The notes under the pieces: generated by a model
The model's input: the letters and a program-made list of their open reading frames with translations, nothing else
Databases searched by the model: none
What the model was told of the DNA's origin: nothing
Source: Eledone cirrhosa
Taxonomy: Eukaryota
NCBI GenBank assembly: GCA_964016885.1
Contig: OZ024750.1
Span: 14,384,001-14,448,000, forward strand
DNA: 64,000 nt
Reading direction: 5' to 3'
In this document: piece after piece, positions 1 through 64,000 of the stretch
How positions within the stretch are numbered: position 1 is the first letter of the stretch
How the letters are laid out: the number at the start of each line of letters is the position of its first letter
Made by a program: the position numbers and the translations under genes

Positions 1-2369
1 GTTTATGTAGAGTACATTTATAGTAGAAACTATGGCGTTGATATAAGCAACTACGATTGACATAAGCTTTCTTCTATGGATGGAACCAATAGCCTTTTTG
101 CTGTCTCTATCAATGGAGTCAAAAACCTTTTTGGCAAGGCATCGCACCCGCTCAGCAAACCCCCATCAGAGATACGATGAAAAGGAATCAACCTTCATAA
201 ACCTGTCTATTTCCTGTGGGTATACAGTAGTTCAAGCTGGCAGACAACTAACTGTTGTATTGGCACGAGGGACATTGTGTTGATGATCATGTTTTGACAA
301 AGGCACACACGCTCTATTTAGCAGAGAACTACAGGTTTACAGGAAGAGTTATGCCCCCTGTTCAAATTAGAGCAAGAAAAACAAACCACGACTGGTATGA
401 ATGTATTGTTATTAGAGTGGAACGGTCCTTAATATCTATTCATCATCACCGTTTTACGTCCATTCTTCCACGCTAACATGGGTTAGGAAAGGCTAGAATG
501 CTTCTGGGACACATGAATAAGGTTGTTTAAGATCTTCCCAGTGTGGTTTGACTTCCTGTTTATGTAGTTATCTTGTTAGGCTTGCAGAAAAGCTAGTACT
601 GGGAATAAGATAGAAAATGTTCTTGATGTCACACATGACCTAATTTGAAGTTAGTTTCTACAGTTATAGTTAATCCATAATACTTAAAGAATTTACTAGA
701 GGGCTTTCTCATATGAATGGTTAGGCTAGGATTGTAGTTTCTATACATGAAGAGGCCATCCTTGTATAATCAAATATCCAGGATCATCATCATCATCATC
801 TTTTATGTCAGCTTTCCATGCTAGCATGAGTTGGATGTGTCATTACGGTCTGAGACTAGACTGATAAGAGAACCACATCTAGATCATATATTCTATAGTC
901 AGTAAGGATTCGACAGATAGATGCCCTTAATACCAATACCTCTTGGGAGTGTACAGGAGTCATGACCTGGATGTGACATCCCCTTTAAAGGGCTGAAACA
1001 CTTGATTGAGTGGGGTTTCTTTCCTAAAGACATTCTGCTGTCCAGCTCTCCTGAGAGGTTCTTACCACCAAAGCACAAAATTGACCTTTAACTGTTGGAC
1101 TTCACCTAAATATAAAATTACTTGGCAATATTTTCAAGTGTTCTGCCTCTTTGACAGACATCTGGTTCACAGTCTCTTATTTTTTTTTTTTCATTACAAC
1201 ATACATTAGTAATCCAATAATAAATATATATCATATATAACTACAAACCAATAAATACCCAACACTCTACTTTCACTATGATGAGTTATTTAGTTTGTCA
1301 CTACCATTCATCCTCATGAACAAGCATATCATAACAGACACACGCGCGCCTGTGTTTGTTTGTGTCTAGAGGCATAACTATGGAAAATAGCACCCATGGC
1401 AAGCACCGGAATTGTGCCTCTGCCCAAACATCTAATTATACGAGAAGTATCTGTGTAATACTGATCTTTAACAAAAAATATTAGACCCTATTAAATATTT
1501 GACAAGTCATACTATGAGGTACGGTTATGTGGTCATGTAGTTCCCAGCAATGTATTTTTACCCAAGGGCCAAATAATTTATATAGATGGTTGATGATCCA
1601 GCCACCATAGTGCTTCTCACCCCTGATAGTCGGAGACAGATCATACATCTGAAGAAGTTTCCTTTTTCACTCTCCTTATTTGATTTAATAGAACGTGCTC
1701 CTAATCCAAGTAGCACCCCACAAGCAGTGCCCATGGTATATGCCATGCTTGCCATATCCCAGTTACACCTGTGTTTGTGTGTATTTATTATACATTTATG
1801 AGAAATTCTCAAGCTAGTTTGAGTCGTAAATTAAAAACAAACATGTTTCTGTAAATATAGAATTTGGTTTAATTTGATGGGGAAACATTAAAAATCAAGG
1901 CCAATACGTAAATGATTCTGAAGAATTTTAATGATTCTTTTAAAAGTTCATTTTATTTTGAAATATTCTTTGGTTTCTTTTTTTCTTATAAACTTTCATC
2001 ATAAATCTTGTTTTTTTTGTGGGAAACAGAAGAGCTTTGTTTATAACAGTCCATCTAGGCTTTAACACGTAATAGTTACAACAACCACAAGTAATGTTAA
2101 AGCTAAAGATTATATAACATTTAAATTACAGTTAAATAACAGAATTTTGAAAAATAATCTCTGAATTAAAATGTGTTGATTTTATGAAGCCTTACTAGAG
2201 AAGCTTTTAAAGGTCTCTCCATTCAAATTGTAAAATAGAAGAAGGTGAAGAGTGTAATGTCAATATAGTGAAAGATCAATATTGTTATTTTTGGTGTGAT
2301 GAACTTTCAAGCTCCTTTCAGGATTAGTAGTTGATAGAAAGAGCAGTTAATCATGTGAAAGGAATTGTC

Positions 2370-2440
2370 TCAAGAGTAACCTAGACGTGCTAATGCCATC
2401 TTCTTTCTTAAATTTAACACTTCAAGAAATACGGATTTAT
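2370..2440 (-). CDS. RAB3IP: Rab3A-interacting protein/Rabin8, terminal coding exon
   Basis: cag acceptor at 2441-2443; (D)KSVFLEVLNLRKKMALARLGYS* resembles the Rabin8 C-terminus; phase 1 matches the previous exon; TGA at 2370-2372. Confidence 0.9.
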
Positions 2441-2544
2441 CTGAAACAGAAAAATTAATTTTCTAGTTTAGAAAATAAAATACTTTTTTAAAACCATCAA
2501 TATATTTCAACACCGATCAAAAACAATGATTAGGTATAATTTAA

Positions 2545-2755
2545 CCCTTTAGCATTTACATTACTCTATATTTACTATTGTATTTTTATGGTAAAGGTTT
2601 TACCTTACATAATTATCTCACTTAATCTATGAGATATTGATATATATTTTGAGAACAATATCTTAACATCAGTATGAGTGACCAGTTATGGCCGGTTTGA
2701 ACAGAAAGAGGTGAGAGAATTCTGGCCGGATATGGCTGGTTTAAATGCTTAAGGG
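2545..2755. mobile_element. piggyBac-type MITE
   Basis: TTAA|CCCTTTAGCATTTA...TAAATGCTTAAGGG|TTAA: TTAA TSD with CCCT/AGGG termini. Confidence 0.85.
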
Positions 2756-3074
2756 TTAAAACAACAATTAGATTTTCAGCAAATATTAAAACATTAAATG
2801 TATAGAATGAAGATCAGCTAATTTGAATAAGTTCATGATTAAAAAAGCTTAAGATTAGTCTAAATATTCAAATATCTTTAATTTTATGCAGTCAAAACAC
2901 AAAATGGACAAATTTGGTGTTTTGATATATGCCCCTTTTTAAAATTCCTTTTTATCTATTTTCTAAGGATTTTTACACAAAACATGACCCCTTCAATGTT
3001 TACTAATATACTTCTTCAGCCCCTCTACAATAAGTATTGATTCATGGAAAAGAGATTTAAGTAAATGAACTCAC

Positions 3075-3141
3075 CTTCACCTTTAACTAAACCTTGCTGA
3101 ATGTAACGAATATATGTGTAAAAGTTGCATACTGATGTAAT
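3075..3141 (-). CDS. RAB3IP: Rabin8 exon
   Basis: [22 protein letters not shown], near-identical to the recalled Rabin8 motif [20 protein letters not shown]; cag acceptor and gtgagt donor. Confidence 0.95.
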
Positions 3142-3307
3142 CTGAAATGAAATGACGAAAAGAAATTGAGCAAATTGAGAAAGAAAAAGAAAAATGTTTT
3201 GTAACAAATATATATCACTAACAATAATGATTTTGAATTTTACAAGACAGTAGTAATATAAATAAGTCTCTGTGGTGAGTATCTTGTTAAGTAGTGATAT
3301 AAGTAGA

Positions 3308-3800
3308 ATCATCATCATCATTTAACGTCCATTTTCCACGCTTGCATGGGTTAGACAGGTTGTCAGATTATAAGACAAGTCAGGTCCAGAGCCCACATCA
3401 TGCTCATAGGATCTGTATTTTGGCTTGGTTTCCACAACTGGATGCTCTTCCTAATGCCAACCACATAATTCCAAACAGTGTACCAACTCCAGTGTAGACT
3501 GAAGGTGCACAAGAGATGTAGCCACATCACAAGCTGGCTAATAGAGAAAAGAAATGTGCATGACAGATACACAAGAGCAGTTAGTAGCAAGAGCATCAGT
3601 GAAATAAAATTTTTCAATCCAAAGAAAGCCCCATAAAAGTAGTTGATATCTTCTATTACGTAGGTGACCTAATTAGCAGTGGAGAAGAGTGCTTTGAAAG
3701 CATAGTATCCAGTCTTAATAATATCGCTGTTTAATTCTTTAAACTGAGAAAAATGGATGGTTGCTTGCTGGAAACAGGATAAAAACATTCAAGAGAAAAA
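3308..3800. mobile_element. RTE relics (minus-strand 3' tail plus degraded plus-strand RT fragment)
   Basis: catcatcat...gcttgcatgggttagac tail and VVDIFYYVGDLISSG. Similar degraded RT pieces at about 6650-7100, 18290-18480, 47280-47560, 51290-51420 and 55450-55600. Confidence 0.65.
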
Positions 3801-3845
3801 TATCTATCTTATTATATAAACAGAATTGAAACAGGTCATACTTAC

Positions 3846-3945
3846 TCGGTTTCGACAAAATTCTGAGATTGAGTACCAAGAACAATCTTCTCCTAAATGT
3901 ATCTTGTAGTTACATAGTTTGTTAGATTGAGACAAAGAGCACCAT
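3846..3945 (-). CDS. RAB3IP: Rabin8 exon
   Basis: (R)WCSLSQSNKLCNYKIHLGEDCSWYSISEFCRNR; cag/gtaag sites; phases consistent. Confidence 0.92.
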
Positions 3946-4289
3946 CTGTTTAAAAAAAAACAAGTATTTTGTTGATATATTGCTTGCTTATCTCATCCTG
4001 TCTAGCCACCTCTGATCATGTTCATGCATTTCTTGTGATTTAACCCTTTCATAACTGTATTTCTGATGAAAATCACTGCATATAATTTTCAAAAAAATTC
4101 TAAATTTTAGCAGGATTTAGTAACATAATTGACTTCTTTATTATTCCTCTGGTATTTGGAACATAGCCTAACAAAGGTTCTTACATAAAAATTATCATGC
4201 AAGGTTTTTATATAAAAATATATGCATTTTAAAATAAATTTTCTATCATAGAACCAGGGGCTAAAATATTAAAATATTATAATTCTTAC

Positions 4290-4369
4290 CGTGGGTAGGA
4301 ACTGTCACTGGCTATTGGTTCAATGGTTAAAGTATTATTGTTTACACACTCTTTGACTCTTTCTGACAA
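4290..4369 (-). CDS. RAB3IP: Rabin8 exon
   Basis: LSERVKECVNNNTLTIEPIASDSSYP(R), containing the NTLxIEP motif; cag/gtaag sites. Confidence 0.92.
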
Positions 4370-4936
4370 CTGTAAAGATTCAAACAATAAATGCAAAATA
4401 ATTCAAGGATTAAAACTTAATTTCAAATCAAGTGTTTTAATAAGAGCTGCAAAGACAGACATTTGTCTTCTCAAGAAGGCCTGTGTAGTGCACTCTACAT
4501 ATGAGTGGAGTTACACTGAAGCAGATGGAGAAGTTCAAGTATCTCTGAGCCATGTTCACGAGTGATGGAAGGCAGGAGGGTGAATTATGTGCAAGAATTG
4601 CAAGTGCTGGTGTAGTAATGCATAAGCTTCAGCAATTCTCACAAGCCTTCTCAAGTAAAGCTGAGCAAAGCAGCTCAAAAACAGCAATATTTAAAAGGTT
4701 ACAATAAAATTCTCGATAGATACTTTGTTTGTGGAATCAGGTACTTTTTGAAATAAGAAATAGAAAGTGTGTATGATAATAATAATAATGTTTAGGATAA
4801 CTTAGTCTTCCAATATATTCAAGAAACTCCCTTCATCCCTTCATTTAAAGCTTTAAATGGAACTCTCCTCGTTATACTTTTGCAAATCAAATTAGAAATG
4901 GAGTTAATAAATGATTTAATTCTATATTATTCTCAC

Positions 4937-5068
4937 ATTTGTATTGGAAAAATTCAAGCATGGACTTATATCTTCTAGAAAAACTCTGGACAAAAAGGAA
5001 GAAGGTTGTTCAGCCTGTTGTGATTGTTCTCGCCACCGACAAAACTCTTCAAAACAGGCAGGGTCAAT
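4937..5068 (-). CDS. RAB3IP: Rabin8 exon
   Basis: IDPACFEEFCRWREQ...FLSRVFLEDISPCLNFSNTN, containing the EDIxPCLxF motif; cag/gtgag sites; 132 nt, phase 0. Confidence 0.92.
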
Positions 5069-5379
5069 CTGAGGAAATACAAAATTAGATAGTTCATATA
5101 AGATTTCTTAATTAAATTTATACATATATAAATAATATAAGTAATATAGGAAAGATGCAGCTTCTTGTTAGTTACAAATAAACAATGTTTCCATTGCTGA
5201 TACTACCTAGCAGTCACAAATACATTTATATATTCATAACATACTTTCATTCAATTATCATAGAATTATCTTGCATTGTAATTTATTGACATAAATTCCT
5301 ATGAATAAACTTTCTAGTTATGACAAAAATCTTCTAACCATACTTTCTCCCATGTTATGCAATTCACAACAAATATTAT

Positions 5380-5582
5380 ATAACACAACAGCACTCTCAG
5401 GAATATATTGAAACACATATTACAATATTGTATAACATAACAGCACTCTATATTATATTTGGAACATATCTAAACACATATTACAATATATAACAGCACT
5501 ATATTATATTTGGAACATATCTAAACACATATTACAATATTATATAATGTAACAGCACTCTTCGGAACATATCTAAACAAAT
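5380..5582. repeat. ~55-bp degenerate tandem repeat x4
   Basis: aacagcactc...ggaacatatctaaacacatattacaatat, located just inside the intron after the donor at 5607. Confidence 0.8.
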
Positions 5583-5607
5583 AATAGAAAAACATAAAAC
5601 AGCTAAC

Positions 5608-5835
5608 CTGAGTACTGTGACCATTTTCTCCTTCATCAGCATCTTCCCGTGTTTCCTTTGTAAACTCATGGTGGCTCGTTGAACGACGATGTGTTTTCCA
5701 AAAAGGTCGACTGCTTTCTTTTTTCTTGTTACTACTTGTATCAATCTGTGGATGCAGATGTTTGTTAGGGGTGCTTGGTGTTGATGTGAGGACCAAAGTC
5801 TTCAAAGCAGTCACTTCAGCCTGAAGGATTTCAAT
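5608..5835 (-). CDS. RAB3IP: Rabin8 exon (end of Sec2 coiled coil)
   Basis: [30 protein letters not shown]...[10 protein letters not shown]; tag acceptor and gttag donor; 228 nt. Confidence 0.95.
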
Positions 5836-7836
5836 CTACCAAAGAAATTAAATGAATCAATTGAGAATTGTTAAACTACGATTATAACAGGAGTCTATAT
5901 TAAAAAAAGGTAATTTATGTACTCCATAATTGTAAAACTAATTTTAAAATACTTATTTATTGTAAATGCTTTACTAAATGCACAGTGCATTCTATACAGT
6001 GTGTGGACATGTGTAAGTGAGATGGTATTCCGATCCATCAGAGAGATCAGTGGCTTTGATTAAGTACTGATTTAGTCTGTGATGACCTGTCTAACCTTTG
6101 CTAGCAGGTAAAAATGGACCCTAAATGATGATCTATCACAATTTATTACAATGTTTATGCTATACAGCAAGGTAACAGTACCTCACCAGCCCAACCAATT
6201 ATTTGACTAGCATAGTTGGTTACCCACAGGTGCAAGCCCCATAAGATGGAGTGGCTGTTCCAGTGTGTCTTCTTCACTGTCCTTTGGGGCAAAATCTTAT
6301 CCATCCTGTTGGCCGGGACCACAAGGTGGATGGCATATTAGGGCAGGAGTAAGGTGGCAGTCTTCAGACGAAATGCTCACACACACACACAACTATATAT
6401 AGTTCAAGATTATTACAATTGAATTTTAAATATTTTAAAGTTTTGCCATTGCAAATCAGTAAACCCAAACTGTAGAATGAAGAAATAGGAGAGAGTAAAA
6501 ACACCTAAGTGGAATCAACAGAGGTTATCACAAGCAGAGTTAGTAAAGCAATAAAAAAAAAAAAAAAGCCTCTACATCTGGGAAACAGCTATGCTTAAAA
6601 CAAATGAAGGGAGCTTGTAAGAATATTCTACACAGTGCAAGCAATAGGATTTATGGCAGACCGACTAAAATTTCAGAGGTGTTTAGTAAAAAAGCCACTC
6701 ATATGAAATGACGTCAATAGACTGCTCAGATAGCTCACTAGAAGTAGTGCATAGTTTCTCATATTGAGGTGACATCATTTGTACAGGAGGTAATTGTAGA
6801 AAACAAAATAGTTGCTAGAATAAAAAAGAGGGAGAATATTCAAAGAGCTATTAACTTTTGACAACAATAAGTTTATCTCCCAATACAAATCATATAAAAT
6901 TAATGCTGAGTCATGAATAACCAAATACCGAACACTTGTGAAGGCTAGAGAAAAATTAGGTGAATATAATCCATATGTGATGTTAACTTACATGAAAGAA
7001 AATGTACATATGACACAAAAGTAACTAGGCATTAAATATGCTAACCAATGTATGCATGATAGCCAGGCAGAGATACAGACAGATGTACTGGTGTTCACAT
7101 GTATTAACATCAACTAAGTTTTGACATACATTATCTGGACAATTTATGTAACTTTAAAACATTAGATTTGATAAAATTTCATAGGCTGACTATGAAGGAG
7201 TGGAGCTGTGAAATCTTGTATGCAATAATTTTAACTCTTCTTATTAATAAATGCATTGTTTCTTTCTAGGGACTATGTTGAAAAATGATCATGTCTTGCT
7301 CATATAGAACTGTTTTGGTTTGGTTTCTACGGTTGGATGCCCTTCCTAATACAAACCACTTTACAGGGTGGCCTGAGTGCTTTTTCTAGTGTCACCAGCA
7401 TAACCAATTTACAGTGCGGACAGGGTGGTTTTTATCATGTCACCAAAACAACTACTTTACAGTGTAGACTGGGCACTTTTTGTTGTGACACCAACTTGAC
7501 AATTTTACAATGCGGACTGGGTGCTTTTTGTTGTGACACCAACATGACAAACTGACAGGTTGGATTGGGTGCTTTTTGTCATGTCACACTTTGTTAATGC
7601 TGAATCTCCCTGAGAATTCTGCTAAAGGTACATGTCTCTATGGAATATTTAGCTACTTACATGAGAAGGTCATTCCACTGATTAAATAACACATTGTTGA
7701 AACCAGTGGAGGTCCATTTATCTATTTCTTTCTTTATAGCATGCCATTACACTTTCTACGAAAAGTAGCTTCACATATATAGCTTAAAATGTACTTTGGT
7801 GACATGCAAAATATAAAAATGATTTTAAATTATTAC

Positions 7837-7914
7837 CTTTTGATTGGCTTCATTTAGAAGTTTCTCTGTATGAGAACGACGAGCATTTGCTTCTTGAACC
7901 ATATTGTTTGCTTC
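7837..7914 (-). CDS. RAB3IP: Rabin8 exon (Sec2 domain)
   Basis: EANNMVQEANARRSHTEKLLNEANQK; tag/gtaat sites; 78 nt. Confidence 0.95.
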
Positions 7915-8119
7915 CTACAATATAGAGTGAACATAGATTTACTACCATTAATAAATTTGTATGTATGTGTAGTCCCTAACTCCTGTTGGAGTCATAGGGG
8001 CACTGTGGTGACACAGCGTTTCTTGGAGATTCCAAGCCTGGTGGAGCCAATATCTTCTCTGGGTCTGAATACAGCAGATTTCTTCCAGAAAAGGCCAGAA
8101 AGTGAGAGAGAGAGTGAAT

Positions 8120-8270
8120 CGACCCCAGTACTCAACTGGTACATTTTTGAAATCAATCTTGAATGGATGAAAAGCAAAGTTGACCTCAGTGGTGTTTGAA
8201 CTCAGAGAAAAGAAAGTCAGAATGAATACTGCAAAGCATTCTAGCCAACGTTTTAAGGACTGCCAATTTG
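8120..8270 (-). mobile_element. Older SINE copy (45478 family)
   Basis: ggatgaaaagcaaagttgacctcagtggtgtttgaactcag; similar copies at about 24826-24980, 51037-51150 and 53725-53855. Confidence 0.7.
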
Positions 8271-8697
8271 ATGCCTCTATTAATACATTTAAGAAGGTTT
8301 AATTTCTCTCACATAATGATGATACATATTCAACAACAAGCATTTTATGGCTGCCTTCTCTGCTAAAGTAAGAGTTAGCCATGCAGGTCCCATGACAAAC
8401 TTCTCTGCTTTCCCCCCCTCATTTACATCATCCCTCACCAACCTAAAATTCTTTCTTCCTCTTCATTCCTCATGCCATATCCATAACTCCTCAAAATTAT
8501 CCATACAAATCCCCTTTTATCACGATAAATTCTGTCTTTCATGTTTATAATCATCATCTCTATTACACATCAAAACTTAGTCTTTCTCCTCACCATTCTG
8601 ACCTACTTGTGGGACATATCCTGAGACTATGTTCACCAGTTTTACCTTCATCAAGTAACGGGAAAAGAATTACATCAAGTAACGGGAAAAGAATTAC

Positions 8698-8793
8698 CTC
8701 AAATAAACAAGCTGTCAGCTCCTCCAATTCCTCTCCCATTTGGTCCCGTACTTTAGACAGCTTTTCACATTCTTCATCTTTTAGCTCCAACTC
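8698..8793 (-). CDS. RAB3IP: Rabin8 exon (Sec2 GEF domain)
   Basis: [32 protein letters not shown], containing the Sec2 signature ELEELTAxLFEEA across the junction; tag/gtaat sites. Confidence 0.97.
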
Positions 8794-9216
8794 CTAAAAT
8801 GATTAAAAATAAATTAAATTAAATTAAATGATTAAATAACAGAAACCCTCACAAAAACAATTAGAATTTATACATTAACTGGTTACTGGAATTATTTTTT
8901 TTTTAATGATTTGATTTTATTCATATGAGACCAGACATACAAACTTATAAATAACACAAAACTGAGACTTGTAGAAAACATTGTGATAGTGTTAAGCTCT
9001 AGAAAAACCATAGCATAATTAAGGATACTTTATGTTGGACTATAATATTTCAAATCCATCCATCTGCCATAGCAGACATTCAGGATGTAATAGAAAAGGA
9101 TATTGATACCACAAAAAGTTTCAAGATGAACGACAAGTTTAGAATAAAAAATCTAAAGTTTCAATTACAACCCTATTTGAATAAGATTTATGGCTACTCA
9201 GTTGTTTCACTACTTA

Positions 9217-9420
9217 CGAGAGTGGGCTTAAAAGTTCATAGGCTGACTATGTAGGAGTGATGCTAGAGTGGTGAAATCTTGCATATATTAATTTCAACTC
9301 TTCTTAAAAACTGTATTAACAGTATTGTTTCTTTCCAGGGACTATGTTGAAAAATAAACCTCATTTGGTCATTCCACGAGAGTATCTTGGTCAGCCTATG
9401 AACCTTTCAGCCAACCCTTG
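9217..9420. mobile_element. Mariner-type MITE
   Basis: TA|cgagagtgggcttaaaagttcataggctgac ... gtcagcctatgaacctttcagccaacccttg|TA, imperfect ~31-bp TIRs; partial copy at about 7175-7290. Confidence 0.8.
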
Positions 9421-9506
9421 TAAAGTAAAATCCTAACCGCAACAAAAGACTGAACAGAATAGTTATCTTCTTGATATAATAAATATATTTTTGTCCTAAT
9501 ACTCAC

Positions 9507-9681
9507 TTTTTGTGCCTTCCTCAATTCTTCTTGAAGGCGCCCAGTAGCTAATTCTTTCACCTCAGCTACTGAGGCACTTCGGCGACGCCGATCTCTAGAA
9601 AAGCTCTCTGAATGTGCATGGCGTAACTGACACTTTTTGCTGTGTAATTCTAATAATTCTAAACCAACCTTATCAGAGTCC
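9507..9681 (-). CDS. RAB3IP: Rabin8 exon
   Basis: (E)DSDKVGLELLE...RRRRSASVAEVKELATGRLQEELRKAQK; cag/gtgagt sites; phase 2 in, phase 0 out. Confidence 0.9.
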
Positions 9682-9884
9682 CTGAAAAATGAAAAGGACA
9701 GAAATGTAATTTGTAAATTTAAAGTTGAGGCAGTGTATAGTAAACAGATTCACTGAATAATGTAATGTTAACATTTTGCTATACCCCCACTCCCTGCTGT
9801 ACTACAGGCATCCCACTAAATTTATTTATGTGTGGTTAGATCTCTATTGAAAGATATAACTCTAACAATCTAGTAAAGTATTCT

Positions 9885-10170
9885 AAAGTCTGTCCTAAGC
9901 CAGAATGATTGATAGGCTGGTGTTTATCCAGGTTTCATGGTGTGAAGCAACTGAGAGTACAAGACTCCCCCACCCCCTCTGGACAGGATGCCAGTCCATT
10001 ACATGGTTTAACCCCCAGCTATTGCTAGTACTCATTTTCAGCTGAGTATACTGGAGCAACATGAAACAAAAGTGTTTGTCCAATAGCAATAGACTCACTC
10101 CATTACAGTGACTATCTTGAGAATCTCACATTCTAACAATTATGAAAATGATATTCTTATCCTACACACC
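9885..10170 (-). mobile_element. Degraded SINE, same family as 52356-52647
   Basis: Shared ctggacaggatgccagtccat...ttttcagctgagtat blocks. Confidence 0.75.
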
Positions 10171-10213
10171 TGATGGTTATTTATAAGGCCCACAAATAAA
10201 CACTACTCTCATA

Positions 10214-10419
10214 CCTTTTAGCATTTACATTACTCTATATTTACTATTGCATTTTCGCAGTAAACACTTTATCTCACATAACATCATATCTTTGAGATTT
10301 TGATATTTATTTTCAGAACAATACCTTAACTTAAGTAAGAGTAGCAAATTATGGTTGGTTTGAACAGAAAGAGGTGAGAGAATTTCTGGGCTGATACGAC
10401 CGGTTTAAATGCTAAAGGG
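10214..10419. mobile_element. piggyBac-type MITE, same family
   Basis: Homologous to 2545-2755; right end AGGG|TTAA. Confidence 0.8.
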
Positions 10420-11055
10420 TTAAATGGTGTATCACTTAATTACTGACAACCTAAGATTAAATAAAGAAGAAGGCCTAATTGAAAAGGCATTACTCAGAGA
10501 AATTCAAATCTTAATTCTTTGCAATGTCTTTCATCTACTTTATATATCCTAGTATAACAAACTCAGGCTGTGATTTAGCAGGGTTGTTAGAATGTTAGAT
10601 AGAATGCTTTGAGGTATTCGTCATGGCTCTGCCTCACACATTAGGATATTTATAATGGACTAACAAGCTAAATATAGATACAAAGTAGGTCTTGAGTTCA
10701 TGTCATTGACATAGTGACATGATATTGTATTTGTGAAAGGCATGTAACTCTACATTGATTCAGTTTATTTAGCTGTCAGGAATGATGGCAGGCATTTTAG
10801 ACACAATTGTCTGCATCTAATCCAATGAGTGCCTTTTTTTATTTGTTTTATAATTTAGCCAGGAAACAGGATGTGCTCTTGTTTTTGCAGGCTCTCTAAA
10901 ACTGGTGAGAACAATATAGTTCATGTTCAGCTTCAACATTTATAAATCAAGGGCTGCAGGAAAAATACTGGAAGTATGTGTGGAGGTGGGGGGGGGGGGG
11001 GGGGGGGCAGGTGACACTGGAGAAAAAGTATTGTGACAAGTGATAAAGGTGGAAG

Positions 11056-11099
<44 letters not shown>

Positions 11100-11100
<1 letters not shown>

Positions 11101-11600
11101 GTTTTAAACAGGATTAGGCTGAGGTGGTATATATAGAACTAGCTAGTTGGAAGGAGCAGAAGTGGCAGTAGCAGTGATAGAACAGGTACACACCATGTGT
11201 ATGGGATGAGGGAGGTAGTAGTGTTGGTAAATCTGTCAATCAGTCAGATGGCTACCTTAGGGATGTAATTTAGGATGTTTGTGTATGTAGCAGCAGTACT
11301 GTCCCATATGTAAAGGCAGTACTCCATTGTGGATCTTATTTGTACTTTGTAGAGAGTTGATGAATTAAATATTGTGACCTTGAAAAGAAAAGTTAGTCTT
11401 TAGAACATAGTTTCAGATAACCAAGGAAGATTATCAGAAATTGTAATTGAAATCTTAAAAATTGCTACAAATGCTTGATATCCAAGGACACATTAAAGAA
11501 GTTAAAAATTCTTCATACAATCTCTGAACATATCAACATCTACTTCAACACATTTCAGAGAATGAAAGTAGTTCTAAAGAAATTTTAGTTGCTTAATAAG
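11100..11600 (-). mobile_element. Degenerate Jockey/CR1/L2-type LINE ORF2 fragment
   Basis: Minus strand encodes LYKVQIRSTMEYCLYIWDS, like the LINE motif LYKxxxRxxxEYxxxxW, with stops nearby. Confidence 0.65.
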
Positions 11601-11837
11601 GAGCACAATTGTAAAATCTAATATTACAAAAGTGATCAACACCATCATTGTGACAACACTCAAATATTCCTGACAAAGTCTCTCCACAATTCACGGCCAA
11701 ATTTACAGTCCTCGTCGGAGCAAGGTACGGCATGGCCAATTCTGGCCAGACTTGTCTCCCGACATGGACAACCCGTCTAACCCATGCAAGCATGGAAAAA
11801 ATGGATGTTAAACAATGACGAGGACGATATACATTTG

Positions 11838-11863
11838 TGAACGATATACATTTGTGAACTGTA

Positions 11864-11916
<53 letters not shown>

Positions 11917-12435
11917 TATACAGTTGCGAGTTATATAACACTGTAGTACATATATACAGTTGTGAGATATATAACACTGTAGTATATATATACAGTTGTG
12001 AGATATGTAACACTGTAGTATATATATATACAGTTGTGAGATATACAACACTGTAGTATATATATATATACAGTTGTGAGATATACAACACTGTAGTATA
12101 TATATATATACAGTTGTGAGGTTTATAACACTGTAGTATATATATATATACAGTTGTGAGATATACAACACTAATATATATATATACAGTTGTGAGATAT
12201 ACAACACTGTAGTATATATATATACAGTTGTGAGATATACAACACTGTAGTATATATATATACAGTTGTGAGATATACAACACTGTAGTATATATATATA
12301 CAGTTGTGAGATATATAACACTGTAGTATATATATACGGTTGTGAGATATATAACACTGTAGTATATATATATACAGTTGTGAGATATACAACACTGTAG
12401 TACATATATACAGTTGTGAGATATATAACACTGTA

Positions 12436-12473
<38 letters not shown>

Positions 12474-12756
12474 GTGAGATATACAACACTGTAGTACATA
12501 TACAGTTGTGAGATATACAACACTGTAGTATATATATATACAGTTGTGAGATATATAACACTGTAGTATATATATACAGTTGTGAGATATATAACACTAA
12601 TATATATATACAGTTGTGAGATATATAACACTAATATATATATACAGTTGTGAGATATACAACACTGTAGTATATATATATACAGTTGTGAGATATAACA
12701 ACACTGTAGTATATATATATATACAGTTGTGAGATATACAACACTGTAGTATATAT
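11838..12756. repeat. Minisatellite, ~33-39-bp unit with variable (TA)n
   Basis: cagttgtgagatata(c/t)aacactgtag(ta)n, about 25 copies. Confidence 0.95.
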
Positions 12757-12825
12757 GCCACTGAAAGTTTAGTTTCAAAGCCATAGGCCCAAGCAGTAAC
12801 TTTATAACTATTAAAATATACTTAC

Positions 12826-12962
12826 TCATGTGCGTCATTAGAATGAGACGTCTTTGGGAAGATTTCATTTGTCTCTCCATTACTAGTGGCTTCTCCTTTA
12901 TTTTCTGTGGCTAGCAGCATGTGATTGGAATTGGTACTCAATGGTACAACAGATGGATTTGT
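12826..12962 (-). CDS. RAB3IP: Rabin8 N-terminal region exon
   Basis: Strong polypyrimidine+tag acceptor and gtaagt donor; open frame TNPSVVPLSTNSNHMLLATENKGE...NDAH; ends in phase 2, matching the next exon. An internal ATG could be the start. Confidence 0.75.
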
Positions 12963-13882
12963 CTAAAAGAAGAAAAGAAATAATAAGCAAAAGCATTCCA
13001 AACATTATATGAATTACTTAAACTATTTCTTCAATCTGCCACTTTTTTGTTCCAGTTTTTGGCTAGGGGCATGCACTTGGTTAAGAACATCTCTAATAAT
13101 AAACAATTCTATAAATTTATTTCAATATTTAATATAATCAACTTTATGATTCATTCCACTGCATCACTATTAAGATAGCCTCCCACCATTACTCAACCAC
13201 AAAACCATCTCAGAAAAATACAATCTCATCACCACACCAAGTCAATCCTCAAATAACTAATTCTTATTTTTAAATCTCTCTAAATATATACTTTAATGGG
13301 CTTATCAGCTGCTCCCTAATTTCAACTTCGGTTCTATACATATTTTAATTCACTCCCACTTTCCTTTCCTATTTACTTCCTTTGTTTTAATCTACTTATT
13401 CAGTTCAGACACATCATCATCATTTTAATGTCTGTTTTTCCTGTTAGTAAGGACTGGATGGGTTGTCATAGACCAAGCCAGTACTTAATCAGAACCACTA
13501 AAGCTCTTCCTATCACCAACCACTTTACAGAGTGTACTAGGTGCATTGTTTCATGTCACCAACACTACAGGCAATGTTGTACCTTTGAAAACTGAGGAGT
13601 CCTCTCAACCCTATCTGACATGGTTTCTACAGCTGGATGCCCTTCCTATCAACAACCACTTGATAGAGTGTATTGGGTACACCAGCACTACAGCAATATT
13701 TTAAATATTTATGTTAATTATTTACCACTCTGATTCTCCCCTTCCCCCTACCTCCCCTTCCCCCTACATGTATCTCTCAGTATCTACATTTACCTGATAG
13801 CCTTGCAACCACATATTAGTGAACCATTTAGGGAACAACATGGCTTATTCAGTAGCAATAAAGGCAATCCATCTTGGTGCCA

Positions 13883-14100
13883 CATCATCATCATCACTGT
13901 TTAACATCCATTTTTCCATGCTAGCATGGGCTTGACAAGTTGTCCCGTTGTGAGACAAGCCAGATCAGATGACCGTATCTTGCTCATACAGAACTGTTTC
14001 TGGCTTGGTTTCTATGGCTGGATGCCCTTCCTAATGCCAACCTTATTTACAGTGTGGACTGGGCGCTTTTTGTTGCAGCACCTACATGACCACTTTACAT
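13883..14100 (-). mobile_element. RTE 3'UTR fragment
   Basis: catcatcat...tttccatgctagcatggg...ggatgcccttcctaatgccaac. Other tail-only copies at about 440-485, 783-930, 7290-7590, 11760-11828, 13413-13690, 15997-16044, 23545-23650, 56500-56690 and 60610-60675. Confidence 0.8.
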
Positions 14101-14933
14101 ATGGTCATAAATAGAAAGGGAAATTAGAGAGCTATTACCAATGGGATGAGCCTGCAAATATAGATAGTAGCGGCACATATGAATCATGGAAGCAATGCAA
14201 TGAATTTAATATGTCCATATTATTAAGTCGTAAGAGTGAGAAAGAAGTAAGGTGGGTGAGACAAGAGTAATGTGTTATGCATAACAAAATAAATTACTGA
14301 AGTTAAGTTTCTACAAAAGGTTTTATAGATATTACTCTAGTATGTAAACATCCACAACAAATGTTTCTGTTTTACTTACACATATACACCCACATGAAAA
14401 TGTTTAAACACACATGCATACAAATATTTATACACAGATATATATATAAACATCTTCATAGACATATATCCATACACATTTACCCATACAAATATTTACA
14501 CACACACTTAGGTATCAGTAAAACATCACTTGAGTTGTCCTTACATAAATTGTTTTGTTGAACAAACTGATTAGCGACAGCTTTGATGAGGGCAGCCAGA
14601 TAGACTTCCAGAGTTGTTGATGAAACCCTTAGAAACTTAGCATGAGTAATAAATGGCATTTTTCTTAATGTTCTACCACTCAGACCATAACTCTTCAGAA
14701 TAGTAAATAACCAGTCCTTGGCTGAGGGGGGACTCAGTGAAGGCAACCCATCATGGTGCTATGCCTATCCCTGGCTGAGGGATCTCTCATTCCAGTAAGA
14801 CAATATCTTTCATACTAATGTAACTGGTACACCATTGGTTACAACAAGTATTCCAGTTGCTACAATTAATGGAACAGCCTGCTTGTGAAATTAACCTGCA
14901 AGTGGCTGAGCATTTCACAGACACGCATACCCA

Positions 14934-15700
14934 TGGTTTATATACAGCAGGAGTACAACTGATTTATATACAATAGCAGTACAAGTGATTTATACACAGC
15001 AGCAGTACAAGTGGTTTATACACAGCAGCAGTACAAGTGGTTTATATACAGCAGCAGTACAAGTGGTTTATATACAGCAGCAGTACAAGTGGTTTATATA
15101 CAGCAGCAGTACAAGTGGTTTATACACAGCAGCAGTACAAGTGGTTTATACACAGCAGCAGTACAAGTGGTTTATACACAGCAGCAGTACAAGTGGTTTA
15201 TATACAGCAGCAGTACAAGTGGTTTATATACAACAGCAGTACAAGTGATTTATATACAATAGCAGTACAAGTGATTTATACACAGCAGCAGCACAAGTGG
15301 TTTATTATACAACAGTACAAGTGGTTTATACACAGCAGTACAAGTGATTTATACACAGCAGTACAAGTGATTTATACACAGCAGCAGTACAAGTGGTTTA
15401 TATACAGCAGCAGTACAAGTGGTTTATATACAGCAGCAGTGCAAGTGATTTATACACAGCAGCAGTACAAGTGATTTATACACAGCAGCAGTACAAGTGA
15501 TTTATACACAGCAGCAGTACAAGTGGTTTATATACAGCAGCAGTACAAGTGGTTTATATACAGCAGTACAAGTGATTTATATACAGCAGTACAAGTGATT
15601 TATATACAACAGCAGTACAAGTGATTTATACACAGCAGCAGTACAAGTGGTTTATATACAGCAGCAGTACAAGTGGTTTATACACAGCAGCAGTACAACT
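14934..15700. repeat. 26-bp minisatellite
   Basis: gtggtttatatacagcagcagtacaa, about 29 copies with some 23-bp variants. Confidence 0.95.
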
Positions 15701-16043
15701 GCTGGTACTGCTTACATTGCAGTAAAATAGTGCACAGCAGCCCTCGACCAAACAGAGACACAACATATCTAAGGCATTGGGTCAGTGGGGAGCATCCAGT
15801 TATGTGAATAATTACCTTGGATCTGCTGGGTAAGAAGTGATCTGATGTTATACAACAATAAACAAACAACACTTACTGGTTAGTTATGTTTCAGGGGACT
15901 AAGTCAATGTAGAGTACAACACATCTAGAATATACACCACCATCTCAATATAACTATCCTTCCCACCAAGTACAGACTAACACAAAGTATATATATATCA
16001 TCATCATCGTTTAACATCCATTTTCCATGCAAGCATGGGTTAG

Positions 16044-16107
<64 letters not shown>

Positions 16108-16158
16108 ATATATATTTATATATATATATGCGTGTGTGTGTATATATATATATATGCA

Positions 16159-16189
<31 letters not shown>

Positions 16190-16192
16190 GCA

Positions 16193-16227
<35 letters not shown>

Positions 16228-16228
16228 G

Positions 16229-16292
<64 letters not shown>

Positions 16293-16346
16293 CATGTGTG
16301 TGTGTGTATATATATGCATGTGTGTGTGTGTACACACACACACACA
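16044..16346. repeat. Compound (TG)n/(TA)n microsatellite
   Basis: Read directly from the sequence. Confidence 0.95.
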
Positions 16347-17420
16347 CCAAAATAGCAGCAGGACCCATAAACTCTGTAGTCTCAATGGGATGCAGCTATG
16401 CTAGAGATAGGTACAGAAGAAATGCAACTGTCATTTAGATAGAAATTAACCTGTTTTATAGAGTGCACACAAATTTTGTTAGCCAAGTGTAATTACTACA
16501 TTATTCCAGATAAGAATGTTGAGGTTATAACTAACCTAGTTGTTTGAAGTTTTCAATTCAACACACACACACACACATTATTTTAATGAGAGGTTAGAAC
16601 GTTAACAGTAAATTACTAGCATTGTTCAAGTTGACAAAGATTTTCAAGGCAATAGAAGCCAATTACCTCAAGTTCAAAAATAAAACAGTCACCAGAAAGA
16701 GAAGTAAACAATCACTTGGGCCCAAAATAACTATGAAAATCTATCCACAAATTCTCATGTCAAATCTTAACTCTCTTCATACCAAACTACCTGAAACTGT
16801 CCCTGATTCTAGAATATGAAACTATATATTTTAAAGTGTTTATATTTATCTACAAGGAGATAAAATAGCAATTGTAAAGATTAATGGAAACTTTGTTTTC
16901 TTGGTCCGATTTAATGAGTTCCACACCACTGAGTAAGTGAATAAAGCCCGATAATATTGCCAATTGTATCCATAAAAATATCTAAAAATCGTTCATCATA
17001 ATTTTATTTAAAAACCTTTATTATGTTCCAAACATGAACTTAATAATGAGAAGATGAGTTATATTACTAAACCTCTCCAAATTCTTGATTATTTGAAAAA
17101 TTATAGGCAGTGCCTTTTATTAGAAATCTGATAAAGAAAGGGTTAAAATCCACAGAAAAGTGAAATAACAGTTTTTTAGATAAGCTATCTCAAAGAATTG
17201 TAATGATTAATAATGTAAATTTCAGGATGTTAGTACCATTGACTCTCACACACAATTTAAAAGGTAAAATTAAACAGATTTTTCATTCATCTACTAAATA
17301 TTCAACACTGGCAATCGTGAGAAGAATGGGTTTTGTCCATAGAAATATCGATGTAAATGCACATATATATACATGCAGCAGTGATAAGTAATTTAGCTGA
17401 AGAGTCTTTGACTGAACACA

Positions 17421-17481
17421 ATTCAAGTACACAATACAGCCCTGTCATTTTGAATGACAGGGCTGTATTGTGTACTTGAAT
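17421..17481. repeat. Perfect 29-bp inverted repeat with 3-nt loop
   Basis: attcaagtacacaatacagccctgtcatt-ttg-aatgacagggctgtattgtgtacttgaat. Confidence 0.95.
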
Positions 17482-18039
17482 ACCATCTGAAACTACCCAA
17501 TGTTTATCTTTATATCAAAACCTTTCATCATATTTTAGAAATTTTTGTTAAATAATGTTCTAAATATCAGCTTCCTAATGAAGAACTTGGTTGTTTTATT
17601 AAATTCCTCCAAACTTTGGCTATTCTCTGAATTTATTGGAACACATATGCAGTGCATTTCATTAGAAATACATTAACAACATAGGTAATGAGTATGGTGG
17701 ATTCTGTAGTGTAGGTTATAGCTTTGGTATGTAAAATAAGGACGAATCAAGTCTCCTGGAGTTCTATGATGCAAATAAGTTTACAATTTGTACAAACTTG
17801 CAACACAAACAAACCAGCTACCAATTGATCAAAAACAACTATTCTCACTAGGAAATGGGATAGGCAGATGGTTGTAAATGCTAAGTATTTCCCTAATGAA
17901 GAATGCACCACCAAATATAAATTAGTGATCAGTAACTTCAGAGTAAGAGCTAGATAGATGCAGAAACTCAAGATATGGAAGCTTAAAGAGGTATTGAAGT
18001 GCCATAAGATTATAGATGTACTAGCTTTTTTTCCATTAT

Positions 18040-18252
18040 CCTTTTAGCATTTACTCTATATATACTATTGTATTTTCACAGTAAACACTTTACCTAACAT
18101 AATTATCTCACATAACATCGAATCTATGAGATTTTGATATTTATTTTGAGAAAAATACCTTAACATCAGTATGAGCGGCCGGTTACAGCTGGTTTGAACA
18201 GAAGGAGGTGAAAGAATTCTGGCCGGATACAACCGGTTTAACGGCTAAAGGG
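18040..18252. mobile_element. piggyBac-type MITE, same family
   Basis: Homologous body and TIRs. Confidence 0.8.
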
Positions 18253-18560
18253 TTAAAGGAATTGGAGTCTTCACAGAGAACAACTGGACATTTTTACAAG
18301 ACAGATGGTGATATGGTAGTGGAGACTATATTGAAGGTAGAGTCATAAAAGCTAAAACAAAACAGGCTTGGAACATTTGTAAGACAGAGACAGCAGGGAA
18401 CAATACCAAATAACTTACAGAGCAGCTAGATGTTAGGTTTACTTGGCAAGAGTTAAAGTTAGGAAAAACATGAGGATAAACTGTAATTATCGTCATTGCA
18501 ATATTACGTAAGGTTTCTAGCTATCTATATCTTTCTAAGACTGTCAAACATTCTGTTTAT

Positions 18561-18651
18561 AATAATAATAATAATAATGAAATTATTGTGTACAGTGCTC
18601 AGGTGCACTACAACTCATCAAAGGTGCATGTATAGTACATAGAATAATGTA
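18561..18651 (-). mobile_element. Very short CR1-like 3' end
   Basis: (AAT)n-gaaattattgtgtacagtgctcaggtgcactacaactc, essentially identical to 44658-44748. Confidence 0.8.
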
Positions 18652-20064
18652 TTATCTGTCTTTCTATATTTGTGTCTAATTATCTATATGTATCTACCTG
18701 TCTTTGTACCTATGTCTATTCTTCTGTATATCTATATATATATATTTAGCTGTCCCTCTGCCTTTGTATCTATCTAACTACCTATATGTCTGTTTGTCCC
18801 TCTGTTTCTATGTCTATATCTATCTGATTATTAAAATGAAATTTAAAAGCATGATGAAAAATTTTCTGAATTTTCAGATAAAGATTAAAAGTAATGAAAA
18901 CTTTAAGAAATGAATGTATATATCAGTAATGAAAGTATTGTTCCCTTCTTTTCCATGTAATTATAATAAAGTACAGTTGAGAGAAAAAAAATTCAATTTC
19001 TTCAATATAATTGTAATCTAAATTTTCGAAAATATATCTCTGCAAAATTTCATTTAATAATATGCTTCAATAAGAAATTTATGAGGGAAACAAGTTTAAG
19101 ACAAAGAAACTTTGAAAAAAAATCTAAGGCCTTTTTGAACAGCAGAAGTGTCTTTAATGGCAATAGCAACAACAACAAAAGCAAAAATAGTGCTCACATA
19201 CATACATATGCTTTGTCTAGCAGAATTATAAGTGAAAAAAAAAGAAAAGTTTTACCCGTATTATTTCAATAGGATGATTTTAAATATGGGCATACCGAAG
19301 CCTCCGAGCAAACTCTGTCTTCTTATCAAATGTTTAGTTTGGAACTGAGACAACAAAGCTGACGCACCTACACCTCATTAAAAGTGTATAAAACATGCAT
19401 GACAGCAGCTAAATAAAATTTAGTTATTCAATACATAAACCATTCTGTTCAAAGCCAAATAAAATGCTGTAGTTCATAAGAGAGGGAGGTATATTAATTG
19501 AAGAGAAATAGGGGGAAGAATATAGGAAACAATCAATAGGCACTTGATGAAAATGTGAGCAGAAGCTCATCACATTAAATCAAATAGAATATCCACAGGA
19601 CTTTAAATTTTCTGGTCACATGCAAAGAATGGTAAGTAGAATATTTAAGTGCAACACAATCCAGTATGAACAATGACAAGCAAGCAGAGACAACCTGGGA
19701 TACTTTAAGCTAATCTAAGCAGTGAGCTCTTACTTGTGTAGAAGTAGGAACCCTAATCTAAACAGTAAGTTCTCACCTGCATGGAAGAGGGAACCTTAGA
19801 TATTCTCTATGGACTTTTTAAAAATAATCCTTTGTTTTAACTATACACAAGTGTACCCATGTCTTGAAAAATGATGACAGTTTTATTAATTATAGAGAAA
19901 AATTATTTTTTGAATTTTGTAAACTGGAAATACTTGCTATAATTTATAATATAATGTATCATAAGACTTGTTAATTAAGCAAAACCAAAACCACACTCTC
20001 TAATAGCACAGAGTGCTGATATTGGTACCTTCCTCAATAAATCATGAATCTACTGAATCACCCA

Positions 20065-20140
<76 letters not shown>

Positions 20141-20149
20141 TTCGGATCT

Positions 20150-20196
20150 AGCTGTCGAAATGGCTGGAGCTCAGCCGTCAGGTTCCTGGCTCTTTT

Positions 20197-20198
<2 letters not shown>
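20150..20198 (+). ncRNA. Possible 3' half of a hammerhead ribozyme
   Basis: C-GAAA-TGGCTG-gagct-CAGCCG-TC forms a stem III hairpin with a GUC triplet; the CTGANGA box is absent, replaced by (TA)n. Confidence 0.4.
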
Positions 20199-20235
<37 letters not shown>

Positions 20236-20445
20236 AGAAGTGAACTAACAGCCAAAGTGTATGATAAAGTTATATCTGCATAAATACAGAGTGTATAACC
20301 GAGACAGCACCAACATGTATAAATATATACACATATCTAATATATAGGCATGTAAACATACCAGAAAATACGAATTTCCCTGTAAATTGAAAACATATTA
20401 AACACCTTTAATCCATTTTCATATTTAATTGAACCCTCATAAGGT

Positions 20446-22599
20446 GTGTATATTGTATATAATAATAACTTACTAGAGGCGACGGATGAGGTTTGTGGCT
20501 GGAGTAAGACCTCAAGCAGGAGGAGAGTGACTTGGTGGTGGAACAATAAGGTAGATGAAGCAGTCAAGGCCAAGAGACAGGCATGGAAAGAATGGAAGAA
20601 CGGGGGGAGCAGGGTACATTACATAGAGACCAAGAGGGAAGCTAGGCGACAAGTATACTTAGCTAGGAGGGAAGCAGAGGATAGAAAATTCAAGCATGTT
20701 TTACAACGTGAGGACCAGAAACAGGAGGTATTCAAGATTGCGAGGCAGTGTGTCAGAGATAGTTGTGATGTCATTGGAGAGAAGTGTATCCGGAATGATA
20801 AAGGTGAGCTTGCCCTCACAAGTGCTGAGAAGAAAGATGCATGGAAGAGTCATTATGATAGATTACTAAATGAGGAGAATGCATGGGAAGAAGAGACCCT
20901 ACCCCACGTAGACCCTATAGAGGGACCAGCAGTACAACTCAGCGGCAGCGTAGTAAGTAAGGCAATCAGAGATATGAAGATAGGGAAGGCAACCGGTCCA
21001 TCGGGTATAGCTGCCGAGATGCTGAAGGCATCTGGGTCTGTAGGTCACACTATAACCACACGTATCGTTAACCAGGTAATACTAGAGGGGGCCATACCAA
21101 AAGATTGGTGCAGTAGCATCATTGTCAACTGCTACAAAGGTAAAGGCGATGCACTAGATAGAGGAAACTATAGAGGTATAAAGTTGATGGACCAGGTCAT
21201 GAAAGTAACAGAAAGAGTTATAGCACAGCTGATTAGGGACCGGGTGAATATAGACGAGATGCAATTTGGGTTTGTACCAGGGAAAGGCACCACTGATGCC
21301 CTCTTCCTTGTGAGGCAATTACAGGAAAAGTACCTAGCTAAAAGTAAGCCACTCTACTTGGCATTTGTCGACCTTGAGAAAGCCTTTGACAGAGTTCCAC
21401 GTGCAGTAATCTGGTGGGCTCTTAGAAAACTAGGAGTAGATGAATGGCTTGTGAAAGCGGTACAAGCCATGTATAGGGGAGCAGTCAGCAAAGTTAGGAT
21501 TGGCAATGAGTATAGCGAGGAATTTAGCGTACAGGTTGGGGTCCACCAGGGCTCTGTTCTTAGCCCTCTCCTGTTCATCATAGTCCTGCAGGCAATAACG
21601 GAGGAGTTTAAGACCGGATGCCCATGGGAACTCCTGTATGCTGATGACCTCGCACTCATAGCTGAATCTATGGTAGAACTAGAGAATAAATTCCAAACCT
21701 GGAAGCAGGGACTAGAGAGAAAGGGCCTCAAAGTCAACATGACAAAGACTAAGGTCCTTGTAAGTAGACGAGAAAACAGAACCCAGATCCCCTCAGGGAA
21801 ATGGCCTTGCTCAGTATGTAGGAAAGGTGTAGGTAGAAACTCCATTCTCTGCCCCAAATGCAAACAATGGGTACACAAGAGATGTAGCGGGATCTCAGGA
21901 AGCTTAATTAAGAATGTAGGATTCACATGCAGCAGCTGTGCTGAAACAGCAAGCAAACAGCCACAGGAAACAAGTACCACCAATCTCTGGGAGGGCCCTG
22001 TAGAAACAGTAGACAGCTTCTGCTACCTAGGTGACCGAATTAGCAACGGAGGTGGGTGCTCAGAAAGTACAATAACTAGGGTAAGAACGGGATGGAAGAA
22101 GTTTAGGGAACTACTACCACTGCTAGCTGCAAAAGGCTTCTCCCTCAGAATGAAAGGCAGACTGTATGATGCGTGTATCCGAACAGCGATGTTGCATGGT
22201 AGTGAGACCTGGGCGCTGAAGGTGGAAGACTTACGTAGATTAGAGAGAAACGAAGCCTGCATGCTCCGATGGATGTGTAACAGTAATATACGTGAACGAC
22301 AAAGCATAAAGGAATTGAGAGAGAGACTGAGCATAAGAGGAATCAAATGCTGCGTGCAGGAGAGGCGGTTACGCTGGTATGGACATGTGATGCGTATGAA
22401 GGATGACAGCTGCATAAAAAGGTGCAGAGCACTAGAAGTTGATGGAAACCGCGGAGTGGGGAGACCCAAGATGACTTGGGATGAGGTGATAAAAGCCGAC
22501 CTTACCCAACTACACCTCTCAAAGTCAATGACACACGACCGTGACTTCTGGCGTCACGCAGTAATACAGGGTACCCGACCTCCCATGGGTACATGCTGA
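20446..22599 (+). CDS. RTE reverse transcriptase ORF (partial) with internal PHD-type finger
   Basis: 717-aa ORF in the track; homology starts near NLLEATDEVCGWS; the annotated start codon is not authentic. Confidence 0.9.
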   Translation: MYIVYNNNLLEATDEVCGWSKTSSRRRVTWWWNNKVDEAVKAKRQAWKEWKNGGSRVHYIETKREARRQVYLARREAEDRKFKHVLQREDQKQEVFKIARQCVRDSCDVIGEKCIRNDKGELALTSAEKKDAWKSHYDRLLNEENAWEEETLPHVDPIEGPAVQLSGSVVSKAIRDMKIGKATGPSGIAAEMLKASGSVGHTITTRIVNQVILEGAIPKDWCSSIIVNCYKGKGDALDRGNYRGIKLMDQVMKVTERVIAQLIRDRVNIDEMQFGFVPGKGTTDALFLVRQLQEKYLAKSKPLYLAFVDLEKAFDRVPRAVIWWALRKLGVDEWLVKAVQAMYRGAVSKVRIGNEYSEEFSVQVGVHQGSVLSPLLFIIVLQAITEEFKTGCPWELLYADDLALIAESMVELENKFQTWKQGLERKGLKVNMTKTKVLVSRRENRTQIPSGKWPCSVCRKGVGRNSILCPKCKQWVHKRCSGISGSLIKNVGFTCSSCAETASKQPQETSTTNLWEGPVETVDSFCYLGDRISNGGGCSESTITRVRTGWKKFRELLPLLAAKGFSLRMKGRLYDACIRTAMLHGSETWALKVEDLRRLERNEACMLRWMCNSNIRERQSIKELRERLSIRGIKCCVQERRLRWYGHVMRMKDDSCIKRCRALEVDGNRGVGRPKMTWDEVIKADLTQLHLSKSMTHDRDFWRHAVIQGTRPPMGTC

Positions 22600-22907
22600 A
22601 GCATATAAACAATATGCCCCCCCCCCCCCCCTCCACCGCAAGGTGGCCGTGGAGGTGCCACGGCAAAAAAGCACCCAGCCCACACTGTAAAGTGGACGTG
22701 TAGGCGCCACGAAAAAGCACCCAGCACTCACTGTAAATGAGGTTGGTGTTAGGAAGGGCATCCAGCTGTAGAAATCAAGCCAGATCAGTTCCTGTATGAG
22801 CAAGGCATGGTCAGCCGACCAGACACTGCCCACAACAGGACAACCCGTCTAACCCATGCTAGCGTGGAAGAACGGACGTAAAACGGTGATGATGATGATG
22901 ATGATGA
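20462..22907 (+). mobile_element. RTE-clade LINE, 5'-truncated (no endonuclease), with 3'UTR and (GAT)n tail
   Basis: Uninterrupted ORF with RT motifs QFGF, FVDLEKAFDRV, GVHQGSVLSPLLF and LYADD, RTE C-terminal RLRWYGHVMR...GRPKMTW, then a 3'UTR ending gatgatgat. Confidence 0.95.
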
Positions 22908-23175
22908 ATGAAAATATTGTGTACAGTGCTCCGGTGCACTACAACTCATCAAAAGTATGTATAGTACATAGGGTAATGTACAAACGTCAGGAAAATGAAC
23001 AGTGCATGAGTCATGATATACACGTGTATGTGTATGGAAGGGGGACATCAGGTGTAGTTTTAGCGAATTTCGGGAAGTATGAGGGTTTTAAAGGATGCAG
23101 TGTCTCGGCAGCTAACAACTGACGCAGGCAATTTGTTCCATGTTTCAGCAACTCTGAGCGTGAAAAATGTTTCAT
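22908..23175 (-). mobile_element. CR1-like LINE 3' end
   Basis: Reverse-complement match to about 49110-49380. Confidence 0.85.
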
Positions 23176-23274
23176 GGGTGTGTGTGTGTATATATATATT
23201 TTGATTATGAGAATATTTTTTATTTATTAATATTTTGAATAATATATATATAAAAATATTCTCATAATCAAAAT

Positions 23275-23343
23275 ATATATATTATTATACATATTTCAAA
23301 GGTACAATGGTGTTTAAGTACGTTTTCATCAGACAAAATATAT
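23275..23343 (-). ncRNA. Type I hammerhead ribozyme motif (slightly decayed)
   Basis: Minus strand reads atatattttgt CTGATGA aaacgtac-12 nt-gtaccttt GAAA TATGTA TA ataatatatat; all core residues are present and the stems pair. Confidence 0.65.
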
Positions 23344-23422
23344 GATTTGATATGTGACATACCGCTACGGTTTTGATTATTCAATTCCAGTTGAGTAATC
23401 AATGAACCATATTAATCTTTGG

Positions 23423-23463
<41 letters not shown>

Positions 23464-25749
23464 GTAGATATTTAATTTTTTTTTTTTTTCAAAATGATTC
23501 AAAAATATTTTGTATAACATATACCTTACTTAAAAAAAAAGTGAAGGTTCATGACAGGAAGGACATCTGGCTGCAAGTTTCTGCCTAACCTATGCCTGTT
23601 TGGGAAAGGACAGCTGTAAAACAGGTAGCAGTGGTGATGATGATGATGATGTTTGCTCTTACCATTTAATCACGATACCTCCTGCTATTGTGACCAATCT
23701 CAAAACAATGCAACTCTCAGTTTTATTCCTCAACTTTCCTTCACTTTTATTTTCATTCTCCTCTCTCTCATTTGACAACCTCTTGCTTCTACAGCATCTT
23801 GTTTACGTAACAGCAAACAAAATCACACTGCTTATTATACTTTCATTATATTTTATACAAATTTTTAAAATGTCTTTGTATAATATCCCTGACCCATCCA
23901 CATTTTTCTATAACTGTCTTGTACATACCAACGTTTTCTGTAACCAGCATAATTTTCAATGATTCATGTAATTGTATGTATGAAAAATAATTTGTTATTG
24001 CCCCTGTGGCTAAATAAAAAAGAAATAATATTATTGGATGATGACTTGAACACAAGTGCTTCCTTCATTTCTAACTATTGACTAGTCTTTGATTTGGTTT
24101 TAACAAAGATTTTCTAGAATTTGGATGGCATTTTTACATGTATGCGTCATAAGGCAAGATTTTTGATTAATTTTTGTAAAAAAAAAACAAAAACAAAAAC
24201 AAAAAACCCCAGCAATTTTATGAACTTTTTGAATGATAATTTGGTTCAATTAGATTCATAATAGTATTGAGTCAGCAAAACAACACCAACTACAAAGGGA
24301 AGAACGTGAACATTTCAACAAACACAAAAAGTGCTTTGCAGTTAAATTTTTCAGACTTGGAGGGTTTTTATGTTATTCAGAAGAGACAGTTTATTAGGTA
24401 TTTCTGAAAACCAACTCCATGATAGCAATCTCATCCTTTTGATACCAAACCACTTAAACTGGCCTTACATTTATGTTACAAAACTGCTTTTTTTAAAGTG
24501 TTGATACTTATATATTAAAACCTTTTCTGAAGTAATGCTTCAAACAATTAGCTTAATAATGTTTGAAGTGAGTTATTTTACTAAATTCCTTCAAATTCTT
24601 ATTTTCACCATCAATTGAAACACACAAGAGATCTGGCAAATGTCTGAACTAATAAGTATGTATGCATGGTCCTGTAACTCTTGAAGTTGTCGGAGTGCCA
24701 TATGTTAATGCAGCATTTCTTAAGGTATTTTAAAACCTAGTGGAGCCCATCTCTCCAAGTTTGAATACTGCAGAGTTCTTCAAGAGAAGGATATAGAGTT
24801 AGAGAAAGATATATAGAGGAAGAATCAACCTCAGTATTTGACTGGTATTTATTTATCAACCTCAATTGGATGAAAGGCAAAGTTAACTTCAGCGAGATTT
24901 AAATTCAAAGAGCAGAGAGTCGGAATGAATACAGCAAAGCATTCTATTCAACATTCGAACAACTCTGCCAATTCGCCGCCTGGACTAATATGTATAGAAA
25001 TAGGTAAAATATATGGCATTGTGTTTGGTTTAAGAGATTGGAGATGAAGCATAGAGATAAAACAGAGACAGAACATCCACTCTTAAGTTTGTGCCCCAGT
25101 TCATAGGGCAGTAGGACTGACCCCTGGCTCATCATTGGCTGCGTAAAGCAATAAGACAGACAGTGCAAGGCAAAAAACTCAGCTGTTTTGTGATAGTAAA
25201 AGTTATTTGAGAGCTTTCTGTCCTGAGGAGAAAGAGAAGATGAATGAGCCGGTTCCAGAGAATACTGCTATAACACTAGTTGCAGCTCCAAGGATACCCA
25301 GTAAATCTACGTCATCCTCAGTCCCAGAAGTAAAAGATACTGGAACAATGTATGGATGCACAAGAAGTTGGGAGATTAAAGCACCAGGAAAATGTTAGTC
25401 ATAAGGAGCAAAAAAAAAAAAAAAAGGTATAAAGCACTTTTGTTCAGAAGACATGAGTCTTTTCAAGAGGAACCCACAAAAGAAATACTTGCAGAAATGT
25501 GATGTGTTATGACTTGACTATTAATAGATTCTCGCTTATGAGTGGGTGGGTAACAAAAAGTGTTTTTCATATTGTTAATTATTGTTTAATATTTTTATAT
25601 TTGTTTCATTAAATTTTTACTCAGTCTATTGTATAACTTCCGTCCACTACCCTTCTTTTTATTTCAACTTTGTTCCTCCATCCCTGTATGTATTGTAACC
25701 TTACCTCGATAATGTTTATTGTTATATATGTGAGTCCTTGTAGTTAAAT

Positions 25750-26440
25750 GAAATTGAGTTCAAATTCCACTGAGGTCAACTTTGCCTTTCATCCTTCCAG
25801 GGTCGATAAAATAAAGAACCAGTCAAGAGTTGACTTAATCGACTTTCTCCTTCGAGAGTTGATAAAATAAAGTACCATTCTGGGGTTGATTTCATCGACT
25901 TTCCCCTCACTCCAAATTAGTGGCCCTGTATCTAAATTAGAAACCATTATTATTATTATTTCAAATCCCGCCGAGGTTAACTTTGCCTTTCATCCTTACG
26001 GGGTCGATAAAATAAAGTACCAGTAATGTACTGGGTAATTGCTGGCCTTGTGCCTAAAGTAGAAACAATTATTATTATTATTAGATATTCCAGCATAATT
26101 ACGTCCCTTCACAGTCTCAGTTCAAATCCCGCCGAGGTTAACTTTGCCTTTCATCCTTACATGGTCGATAAAATAAAGTACCAGTAATGCACTGGGATAA
26201 TTGCTGGCCTTGTGACAAAAGTAGAAGCAATTATTATTATTAGATATCTAGGCCAATATCTAACTCCTTTTGCAATGGATTGACAGTCATTAGAGCAGAT
26301 TTGTTGAGGCTCTTTATATCTGAGTTTAAAACATCTTTCCAGGATCGATAAAATAAAACAGTCAAGTACTGGGATCAATATAATCAGTTAATGTCTATTC
26401 CAAGATTTGGAGCCTTATACTTTTGTCAGAAGCTGTTATT
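25750..26440 (+). mobile_element. Head-to-tail cluster of 3-4 SINE copies (45478 family)
   Basis: The core ttcaaatcc...tttgcctttcatcctt...gtcgataaaataaag recurs at about 25760, 25960, 26120 and, degraded, 26330. Confidence 0.85.
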
Positions 26441-26699
26441 TTATACACTCGTATGAAATGTATGTGGAAATTAGTTCAATTATAAGAGGTGAACTCACAT
26501 TCCTTACTTTGTAATGACACCAAGTGAAAAGGCAGAATTTCTACCTTCATCACACTATATTTAACATGTCGTATATATTATTGAACTTAAAAGCCAGCCC
26601 GATATCAAAATAGTAGCTAATTATTCAGTTATAAACCGAATTCCAAGCATTACATTAGCTATTGGAAATCATTTACTTTTTATATTTAATAATTAATAT

Positions 26700-29600
26700 A
26701 GTTTTTATTTGAGTAGACATTGTCAAACCAACATACCTACATACTGGTGTTGTGTGTGAACTCTTAACAGACATAGCCAACCAACATACCTACATACTGT
26801 GTTAGTGTGGTGTGGGAACTTAGTAGACATAGCCAACCCACATACCTACATACTGTGTTAGTGTGGGAACTTAGTAGACATAGCCAACCAACATACTGTG
26901 TTAGTGTGGTGTGGGAACTTAGTAGACATAGCCAACCCACATACCTACATACTGTGTTAGTGTGGGAACTTAGTAGACATAGCCAACCAACATACCTACA
27001 TACTGTGTTAGTGTGGGAACTTAGTAGACATAGCCAACCAACATACCTACATACTGTGTTAGTGTGGTGTGGAACTTAGTAGACATAGCCAACCCACATA
27101 CCTACATACTGTGTTAGTGTGGGAACTTAGTAGACATAGCCAACCAACATACCTACATACTGTGTTAGTGTGGGAACTTAGTAGACATAGCCAACCAACA
27201 TACCTACATACTGTGTTAGTGTGGTGTGGTGTGGAACTTAGTAGACATAGCCAACCCACATACCTACATACTGTGTTAGTGTGGGAACTTAGTAGACATA
27301 GCCAACCAACATACCTACATACTGTGTTAGTGTGGGAACTTAGTAGACATAGCCAACCTACATACCTACATACTGTGTTAGTGTGGTGTGGTGTGGAACT
27401 TAGTAGACATAGCCAACCAACATACCTACATACTGTGTTAGTGTGGTGTGGAACTTAGTAGACATAGCCAACCAACATACCTACATACTGTGTTAGTGTG
27501 GTGTGGAACTTAGTAGACATAGCCAACCAACATACCTACATACTGTGTTAGTGTGGTGTGGAACTTAGTAGACATAGCCAACCCACATACCTACATACTG
27601 TGTTAGTGTGGGAACTTAGTAGACATAGCCAACCAACATACCTACATACTGTGTTAGTGTGGTGTGGAACTTAGTAGACATAGCCAACCAACATACCTAC
27701 ATACTGTGTTAGTGTGGTGTGGAACTTGGTAGACATAGCCAACCCACATACCTACATACTGTGTTAGTGTGGGAACTTAGTAGACATAGCCAACCAACAT
27801 ACCTACATACTGTGTTAGTGTGGGAACTTAGTAGACATAGCCAACCAACATACCTACATACTGTGTTAGTGTGGGAACTTAGTAGACATAGCCAACCCAC
27901 ATACCTACATACTGTGTTAGTGTGGTGTGGTGTGGAACTTAGTAGACATAGCCAACCCACATACCTACATACTGTGTTAGTGTGGGAACTTAGTAGACAT
28001 AGCCAACCAACATACCTACATACTGTGTTAGTGTGGGAACTTAGTAGACATAGCCAACCTACATACCTACATACTGTGTTAGTGTGGTGTGGTGTGGAAC
28101 TTAGTAGACATAGCCAACCAACATACCTACATACTGTGTTAGTGTGGTGTGGAACTTAGTAGACATAGCCAACCAACATACCTACATACTGTGTTAGTGT
28201 GGTGTGGAACTTAGTAGACATAGCCAACCCACATACCTACATACTGTGTTAGTGTGGTGTGGAACTTAGTAGACATAGCCAACCAACATACCTACATACT
28301 GTGTTAGTGTGGTGTGGAACTTAGTAGACATAGCCAACCAACATACCTACATACTGTGTTAGTGTGGTGTGGAACTTGGTAGACATAGCCAACCCACATA
28401 CCTACATACTGTGTTAGTGTGGGAACTTAGTAGACATAGCCAACCAACATACCTACATACTGTGTTAGTGTGGGAACTTAGTAGACATAGCCAACCAACA
28501 TACCTACATACTGTGTTAGTGTGGTGTGGAACTTAGTAGACATAGCCAACCCACATACCTACATACTGTGTTAGTGTGGGAACTTAGTAGACATAGCCAA
28601 CCTACATACCTACATACTGTGTTAGTGTGGGAACTTAGTAGACATAGCCAACCAACATACCTACATACTGTGTTAGTGTGGGAACTTAGTAGACATAGCC
28701 AACCCACATACCTACATACTGTGTTAGTGAGGTGTGGAACTTAGTAGACATAGCCAACCTACATACCTACATACTGTGTTAGTGTGGGAACTTAGTAGAC
28801 ATAGCCAACCCACATACCTACATACTGTGTTAGTGTGGTGTGGAACTTAGTAGACATAGCCAACCAACATACCTACATACTGTGTTAGTGTGGTGTGGAA
28901 CTTAGTAGACATAGCCAACCCACATACCTACATACTGTGTTAGTGTGGTGTGGAACTTAGTAGACATAGCCAACCCACATACCTACATACTGTGTTAGTG
29001 TGGTGTGGAACTTAGTAGACATAGCCAACCAACATACCTACATACTGTGTTAGTGTGGTGTGGAACTTAGTAGACATAGCCAACCAACATACCTACATAC
29101 TGTGTTAGTGTGGTGTGGAACTTAGTAGACATAGCCAACCAACATACCTACATACTGTGTTAGTGTGGTGTGGGACTTAGTAGACATAGCCAACCCACAT
29201 ACCTACATACTGTGTTAGTGTGGGAACTTAGTAGACATAGCCAACCTACATACCTACATACTGTGTTAGTGTGGTGTGGAACTTAGTAGACATAGCCAAC
29301 CAACATACCTACATACTGTGTTAGTGTGGTGTGGAACTTAGTAGACATAGCCAACCAACATACCTACATACTGTGTTAGTGTGGTGTGGAACTTAGTAGA
29401 CATAGCCAACCAACATACCTACATACTGTGTTAGTGAGGTGTGGGACTTAGTAGACATAGCCAACCCACATACCTACATACTGTGTTAGTGTGGGAACTT
29501 AGTAGACATAGCCAACCTACATACCTACATACTGTGTTAGTGTGGTGTGGAACTTAGTAGACATAGCCAACCCACATACCTACATACTGTGTTAGTGTGG

Positions 29601-32600
29601 TGTGGAACTTAGTAGACATAGCCAACCCACATACCTACATACTGTGTTAGTGTGGTGTGGGACTTAGTAGACATAGCCAACCCACATACCTACATACTGT
29701 GTTAGTGTGGGAACTTAGTAGACATAGCCAACCTACATACCTACATACTGTGTTAGTGTGGTGTGGAACTTAGTAGACATAGCCAACCAACATACCTACA
29801 TACTGTGTTAGTGTGGTGTGGAACTTAGTAGACATAGCCAACCAACATACCTACATACTGTGTTAGTGAGGTGTGGGACTTAGTAGACATAGCCAACCCA
29901 CATACCTACATACTGTGTTAGTGTGGGAACTTAGTAGACATAGCCAACCTACATACCTACATACTGTGTTAGTGTGGTGTGGAACTTAGTAGACATAGCC
30001 AACCCACATACCTACATACTGTGTTAGTGTGGTGTGGGAACTTAGTAGACATAGCCAACCTACATACCTACATACTGTGTTAGTGTGGGAACTTAGTAGA
30101 CATAGCCAACCAACATACCTACATACTGTGTTAGTGTGGGAACTTAGTAGACATAGCCAACCAACATACCTACATACTGTGTTAGTGTGGTGTGGAACTT
30201 AGTAGACATAGCCAACCCACATACCTACATACTGTGTTAGTGTGGGGAACTTAGTAGACATAGCCAACCTACATACCTACATACTGTGTTAGTGTGGGAA
30301 CTTAGTAGACATAGCCAACCCACATACCTACATACTGTGTTAGTGTGGTGTGGAACTTAGTAGACATAGCCAACCAACATACCTACATACTGTGTTAGTG
30401 TGGTGTGGAACTTAGTAGACATAGCCAACCCACATACCTACATACTGTGTTAGTGTGGTGTGGAACTTAGTAGACATAGCCAACCCACATACCTACATAC
30501 TGTGTTAGTGTGGTGTGGAACTTAGTAGACATAGCCAACCAACATACCTACATACTGTGTTAGTGTGGTGTGGAACTTAGTAGACATAGCCAACCAACAT
30601 ACCTACATACTGTGTTAGTGTGGTGTGGAACTTAGTAGACATAGCCAACCAACATACCTACATACTGTGTTAGTGTGGTGTGGGACTTAGTAGACATAGC
30701 CAACCCACATACCTACATACTGTGTTAGTGTGGGAACTTAGTAGACATAGCCAACCTACATACCTACATACTGTGTTAGTGTGGTGTGGAACTTAGTAGA
30801 CATAGCCAACCAACATACCTACATACTGTGTTAGTGTGGTGTGGAACTTAGTAGACATAGCCAACCAACATACCTACATACTGTGTTAGTGTGGTGTGGA
30901 ACTTAGTAGACATAGCCAACCAACATACCTACATACTGTGTTAGTGAGGTGTGGGACTTAGTAGACATAGCCAACCCACATACCTACATACTGTGTTAGT
31001 GGTGGGAACTTAGTAGACATAGCCAACCTACATACCTACATACTGTGTTAGTGTGGTGTGGAACTTAGTAGACATAGCCAACCCACATACCTACATACTG
31101 TGTTAGTGTGGTGTGGAACTTAGTAGACATAGCCAACCCACATACCTACATACTGTGTTAGTGTGGTGTGGAACTTAGTAGACATAGCCAACCCACATAC
31201 CTACATACTGTGTTAGTGTGGTGTGGGACTTAGTAGACATAGCCAACCCACATACCTACATACTGTGTTAGTGTGGGAACTTAGTAGACATAGCCAACCT
31301 ACATACCTACATACTGTGTTAGTGTGGTGTGGAACTTAGTAGACATAGCCAACCCACATACCTACATACTGTGTTAGTGTGGTGTGGAACTTAGTAGACA
31401 TAGCCAACCAACATACCTACATACTGTGTTAGTGAGGTGTGGGACTTAGTAGACATAGCCAACCAACATACCTACATACTGTGTTAGTGTGGTGTGGAAC
31501 TTAGTAGACATAGCCAACCAACATACCTACATACTGTGTTAGTGAGGTGTGGGACTTAGTAGACATAGCCAACCCACATACCTACATACTGTGTTAGTGT
31601 GGTGTGGAACTTAGTAGACATAGCCAACCCACATACCTACATACTGTGTTAGTGTGGTGTGGGAACTTAGTAGACATAGCCAACCTACATACCTACATAC
31701 TGTGTTAGTGTGGGAACTTAGTAGACATAGCCAACCTACATACCTACATACTGTGTTAGTGTGGTGTGGAACTTAGTAGACATAGCCAACCCACATACCT
31801 ACATACTGTGTTAGTGTGGTGTGGGAACTTAGTAGACATAGCCAACCTACATACCTACATACTGTGTTAGTGTGGGAACTTAGTAGACATAGCCAACCAA
31901 CATACCTACATACTGTGTTAGTGTGGTGTGGGAACTTAGTAGACATAGCCAACCTACATACCTACATACTGTGTTAGTGTGGGAACTTAGTAGACATAGC
32001 CAACCAACATACCTACATACTGTGTTAGTGTGGTGTGGAACTTAGTAGACATAGCCAACCCACATACCTACATACTGTGTTAGTGTGGGAACTTAGTAGA
32101 CATAGCCAACCCACATACCTACATACTGTGTTAGTGTGGGAACTTAGTAGACATAGCCAACCCACATACCTACATACTGTGTTAGTGTGGTGTGGAACTT
32201 AGTAGACATAGCCAACCAACATACCTACATACTGTGTTAGTGTGGTGTGGAACTTAGTAGACATAGCCAACCAACATACCTACATACTGTGTTAGTGTGG
32301 TGTGGAACTTAGTAGACATAGCCAACCAACATACCTACATACTGTGTTAGTGTGGTGTGGAACTTAGTAGACATAGCCAACCACATACCTACATACTGTG
32401 TTAGTGTGGTGTGGAACTTAGTAGACATAGCCAACCAACATACCTACATACTGTGTTAGTGTGGTGTGGAACTTAGTAGACATAGCCAACCCACATACCT
32501 ACATACTGTGTTAGTGTGGTGTGGAACTTAGTAGACATAGCCAACCAACATACCTACATACTGTGTTAGTGTGGTGTGGAACTTAGTAGACATAGCCAAC

Positions 32601-33770
32601 CAACATACCTACATACTGTGTTAGTGTGGTGTGGAACTTAGTAGACATAGCCAACCCACATACCTACATACTGTGTTAGTGTGGTGTGGAACTTAGTAGA
32701 CATAGCCAACCCACATACCTACATACTGTGTTAGTGTGGTGTGGAACTTAGTAGACATAGCCACCCAACCTACATACTGTGTTAGTGTGGTGTGGAACTT
32801 AGTAGACATAGCCAACCCACATACCTACATACTGTGTTAGTGTGGGTGGAACTTAGTAGACATAGCCAACCCACATACCTACATACTGTGTTAGTGTGTG
32901 GGAACTTAGTAGACATAGCCAACCCACATACCTACATACTGTGTTAGTGTGGTGTGGAACTTAGTAGACATAGCCAACCAACATACCTACATACTGTGTT
33001 AGTGTGGGAACTTAGTAGACATAGCCAACCCACATACCTACATACTGTGTTAGTGTGGGAACTTAGTAGACATAGCCAACCCACATACCTACATACTGTG
33101 TTAGTGTGGTGTGGAACTTAGTAGACATAGCCAACCCACATACCTACATACTGTGTTAGTGTGGGAACTTAGTAGACATAGCCAACCCACATACCTACAT
33201 ACTGTGTTAGTGTGGTGGAACTTAGTAGACATAGCCAACCCACATACCTACATACTGTGTTAGTGTGTGTGAACTTAGTAGACATAGCCAACCCACATAC
33301 CTACATACTGTGTTAGTGTGGTGTGGAACTTAGTAGACATAGCCAACCCACATACCTACATATTGTGTTAGTGTGGTGTGGAACTTAGTAGACATAGCCA
33401 ACCCACATACCTACATACTGTGTTAGTGTGGTGTGGAACTTAGTAGACATAGCCAACCCACATACCTACATACTGTGTTAGTGTGGTGTGGAACTTAGTA
33501 GACATAGCCAACCCACATACCTACATATTGTGTTAGTGTGGTGTGGAACTTAGTAGACATAGCCAACCCACATACCTACATACTGTGTTAGTGTGGTGTG
33601 GAACTTAGTAGACATAGCCAACCCACATACCTACATACTGTGTTAGTGTGGTGTGGAACTTAGTAGACATAGCCAACCCACATACCTACATACTGTGTTA
33701 GTGTGGTGTGGAACTTAGTAGACATAGCCAACCCACATACCTACACACAGGTGTTGGTGTGTGAACTCTT
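26700..33770. repeat. ~7-kb satellite of 51/55-bp units (roughly 130 copies)
   Basis: ggaacttagtagacatagccaacc(a/c/t)acatacctacatactgtgttagtgtg(gtgt) repeated head to tail; degenerate copies continue to about 34100. Confidence 0.98.
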
Positions 33771-35493
33771 GATTACAGTCTACCCACATACCTACACACC
33801 CGTTGGTGTGTGGTCTGTAGTGTGTAGTCTTAATTACACTACCTACCCACATATACACATGTTGGCGTGTAAACTCTTGATTACATATCTCTACAGAAAT
33901 TGATGTGTAGTAGCTATCGATTACTCTACCTACACACATATCTCTCTCTACAGACAGATGTGTGTGAACTCTTCATTACACTACTTACCTACATACCAAT
34001 ACACAGGTGTGTGGTGAGTGTACTCTCTTGATTACACTCCCTGGCCACAAAACAGTGTCTCTCTCTACACACACATACAGGGATGTGTTGGTGTGTATGT
34101 GTATTGTTATATTGTACTCCAATGGTTAGAATATTGAATAGACGCACATAAAACATACGATTAAAAGAAAAATGGCCTCGGAAGGAATTCTTTATCGTTG
34201 TTTAGAAATCAGGTAAGTTATCGATGAAAAGAAAACAAGATTTTAATGGAATATAGATTTAAATAAAACTATATTTTCGTAAGAATAATATAACTACCAT
34301 AACCATTATGTCGTTCGTTCGGCATGTATTACTTCAGGGATTCTAATACTAAGTCTGACTATGATTCCATAAACAGCAGTGCCAGAATTGTCCCCTAATA
34401 CAAATATATGTAAATTTGGGGAGCTGTACTTGGGAGTTACTCAATATTTACACAACGTTCCACCCCTCCAAAAATCACCTCTGACTCAACACGTTTGGCC
34501 TGGTCCACCAGAAAGACATTTAACCCACTGACCTGACCTTTTTTGAAGAGTTTGTGTGTGAAAACCCCACGCACGTTAACGGAAATGTGTACGTGTAAAG
34601 AATGAAGGAGAAAATAAAGAAATACAATGAACCTTAAAACAAATAACGTCTAGTTATGAGTAATTTAAACAATTATTGCCTTGACAATAGTTAAAAAGTG
34701 GTCAACTTCGACAATTATTCTTTCTCTATCGAAAACTTTCAGCTTCTCTACTATTCACTCTTTACATTGATGTTTAAACATTAAACATGTCAAATATATA
34801 GGCATCTGTATATAGCCACACATACACATTACAAATAATATATATCATTTAATGCTCGGTGTTTACGTCTATCTTTCTCTTTCTTTTACTTTAAAATATT
34901 TATATCTTCCACCTATAATTACATAAACACTTTGAGCTTTGGACAAAATTAGTGGCATTTATATACTATCCTATATATATATAATATAATATATATATAT
35001 ATATATATATAAGTAGAAGGGATATTTAATTTGTTGGAAATTCAAATATAAATGTTTATAACTGATTCAGAGCACTCGATAAGTTCTGGAGTAAATATTC
35101 AATGATATTAAATAAATGGAAACTATATTTATAAAACCATATTTATTCTATTATATATATTTCAAGGGTACCAAAAACTTTGGTACGCTTTCCTTGGCTA
35201 TGTCAAAATTTATAAAACACTTTGTATTTTATCTGATGGGAGAAGGCGGGGGGAAAGGGGGGGGGGGGGAAGCGTACAAAGGAATAAATATGGTTTTATA
35301 AATATAATTTCCATTTATTTAATATTGTGCATGTATATATATATATATATATCGTTTGTGTTTATGTGTCAGTGTATGTGTATATATATATATATATATA
35401 CATATATATATCGTTTGTGTTTATGTGTCAGTGTATGTGTATATATATAAGGTGAAACAATTGTTCTCGGTATGGTGAACTATGTGTAACTAC

Positions 35494-35527
<34 letters not shown>

Positions 35528-36229
35528 GGATATAGTGTTTGGGTTTAGATACACTGACATAAATATAAATACATGTAAAAAAAAATTAAGATCCACCAGA
35601 GATTTATACTAAAAGATGTTCAAATTTCCGAAGAGAAAATATTCAGTATTTTATTTCCGTGATAGAGTTATAAGCAATTAATTTTTATTTTATTGCATGT
35701 GTTAAAATAAAACTATAGACTGAAGATAAAAGGGGGTGTGAAAAGGGGAACCAAAAAAAGATATTTTCATTCTGTAAAAATTATAAAGAATTTGTAATGT
35801 TATTTATAGAAATGTGAATAAAATTTCCTCCGTTTAAAAGTATTATTATGTTGAAGAAGGAGCGATATATGTTGGTGGTTGTGGTTGTTTGTCTAAATGT
35901 AAATATACTTACAACTACTGCTAAACATTCCTATAGATACAGCTGAGCTGAGAAATCAGTCATTTCTTACATAGCAGCATATAACATGGCATAAATCTAT
36001 TAATGACCATTGATCCATTAAATATATTAATGAATATACGGAGATTCCTTTCTAAATAACATATAAACATGGCTCTGTTTATGATTAACACGTCTGTTAA
36101 ATGAAGTGTTTCATAGAAACATAACATAACATAACATAACATAAAGCTTCGTCAAGTTATTCAATGTAACTACAATGTTGAGTGGATAAACGATTATTAC
36201 ATGTTAACCACTTCAAACAGATTATTTTA

Positions 36230-37600
36230 GACGAATCGACATAAGAAAGCTTTATCAAACAACCGCCGAGTCACGCCCCTAGAGTTACTAAAAATAGAAC
36301 AGAATAGACGAATATTTTTCTATTGTAATAAAATATTATTTCTCCATTCGACTTTAGGAACAATTGAAGAGAAATGGGTGGAGAAAAATGGCGACCAGGG
36401 ATCATTTTAATAACGACTTCGTCCCCCAAAATATTAATAATATCCATGCTATGAGTATCCCGTCTTCAACACCACAGCATGAGATATATAAATACTATCT
36501 ATATATATATATATGGACTTGGCTGTTATCCAAAGATGAAAGGGAAAGTTTCGTTGACAGGAAAATAAAATAAAATAAGTTTTTACAAACCTTAAACATA
36601 GAATTAGAAAACTTGACAGTGATATATATAAATTACATATATATATATATAAATATATATAGCAAGAGGATAAAAAAATATGATAGAAATATTTGCATGT
36701 GTTTACCTGTGAAATTGTAGACATGACTGACTAGATCATAGAGAGACGTTGCGATTGATGAGAGGAAATACTTTGATAAGGTATGAAGAATCCGTCGGTA
36801 ATAAAATGATTCCAAATAAACGGAGTGTATCAAAATTTGCAGCAAGGATCACAAACAATATTCCAAAGTAAAAAAAACAAGGGACATCGAAAATAAAAGG
36901 TGCATACCCTGGTCACGGGATAATGAAGTGGAAGCTGCTGTAAAACAGTTCAATATTGGAAATGGGGGAGGAAGGAGGTCTGAGGTTTCCAGAGAAAATG
37001 GTAAACCGAAGAATCGTGGGATTACATCCCGAATGATTTTTTTTTTTTTTTTTTTTTTTTTTAGTTAAAGAAATATGAGTCGTCTGTTGATATCACAAGT
37101 GTTGTTTCTCAAATGGAAGATTTTCAGTATTAGTAAAATCCATGTGAGACATGAATATTATTAATATTATTAAAAAGAAATAATAATAATAATAATAATT
37201 ATTATTATTATTACTACAACAACACCGTAGTTTTTGGACACCTTTAAAAATAAATGTGCAGCTTTCAGGAAAAAGCTGATATATATTTATATAGATAGAT
37301 GTGTGTTAAAGAATGGCAAGTGGGCGTATTGTATGAAAGGAGTATAGTGAAATGGTCAAGTTAAGTTGGTTTTAGACTGTGTAAGAAAGAGATAAAGAGT
37401 CGCTAGTATCCAAATAAAATAATATTGCCAGGTAATTATTTTGTTCCGAGCTTCCGGCGTCTTGTCAGCTTCCGAGAAAACCGTCTCTTCCCAATAAGAA
37501 GAAACTACAAAACCGATTGTCTGTTGTTTATCTTCAATATCTTTAGACAAGGGTCCCATATGGAGTTTGTTGTTTTTGTAAGTTTTTGGTATTTAAATAA
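36230..37600. promoter_or_regulatory. Candidate (bidirectional) promoter region
   Basis: Unique sequence with more CpG than its flanks, an ETS-like cttccgg at about 37451, a YY1-like aaaatggcg at about 36385, and divergent ATG+donor micro-exons at 36724 (-) and 37560 (+). Confidence 0.4.
36707..36724 (-). CDS. RAB3IP: Candidate first coding micro-exon of Rabin8 (MSTISQ)
   Basis: ATG TCT ACA ATT TCA CAG|gtaaac, phase 0, compatible with exon 12826-12962; lies in a unique, relatively CpG-containing region. Inference only. Confidence 0.45.
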
Positions 37601-37759
37601 GGTCTTGTCTGTGTCTGCAGGATCAGTTCACATTAAATGTGACTGCTGGTTTGCTTTCCCAACCTAACTTGCACTTTAACAATGATGTTGAGATAAGCAA
37701 CACTGACAACCAGAGTGAATGTCAACTCTTCTTTGAGAGTCTATCACAGCCCCGTGGCG

Positions 37760-39040
37760 ACGGCGGCGGTTGTAGTGGTGGTGGTGGTTAGTGGCTGCCC
37801 TGCGGGGTGGGGGTGGGGGCGGTATTAGTGGCTGCCCTGTTGGGTGGTGGTGGTATTAGTGGCTGCCCTGTTGGGTGGTGGTGGTATTAGTGGCTGCCCT
37901 GTTGGGTGGTGGTGGTATTAGTGGCTGCCTTGTGGGGGGAGGGGGGGGGGGGGGTATTAGTGGCTGCCCTGTTGGGTGGTGGTGGTATTAGTGGCTGCCC
38001 TGTGGGGGGAGGGGGGGGGGGGTATTAGTGGCTGCCCTGTTGGGTGGTGGTGGTATTAGTGGCTGCCCTGTGGGGGGAGGGTGGTGGTGGTATTAGTGGC
38101 TGCCCTGTTGGGTGGTGGTGGTATTAGTGGCTGCCCTGTGGGGGGAGGGAGGGGGGGGGGGGGGGGGGGGGGGTATTAGTGGCTTCCCTGTTGGGGGGCC
38201 CGGGGTGGTGGTGGTAGTAATAGTCGCTGCCCTGTGGTAGTAGTAGTTGTGGTATTAGTGGTTGCCCTGTGGGGGGAGTGGTGGTATTAGTGTCTGCCCT
38301 GGGGGGTCCCGTGTGGGAGGGGGCTGTACTGGGGGTGGAGGTGGTGGTAGTAATAGTCGCTGCCCTGTGGTGTTAGTTGTGGTATTAGTGGCTGCCCTGT
38401 GGTATTAGTGGTATTGGTGGCTGCCCTGTGGTGGTTGTGGTGGTAGTAGTAGTCGTATGTGTGGCTGCCCTGTGGTAGTGGTGGTAGCAGTCATATTAGT
38501 GGCTGCTCTTGTGGTCATGGTGGTGGTGGTGGTATTTGTGGCTGCCCTGTGGTACAGGTGGTGGTGGCAGTAGTGGTATTAGTGGCTACCCTGTGGTGGT
38601 GGTGGTGGTGGTATTCGTGGCTACCCTGTGGTGATGGTGGTGGTGGTATTCGTGGCTACTATGTGGTGGTGGTGGTGGTGATATTCGTGGCTACCCTGTG
38701 GTGATGGTGGTGGTGGTATTCGTGGCTGCTATGTGGTGGTGGTATTTGTGGCTACCCTGTGGTGGTGGTGGTGGTAGTCATGGCTGCCCTATGGTGGTGT
38801 TGGTGGTGGTATTCGTGGCTACCCTGTGGTGGTGGTGGTGGTGGTGGTATCCCTGGCTGCCCTATGGTGGTGGTGGTGGTGGTGGTATCCGTGGCTACCC
38901 TGTGGTGGTGGTGGTGGTATCCGTGGCTGCCTTATGGTGGTGGTATCCGTGGCTGCCCTATGGTGGTGGTGGTGGTGGTGGTATTAGTGGCTGCTATGTG
39001 GTGGTGGTGGTGGTATTCACTGCTGCTATGTGGTGGTCGT
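37760..39040. repeat. G-rich minisatellite (ggtggtggtattagtggctgccctgt variants)
   Basis: ~29-bp units with poly-G runs, grading into (GGT)n-rich variants. Confidence 0.92.
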
Positions 39041-39567
39041 AGCAGTGTTATCAACAGCAGTAGTAAACAACATCGTTAGTATGTCACCAATAACCGCAGT
39101 ATCAACATTGTTGCCAGTGTAGTAGAAACACCAACAGTTAACTACAGCGATGGCAGCCAGCTCTATCACTGCCCCATGGTTGTGATTTCAGCAGTGGTAA
39201 TCAACGACAGTAGTAAATAATAAACAACAAGGCACATAAAGCAATTAGTTAGTATGTCACCAACAACCGTACTATCATCATCACTACCAATGGAGTAACG
39301 AGAGCCATGGCAGTGAAAGTAATACTACGTAGGTTGAGCGACAGATGGCGAGACACTGGAATACCAAACATTACAATCATTTCGTCCATCCAGATTCCAA
39401 TTTTTTCTCTTTCGTCATTCAGCAGGTTGATAAAATTAGTCCTTTTCCAACATACCACCTGAAACCGTCCTTGATTTATGATACAAACAAATATCGGCTT
39501 ACTAATGAAAACTTAGTTCTTCTTAGTTATTTTATTAAATCCCTTATTTTCACAGACGGTGTATTTC

Positions 39568-39670
<103 letters not shown>

Positions 39671-39726
39671 TGAGACAGTAAACAAAAAACCAAAAAACAA
39701 CGTGAAGCGAAGAGACAGTACAAAAT

Positions 39727-39767
<41 letters not shown>

Positions 39768-39768
<1 letters not shown>

Positions 39769-40418
39769 TAGCCGAATTACCCGCGCCCTGCTGTGTTTCA
39801 CACATTTTTTTTGTAAGAAAATGATTGATTTTAAATCAGTGATATAATTTATGGAGAAAAACTCTGCATTTCAATATTACTCAATGTAAAATGTAATGCA
39901 TAAAAAATTGGAAAACATTATTTTTTGTAATATAACAAATCAAAATTATATTATTAAATCTTATTCTTATTTTGTTTCTTGTAAATAATTTTTTTTAAAA
40001 TATCAATTCAAAACTTTTGTGAATAGGCATCATATCTTGTCATTTACCTATGGTTTAAATTTCATATAAATCGAAGGGAAAAAATTTTCAGCGGGGATTT
40101 GTGCCCCTGGGGAACCCTAATAGGGGTTTTAACCCCCTATTAGGGTGTCTTATTATTATTGAAATTTGCTGAAAGTTTGTGAATAGGAATCATATCTTGT
40201 CATTTACCTATGGTTTAAATTTCATATAAATCGAAGGGAAAATATTTTCAGCTGGATTTGTGCCTCCTGGAGAACCCTTTGATTAAAATGAAATATACTT
40301 ATCCAAGTACCCTGGGCAATGAAGTTTCATAATATATATGGTTGTGAGGGGTGGGTCTATCTCCAAAACCATAGGAGGAGTTCGTGAACAAACAAAAAAA
40401 CAAACAGACAGGAATACA

Positions 40419-40450
<32 letters not shown>
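39768..40450 (-). mobile_element. Probable non-autonomous Helitron
   Basis: Minus-strand 3' end has a GC-rich subterminal stretch then CTAG|T; the 5' end has (TA)n followed by ctgtctgtttgttt; internal ~70-bp duplication at about 40015 and 40175. Confidence 0.55.
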
Positions 40451-40600
40451 ATGAAAAATTGAACAGGGACAGAACAGAGAGGCAGTACGACAAATGTTTA
40501 TTAAATTCACGGTCAGGAGAGTGGGGGGTAGGTGGATATGTGTGTTGATTTAAAACTTCACTATTCACAAGTGTTTTTTAAGCTTCATATCATGTGTCCC

Positions 40601-40671
40601 TATTTTATCTGATGAGAACGCAGATATCAACCCATGATGATATTTGTTTTTGAAATGCGCATAATAAAATA
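40601..40671 (+). ncRNA. Minimal type I hammerhead ribozyme motif
   Basis: Stem I TATTTTAT/ATAAAATA (8 bp perfect), CTGATGA at 40609-15, 14-bp stem II, GAAA at 40652-55, palindromic TGCGCA stem III, AUA cleavage triplet. Confidence 0.8.
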
Positions 40672-40699
40672 CTTGGAACTCTTTTAACCATCTTTTGAT

Positions 40700-40768
<69 letters not shown>

Positions 40769-40772
<4 letters not shown>

Positions 40773-43761
40773 TCATCATCATCATCATCATCAGGTTTAG
40801 CGTCCGTGTTCCACGCTTGCATGGGTTTGGACGGGGGTTTTCCCACTTGAGGCAAGAGTGGTTGTCTTGCTCGCATAGGACTGTCTGGCGGGTTTTCTAC
40901 AGTTGGATGCCCTTCCTAACACCAACCACATTTACAGTGTGGGGCTGGGAGGTTTTTACCGTGTTGCCTACACGGCCACATTACAGCGTGGACTGTCTGG
41001 CGGGTTTTCTACAGCTGGATGCCCTTCCTAACACCAACCACATTTACAGTGTGGGGCTGGGAGGTTTTTACCGTGTTGCCTACACGGCCACATTTACAGC
41101 GTGGACTGTGTGTTTTTTGTCGTGACACCTACACGATCTCATTTGTTTCGGCCTGGATGTTGTGGGACCAACATAACTTTACATTGAAAGGGGCGGTGTG
41201 GGTGGGGTGGAGGGTGGTGGGACGGGGGGGTGTTTTGATAGAGATGCCTACTGACTGTAGTAGGTTTTTACTTTGTATTTAGGTAAGGCGGGTCTTCTCT
41301 ATTACTGAGTACCGCCAAAGGTCTCGGTCCAGTGACATTGTCTTGGAGAGGTGTAAGCGTGTGAGGTCGGAATTTATCAGCTCGTCCCATGTTTTTCTGG
41401 GTCTGCCTACTCCGTGGCTACCGTCTATCTTTATTGCCCTGCACTTTGTTATACAGCTGTCGTCTTTCATGCGCATCACGTGACCGTACCAACGTAGCCT
41501 TCTCTCGAGTAAACAACATCTGATCCCTCTTATTTCTAATTTTTTCCTTAGTTCGTTTATGCTTTGCCGTTCACGTATATTACTATTGCACATCCAGCGG
41601 AGCATGCAAGCTTCGTTCCTCTCTAGTCTGCGTATATCCTCTGCACACAATGCCCAGGTCTCACTGCCATGCAGCATTGCTGTTCGTATGCAGGCATCGT
41701 ATAACCTGCCTTTCATTTTTAGGGAGAACCCTCTAGCGGCTAATAGTGGTATAAGCTCTCTGAACTTTTTCCATCCAGTTCTGACTCTAGCTACTGTACT
41801 TTCAGAGCACCCTCCCCCACTGCTGATTTTGTCACCCAGATAACGGAAGCTGTCCACTATTTCTATAGAACCCTCTGCGCAGTTGAAGGAGCTAGTATTT
41901 TGTGGGCACTTGCTGCTACTTATTGCACCAGAGCACCGGCCACATGTAAAATCTATGTTCTTAGTTAGCTTACCTGTGATCCCACTACATCTTTTATGCA
42001 CCCATACTTTGCATTTGGGACATAAAATGGAGTTTCTACCTACGCCTTTCCTACACACTGAGCATGGCCATTTCCCCGATGGGACCGCCGCCTTATTTTC
42101 TTTCCTACAAACTAGAACTTTAGTCTTAGCCAGGTTAATTTTAAGGCCTTTTGATTCTAGGCCGTGCTTCCACGTTTGGAATTTCTTCTCTAGTTCGGTC
42201 ATTGATTCAGCTATGAGCGTTAGATCATCTGCGTATAGGAGTTCCCATGGGCAGCCGGTCTTGAACTCCTCTGTTATAGCCTGAAGGGCAATAATAAATA
42301 GTAGGGGGCTAAGAACAGAGCCCTGATGGACACCAACTTTTACGCTAAACTCTTCACTATATTCGTTGTTAATTCTAACCTTACTGACTGTTTCTTTATA
42401 CATGGCTTGTATAGCTCTCACAAGCCATTCGTCAACACCTAGTTTTCTAAGAGACCACCAGATAATGGAACGGGGGACTCTGTCGAAGGCTTTCTCCAAG
42501 TCGACGAAAGCTAAGTATAGGGGTTTACTTTTAGCTAGGTACTTCTCCTGTAGTTGTCGTACAATGAAAAGAGCGTCTGTGGTACTTTTGCCTGACACAA
42601 ACCCGAACTGCATTTCATCTAGATCAATTCTCTCTCTGATTAGTTGCGCTATTACTTTTTCCGTGACCTTCATGACCTGGTCGATTAATTTAATGCCTCT
42701 ATAGTTACTCCTATCTAGGGCATCTCCTTTTCCCTTATAGCAGTTAACGATGATGCTGCTACGCCATTCCTTCGGAACAACCCCATTCTGTACGACTTGG
42801 TTAACTATCCGGGTGACCATGGTGTGTCCCACCGAACCAGATGCCTTCAGCATCTCAGCAACTATTTCCGAAGGCCCAGCCGCCTTACCCGTCTTCATAT
42901 CTTTGATTGCCTTACTTATTATACTACCTTCAACTAACACTGCTGGTCCCTCTATTGGATCGATCTGGGGGAGACTGTCTTTCTCCCATTTGTTCTCCTC
43001 ATTTAGAAGCCTTTCGTAGTGACACTTCCAAGCTACCTTCTTATCAGCGTCGGTGATGGCAAGTATGCCATCATCGTTAAGTACACACTTCTCCCCGACA
43101 ATATCACGGTTTTCCTTGACACATTGCCTGGCAATCCTGAACACCTCACGTTTTTGGTCCTCACGTTGTAGAACATGCTTGAACTTTCTTTCCTCTGCTT
43201 CCCTTCTTGCGAAGTACACTTGTCTCCTAGCTTCCCTCCTGGCCACTTGATAGTCTTCTCTACTTCCCCCATCCCGCCATACTTTCCAAGCCTGCTTTTT
43301 GGCCTTAATTGACTCCTCCACCTTACTGTTCCACCACCATGTTACTCTCCTCCTACCTACAGGCCTGCTCCAGCCACAGACTTCGTCTGCCGCCGTCAGC
43401 AGGTTTGCTCTCAGGAATTCCCACTGTTCCTCTATATTATACGACTCTAATTGCTCTTCCTTACTGTCGAAAGCGTCAAGTAATATGCTTTGGAATTTAT
43501 TTCTGGCTATGGGGTCCTTTAGCTTCCATATTTTTCTCCTGAGGATAGTCCTCTTCCGCTGTCTAGTACGTCTCGTCCTGACTATGAGGTCGCTAATTAT
43601 CAGTCTATGTTGGGAGGTGAATTCTTCATGGGGGTGGGATTTAGTGTTAACAACAGACACTCTGTCACGTCTTCTGGTAAGGATATAATCTACCTGGCTT
43701 GTGTGTTCCCCCGATCTATAGGTGATCAAGTGATTGTCTCGTTTTTTGAAGTTAGTGTTAC

Positions 43762-43765
<4 letters not shown>
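40769..43765 (-). mobile_element. RTE-clade LINE, 5'-truncated within the APE endonuclease
   Basis: APE C-terminus (CNTNFKK..ITYRSG...SQVDYIL...SQHRLI), full RT with YADD, 3'UTR and (GAT)n tail; (TA)n on both sides. Confidence 0.95.
41279..43765 (-). CDS. RTE ORF2 (partial APE + RT + PHD-type finger)
   Basis: Part of the 846-aa ORF in the track; the N-terminal IYIY run is translated microsatellite. Confidence 0.9.
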
Positions 43766-43809
<44 letters not shown>

Positions 43810-43811
<2 letters not shown>

Positions 43812-44135
43812 AGGCACATGGCTTAGTGGTTAGAGCATTGGCCTTGCAATCGAAAGGTTGTGAGTTCAATTCTCAGACCGGGTGATGTGTTGTTTCCTTG
43901 AGCAAGAGACTTTATTTCGCATTGCTCCAGTTTACTCAGCTGTAGAAATGAGATGATAGGGACTGGGGTCCCTATCATTCCACTGCAAAGTGGTCGTGGA
44001 GGTGCCATGGCAAAAAAGCACCCAGCACTCACTGTAAATGAGGTTGGTGTTAGGAAGGGCATCCAGCTGTAGAAATCAAGCCAGAATCAGTTACCGTCCC
44101 ACCCTTGCACGCAGGGAAAAGCGGACATAAAATGA
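43810..44135 (+). mobile_element. tRNA-derived SINE with RTE-derived 3' tail
   Basis: A box TGGCTTAGTGG, B box GAGTTCAATTC, core ccttgagcaagagactttatttc...ctcagctg; tail near-identical to the RTE 3'UTR at about 22640-22790. Confidence 0.9.
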
Positions 44136-44156
44136 AAATATATATATATATATATA

Positions 44157-44232
44157 TTGGGTCGTCAAGTATGAAATTTGTAGTAATTTGTTTTTTTTTT
44201 GTTTTCTACAAATTTCATACTTGACGACCCAA
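44157..44232. mobile_element. 76-bp mariner-type MITE / palindrome
   Basis: Perfect 27-bp inverted arms ttgggtcgtcaagtatgaaatttgtag, TA on both sides. Confidence 0.75.
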
Positions 44233-44657
44233 TATATATATATGTGTTCTACTATGCTTGAAGTATAATGGACTGGCTAAAGAATACCTCAAAAGGCAGG
44301 TACACACTCATACATACATTCATTCACCACATATACATACATACATACACATACACGCACATACACATACACACACATACACAACCAATAAAAACACTGT
44401 ACACACACACCTGTGTGTGTATGTGTTTATATATATACGTATATATAAACAGGGTGTCCCCCAAAAATGTATATACTTTTTTATTTGAATGCTGAAGTGT
44501 GTATACATTTCTATATGACTATAAATTGAAATTAGTTTATACCACTCTAAAGAAGGTATTTTGTGTCTGTAAATGGTGAATACAACATGAGTAATTCCTA
44601 TATAAGTAATAGAATATAAAGAGAGAAGCAGGTAAAGGTAGGGTTGGATTAATTAGA

Positions 44658-44748
44658 ATAATAATAATAATAATAATAATGAAATTATTGTGTACAGTGC
44701 TCAGGTGCACTACAACTCATCAAAGGTGCATGTATAGTACATAGAATA
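44658..44748 (-). mobile_element. Very short CR1-like 3' end
   Basis: Essentially identical to 18561-18651. Confidence 0.8.
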
Positions 44749-44834
44749 GATGAGTTAAGAGGGTAAGTAGATGATGAGGTGTGCAGAGTATTAGAAAGAA
44801 AGTATATATTTCTTACAGAGAGGTGTAAATGAGA

Positions 44835-45015
44835 ATAATTGTTTCTACTATTGGCACAAGGCCAGCAATTACCCAGTACATTACTGGTACTTTATTTTAT
44901 CGACCCCGTAAGGATGCAAGGCAAAGTTAACCTCGGCGGGATTTGAACTCAGAATGGCAAGGGCCGTAACTCTATGCGTCAAATCATGGTGTCCGACCCT
45001 CTACCGATACTGCCA
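44835..45015 (-). mobile_element. SINE, same family as 45478-45677
   Basis: Near-identical to 53211-53389. Confidence 0.85.
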
Positions 45016-45102
45016 GAGAATAATGAACAGGATATATACAGGTGAAATGTCATTCACCTTTGGGGTTTATTTTTGTCACTCTGCTATTATCCTGCCACCC
45101 GC

Positions 45103-45270
45103 CCCAGTACACTGAGGTCTGTAGTACTATCCCAGAACATATACTACTACCCCAGTACACTGAGGTCTGTAGTACTATCCCAGAACATATACTACTGCCC
45201 CAGTACACTGAGGTCTGTAGTACTATCCCAGAACATATTCTACTGCCCACCACCGACCCCAGTACGCTGA
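45103..45270. repeat. 48-bp tandem repeat x3
   Basis: cccagtacactgaggtctgtagtactatcccagaacat at 45103, 45151 and 45199. Confidence 0.9.
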
Positions 45271-45477
45271 GCTATATAGTTCTACCTGAGAACATCTATT
45301 GACACCCACCTACCTCAGATGCTTGAGTTCTAATTGCTTAGTAGGAAGAGGTGACCCTTAAATACAGAAGTCTTACAATGAAAGAAATTAAGTACTGGTG
45401 TTGATTTAATCAACTTTATCCTCCCCCAAAACTGCTGGCCTTGAGCCTAAATTTGAAACCATTATTATCACTTCCAA

Positions 45478-45677
45478 GGGCGATGGATTGGCAGTATTGG
45501 TAGAGAGTCGGGCGCCATACTTTGCAGCATAGAGTTACGTCCCTTTTCGGTCTGAGTTCAAATCCCGCTGAGGTTTTAACTTTGCTTTTCATCCTTACAG
45601 GGTCGATAAAATAAAGCACCAGTAATGCACTGGGATAATTGCTGGCCTTGTGCCAAAAGTAGAAACAATTATTATTG
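45478..45677 (+). mobile_element. Full-length copy of a second SINE superfamily (tttgcctttcatcctt...ggtcgataaaat core)
   Basis: A box TGGCAGTATTGGT, B box GAGTTCAAATCCC, conserved core, (ATT)n tail. Confidence 0.85.
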
Positions 45678-46039
45678 CTTCCAACAGTGGTACATTGCAG
45701 GGAGTGCAGTGGGGTGCAGTGGGGTTGCAGCTGCAATCAATAAAAAAAAAATTTTCTTCAGAAAATTTGGTTTTGTTGAAAAATTCTTAAATTTTCAAAA
45801 AATATTGTATACTTTGCTTATTTATTTTAATTACACGAAACATAATAAAAAATGTACAATATTTTATTATGTAAAGTGGTTGTGGTGGTGTCGCAAAAAA
45901 TGCATCCAGTACACTCTCTAAAATTAGGTCTTTGTTGGAAAATTATGAATTTCTGCATCTTCAAAAATGATAGGAGCAATGTAGTTATGTCTCCCTATAC
46001 CATTAAAACTACATCTCACTCTCAATTCTCACTCACAGC

Positions 46040-46190
46040 TCTCATTCTCTCACTCTGACTCTCTATCTCATTCTCAGCTCTCTCTATCTCTCTTTCTCAG
46101 CTTTCAATCTCATCTCTCTCTCTCTCTCTCTCTCTCAGCTTTCACATTCTCTCTCTCTCTCTCTCTATCTCCCTCTCTCAGCTTTCAATC

Positions 46191-46229
<39 letters not shown>

Positions 46230-46239
46230 TCTCAGCTTT

Positions 46240-46289
<50 letters not shown>

Positions 46290-46304
46290 CCCTCTCTCAG
46301 CTTT

Positions 46305-46370
<66 letters not shown>

Positions 46371-46381
46371 CTCTCTCAATC

Positions 46382-46443
<62 letters not shown>

Positions 46444-46451
46444 TTTCAATC

Positions 46452-46489
<38 letters not shown>

Positions 46490-46522
46490 TTTCAATCTCA
46501 TCTCTCTCTCTATCTCACTCTC

Positions 46523-46558
<36 letters not shown>

Positions 46559-46569
46559 CTCTCAGCTTT

Positions 46570-46611
<42 letters not shown>

Positions 46612-46619
46612 TTTCAATC

Positions 46620-46652
<33 letters not shown>
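46040..46652. repeat. (CT)n tract punctuated by cagctttcaatctcat
   Basis: Read directly from the sequence. Confidence 0.95.
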
Positions 46653-46654
<2 letters not shown>

Positions 46655-46769
46655 TTGCTCTCATTATCACCTCTTACTTGTCATTGGATCTGGCTGTATT
46701 CACTTTATAACTCCCATCTACAATCATCCATTATAAGATGATATCCATTACTTGTGGGTCATATTCAAT

Positions 46770-47030
46770 ACCTACCACCACTACCACCACCACCACCACC
46801 ACTACCATTACCACCACCACTACATCACCACAACGACGACAACCACCACCACCACCATAACTACCACCACTATTACTTCCACCACCACCGCCATAACTAC
46901 CCCCACCATAACTACCACCACCACCACTACAACACTACCATTACCCCATCACTGCCCCCACCACCACCATAACTACCCCACCACCATTACCCCCACCCCC
47001 ACCACAGTCACATTAACCACCCCCACCATC
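46770..47030. repeat. Degenerate (ACC)n
   Basis: Read directly from the sequence. Confidence 0.9.
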
Positions 47031-48009
47031 ATTAGACTCCTAACTGACATCTATTACTGATGATATTCATCCACCACCCTCCTCTCCTACCATCACACAT
47101 CCCTATTGGTGTATTATCAAAGTTGCTCGATGCTTTCCAACCTCATTCTCCCTCCTCAACCAACCTATCAATTTATTTCCTTCTTCGTATTCAAATTGTA
47201 CTCTCTCTTCTTTCAATTCTATTCTTGATTCGTCTGGAATACTTATGCCTAACTTTCCACTTAGAACTGATGCACTACTGCATATTACTCTTTCCATGGT
47301 TTCTCCATGAATAACATTTCAAATCTTGATCTTCACAAATCATGTTATCCTGATGGTATCCCTGTCATATATTTGTGGGAAATCTTCTCTAGTTCTTCTT
47401 CTATCTAAACTTTACAACAATTGCTTTGCTGAATCTTAATTTCAATCTTGCTAGAAACTCGCTTCTGTTCTTCCACTTTTTAAGATCTCTAGGCTACCAT
47501 CTGATCCTTCTAATTATCACCATATTAGTTGTCTGTCACTCTTTGGTAAATTCTTTGAGTCTTTAATCAATTCTGAATTAGTTAAGCACACACACGCGCA
47601 CACACACACCCCACACACACACCCACACACAAATATATGCGGATGGTTGCAGAGTTTTTGTGGCCCCATCCTCTCTTTTTGTTGAGTTCTTCATTATGAT
47701 CTGATTTGTCTCATAATGGATATTAAATGATGATGATGATGATGGCTTTGTCTCTTTTGGTGTTGAAGAAGTATTTACCAAAATTAGAAGAAAAAGTTCT
47801 TTATTAATATTCTAGATAAAAAGAAATTAAAACAAAATATTTTGTTATTATTGAAAATTTTATTACCACTAACAAGTCTTCAATTTATTTTCTTCTGAGA
47901 ATGCTGAAAATAATTAAAATATAAATTATTTCATCATTTGTATGAAGCTTCAGTTATTAGGGAAGGAGCATGAAATTTGTGATATATGAGGATTTACCAA
48001 AGACATTAA

Positions 48010-48227
48010 TCTTTTAGCATTTAAACCGGCTGTATCCAGCTAGAATTCTCTCGCCTCTTTCTGTTCAACCCGGCTGTAACTGGCCACTCACACTGATGTT
48101 AAGGTATTGTTCTCAAAATAAATATTAAAATCTCATAGATTCGAGATTATGTGAGATAATTATGTGAGATAAAGCCTTTACCATGAAAATACAATAGTAT
48201 ATATAAAGAAATGTAAATGCTAAAGGG
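48010..48227. mobile_element. piggyBac-type MITE, same family, opposite orientation
   Basis: TTAA on both sides; body is the reverse complement of 2545-2755. Confidence 0.8.
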
Positions 48228-49034
48228 TTAAATGTAAACTTGCTGTGTATTGAATTCACTCAGAGCTTATGACTGAAATGAATACCTAAAAACTATCTAT
48301 ATTTTTCCCTTTGATGATAATTTTTTTTAATCTGTTATGAAGGAAAACATTATTTGTCTACTTTGCTGTTGTGACTTGTTGTTAGATATTAGAGACCCAT
48401 GCAATACTGATGCTATAATCCTGTATAGATTTAACATTTCTGGAATAAAATGTAAAAGCTGACTTTGGTAAGTTTTGAACACAGACGTAAAGTTGTGTAA
48501 CTAAATACAGCAATGCTCTAATTCCGCCAATCCATCGCTGTAGAAAATATTGATATATTTTAGCTAGACAAAAAACCAGGTTTTTTCAAGGGTGAGTATA
48601 TAGTAGTGTCTCGAGGCTGTGTTCATGAATCTCAATAAGATGACTATCCCTTCATCCGGAACTTGATGGTTATGGATTTCTTATTAAAAAGTGACCTGCA
48701 GCGTCTCCACAGGATCAAAACACTACTGTACCAGCTTTGGAGACAATCACCATTCTAATACTTTATAAGATTTCATGATATTCTATGAGAAATATATAGA
48801 AATATTCTCTGGATTTATCATTGATGGAAATATTCATTGAAAAGTTTAAGAAATATTGTTATTTACTTTATAAATTTTTCTGTATCCACATAACTGTTCA
48901 ACAACTTCTTCAAATGTATAATAGCCGTAACAATTTGGTGGGTACACAATCTGTATTTTAAAAAAATAGTACAGATAGTTATATTATTGTAATAAGTTAT
49001 AATAAATTACATTCTTACAATATTTAATAACATT

Positions 49035-49397
49035 TTGATTTCCATGTCTCTAACACACGTGGACATGCCTACAAAGTCAGAAAGCAGTGCAGCTCCCATG
49101 ACTTTCGGAAACATTTTTTCACACTCAGAGTTGCTGAAGCATGGAACAAACTACCTGCATCAGTTGTTAGCTGTTAAGACACTGCATCCTTTAAAACCTC
49201 CATGCTTCCTGAGATTCACCAACACTACACCTGATGTCCCCCTCCATACACACGCACACATGTATTTCATGACTCGTACACTGTTCATTTTCCTGACATT
49301 TGTACATTATTCTATGTACTATACATGTACCTTTGATGAGTTGTAGTGCACCTGAGCACTGTACACAATAATTTCATTATTATTATCATTATTATTA
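49035..49397 (+). mobile_element. CR1-like LINE 3' end
   Basis: Translates FFTLRVAEAWNKLPASVV, the CR1 ORF2 C-terminal motif; terminal hairpin tagtgc-acctga-gcactg; (ATT)n tail. Confidence 0.85.
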
Positions 49398-49551
49398 TAC
49401 AATAAAAACTTGCAGTCTGAATTGTTTCTTCATGCTATATTATCTTTTAAAATTCCTTCTACTATGTATTACATTATTGATAAAGTCATATATATAGGCT
49501 AGCAATTATCATTTCTTCTTTCTCCTACCATTTTCACTGTTGCCTTTGTGG

Positions 49552-50065
49552 CATCATCATCACCATCATCACCACCACCAGCACCAACACCACCGCCACC
49601 ACCACCACCACCGACACCAACAGCATCGCCACCACCACCACCACCACCACCACCAGTCACTAGCACCAGTCACTAGCACTGTGTTCAGACATAGAAGACA
49701 CTGTACTAATCTACTAATCATCATGAGCACCACCACCACCACCAGTCACTGACACCAACACCAACACCACCGCCACCACCACCACCGCCACCACCACCGC
49801 CGCCACCACCACCACCACCATCACCGTCACCACCGTCACCACCACCAGTCACTGACACCAACACCACCACCACCACCACCACCACCACCGTCACCACCAC
49901 CGCCGCCACCACCACCACCACCACCACCACCAGCAAAACCAGTCACTGGCACTACGTTCAGACATAGAAGACACTATATTAATCTACTATTATATAGAAG
50001 ATACTATGCTAGTCTACCATTATATAGAAGACACTATACTATTTTATTAACATTATATAGAAGAT
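49552..50065. repeat. (ACC)n-rich tract with repeated accagtcact and atagaagacact motifs
   Basis: Read directly from the sequence. Confidence 0.9.
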
Positions 50066-50751
50066 ACGAGGTTAACTTTACCTTTCATCCTTACGGGGTC
50101 GATAAAATAAAGTACCAGTAATGTACTGAGTAATTGCTGGCCTTGTGCCAATAGTAGAAACAATTATATAGCAGATACTATGTTATTCTTGTAAATGCTT
50201 CTCTAGTATCTCCTTTCCATTATTTTGTTACTTGAGTCACTAAACTAAAAATATAGTATTTGAGCTACAGACTTTTTATTTGCTAGTCACAAAAATGTCA
50301 AAATCGTACAAAAATAACATTATTAATGCATTTACATTGTCTTGAAGATTACATTTCCCTTGGCGCTGACCTTCTTGAAATGTTTGAAGTATTTCTTCAG
50401 GATTAGGAAGCTGTAATATGTTATATAAAGAAACATTTTTAAATATGAATTTTGATAATACAGGATGCAATAGTTATTATATCATTCTAACTTTGGTAGA
50501 ACAGGATTCTGAAAGAGAAGGTTTAAGTAAAGTCTGGGATTATCGAAGGAGAAGAATGAGGTAGGTGTATTAAGAGAGCTGGGTAGGGTAGTGTAAGAAT
50601 GGTTTGTCAAAAGACAAAATACACATAATATTCTAGAGGTAGCAAAAAGAGGTTAAGTTGGTGAGTGAAGGCTTGCCAGCCATGTTTACTCTATTGATTT
50701 CTAATTTAGGCACAACGCCAACAAATTTGGGGGAAGGGCAAAGTTCATTAA

Positions 50752-51027
50752 CCTTTAGCATGCTAGCCATTTTTATGAGTTGTTTCCCTAGACATTGCAT
50801 TAATTGTGGATTGGCAGTATCAGTAGAGGGTCGGACGCCATGCTTTGACGCATTCTGAGTTCAAATCCCGCCAAGGTTAACTTTGCCTTTCATCCTTACG
50901 GGGTCGATAAAATAAAGTACCAGTAATGTACTGGGTAATTGCTGGCCTTGTGCCAAAAGTAGAAACAATTAATTATTAAGGGAAGATTACTCTATGGTGC
51001 CTTTTCTCACCGACAGCATGCTAAAGA
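50752..51027. mobile_element. Second TTAA-flanked MITE, interrupted by a SINE
   Basis: ttaa-cctttagcatgct ... agcatgctaaaga-ttaa. Confidence 0.65.
50806..50977 (+). mobile_element. SINE (45478 family) nested in a MITE
   Basis: A/B boxes, core and tail are all present. Confidence 0.85.
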
Positions 51028-51964
51028 TTAAACCAACTCCAGTACTTGACTGGTATTTTATTTTACCAAACCTGGAAGGATGAAAGGCAAAGTTGACCTT
51101 GATGGGATTTGAACTGAGAATGTAAAGAGCCAGAACAATGGCATTTTATATGGTTTGCTATAAGAAAACTCAGATTATATAATACAACCTTGGTAATAAA
51201 ATATAAAGCTTGAGTAAGAAAGGGTTGTAACTGCTGGATGAGCAACACTAACTTGCATGAAACCTAGGAGCATAAGATGAATTTTCTAATATGGACATGT
51301 AATGGTGGTTGAGACAATAAATGCTGGTTGAGAAAGTTTTGAGGACTGACAGTGGCATATACTTGTTGCAAAGAAAGGTAAAGAGATTTAGGAAAACATA
51401 ATGAGATCAGATAAAATAAAGGATGCTACAGCACTGAAGGGAGGAAGCAATAAACCAAACTGTAGTAAAATGGAGGTAAAAATGAAAATAACGATGTTTT
51501 AAGATTTAAACTTGAACTCAACCGAGCAGTAATCGGCCAACTTAATCTTACAGAAATGTTTTCCATGTAAAATATCCAAAACAAGTTACCTCTGATGCTA
51601 TAGAACTTGCACTTTGGGTTAATTCTCTTAGACTTTCCAAATTTGATGCTATTTCATTCTATATAAATAGGAGAAATATTTTAAATACTATATTATAAAT
51701 ATTGGATATTATAGTGAAATATGTATGTAATGCAATTATATAAAACATAAAAATATAAAATATTTATGTAACTTTATGTAAATGTTGTCTTTTCTTGAAA
51801 TTTTGAATGAATATTACAGGAAGGATTGCATATGTAACTCCTTGGTTAATTTACAAATTGCTACACTTTCGGTCCATATTATTCATAAGGCTGATAAAAC
51901 TGAAGCCTAAGGGCACTGCACGGACTAGAGGGCCCATCAATTTGTTTTGCTGTATTACAGTGAA

Positions 51965-52202
51965 AAATTGACATGCCAAAGTGGGCCCACAAAAGCCCTA
52001 GGGGCTCAGCTATGGGTTAATTGACATGCCAAAGTGAGCCCTAAATACCCGAAAGCCCCAAGGGATCAGCTATGGATTAAATGGCATGCCAAAGAGAGCC
52101 CCAAATAACTGAAAGCCCTAAGGGATCAGCTATGGGTTAATTGACATGCCAAAGGGAGCCCCAAATAACTGGAAGCCCTAGGGGCTCAGCTATGTGTTAA
52201 TT
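51965..52202. repeat. ~60-bp tandem repeat x4
   Basis: ttgacatgccaaag..agccc...aaagccc..ggg.tcagctatgggttaa. Confidence 0.9.
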
Positions 52203-52355
52203 CAGCCCAGTTTCTAGTTTCATAATGGCCTGCATACACTACATCCACAGACAACCTATATACTCAAATCAAAGGTATTAAACCTGAAAGACTACTCAGA
52301 CATTTGAGGGCCACATTACATGGATAAAGTATGCTGCAGCTTACATAAAAATGTC

Positions 52356-52647
52356 TAAAGTCTGTCTGGAGCCTGGAGGCTCATCAAGTCTGTGTTTATC
52401 CTTGTTTCTGTGGCAGAGAGTACAAGACAAGTGACAGAGAGTACAAGACTCACTCCTGGACAGGATGCCAGTCCATCACAGGGTTAAACTCCCAGCTACT
52501 GTTGGTACTCTTTTCAGCTGAGTATGCAGGAACAATGTAAAATAAAGTGTTTTGCTCAAGAACACAACTCACAACTCAGTCCAGGAATCGAACACATGAC
52601 ATTATGATAGTAAGTCCAACACCCTTACCACTAAGCTACACGCCTCC
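52356..52647 (-). mobile_element. tRNA-derived SINE, cagacttta-tail family
   Basis: Reverse-strand A/B boxes, the same core as the 43810 SINE, gactggcatcctgtccagg block, tail ...cagacttta. Confidence 0.85.
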
Positions 52648-53210
52648 ACATAGTTATGCAACTATATGTCTAATCATCTCGAACCACTAGATTTTCTTCA
52701 TTCTTCTGAGTTATGTCCCTTCATGGATTTGCAATATGAACTGCAAGCTATTAAGATGTTGAAATGAGTAAAACTAGCTGTCAAGTTAAGCCCATCCCAA
52801 AAGGAGCGATCACCAATAAAACTGAGTCAGAAGTTGTTTACTGTAGACAAAAGGCATATTAAATTGCATAATCATAAATAGTTTGGAGTCGCCATCATGT
52901 GACTGTGTTTTGCCAGACATACAAGTGGTTTAAGATGTGTCTGGAATGTTCCAATATGTTGTAAGAATGTATGTGGGAGGTGATGGTGGCACTCATGTGG
53001 GTATGTGATAAATATGATAATTGAATAAGAAGATTACATGTTCAATCCTGAGCCAAACATCTGTCCAGAAAATGTTTTGAATTCAGCATATCAGACATAC
53101 TCTTTGCTAGGCGATAGTGAAAATCTGAGCTCAGTACTAAAAGTCAATAAACGACCTATTATTAATTCTGTCTCTACAGCTTACAGGGCTCAAAATACCT
53201 CTCAAATGAA

Positions 53211-53389
53211 ATAATTGTTTCTACTATTGGCACAAGGCCAGAAATTACCCAGTACATTACTGGTACTTTATTTTATCGACCCCGTAAGGATGAAAGGCAA
53301 AGTTAACCTCGGCGGGATTTGAACTCAGAATGGCAAGGGCCGTAACTCTATGCGTCAAAGCATGGCGGCCGACTGCCAATCCACCGCCC
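53211..53389 (-). mobile_element. SINE, same family as 45478-45677
   Basis: Reverse complement of the family consensus; candidate TSD aaatgaaataat on both sides. Confidence 0.85.
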
Positions 53390-54669
53390 ATGAAATGAAA
53401 TAATACAAGTGGATAATTAAGAGTTATTTTCCCATTACAAGGTGTAGGTGAATTATACTAGTCAGATGACAATAGTAATATATAAAAGATGGTTACATGT
53501 TTTGGCTATATTATGGAAGTTTTGCCATACCATTTCATTGGAAACTGGAAGATTTTTAGTACCGTTGTTGGAATTCTGTGAAAGACATTCAATAATTTAG
53601 TTTATATATGGCACTAAATTTACTACTAACATAACTGTAACAATACATTTTGTGATGTCATTATGAATAAAATACAAATGTTTGTTTGCATGTATTTCTA
53701 AAACTATCACTTACAAACGAGTATGACTGGTACTTGGGCTGCTACTTTCTTTATTGACCCCGAAAGGATGAAAGGCATAGTGGACCTAATGAGATTTGAA
53801 CTCAAAACATACAGACGTGGAACAAATAGCCAACAATCTAACAATTCTGCCAAATCAAACTGCCTTGTGAATGTCACACAAATCCCTATAAAATAATGTG
53901 AGGCAGCCATACACCACATAATAACCCGCATCCATAACCACATAATGATAACATACACACATTTTAGACAAACAAAGATATATCCACACAGACATACACA
54001 TACACACCCACAGACATACAAATATTATTGACATAAATAACTTACACACACATATACCCAGTTAATAAAGGCATACACAAATATCTCATACATACACATG
54101 CAAATACTGAAAAAAACACACACACATACATTACAGTAATGAAAAGATACACATATATCCAATTATAATACAAACACACACATAAGCTATGCTAACACAA
54201 AGATACATACATACAAACAGTAAACCCCCCCCCCCCCTCATCCCTCAAATTATATGCTTACTAATCTACACCAACTTTCTACTGACCTACAATTGACTTG
54301 TTTGGTTCTGTTATTCACTCTCATGTCTACTCCCACCGCAAATATCTTTCTGTCATTTAACCACATTTGATATTTCAAAATTGTACTTGTGTCTGGCAAG
54401 TAACTTCATCTTAGACTGTGTTTCAAAAACTAAAGCAATTACATCATGGAAGAGTCATTTTAGACATTGAAAACACAAAAATTGTTGAATTAATTTTACA
54501 TTTATCATTTATTTGTTGATGTCTCAACAGAATTGTGTCAGTGATGAAGTTTGCCTGAGAAATTTTGACATCAAGAAATCAAAGGGATAAATGTAAAGTG
54601 AATTTAACAGATTTTGTGGGGCTTTTTTAAATTATTAAATCTAGTCTTTCACAATGTAATTACATTTAA

Positions 54670-54875
54670 CCCTATATAGCATTTAAACCGGCCATATCCA
54701 GTTAGAATTCTCTCACCTCTTTCTATTGAAACCGGCTGTAACTGGCCATTCATACTGATGTTAGGGTATTGTTCTCAAAATAAATATCAAAATCTCAGAT
54801 TCAATATTATGTGAGGTAAAGCCTTTACTACAAAAATGCAATAGTAAATACAGGGTAATGTAAATGCTAAAGGGG
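54670..54875. mobile_element. piggyBac-type MITE, same family, opposite orientation
   Basis: TTAA|CCC...GGG|TTAA. Confidence 0.8.
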
Positions 54876-56114
54876 TTAATATTTTTTTTACTCAAATCTA
54901 ACTTACTTTAAGATTTATTTATCAATTTATCTATCTACATTGTTCTTTTAGCTGTTGATACCCTAGGATATTTATATTTCATACTATTGCCTCTTCCTCA
55001 CAACATTTACTAACTAATGAAATCACTACAAAATTCCATTGGCATGTCTGACCAGTAGAGATGTCTAGTTTTAGTTGACTGTTGGGTTCACATGTAATAA
55101 TATCTTTAGCCATTTAACTGGTAAAATATACCCAGCCCACTCTATAATGTGGTCATGTTAGTGCCACAATAAAATACACCCAGCCCTCTCTGTAAAGTGG
55201 TAGTGCTGGTGCATCAATTAAATGCACTCAATACACTCTGTAAGAGTGAAACAATTAAGTGAAACTCCTTACATTGAGTGAAGCAATTCAATTTCATGAA
55301 TACCAAAAACCTTACCTGTTTCCTACTCATTGTGCTACAAAGCCACATTATTTTAGCTCAGGTGTGTATATTTCTGAGAAGAGATAAATACGAAAACCAG
55401 ATTTAATACACAGATTTAAAATATATTTAAGTATATATGAAAGACAAAGTACAGATGAGCTGAGAGAGAGACTGAATATAAGAGGAATTAGGTGTAATGT
55501 GCTGGAGAGAAGACTACACTAGTATGGCCATGTGATGTGTATTGTTGATGAGCATTGTGATGTGTATTATTGGTGAAGAAATGCCAAGAAATCCTAGTGA
55601 AAGTTTATATGGAAACTTGCTCAAGATAACAACTACAATTGCTCAAAGACTGTTATGATTTGCAGGACATTGCTGGAGAAGTAAGTAGGAAGTTATACAC
55701 AAGCTACTATTGTGGGAACCAACTCATGGGAGACACATACAAACTTCAATAGGGAACAGTTGCCTAGAACAATGGTAAATCATGAATTAGGGAGAGACTT
55801 TGTCAGGAATGTTTTACTGGTCACAATGATGATGATGAATATTGTTTCAAATATTTCCTGTGTTTGTGTTTAGGCAATTGTGGATGTTTTTATATTGTGT
55901 ATATGAAGCATTGCAATTAGGATTTTGAGTATTAAGATATTTCAACATATGCTACCTGAAAAGAAGAATATTCAAAGGAGATATGCAAAGAATCTGTATA
56001 AAAAAAACAGGAGGGTAAATGGGAATAACAAATCAGTAAAAAAAATGGTACCAAATATCTTTGGTATGCTTTTGAATGAAGGATGTTAAGTTTTAACGAA
56101 ATTCTAAATAATGT

Positions 56115-56410
56115 GGGTTGGACCTCAGTTGGATCTGAAAACAAGTGTTTCAGTTGTTCAGTTGTTCATGAAATTAGTCTGCAAGTGGCTGAGCATTCCA
56201 CAAACATGTTAAGTAGTTACAAGGGCATGACAAACTGTATGAAAAGGCTGGCACTTTGAATTACAAGCATAACTCATTTTTGCCAGCCAGGTGAATTGAA
56301 GCAAAGAGAAATATAGTGTCTTGTTCAAAGACACAACACACCACTGGTAATCAAACTCACAACCTTATGATCATGAGCCAAACACCCTAACCACTAAGCT
56401 ATGTGCCTTC
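56115..56410 (-). mobile_element. tRNA-derived SINE, third tail type
   Basis: Same head as the 43810 SINE; tail contains tgcaagtggctgagcat, also seen at about 14870-14932 and reversed at about 7590-7690. Confidence 0.75.
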
Positions 56411-58078
56411 ACAAACATAATAGTACAACCCTTACTAGCATTGAAAAGATATGTTAAATGATGATAATGTACGTATTATATGTGTGTGTATATATATATC
56501 ATTATTATCATCGATTAACATCACACTAGCATGGGTTAGACGGGTCCCATTTAGAGGCAAGTTGGGTCAGGTGACTGTGTTTCGCTCATATAGGGGTGTT
56601 TCTGGCTGGATGCCCTTCTTAATGCCAACCTCATTGACCGTGTGTGCTGGGTCCTTTTTGTTGTGTCTTTTATACACGTCCACTTTACATGTATGTGTTA
56701 GTGTTATTAACTAATACCTCCACCCATATTTACCTTATAATAATTGATGGGTATTTAAATTAATGTTCACTCAGAAACACAAATAATATTCACTTCAGAA
56801 ATAAGCTTTTCCAGAATGTAATTCTGATTATTTCAACATCTCTATAACTTTTTTCTTATGACATCACAAGAGACTTTGTTTCATTAGTTTGAAAACGTCT
56901 TCATCCTATTAAATATCATTTTAACATTAAACTATCTTTTAACTCTTAACATACCACATGAAACCACATTAGCAAGACTCTTTTGAAAAGTACAAAACAG
57001 CACTATTACTAGATCACCTGAAACATTAACGTCTTTACCCTAATACTGAAAATTTTCATAACAATTTGTCCACAAGTAAAGATACTATAAATATATAAAT
57101 TAACAAATATTTTTGGTAAGCTTTTGAATATTTACTATACAGGTAGGTGATGGAAATTTTCTCCAAGTAAAAGTGGGGAATGATGCAAAAAAGGTTGGGA
57201 ACCCCTGACTTAGACAACACTTAAAATCTATCTTACTTTTACACATCTTCAGTTCCTTTTGCTTCCTACACTAGGTGACAAAAGATATCCATTCCCCATG
57301 GTCACAAACCTGCTCCCAGACCAGGCCCATGTCTGCCAGGTATTCATCCACAGACCATAACCAGGTGTTGATGGGTTTGCCTTGTAATCCATCACATCAA
57401 AATGAGAAAAGGAATCTAATTTCTATTCACAGAGTAAACATTTTTCATGTTTTCTGTTCTTTATTAGCTCTTAACATTTTGTAATGATTCAGCAAAAAGT
57501 GTCTAAAAGCAGGTTTGTTAATTCAAATGTTTATAATTAGTATTTTTAATCATGGATGTATTGTCAGGAAAATTTGCAGTAAAGTAAAGACAGAGTAAAT
57601 ACAAGCACGGAGGGTTGGGCAGATCTTTACAGATAAAATCAGTACTCAAGTGGAGCTACTGATATTTATATTAGCTGGGGGCCTGCATCTTGCTTACATA
57701 CATTCCCCCTATTCTACCGAGTATATTTGAAAAAAAAACATCATTTTGAAGTTTAAAATTTAAACAAAAATACACATGATTTTAACAAATTTTAATATGT
57801 TTTTGTACATTTTTTATTTACCACAATGATGTAATAAAAAGATTGTTTTTTTATTTATTTATTAGTTTTTCACTTAATTTCAAAATTGTTTCTTTCATAG
57901 ACCCTTTACATGGATCTCACAGGCCAATAAAGGTCGACAGACCAATATCGATCTCACATATCAATATGGATCCACAGACCATCTTTTGAGAACTGCTGCT
58001 CTAGAACAAGTCAGAAAGAAAAACAAAGAACTAGTAGAGACAATTCTGTTAAAGAAGTATTGATAGTCTAAATAAGAA

Positions 58079-58290
58079 CTAAGAACTCATATCTTTTTTC
58101 AGTTTTGCTAAGGCTGCCAAATGACTGTCTCTCCATTTACGGCGTTTTTCCAAATCTGACATAGGGACTTTGGCGGAAAGTTCCTTTTGAATACGCTCAA
58201 GTGTAGGCCCTTCCATTTTTTCTGGTGGAGAAAAGGTTTTCTGTATATTGCAAATTGTATTGGCATAGCGATCACAATAATCCATCATTC
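58079..58290 (-). CDS. CRYL1: Lambda-crystallin homolog, terminal exon
   Basis: (G)MMDYCDRYANTI...LEKRRKWRDSHLAALAKLKKDMSS*, matching the CRYL1 C-terminal motif RRxWRDxxLxxLAKLK; cag acceptor. Confidence 0.93.
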
Positions 58291-58649
58291 CTGTAAAATA
58301 GAATCAAAAGAATAAAGTGAATTTTAAAAAAAAAAAGTTGATTCAGAATGCTAATCAAATAAAAAGCAAAGAATACTAGCATTTGTATGTTGGTTTGCAG
58401 CTATGAGTGATTTTCATAAACATTTCCTTATCTATTGCTGTTGCTGCTGCTGCTGTTGTTTAGCTCAAGCCAGTCAGCTCTGGTGAGCAGATCTATAATG
58501 ATTGGCATCTCAACTTCAACCCACTTGCTTTTTCTTTGACGACAGTATATTTAGGACTACATTATCAAATGTAAAATAGAGAGATGACTCATGAAGTCTT
58601 TGCATAATCTATAAAATCCTATTTATTAGTTCAAACTCCAGCTTAACCT

Positions 58650-59532
58650 AAGCCTAAAAGTTAGGATGCTTGATGTATGATTGTAGTTTGTTAGTTTAAT
58701 TCCTAGACAGACTGTTGCATGGTGTTCTTGAGCAAAACACTTTATTTCACATTGCTCCAGTACACTCAGCTAAGAGTGAGTACCAGCAGTATCTGGCGCC
58801 CTGTCCAGGGAGAGTCTTGTACTCTCAGTAGCTTAACATTAAGAAAACCAGGGATAAGTACCAACCTGATGAACCTCTGGGCTTGAGACAGACTTTAACC
58901 ATGCAATAGACTGGCGTCTTGTTCTGTGGGGAATCTTATACTCTCAGTCGCTTAACACCAAGTATCAGCCTGATGAACCTCTGGGCTTGAGACAGACTTT
59001 AACCATGCAATAGACTGGCGTCTTGTTCTGTGGGGAATCTTATACTCTCAGTCGCTTAACACCAAGTATCAGCCTGGTGAACCTCTGGGCTTGAACAGAC
59101 TTTAACCATGCGATAGACTGGCGTCTTGTTCTGTGGGGAATCTTATACTCTCAGTCGCTTAACACCAAGTATCAGCCTGATGAACCTCTTGGCCTGAACA
59201 GACTTTAACCATGCGATAGACTGGCGTCTTGTTCTGTGGGGAATCTTATACTCTCAGTCGCTTAACACCAAGTATCAGCCTGATGAACCTCTGGGCTTGA
59301 ACATACTTTAACCATGTGATAGACTGGCGTCTTGTTCTGTGGGGAATCTTATACTCTCAGTCGCTTAACACCAAGCATCAGCCTGGTGAACCTCTGGGCT
59401 TGAACAGACTTTAACCATGTGATAGACTGGCGTCTTGTTCTGTGGGGAATCTTATACTCTCAGTCGCTTAACACCAAGAAAACCAGATATAAGGACCAGC
59501 CTGATGAGCCTCGGCTTAGAACAGACTTTAAC
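58650..59532 (+). mobile_element. SINE whose 3' part is amplified into a 103-104 bp tandem array (6 units)
   Basis: Core cttgagcaaaacactttatttcac, then units starting at 58865, 58969, 59073, 59176, 59279 and 59382. Confidence 0.85.
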
Positions 59533-59708
59533 TTAACTAAAACATTAATTACATTTAATTATAAACTAAAGAATATTAAATATAATTAACATTGTGGATT
59601 TTGAAGAACAACACAATATCAGAAGATGAAACAGAAGACAAAATGCAGAAAGTAGAAGAAACCAGAGAAATTGATATACTTCCAAAACCTGAAAATATAT
59701 GTTCTTAC

Positions 59709-59814
59709 CATTAGCATTTAAATAAGCAGTTTCCCATGGCCCAATAAAAGCATAACGAAGACCTAAACCTTCAGATACAACTTTGTCAAGGTTCTCAACA
59801 GAAACAACATCTTC
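59709..59814 (-). CDS. CRYL1: CRYL1 exon
   Basis: [35 protein letters not shown](G); cag/gtaag sites. Confidence 0.95.
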
Positions 59815-60031
59815 CTGCAATTAAAGAATGATTAAAGCAGATGATTAGTAGCAGTAGTTAAATAGTTTCTACATGACTAGATGATTTATTTATTTAAAGC
59901 TATTGAAACAAATGATATAACATGGCTCTCTCAAATAAACATATAACAATTTCAATGACATTACTCTATCAAATTACTACAAATAGTAGATGGAAAATTA
60001 ATTGCCTTGAATTTAATGTAAAATTTCTTAC

Positions 60032-60226
60032 TTTTATAAGTTCCCATGATGCCTGCAAAATAGCATACTGGATTCTGTTGATAAGAAAGCCTTCATATTC
60101 TTTTTTTAATAGTATTGGTACTTGGCCAATTTCTTTCATAATTTCCTCTGCCTTGCTCATGATTTTACTGTCAGTCCATGGAGCGGGGACAAGTTCGACT
60201 GCAGGAGCATAGAAAGGTGGGTTTAT
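60032..60226 (-). CDS. CRYL1: CRYL1 exon
   Basis: INPPFYAPAVELVPAPWT...GFLINRIQYAILQASWELIK, carrying 3-hydroxyacyl-CoA dehydrogenase family motifs; cag/gtaag sites. Confidence 0.95.
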
Positions 60227-60709
60227 CTGGAGAAAAATTTAGTTTCAAAATTAATTTAATATTTATAGAAGAAAAATTCTGGTTTAACATGCAGCTGTAT
60301 CATGTTTTTCAGATATTTTCCCATCAAATTATAAAGTAATATCGCTCAGGAAATATTTCCATTTTCATCAACAGAAATTTGATGACAGCTCAAGTTTTAC
60401 AAAGAAAAAACTGAAAGTTATATAACATATATTATTCAGTTTAAGCCACAATAAACAAAGTAAATAACAACATCTTGATAAAATTTTGATAATCGAGTGT
60501 ATCCGGTTTAGAAATGGTATATCATATATCGGTATGTCATAAGAGGTGACTACAAGAGATAACACCTGTAAGGGTATCCAGTCATGAGATCATTCCTCTA
60601 AAAAAGACTCATCCAGCCTATGCAAGCATGGAAAAACAGACCAAAAATGATAATAATGATGATGATGATGATGATTATTGGCATGATAATTATAAAAAAA
60701 ACAACTTAC

Positions 60710-60871
60710 TGGGTGGGCAACAAGCATTTGATTCCGATGTTTAAGTTCTTCAGATAACTTTGATGGAAGGATACAGCTAGAGGAGCTGGCTAGCAGTGCT
60801 TCATTGGAAAGATGTAAATCTACAGATTTTAGTACTTTCTTTTTTAGTTCAAGGTTTTCTGGAACAGATTC
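60710..60871 (-). CDS. CRYL1: CRYL1 exon
   Basis: ESVPENLELKKKV...LASSSSCILPSKL...MLVAHP (catalytic His); tag/gtaagt sites; 162 nt. Confidence 0.95.
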
Positions 60872-61468
60872 CTATTTAAAATGTACAAAACAAAGTCTAA
60901 ATATTTCGATTAAAACAAGAAACTAAATGACAAGGTATTAAAAACTTGTATCATATGTATATGTAGACATCTAACTTCTGGTGGATTTATAAATTTTCTG
61001 TAGTGACAAATGGCATTTCTTAGTCATTTTAAAACTGGCGGATCCCCCATCCCCAGGCCTGAATACAGTCGATTTCTTCCAGTGAAGGACAGAGAGAGTA
61101 ACAGAGAAGAGAAGAAGGGAGAATGAGATATAGAGGAAGAATCAACCACAGTTTATTGTAAATAAATAAATGTGACAATAAAAAACATGTACTACTGCTC
61201 CTAACATATATGAAACTTGGGTATTTTAAGCCTGATGGAACCCAGCCAATTTCTTCTTCTTCTTCTTCTTCTTAGAGAGAGATGGTTGTATAGCTATCAT
61301 TCTAACATGAGGGCTGTATAGTTAACAAGAGTATTCAATATTCAATAGTAAAATAATTATTTCAATATTACCATTTGCAAAATATAACCAATTTCACCCC
61401 CCACATGGAAAAATGGTAGCAAAACAGTACGAAAAATATTGATTTGTTAACATGAAAATATCCCATAC

Positions 61469-61703
61469 CTGGACATATATTGCACCACTAATGCAACTTT
61501 CCAAATTTTCAGCCTTTGATATGCGTTGATACTGTTCTTCAATAGAGAGAGTGCCACGTAAAAGACCCAGATCACTTAGGTTTTTTAGCTGGGATTTGAT
61601 GTTTTCTAAAGCATGGGTTACTTGATCGGGATTAACATCAAACATAGACACTTTGTAGCCAGAAGCAGCAAAAAGCATTGCCCAACTGCAGCCAATTAAA
61701 CCA
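61469..61703 (-). CDS. CRYL1: CRYL1 exon (NAD-binding Rossmann fold); upstream exon not located
   Basis: (S)GLIGCSWAMLFAASGYKVSMFDV...LRGTLSIEEQ...GAIYVQ; cag/gtatg sites. Confidence 0.95.
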
Positions 61704-61889
61704 CTGGAGAAGAAAAAAAAGAGTAACATAACATTTTTAGTCTGCATTCTCTTTCATATATTTAGAGAGATTTTATAGAATAAAGAAAAACAGATATTTT
61801 GAAAAACAACTCAATAATAACAAGACCTTATGTTGTTTCCGTTTGATTAGTATATTGAGTGCTTTCTATCACAGCATGAATGTTACCTC

Positions 61890-62430
61890 GGTGTATCAGG
61901 GTTGTGAGCTTTCTCCACTCCATTTAGTCTTCAATCTCTCGTTATATTCACCTTCAGCAACGCAGTGCTTATACTGGTGGCTGAATCCTTTGTAGTACGG
62001 CCAATTACCAGAGTTAACTTGATCCTGCATCATCTCCTTTATGAGGTTCAGTTTGTTGAGGTAATTCTTCGCAACTTTGTGCCTTGTCTTCCTTGGAACC
62101 CTTCTGCCACGAGATTTATCCACTTTGAGCACTCAGCACTGTTTTATACAGCTCTTGCTTTCCTTAAGCATCACATGACCATACAATCATGATCGTCTCT
62201 CTTGCACACTATACTACATTCCTCCTTTACTCAGCTTCTTACTTAGTTCACTAGCATTTTATCATTCATATACACCAACATTACACATCCGATAGAGCAT
62301 GAATGCCTCATTCCTTTTAAACCACCAAAAATCTTCAGCACTCAAAGTCCACGTTTCGTTGCCATGTAGCAATGCAGTTCGCATACAAGCATCATATAAT
62401 TTGCCCTTCATTCAGAGAATGAAGTCCTTT
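61890..62430 (-). mobile_element. Degraded RTE ORF2 3' fragment in a CRYL1 intron
   Basis: YDACMRTALLHGNETWTLSAED and RGRRVPRKT, homologous to the intact RTEs. Confidence 0.8.
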
Positions 62431-62935
62431 GTTGCAAAAATATAAAATATCAAATGAGAAAACAAGTTTCCCAACAATATTTCTCTCCCTTGCAAAAGAA
62501 ACTACACCAAAAAACAATAAAAATGAAGCTTGTTTTTTAAATTTATATTCACTTATCTCTGTATGCCTTGATTTTTGTTTCTCAACTGTAAGAAATATTA
62601 GATACTTCCCCTAGTCTATCATGCCTTACTATTGAATGAATAAGTATGATGCTAGGAAAATTCTGACCAAAAACCTGTGGAATATTTAATTCAAGGCGAG
62701 ACAGAGACTGCAACACGATGTAGCTTCGAATACAACACGTCAAGTTGAAGAAGGTGAATAAGTAGGTTTACATAACACACAGTAAATATAATTAACAATG
62801 GAACTCTGAGAACCAATGTTAACAGAGCAAGATATTGGGGTGTTTTTAAAAACTCTAAAAAAATATTTTTAAATTCAAATTTCCATTTCCTTTATTCTTC
62901 TTTCTCTCTACCTAACATGAAATTTATCATGAATC

Positions 62936-63116
62936 ATAGTATCGTTAGAGGGTCGGACGCCATGATTTGCAGCATGGAGTTACGGGCCTTTACGATCTGA
63001 GTTCAAATCCCGTCGAGGTTAACTTTGCCTTTCATCCTTACGGGGTCGATAAAATAAAGTACCAGTAATACACTGGGATAATTGCTGGCCTTGTGTCAAA
63101 AGTAGGAACAATTATT
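62936..63116 (+). mobile_element. SINE (45478 family)
   Basis: gagttcaaatcccg...tttgcctttcatccttacggggtcgataaaat...aacaattatt. Confidence 0.85.
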
Positions 63117-63944
63117 GAATATGTGTATGAAACTTTTAGCAATCCCTCATACTCTTCACCAGATTTGATAATTGTAATGCGTTTGTAAACCAGTAAGAGT
63201 TCTCTCCCTTGAAAAAGAAACGCAAACAAATATATATTAACAGAAAATGCACACCGCTGCATAACACGTACAGAGAAATGCATCGTTACCTCACCGGCCA
63301 CCAGTTTCGCACATTAAGGTGGTACTGCATTTGTAATGCCAGTTTGCACGACAAAACGGAGCCCATAAATCAAATATAATTTTAGCGTTATATTAAACGA
63401 CACTAGATGGTCACGGCTAGTACATCTTTGTATTATTTCCACTTACAAGGGATTATTGAAAAACAAAACATAAATGTTTAAAGTAGCTGCTTTTGTAGTA
63501 GCGTGTGTATATACAAAGTTCGTAGCGGTGTATTTCGCCATTTCCATTTTGGTTTTTCATTCTACTTTCGAATCACTTTGATATGTATAGTTGGAGCTAG
63601 ATTTTTTATTCGCCTTCCACTCGTTAAAATACATATTATTACCAATTGTGAAGTATTCATATCCATGAATGAGAAAATACAATTTGTAATCTAAGCAGCT
63701 TAGTTTCACCACGGCAATGCCTCAAAAAGTATGAGAGGACGGTTCCGATGTCCCTTGTGGTGTGTGACTGTTTTTCAGACTAAGTGGTGAATTGATGATG
63801 CATTTTTTTCGCTTTGAATTCTATTTTTATGTGCAACATCATGATTATAATATATTTTCTTTCGTTTTGAATTTATATTTTAATGTGAAATATAATGCTT
63901 ACAGAATGCAAATATAATTAATTATTGCTAGGGACCTTATAAAT

Positions 63945-64000
63945 ATAATTGTTTCTACTTTAGGCACAAGGCCAGCAATTACCCAGTGCATTACTGGTAC
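63945..64000 (-). mobile_element. SINE 3' end (45478 family), cut by the window edge
   Basis: ataattgtttctact...ggcacaaggccagcaattacccagt. Confidence 0.8.

Follow-up and report, generated by a model that had tools for sequence, protein, structure and literature searches.

The window analysed here is the whole 64,000-nt stretch of Eledone cirrhosa DNA, in which exon translations are 85 to 91% identical to Octopus sinensis proteins. The coding exons of Rabin8 (RAB3IP-like) are found on the minus strand, from 12962 down to 2373. The peptide MSTISQ at 36724-36707 is the best match in the window to the start of Argonauta protein P0122 that has a GT next to it, and its reading frame continues into exon 2 at 12962. 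An earlier reading of the letters alone (the sequence-only reading) had tentatively placed the Rabin8 start near 36.7 kb and a hammerhead motif at 23.3 kb in the sense orientation. The MSTISQ piece with its GT, compared with Argonauta MSAISQ, bears this out. Since exon 1 is placed at 36724-36707 by homology, the motif (H1) lies in sense within intron 1. The Rabin8 segments and the two LINEs of the region are:

36707..36724, minus strand, first coding exon piece of Rabin8, MSTISQ followed by a GT donor; five of six residues equal to Argonauta P0122 (MSAISQ)
12825..12962, minus strand, Rabin8 exon 2, 61% identical to residues 11-51 of P0122
12963..36706, minus strand, Rabin8 intron 1 (23,744 nt), placed by protein homology; holds H1 and a broken inverted pair, H3
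20443-22599, plus strand, LINE, 718 aa frame with RVT_1 and PHD (Pfam)
41279-43822, minus strand, LINE, 847 aa frame with RVT_1 and PHD (Pfam)

The last exon of TRIP13/Pch2 is present as a lone copy at 14534-14695 (minus strand) inside Rabin8 intron 1. It is 85 to 87% identical to octopod proteins, lacks a clear acceptor and the expected stop, and is accompanied by no other TRIP13 exon in the window; Rabin8 and TRIP13 are recorded on contigs of different length in O. sinensis and Argonauta. The copy is probably a transposed gene fragment. TRIP13 was considered as the host gene of the intron and rejected, only this degenerate last exon lying within the window. The intron also holds a tandem array of about 7 kb with units of 51 to 55 bp (26750-33700). 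The two LINEs, which we take to be RTE-like, are 75 to 77% alike, and each stops no more than 370-600 nt short of a hammerhead segment. A 3' fragment of another LINE-type repeat (23050-23175, minus strand) adjoins the H1 tail and has an 88% copy at 49115-49243. At 39560-40770 different elements are nested in (TA)n tracts; one insert is presumably Helitron-like, and a 65-nt piece (39667-39730) resembles the start of the segment that carries a second motif, H2. Exons at 58082-61753 (minus strand) presumably belong to a lambda-crystallin (CRYL1) homologue. At 58785-59506 (plus strand) there are six tandem 103-bp units, several with CTGATGA and none with a GAAA partner; this array looks like a tandemised SINE end and not a hammerhead.

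H1 is made up of the following parts:

23275..23343, minus strand, the whole type I hammerhead motif (sequence and pairing check)
23333..23343, minus strand, 5' strand of stem I; G at 23334 is A in 24 to 38% of family depth (G.U to A-U)
23326..23332, minus strand, core C3-A9, CUGAUGA (read from the sequence)
23298..23325, minus strand, stem II of 8 bp with a 12-nt loop; A10.1-U11.1, C.C at pair 4, no bulged base after A9
23294..23297, minus strand, core G12-A15.1, GAAA; no variant among those listed
23286..23293, minus strand, stem III region UAUGUA (near-palindromic), U16.1 and A17; predicted cut 23286/23285
23275..23285, minus strand, 3' strand of stem I; U at 23281 private to H1

The minus-strand coordinates, core and stems proposed by the sequence-only reading all check. 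The strands of stem II (23325-23318 and 23305-23298) are paired at seven of eight positions, the exception being the C.C of pair 4. Stem I (23333-23343 and 23285-23275) has 10 of 11 pairs, with one G.U and a U.U mismatch at pair 5. TATGTA occupies 23293-23288, U16.1 is at 23287 and A17 at 23286. The core shows the type I letters CUGANGA, GAAA and UH, with C3-G8 and A15.1-U16.1. The palindromic 15.2-16.2 region is dimer-capable: it forms eight of eight pairs with two G.U in H1 and is perfect in a UAUAUA variant and in H2. The distal four to five pairs of stem I are an (AU)n alternation, two of which (23279 and 23343) are broken in about 28 to 35% of RAD reads. Core, stems and palindromic stem III support the assignment of H1 as a type I, dimer-type hammerhead motif, and its presence at 23275..23343 is confirmed.

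Two descriptors, both composed after the motifs were already known, were used in pattern scans. The core-plus-RYRY pattern has two matches in the window (H1 and 40609) and none in 100 dinucleotide shuffles; a stem-aware descriptor found the same two matches and one match in 200 locally shuffled windows. Both stems together were seen in none of 40 viral and none of 40 metagenome loci matching similar patterns (pairing strings read by eye), and these loci therefore serve only as a null; a stricter metagenome pattern had no matches. Rfam reported no hammerhead among 60 matches in the window (E up to 5) or two local matches (E up to 10). The 69-nt H1 piece has a folding z of -0.35, no better than its own shuffles.

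H1 is one of many copies. Four of six DNA runs, from at most three samples and two studies, were mapped to 23181-23550 at a likeness of at least 80%. The flanks 23181-23214 and 23415-23550 were skipped as repeats, and the mapping therefore provides no single-copy control and no copy number. Contigs matching the H1 region numbered 1692 of 17.1 million and 1435 of 16.3 million, and matching RAD reads 1692 of 12.5 million and 1810 of 12.8 million; most of either kind are less than 95% alike. The family signal spans 23207-23391 and is almost nil by 23402-23414. In run X1 the depth falls from 41,434 to 18 across 23376-23414. Summed depth over the motif, which is not equal to copy number, is 79,000 to 321,000, against 5 to 26 per listed contig. 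None of the contigs listed spans the H1 locus. It was concluded that H1 is a member of a very abundant dispersed repeat and not a gene-specific element; we infer thousands of copies or more.

The variants among these copies follow the hammerhead architecture. Well-supported variable sites, counted from the listed rows after exclusion of three with few read starts, fall on 0 of 13 core positions and 16 of 56 positions outside (Fisher p 0.022). With all listed rows the counts are 1/13 and 18/56 (p 0.069), and the sole core row, at 23331, is weak (one of four runs, three starts). Stems I and II close the junction, and covariation takes the form of matched but unphased partner frequencies, which bears out the covariation that had been proposed. 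In stem II of the RAD reads, G10.1 is found in 31/28% and its partner C11.1 in 33/25%, G of pair 10 in 48/43% and its partner C in 43/41%, and pair 9 closes in 60 to 64%; all these frequencies are unphased, and they are skewed both by the 80% likeness filter and by the set of loci that was cut for RAD sequencing. A subgroup of the family carries G10.1-C11.1 and two further stem II pairs. Loose-end rows show neighbouring stem II changes together on one molecule, and stem I pair 2 alternates between G.U and A-U across copies. Pair-breaking variants are present at 23279, 23300, 23304 and 23343.

The stem II mismatch at position 4 had been proposed as a family trait. Neither 23322 nor 23301 appears among the listed variant rows; the C.C of pair 4 therefore looks fixed, and C.C is also found at 35.2 kb, in agreement with that proposal. 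Two other proposals were not supported. An ancestral TACGTA has no listed row of at least 5% at 23291, either for itself or for another decay product; the palindromic variant that is seen is TATATA, at 20 to 54% across the family. The string catatca, taken as a mark shared with the 40601 motif, has its first C (23354) replaced in 87 to 88% of contig depth. Position 23281 is A in 94 to 99.9% of family depth, and the U of H1 is a private stem I mismatch. Read ends pile up at 23386 (434 and 519 molecules) at an AATT; we read these as a RAD restriction site and not as a biological end.

The borders of the H1 copy, the tracts next to it and the two other loci of the window are:

23252..23391, minus strand, repeat copy carrying H1: about 50 nt upstream, the hammerhead and part of the 3' tail; homology stops at about 23391
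23190..23250, plus strand, inverted copy of the family 3' tail, tail-to-tail with H1 and joined at a short (TA)n; 93 nt, 88% self-complementary, loose ends before 23252
23373..23402, no strand assigned, small fold-back that straddles the 5' break of the H1 copy; opposite-strand joints at 23388-23391 in single contigs
23424..23459, no strand assigned, (TA)18 tract upstream of the H1 copy
35105..35325, no strand assigned, H3, two broken family members inverted head-to-head, their arms 44 bp long (43/44 identical); matches loose-end consensus rows
40451..40701, plus strand, H2, a 250-nt segment between (TA)n tracts with the motif at 40601-40671 and core C3 at 40609 (pattern scan and alignment)

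Read in the hammerhead sense, the family runs on for about 55 nt beyond the cut site, up to its end at (TA)n. The inverted tail at 23190-23250 forms a long hairpin with 23252-23282 and carries about 25 family letters beyond those of the main H1 copy. Sequence beyond 23391 in the listed loose ends has a median of 27 to 45 nt and is heterogeneous (agreement 0.56 to 0.65). H3 sits 1.4 kb into Rabin8 intron 1 and escaped the core-based scans. Its minus copy retains stem II, GAAA (35163), UAUAUA and UA (35152) and lacks CUGAUGA; its plus copy retains CUGAUG (35233) and is interrupted by a G-rich tract. C.C is kept at pair 4 in H3, with G-C at pair 3 and TATATA.

H2 lies upstream of Rabin8 and is antisense to the gene. 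The 20-mer that it had been said to share with H1 is real (18/20, E 0.04). The alignment of the two is limited to the hammerhead, where it beats 2000 of 2000 shuffles, although the pair was selected for that likeness; the upstream and tail sequences do not align. The proposal that both belong to one family thus holds only loosely, for the hammerheads and not for their surroundings, and since only the hammerhead can be aligned, H2 is probably a member of a sister family. A three-sequence alignment was too gapped for pair counts and was left out. Stem II of H2 has C.U at pair 4, G.U at 10.1-11.1 and several G.U pairs overall. The H2 homodimer is predicted to form the dimer hammerhead at -32.9 against -33.5 for the best dimer fold, that is, essentially at the minimum free energy. 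Despite the G.U pairs in its stem II, H2 is the better folder in these models and would be the better candidate for a cleavage assay.

The high-copy dispersed repeat whose hammerhead is seen in H1 is, we consider, likely either the 3' end (pseudo-LTR) of a Penelope-like element (PLE) or a short element that a PLE mobilises, and the copy at 23.3 kb is likely a truncated and mutated relic, predicted not to cleave. PLEs are described as carrying their hammerhead close to the 3' end, being cut short at the 5' end, forming partial copies in inverted orientation, having a tail extension on one side only and inserting into AT-rich or (TA)n targets (PMC8557442, PMC11167929); octopus genomes are rich in PLEs (PMC13282606, PMC8967140). 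The family was assigned as PLE-type because its anatomy fits these traits: the hammerhead is near the 3' end of 5'-truncated copies, in which about 55 nt of tail lead into (TA)n and homology is lost at 23391, and there are inverted partial copies with one-sided tail extension (23190-23250 and 35105-35325). The inverted pair at H1 is tail-to-tail, unlike the usual head-to-head pairs of PLEs. Around the three loci, 118 pieces of reading frame were compared with Pfam, and none matched an RT or GIY-YIG family. A 79-residue frame at 39333-39569 (plus strand), which ends at (TA)n and has the look of an endonuclease tail by eye, had no Pfam, Atlas or phmmer match. As a PLE-defining ORF was not found, we call the family PLE-type and infer its membership; a 5'-truncated end of 140 nt is too short to hold a PLE ORF.

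PLE hammerheads are known to have a palindromic stem III, to be inactive as monomers and slow as dimers, and to occur as thousands of single motifs (PMC4209133, PMC6765202). In the source elements of the H1 family, tandem transcripts would bring two hammerheads together as a dimer joined by the palindromic stem III, possibly with the help of a protein of the element. The cut would follow AUA, as is known for other PLEs. Reverse transcription may then start about 55 nt downstream of the cut, where AT-rich DNA or a (TA)n tract is nicked, and its early stop would leave ends of 140 to 250 nt and inverted partial copies.

In the main rival reading, the family would instead be a non-autonomous, SINE-like or non-LTR retrozyme unit of 200 to 300 nt, amplified as tandems or circles by PLE machinery, with H1 as a dispersed monomer. 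There is no ORF near any of the three loci, the family sequence past 23391 is short and heterogeneous in the listed loose ends (short loose ends may merely reflect contig breaks), and mussel retrozymes with type I hammerheads do leave dispersed monomers (PMC7229834; bioRxiv 10.64898/2026.07.22.740005). Such a unit would be expected to differ from what is seen, however: no tandem array of the family is found at H1 or elsewhere in the window, the fixed 3' end and inverted partial copies look like PLE insertion, and helix II is long and irregular, compared with the 4-bp helix in canonical retrozyme hammerheads. We regard this origin as unlikely, and keep the PLE-type 3' end as the preferred reading.

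Whether H1 acts on its host transcript was considered with folding models, which omit tertiary contacts and proteins. Pairing probability of stem I is 0.06 or less in contexts of 99 to 216 nt and 0.01 or less at seven of seven transcript lengths. The hammerhead fold is penalised by about 13.5 to 14.4 kcal/mol relative to the best fold in 216 to 600 nt, since the 3' strand of stem I pairs with the inverted tail instead; the model gave no accessible active fold in the H1 context, stem I being sequestered. The H1 dimer hammerhead is at -10.4 versus -13.6 for two monomers. In a 63-nt core dimer the majority letter at 23281 shifts the energy from -3.4 to -10.0, so that the private change costs 6.6 kcal/mol, and with the letters of the G-C subfamily (letter linkage assumed) it reaches -29.2. 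Given the private stem I mismatch and the downstream hairpin that is predicted to sequester stem I, H1 is likely inactive and probably does not cut the Rabin8 transcript. In the anole PLE, cleavage by the hammerhead was seen only when protein was added, and the hammerhead was dispensable for insertion in vitro (PMC11167929).

It seems very unlikely to us that H1 works as an active or domesticated ribozyme of the intron, cleaving Rabin8 pre-mRNA during transcription by itself or together with other family RNA. Such a role would fit the intact core in sense within intron 1 and the conservation of intronic hammerheads in amniotes (PMC6765202). A partial partner is also at hand 11.9 kb upstream in the same intron, where the H3 minus copy offers stem III and a cut site, and where its 3' strand can pair with the 5' strand of H1 stem I with a predicted cofold gain of 3.9 kcal/mol. 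But H3 is locked in a fold-back of -74 kcal/mol, the sole private change of H1 weakens stem I, and stem I is sequestered in the folding model. The intact core is the family norm and is therefore uninformative on the H1 copy itself. Minimal hammerheads of PLEs do not cleave as monomers and do so slowly as dimers (PMC4209133), and by chance about half of the intronic copies of any repeat are in sense. A wider version would be that intronic family copies are cleavage sites of host pre-mRNA through stem III pairing with family RNAs, the 23.3-kb core and the coreless 35.15-kb cut site of Rabin8 making a split ribozyme across 11.9 kb and the fixed C.C a tertiary or protein contact; we offer this as a speculation with very little chance of being right.

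It is also highly improbable that the hammerheads belong to the neighbouring LINEs. The arrangement is seen twice, each hammerhead being antisense and 600 to 700 nt past the stop of an RT and PHD ORF (20443-22599 on the plus strand and 43822-41279 on the minus strand). However, both LINEs finish in their own (GAT)n tails (about 22908 and 40770) before the hammerhead, unrelated repeats lie between LINE and H1, the hammerhead segments are not collinear despite LINEs that are 75-77% alike, and H3 has no adjoining LINE. Shared insertion into simple-repeat clusters explains the neighbourhood. Chance resemblance in AT-rich, microsatellite-rich DNA would agree with the weak folding z-score, the lack of an Rfam match and the partly (AU)n stem I, and we give it next to no credence against 0/100 and 1/200 matches in shuffles, 0/80 pattern matches elsewhere with both stems, and core constraint with partner changes across copies.

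Under the PLE-type reading, H1 is most likely without consequence for Rabin8 and is probably a neutral relic. Its functional interest appears weak, as one of very many dispersed copies that is predicted to misfold. The natural G-C and A-U subfamilies would provide a clean test set for dimer cleavage, and a strand bias of intact intronic copies could tell whether such motifs cut host transcripts in vivo.

Among known systems, the amniote ultraconserved intronic hammerheads HH9 and HH10 (PMC6765202) resemble H1 in lying in sense in an intron of a protein-coding gene. They are few and conserved, whereas H1 is a member of a high-copy family, has a private destabilising change and has no Rfam match. 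Animal non-LTR retrozymes (PMC7229834; bioRxiv 10.64898/2026.07.22.740005) are, like the H1 family, short, non-coding, AT-rich and high in copy, with a type I hammerhead, and they are thought to use PLE machinery. Their tandem hammerhead units of 150 to 450 bp are found at none of the three loci of the window, and the helix sizes of H1 are not canonical for them. Canonical EN+ PLEs (Penelope/Poseidon, Neptune, Nematis and Hydra elements, PMC8557442; anole PAc, PMC11167929) resemble the H1 family in their 3' hammerhead, in their 5' truncation and inverted copies, in a tail present on one side and in insertion at (TA)n or AT-rich sites; they differ in that the H1 family has no RT or GIY-YIG remnant near the three loci. 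The ORF of anole PAc starts inside its hammerhead (PMC11167929), while the ATG in the H1 core opens only a 15-codon frame. Naiads use (TA)n targets as here but are without canonical hammerheads.

The closest likeness in architecture is to the metazoan PLE minimal hammerheads of PMC4209133, whose Fig. S3 includes Aedes, Drosophila willistoni, Hydra, Marsupenaeus and Saccoglossus and has no cephalopod entry. They share with H1 the type I topology and the CUGANGA/GAAA core, and with its family the dimer-needing palindromic 15.2-16.2 region, a long helix II, flanks rich in U upstream and in A and U downstream, in some cases a UA cut site, and dispersal as thousands of single copies in several sequence families. 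More than 80% of them have an extra nucleotide between A9 and 10.1, which is absent in H1; two entries of Fig. S3 also have no nucleotide after A9, so this base is typical and not required. G10.1-C11.1 is typical of them, whereas H1 and most contig depth have A-U, with G-C in about 25 to 33% of RAD reads; Marsupenaeus in Fig. S3 is a precedent for A10.1-U11.1. The apparently fixed mismatch at helix II pair 4 (C.C, and C.U in H2) sets the H1 family apart from the hammerheads in PMC4209133. Besides this mismatch, the family is distinctive in having no bulge after A9 and, frequently, an A-U closing pair; both of these have precedents. A literature search, with subscription papers and Repbase outside its scope, found no description of octopus hammerheads, and the word hammerhead is absent from the main texts of two octopus PLE papers (PMC13282606 and PMC8967140). 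The giant squid genome paper reports 235 Rfam hammerhead 1 matches (PMC6962438). The class of PLE-type hammerheads has been known since 2014, and the H1 family adds an octopod member to it.

What the first reader, a model, noticed from the sequence alone, without database searches (positions are those of the whole stretch)
40601..40671. Complete minimal type I hammerhead ribozyme
Seen: TATTTTAT-CTGATGA-GAACGCAGATATCA-(8-nt loop)-TGATATTTGTTTTT-GAAA-TGCGCA-TA-ATAAAATA. Stem I is 8 of 8 Watson-Crick pairs, stem II pairs at 13 of 14 positions including G-U, all catalytic core nucleotides are present, and stem III is reduced to a palindrome (GCGC loop). Established: this is the architecture of Penelope/retrozyme-type minimal hammerheads, thought to cleave as dimers through the palindrome. 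Predicted cut after A40663 (AUA). It is invisible to the ORF track.
Basis: partly seen in the sequence, partly recalled or inferred. Interest (0 to 1): 0.85.

Follow-up and report, generated by a model that had tools for sequence, protein, structure and literature searches.

The report
Hammerhead ribozyme of a Penelope retroelement
This is a hammerhead-shaped, predicted self-cutting RNA motif carried by a Penelope-like jumping gene of a known clade; it is one of about 34,000 related copies in this genome, so it is a known kind of element and not a one-off host feature.

Summary
The motif is there exactly as described and is not chance: 0 of 200 window shuffles gave a comparable hit. It lies in a 159-bp stub (40543-40701) of a Penelope-like retroelement inserted in (TA)n. 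Longer copies run upstream into a reverse transcriptase plus endonuclease ORF with the motifs of the Hydra clade. A pattern for this hammerhead lineage matches 34,158 times genome-wide, control 0. Across 18 representatives both stems covary, and the stem III insert stays self-complementary even at its two adjacent central bases, which fits dimer pairing. Rfam gives no hammerhead hit, and cleavage was not testable. In 77 position-ordered copies, 3' ends fall at two sites downstream of the cut (75 of 77) and 5' ends cluster about 124 nt upstream (24 of 77), not at the cut (2 of 77). The stub is therefore likely a cDNA copy of the uncleaved RNA leader, from transcription start to the first internal priming site. 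It is a solo copy, not a tandem retrozyme. Verdict: new member of a known kind.

The parts
40601..40671 (+). Type I hammerhead motif (whole)
40601..40608 (+). Stem I, 5' strand (pairs with 40664-40671)
   Evidence: 97.9% of cells paired in 18 representatives
40609..40615 (+). Catalytic core box CUGAUGA
   Evidence: invariant apart from position 7 in alignment A1, (the selection pattern required it)
40616..40651 (+). Stem II, 13 bp, closing pair G-U, C-pyrimidine mismatch at 40619/40648, 8-nt loop
   Evidence: 12 of 13 pairs with two-sided change; C19 invariant
40652..40655 (+). Core box GAAA
40655..40662 (+). 8-nt self-complementary stem III (predicted intermolecular helix)
   Evidence: intramolecular pair probability 0.001, self-duplex -10.5 kcal/mol; central pairs covary
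40663..40663 (+). Predicted cleavage nucleotide (H17 of AUA); cut 3' of it
   Evidence: position by hammerhead numbering; cleavage not tested
40663..40668 (+). AATAAA hexamer spanning the predicted cut and stem I 3' strand
   Evidence: present in 16 of 18 representatives, partly by selection of the pattern
40543..40701 (+). Solo pseudo-LTR stub of a Hydra-clade Penelope-like element, from the 5' hotspot (about 40540) to 3' end site 1
   Evidence: mean 96.4% identity to 58 copies, 2 differences from the column majority
40702..40770 (.). (TA)n microsatellite target at the 3' junction
40451..40536 (-). 3' stub of a different hammerhead-bearing repeat family, head to head with the element; lacks its own hammerhead here
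40423..40450 (.). (TA)n at the end of the neighbouring stub

Best explanation
The motif is a type I hammerhead in the terminal repeat of a Hydra-clade Penelope-like retrotransposon, and this copy is a 159-bp solo stub, likely reverse-transcribed from the uncleaved 5' leader of the element's RNA. Shown: the motif, its family, the link to an RT-endonuclease ORF, the (TA)n target, the covariation and the end positions of copies. Inferred: transcription starts about 124 nt upstream of the cut; the element's protein nicks (TA)n and primes internally at about +38 or about +134; copying back to the RNA start gives the 160-bp and 258-bp stubs. Predicted: the hammerhead is inactive as a naked monomer and cuts slowly after A40663 only when two copies pair through the 8-nt palindrome or the element protein refolds it. 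It would process tandem or read-through transcripts but is not needed for insertion. This genomic copy is most likely a passive passenger.
For: 19 of 20 loci found with an endonuclease-end query hold the full 159-bp element about 1.1 kb downstream, the 20th a 5' part of it. The ORF carries LRW(I), DKT, YRDDG, CxCx5C, CxxC-EK and CxH, matching the Hydra clade description (PMC8557442 section 11); 60 relatives at E<=0.001, about 31-44% identical. Covariation: 18 pairs with two-sided change, 0 of 500 shuffles as high, slid controls 33-54% paired against 89%; RNAalifold finds stems I and II unaided. Sister hammerhead families lie downstream of endonucleases only 33-49% identical. The cofold minimum is the strand-swapped dimer, -33.5 kcal/mol against 2 x -11.3. 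3' ends: 46 of 77 at +41..+52 and 29 of 77 at +127..+136, like the two internal priming sites of the anole element (PMC11167929). 5' ends: 24 of 77 at -119..-126, 0 at -129..-150; families B and C cluster at -131..-116 (9 of 17) and -126..-106 (7 of 23), C with TATAAA 31 nt before a TCA initiator. That paper found protein-dependent cleavage and no need of cleavage for insertion.
Against: No Rfam hammerhead hit even at E<=10. The 10.1-11.1 pair is G-U here and G-C in only 3 of 18, whereas PMC4209133 calls G-C highly conserved. In the 163-nt context stem I has about zero probability and the active fold costs 7.2 kcal/mol; 2.1-8.2 in six other contexts. Only 1 of 39 ORF-start copies ends at -124 while 16 run further upstream (p 0.008 against the stub set), so one start site does not explain tandem copies. 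No pile-up of 5' ends at the cut (2 of 77, p 0.36). The 18 representatives are related, and most were picked with a pattern fixing core and stem I. One of the 24 hotspot rows (L222) is an alignment artefact, and two inverted pairs count twice.
Confidence: 0.82

Rival explanations
1. The palindrome mainly clamps two terminal repeats (of one RNA or two) together so that the element protein primes on both target strands, one at each internal site; cleavage is secondary.
For: In head-to-head insertions, 23 of 24 unique classifiable pairs have one arm ending at site 1 and the other at site 2 (p 5e-7 against independence). In 14 of the 23 both arms copy the same template stretch, which needs two repeats or re-copying. 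Central palindrome pairs are kept in 18 of 18 with three pair types. The dimer is favoured.
Against: A tail at one end only is already described for Penelope-like elements generally (PMC8557442 Fig. 2 legend), and hammerhead-less Naiad elements share the tandem and inverted structures. A protein dimer is the published model. 9 of 23 pairs fit twin priming on one RNA. The whole catalytic core is conserved, which a clamp alone would not need. 44 of 77 rows had no partner within reach.
Confidence: 0.2
2. Stem I doubles as a polyadenylation switch: it hides an AAUAAA whose first A is the cleavage nucleotide, so folding or cutting decides between a polyadenylated mRNA and read-through RNA that keeps the priming sites.
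For: AATAAA at 40663-40668, with CA 21 nt later and a U-rich tract. Stem I sequence is nearly fixed across families whose stem II has turned over, including families B, C and E, first met without selecting on stem I.
Against: Family D has AATGAA and family F none. By eye only about 3 of 26 published Hydra-clade hammerheads have AATAAA or ATTAAA next to the cut. The genome is AT-rich. None of 77 copies ends in poly(A).
Confidence: 0.12
3. It is a non-LTR retrozyme that self-cleaves from tandem units into circular RNA.
For: Type I topology and small size. A different family beside it forms a 415-bp tandem array with a hammerhead core in 16 listed units.
Against: This copy is solo. No head-to-tail unit array of this family turned up among the 77 copies. 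The sequence is the end of an autonomous ORF-bearing element. Retrozymes are defined by tandem units (bioRxiv 2026.07.22.740005).
Confidence: 0.05
4. It is a catalytically dead or chance look-alike in AT-rich sequence.
For: Energy z only -1.42. No Rfam hit. Competing fold in context.
Against: 0 of 200 shuffles; 34,158 matches against 0 control; covariation; full core in 52 of 62 copies sampled by a flank outside the core.
Confidence: 0.06

Closest known systems
Hydra-clade Penelope-like elements and their hammerheads, e.g. Hydra-1_Obim, Hydra-1_Amil (Craig et al. 2021, PMC8557442)
   Same: C-terminal endonuclease with CxCx5C linker, CxxC and CxH, DKT, RW motif, (TA)n target, 3' type I hammerhead with a short palindromic stem III. 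The ORF start resembles Hydra-1_Obim by eye.
   Different: A separate family. Its hammerhead matches none of the 26 Hydra rows by eye, stem II is 13 bp, RWK reads RWI, the 3' UTR is about 1.1 kb and the unit about 3.7 kb against under 3 kb.
Metazoan Penelope minimal hammerheads (Cervera and de la Pena 2014, PMC4209133)
   Same: Type I, long helix II, palindromic positions 15.2-16.2 and loop 3, mostly solo copies from truncated elements, dimer-dependent low activity reported.
   Different: Keeps a 6-nt stem III insert and lacks the G10.1-C11.1 pair. About 34,000 pattern matches here against about 9,000 for the richest genome named in the passages read.
PAc (Poseidon) of the green anole (Frangieh et al. 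2024, PMC11167929)
   Same: Two internal priming sites downstream of the hammerhead that define a tail, AT-rich target, templates copied through the uncut ribozyme.
   Different: Different clade. There the hammerhead overlaps the start codon and the tail is 30-40 nt; here the cut is 212 nt before the ATG and the tail about 95 nt.
Non-LTR retrozymes (definition read in bioRxiv 2026.07.22.740005)
   Same: Type I hammerhead of Penelope origin in a short non-coding unit.
   Different: No tandem units; solo stub of an autonomous element.

Membership tests
Type I hammerhead ribozyme | CUGANGA, GAAA and NUH core around three helices, open at helix I | tested here: met
Type I hammerhead ribozyme | Helices I and II supported by covariation | tested here: met
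   sequences related and partly selected on stem I
Type I hammerhead ribozyme | G10.1-C11.1 closing pair of helix II (typical, not absolute) | tested here: not met
   A-U 9, G-U 6, G-C 3 of 18
Type I hammerhead ribozyme | Site-specific self-cleavage | not testable with these tools
   no assay; copy ends give no sign of it
Rfam hammerhead models | Score at gathering threshold or E<=10 | tested here: not met
Penelope-type dimeric hammerhead | Short palindromic helix III, unstable in the monomer | tested here: met
   (computed only)
Penelope-like element | Single ORF with RT and C-terminal GIY-YIG-type endonuclease upstream of the repeat | tested here: met
   by motifs and homology, Pfam itself gave no hit; copies examined are broken by stops or frameshifts
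Penelope-like element | Partial tandems forming pseudo-LTRs, inverted 5'-truncated partner, tail at one end | tested here: met
Hydra clade | CxCx5C linker, CxxC and CxH around conserved E and N, DKT | tested here: met
Hydra clade | RWK motif and length under 3 kb | tested here: inconclusive
   RWI; unit about 3.7 kb owing to a long 3' UTR
Hydra clade | (TA)n insertion preference | tested here: met
Hydra clade | Placement in an RT phylogeny with reference clades | not tested
   reference proteins were not held as usable sequences
Non-LTR retrozyme | Head-to-tail tandem units each with a hammerhead | tested here: not met
   solo copy; none among 77 copies

The most novel reading that the evidence does not exclude
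The Penelope hammerhead is less a cutter than an RNA clamp and switch: its palindrome joins two terminal repeats so that the element protein primes one cDNA at each internal site on opposite target strands (one arm per site in 23 of 24 inverted pairs), while stem I hides a poly(A) signal that starts at the cleavage nucleotide. With tens of thousands of young copies whose ends can be read, this genome would make the open question of what these ribozymes are for directly testable.
Probability: 0.2. Interest if true: 0.65.

Novelty: new member of a known kind. Interest (0 to 1): 0.3.

Why it matters
Hammerheads in Penelope repeats are published, including for this clade, so the locus itself is ordinary. 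The modest value lies in scale and readability. About one such motif per 88 kb, in many families with covarying stems, gives a natural mutational series. The ends of the copies mark a likely start site and two priming sites in vivo and show copying through the uncut ribozyme, extending to a second clade what was shown in vitro for one element. The function of these ribozymes is stated as unclear in PMC8557442.

Tried and rejected
Rfam scans of the whole window, 2 kb and 101 bp: no hammerhead family. Pfam on two ORF pieces: no family at E<=1. Expression: no RNA holder listed. The four runs are contigs of unrecorded type from one study; they run into (TA)n like genomic copies and cannot show RNA ends, so no claim on expression is made. 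In vivo cleavage read from DNA: 2 of 77 copies start within 3 nt of the cut (L199, L206; in L206 both arms do), not above background. The cassette 40451-40701 as one unit: rejected, two families. An intron boundary at -124: rejected by eye, the preceding bases are CAT, not CAG. TA microhomology as sole cause of the -124 cluster: disfavoured, since three other ATAT sites between -124 and the cut draw 0 to a few ends each. Earlier scan findings: nothing by sequence or words. Lunse et al. 2017 on dimer cleavage is not held and is cited only through a review. Literature searches for a poly(A)-signal overlap (1 paper) and for RNA dimerization with target priming (8 listed) showed no such claim in listings or passages read; subscription papers and bioRxiv supplements are outside the library. 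The host organism was not determined.

Full report
Observation. The core pattern alone is within chance (6 against 2.9) and the fold energy is ordinary (z -1.42). A descriptor requiring core and stems found this site and one more in the window, and none in 200 shuffles. Rfam lists no hammerhead family here at any setting tried.

It is a repeat. A search of the own genome (G000, 3.0 Gb, unnamed) with 40451-40701 gave 1,233 candidates, 40 scored; apart from self they match only the last 160-166 bases, at 95-99%. Exact patterns count 2,340 copies of this subfamily's 3' flank, 21,234 of the family and 34,158 of the wider lineage, each with 0 for the reversed control. The window copy differs from the column majority at 2 of 159 positions, neither in core or stems. 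The first 86 bases of the proposed cassette belong to another family in the opposite orientation.

The parent element. Five of the first 30 loci share upstream sequence, which leads into an endonuclease C-terminus. Searching with that end gave 20 loci: 19 hold the full element about 1.1 kb after the ORF and one a part of it. The ORF pieces carry LRWI, DKT, YRDDG, CxCx5C, CxxC before EK, and CxH. These match the Hydra clade of Penelope-like elements as described in PMC8557442 (section 11; I also read section 12, search passages and supplement parts 1, 2, 52, 53). That clade inserts in (TA)n and carries 3' hammerheads. Sixty database proteins match at E<=0.001; the four printed share these motifs, and one aligns at 40% over the endonuclease. 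Pfam has no hit and no tree was built. In partial tandems the hammerhead lies 212 nt before the ATG.

Selection on the structure. Loci in hand gave 140 hammerheads in 13 clusters. Some sister families lie downstream of endonucleases only 33-49% identical to this one. I aligned 18 representatives. Of 25 named pairs, 18 show two-sided change, 89% of cells pair, no shuffle of 500 reaches this, and slid controls pair at 33-54%. RNAalifold recovers stems I and II unaided. The two adjacent central bases of the palindrome stay complementary in 18 of 18 (U-A 8, C-G 6, U-G 4). They cannot pair within one strand, which fits pairing between two copies; the caveat is that only C-A is excluded in a pyrimidine-purine step and the lineages are few. 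The model gives stem III a probability of 0.001 in the monomer, and the cofold minimum is the strand-swapped dimer. Against: the helix II closing pair is G-C in only 3 of 18, a C-pyrimidine mismatch is fixed at its fourth position, and in the 163-nt context a leader segment competes for stem I by about 7 kcal/mol. PMC4209133 (parts 1-2 of 4 read) reports no monomer and low dimer activity for such motifs.

What the copy ends say. I took the first 77 of the 2,340 flank matches, all on contig C1. 3' ends: 46 at +41..+52 (the true junction is blurred by TA homology from +38), 29 at +127..+136, 2 elsewhere. 5' ends: 24 at -119..-126, none at -129..-150, 2 within 3 nt of the cut. The core is intact in 52 of the 62 that cover it. 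One hotspot row is an alignment artefact and two inverted pairs count twice. Families B and C have their own 5' clusters at a similar distance, C exactly 31 nt after a TATAAA. I read the cluster as a transcription start in the repeat, as shown for Drosophila Penelope (PMC2377424, passages). I read the two 3' sites as internal priming sites, as shown in vitro for the anole element (PMC11167929, parts 1-2 of 4). The window copy spans -121 to +38, the commonest single class (17 of 77 by the script). It was likely copied from an RNA that had not been cut. A result against the simple picture: among 39 copies that hold the ORF start, only 1 ends at -124 and 16 run further, so tandems arise from longer RNAs or two steps.

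Two further leads. In head-to-head insertions, 23 of 24 unique classifiable pairs have one arm from each 3' site (33 rows had a partner, 5 were duplicates, 4 rows with an unclassified end were dropped, 44 had none in reach). A one-sided tail is already described, so the rule is not new, but a role for the palindrome in pairing the templates is open. Also, the cleavage nucleotide begins an AATAAA; this is not general in the clade's published table (about 3 of 26 by eye).

Verdict. The motif is real, correctly drawn and correctly linked to Penelope elements. It works like a dimer- or protein-assisted type I hammerhead (predicted, untested), and it belongs to a new family of a known clade. It is not a tandem retrozyme (definition from bioRxiv 2026.07.22.740005, part 1 of 5) and not unique. 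Interest 0.3.

Noticed in passing
window 23278-23340 (-): Second hammerhead of a sister family (core intact, one stem I mismatch, near-palindrome with G-U), in a short stub beside (TA)n.
   Followed up: partly
window 35144-35200 (-): Third, broken hammerhead of another sister family, 5' core and stem I lost.
   Followed up: partly
L146 (G000:C8:31391500-31399500): Array of about 415-bp units, 17 seen, 16 listed with a hammerhead core and 4-bp stem II but a doubtful 2-bp stem I; retrozyme-like. Its 3' end is the family of window 40451-40536.
   Followed up: partly
L142, L144, L145 and window 40451-40536: Solo stubs of that second family begin about 4 nt after its predicted cut, in several places; the query selected for this boundary, so an unbiased count is needed.
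   Followed up: no
alignment A1, columns 19 and 48 (window 40619/40648): An invariant C opposite a pyrimidine interrupts stem II three pairs from the core in all 18 representatives; possible tertiary or protein contact.
   Followed up: no
L101:1499-1564, L064:6379-6441: Families B and E extend stem I with a distal helix beyond an internal loop, whereas in the window's subfamily the leader competes with stem I.
   Followed up: partly
window 41279-43822 (-) and 20443-22599 (+): Two long ORFs with RVT_1 followed by a PHD finger, a LINE-type element; the first has its 3' end next to the hammerhead stub.
   Followed up: no
window 26887-33761: 55-bp minisatellite, about 127 copies at 94% match.
   Followed up: no
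L206 (G000:C1:70046500-70048100): Inverted insertion whose two arms both begin exactly at the predicted cut; a single case that would fit a cleaved template.
   Followed up: partly
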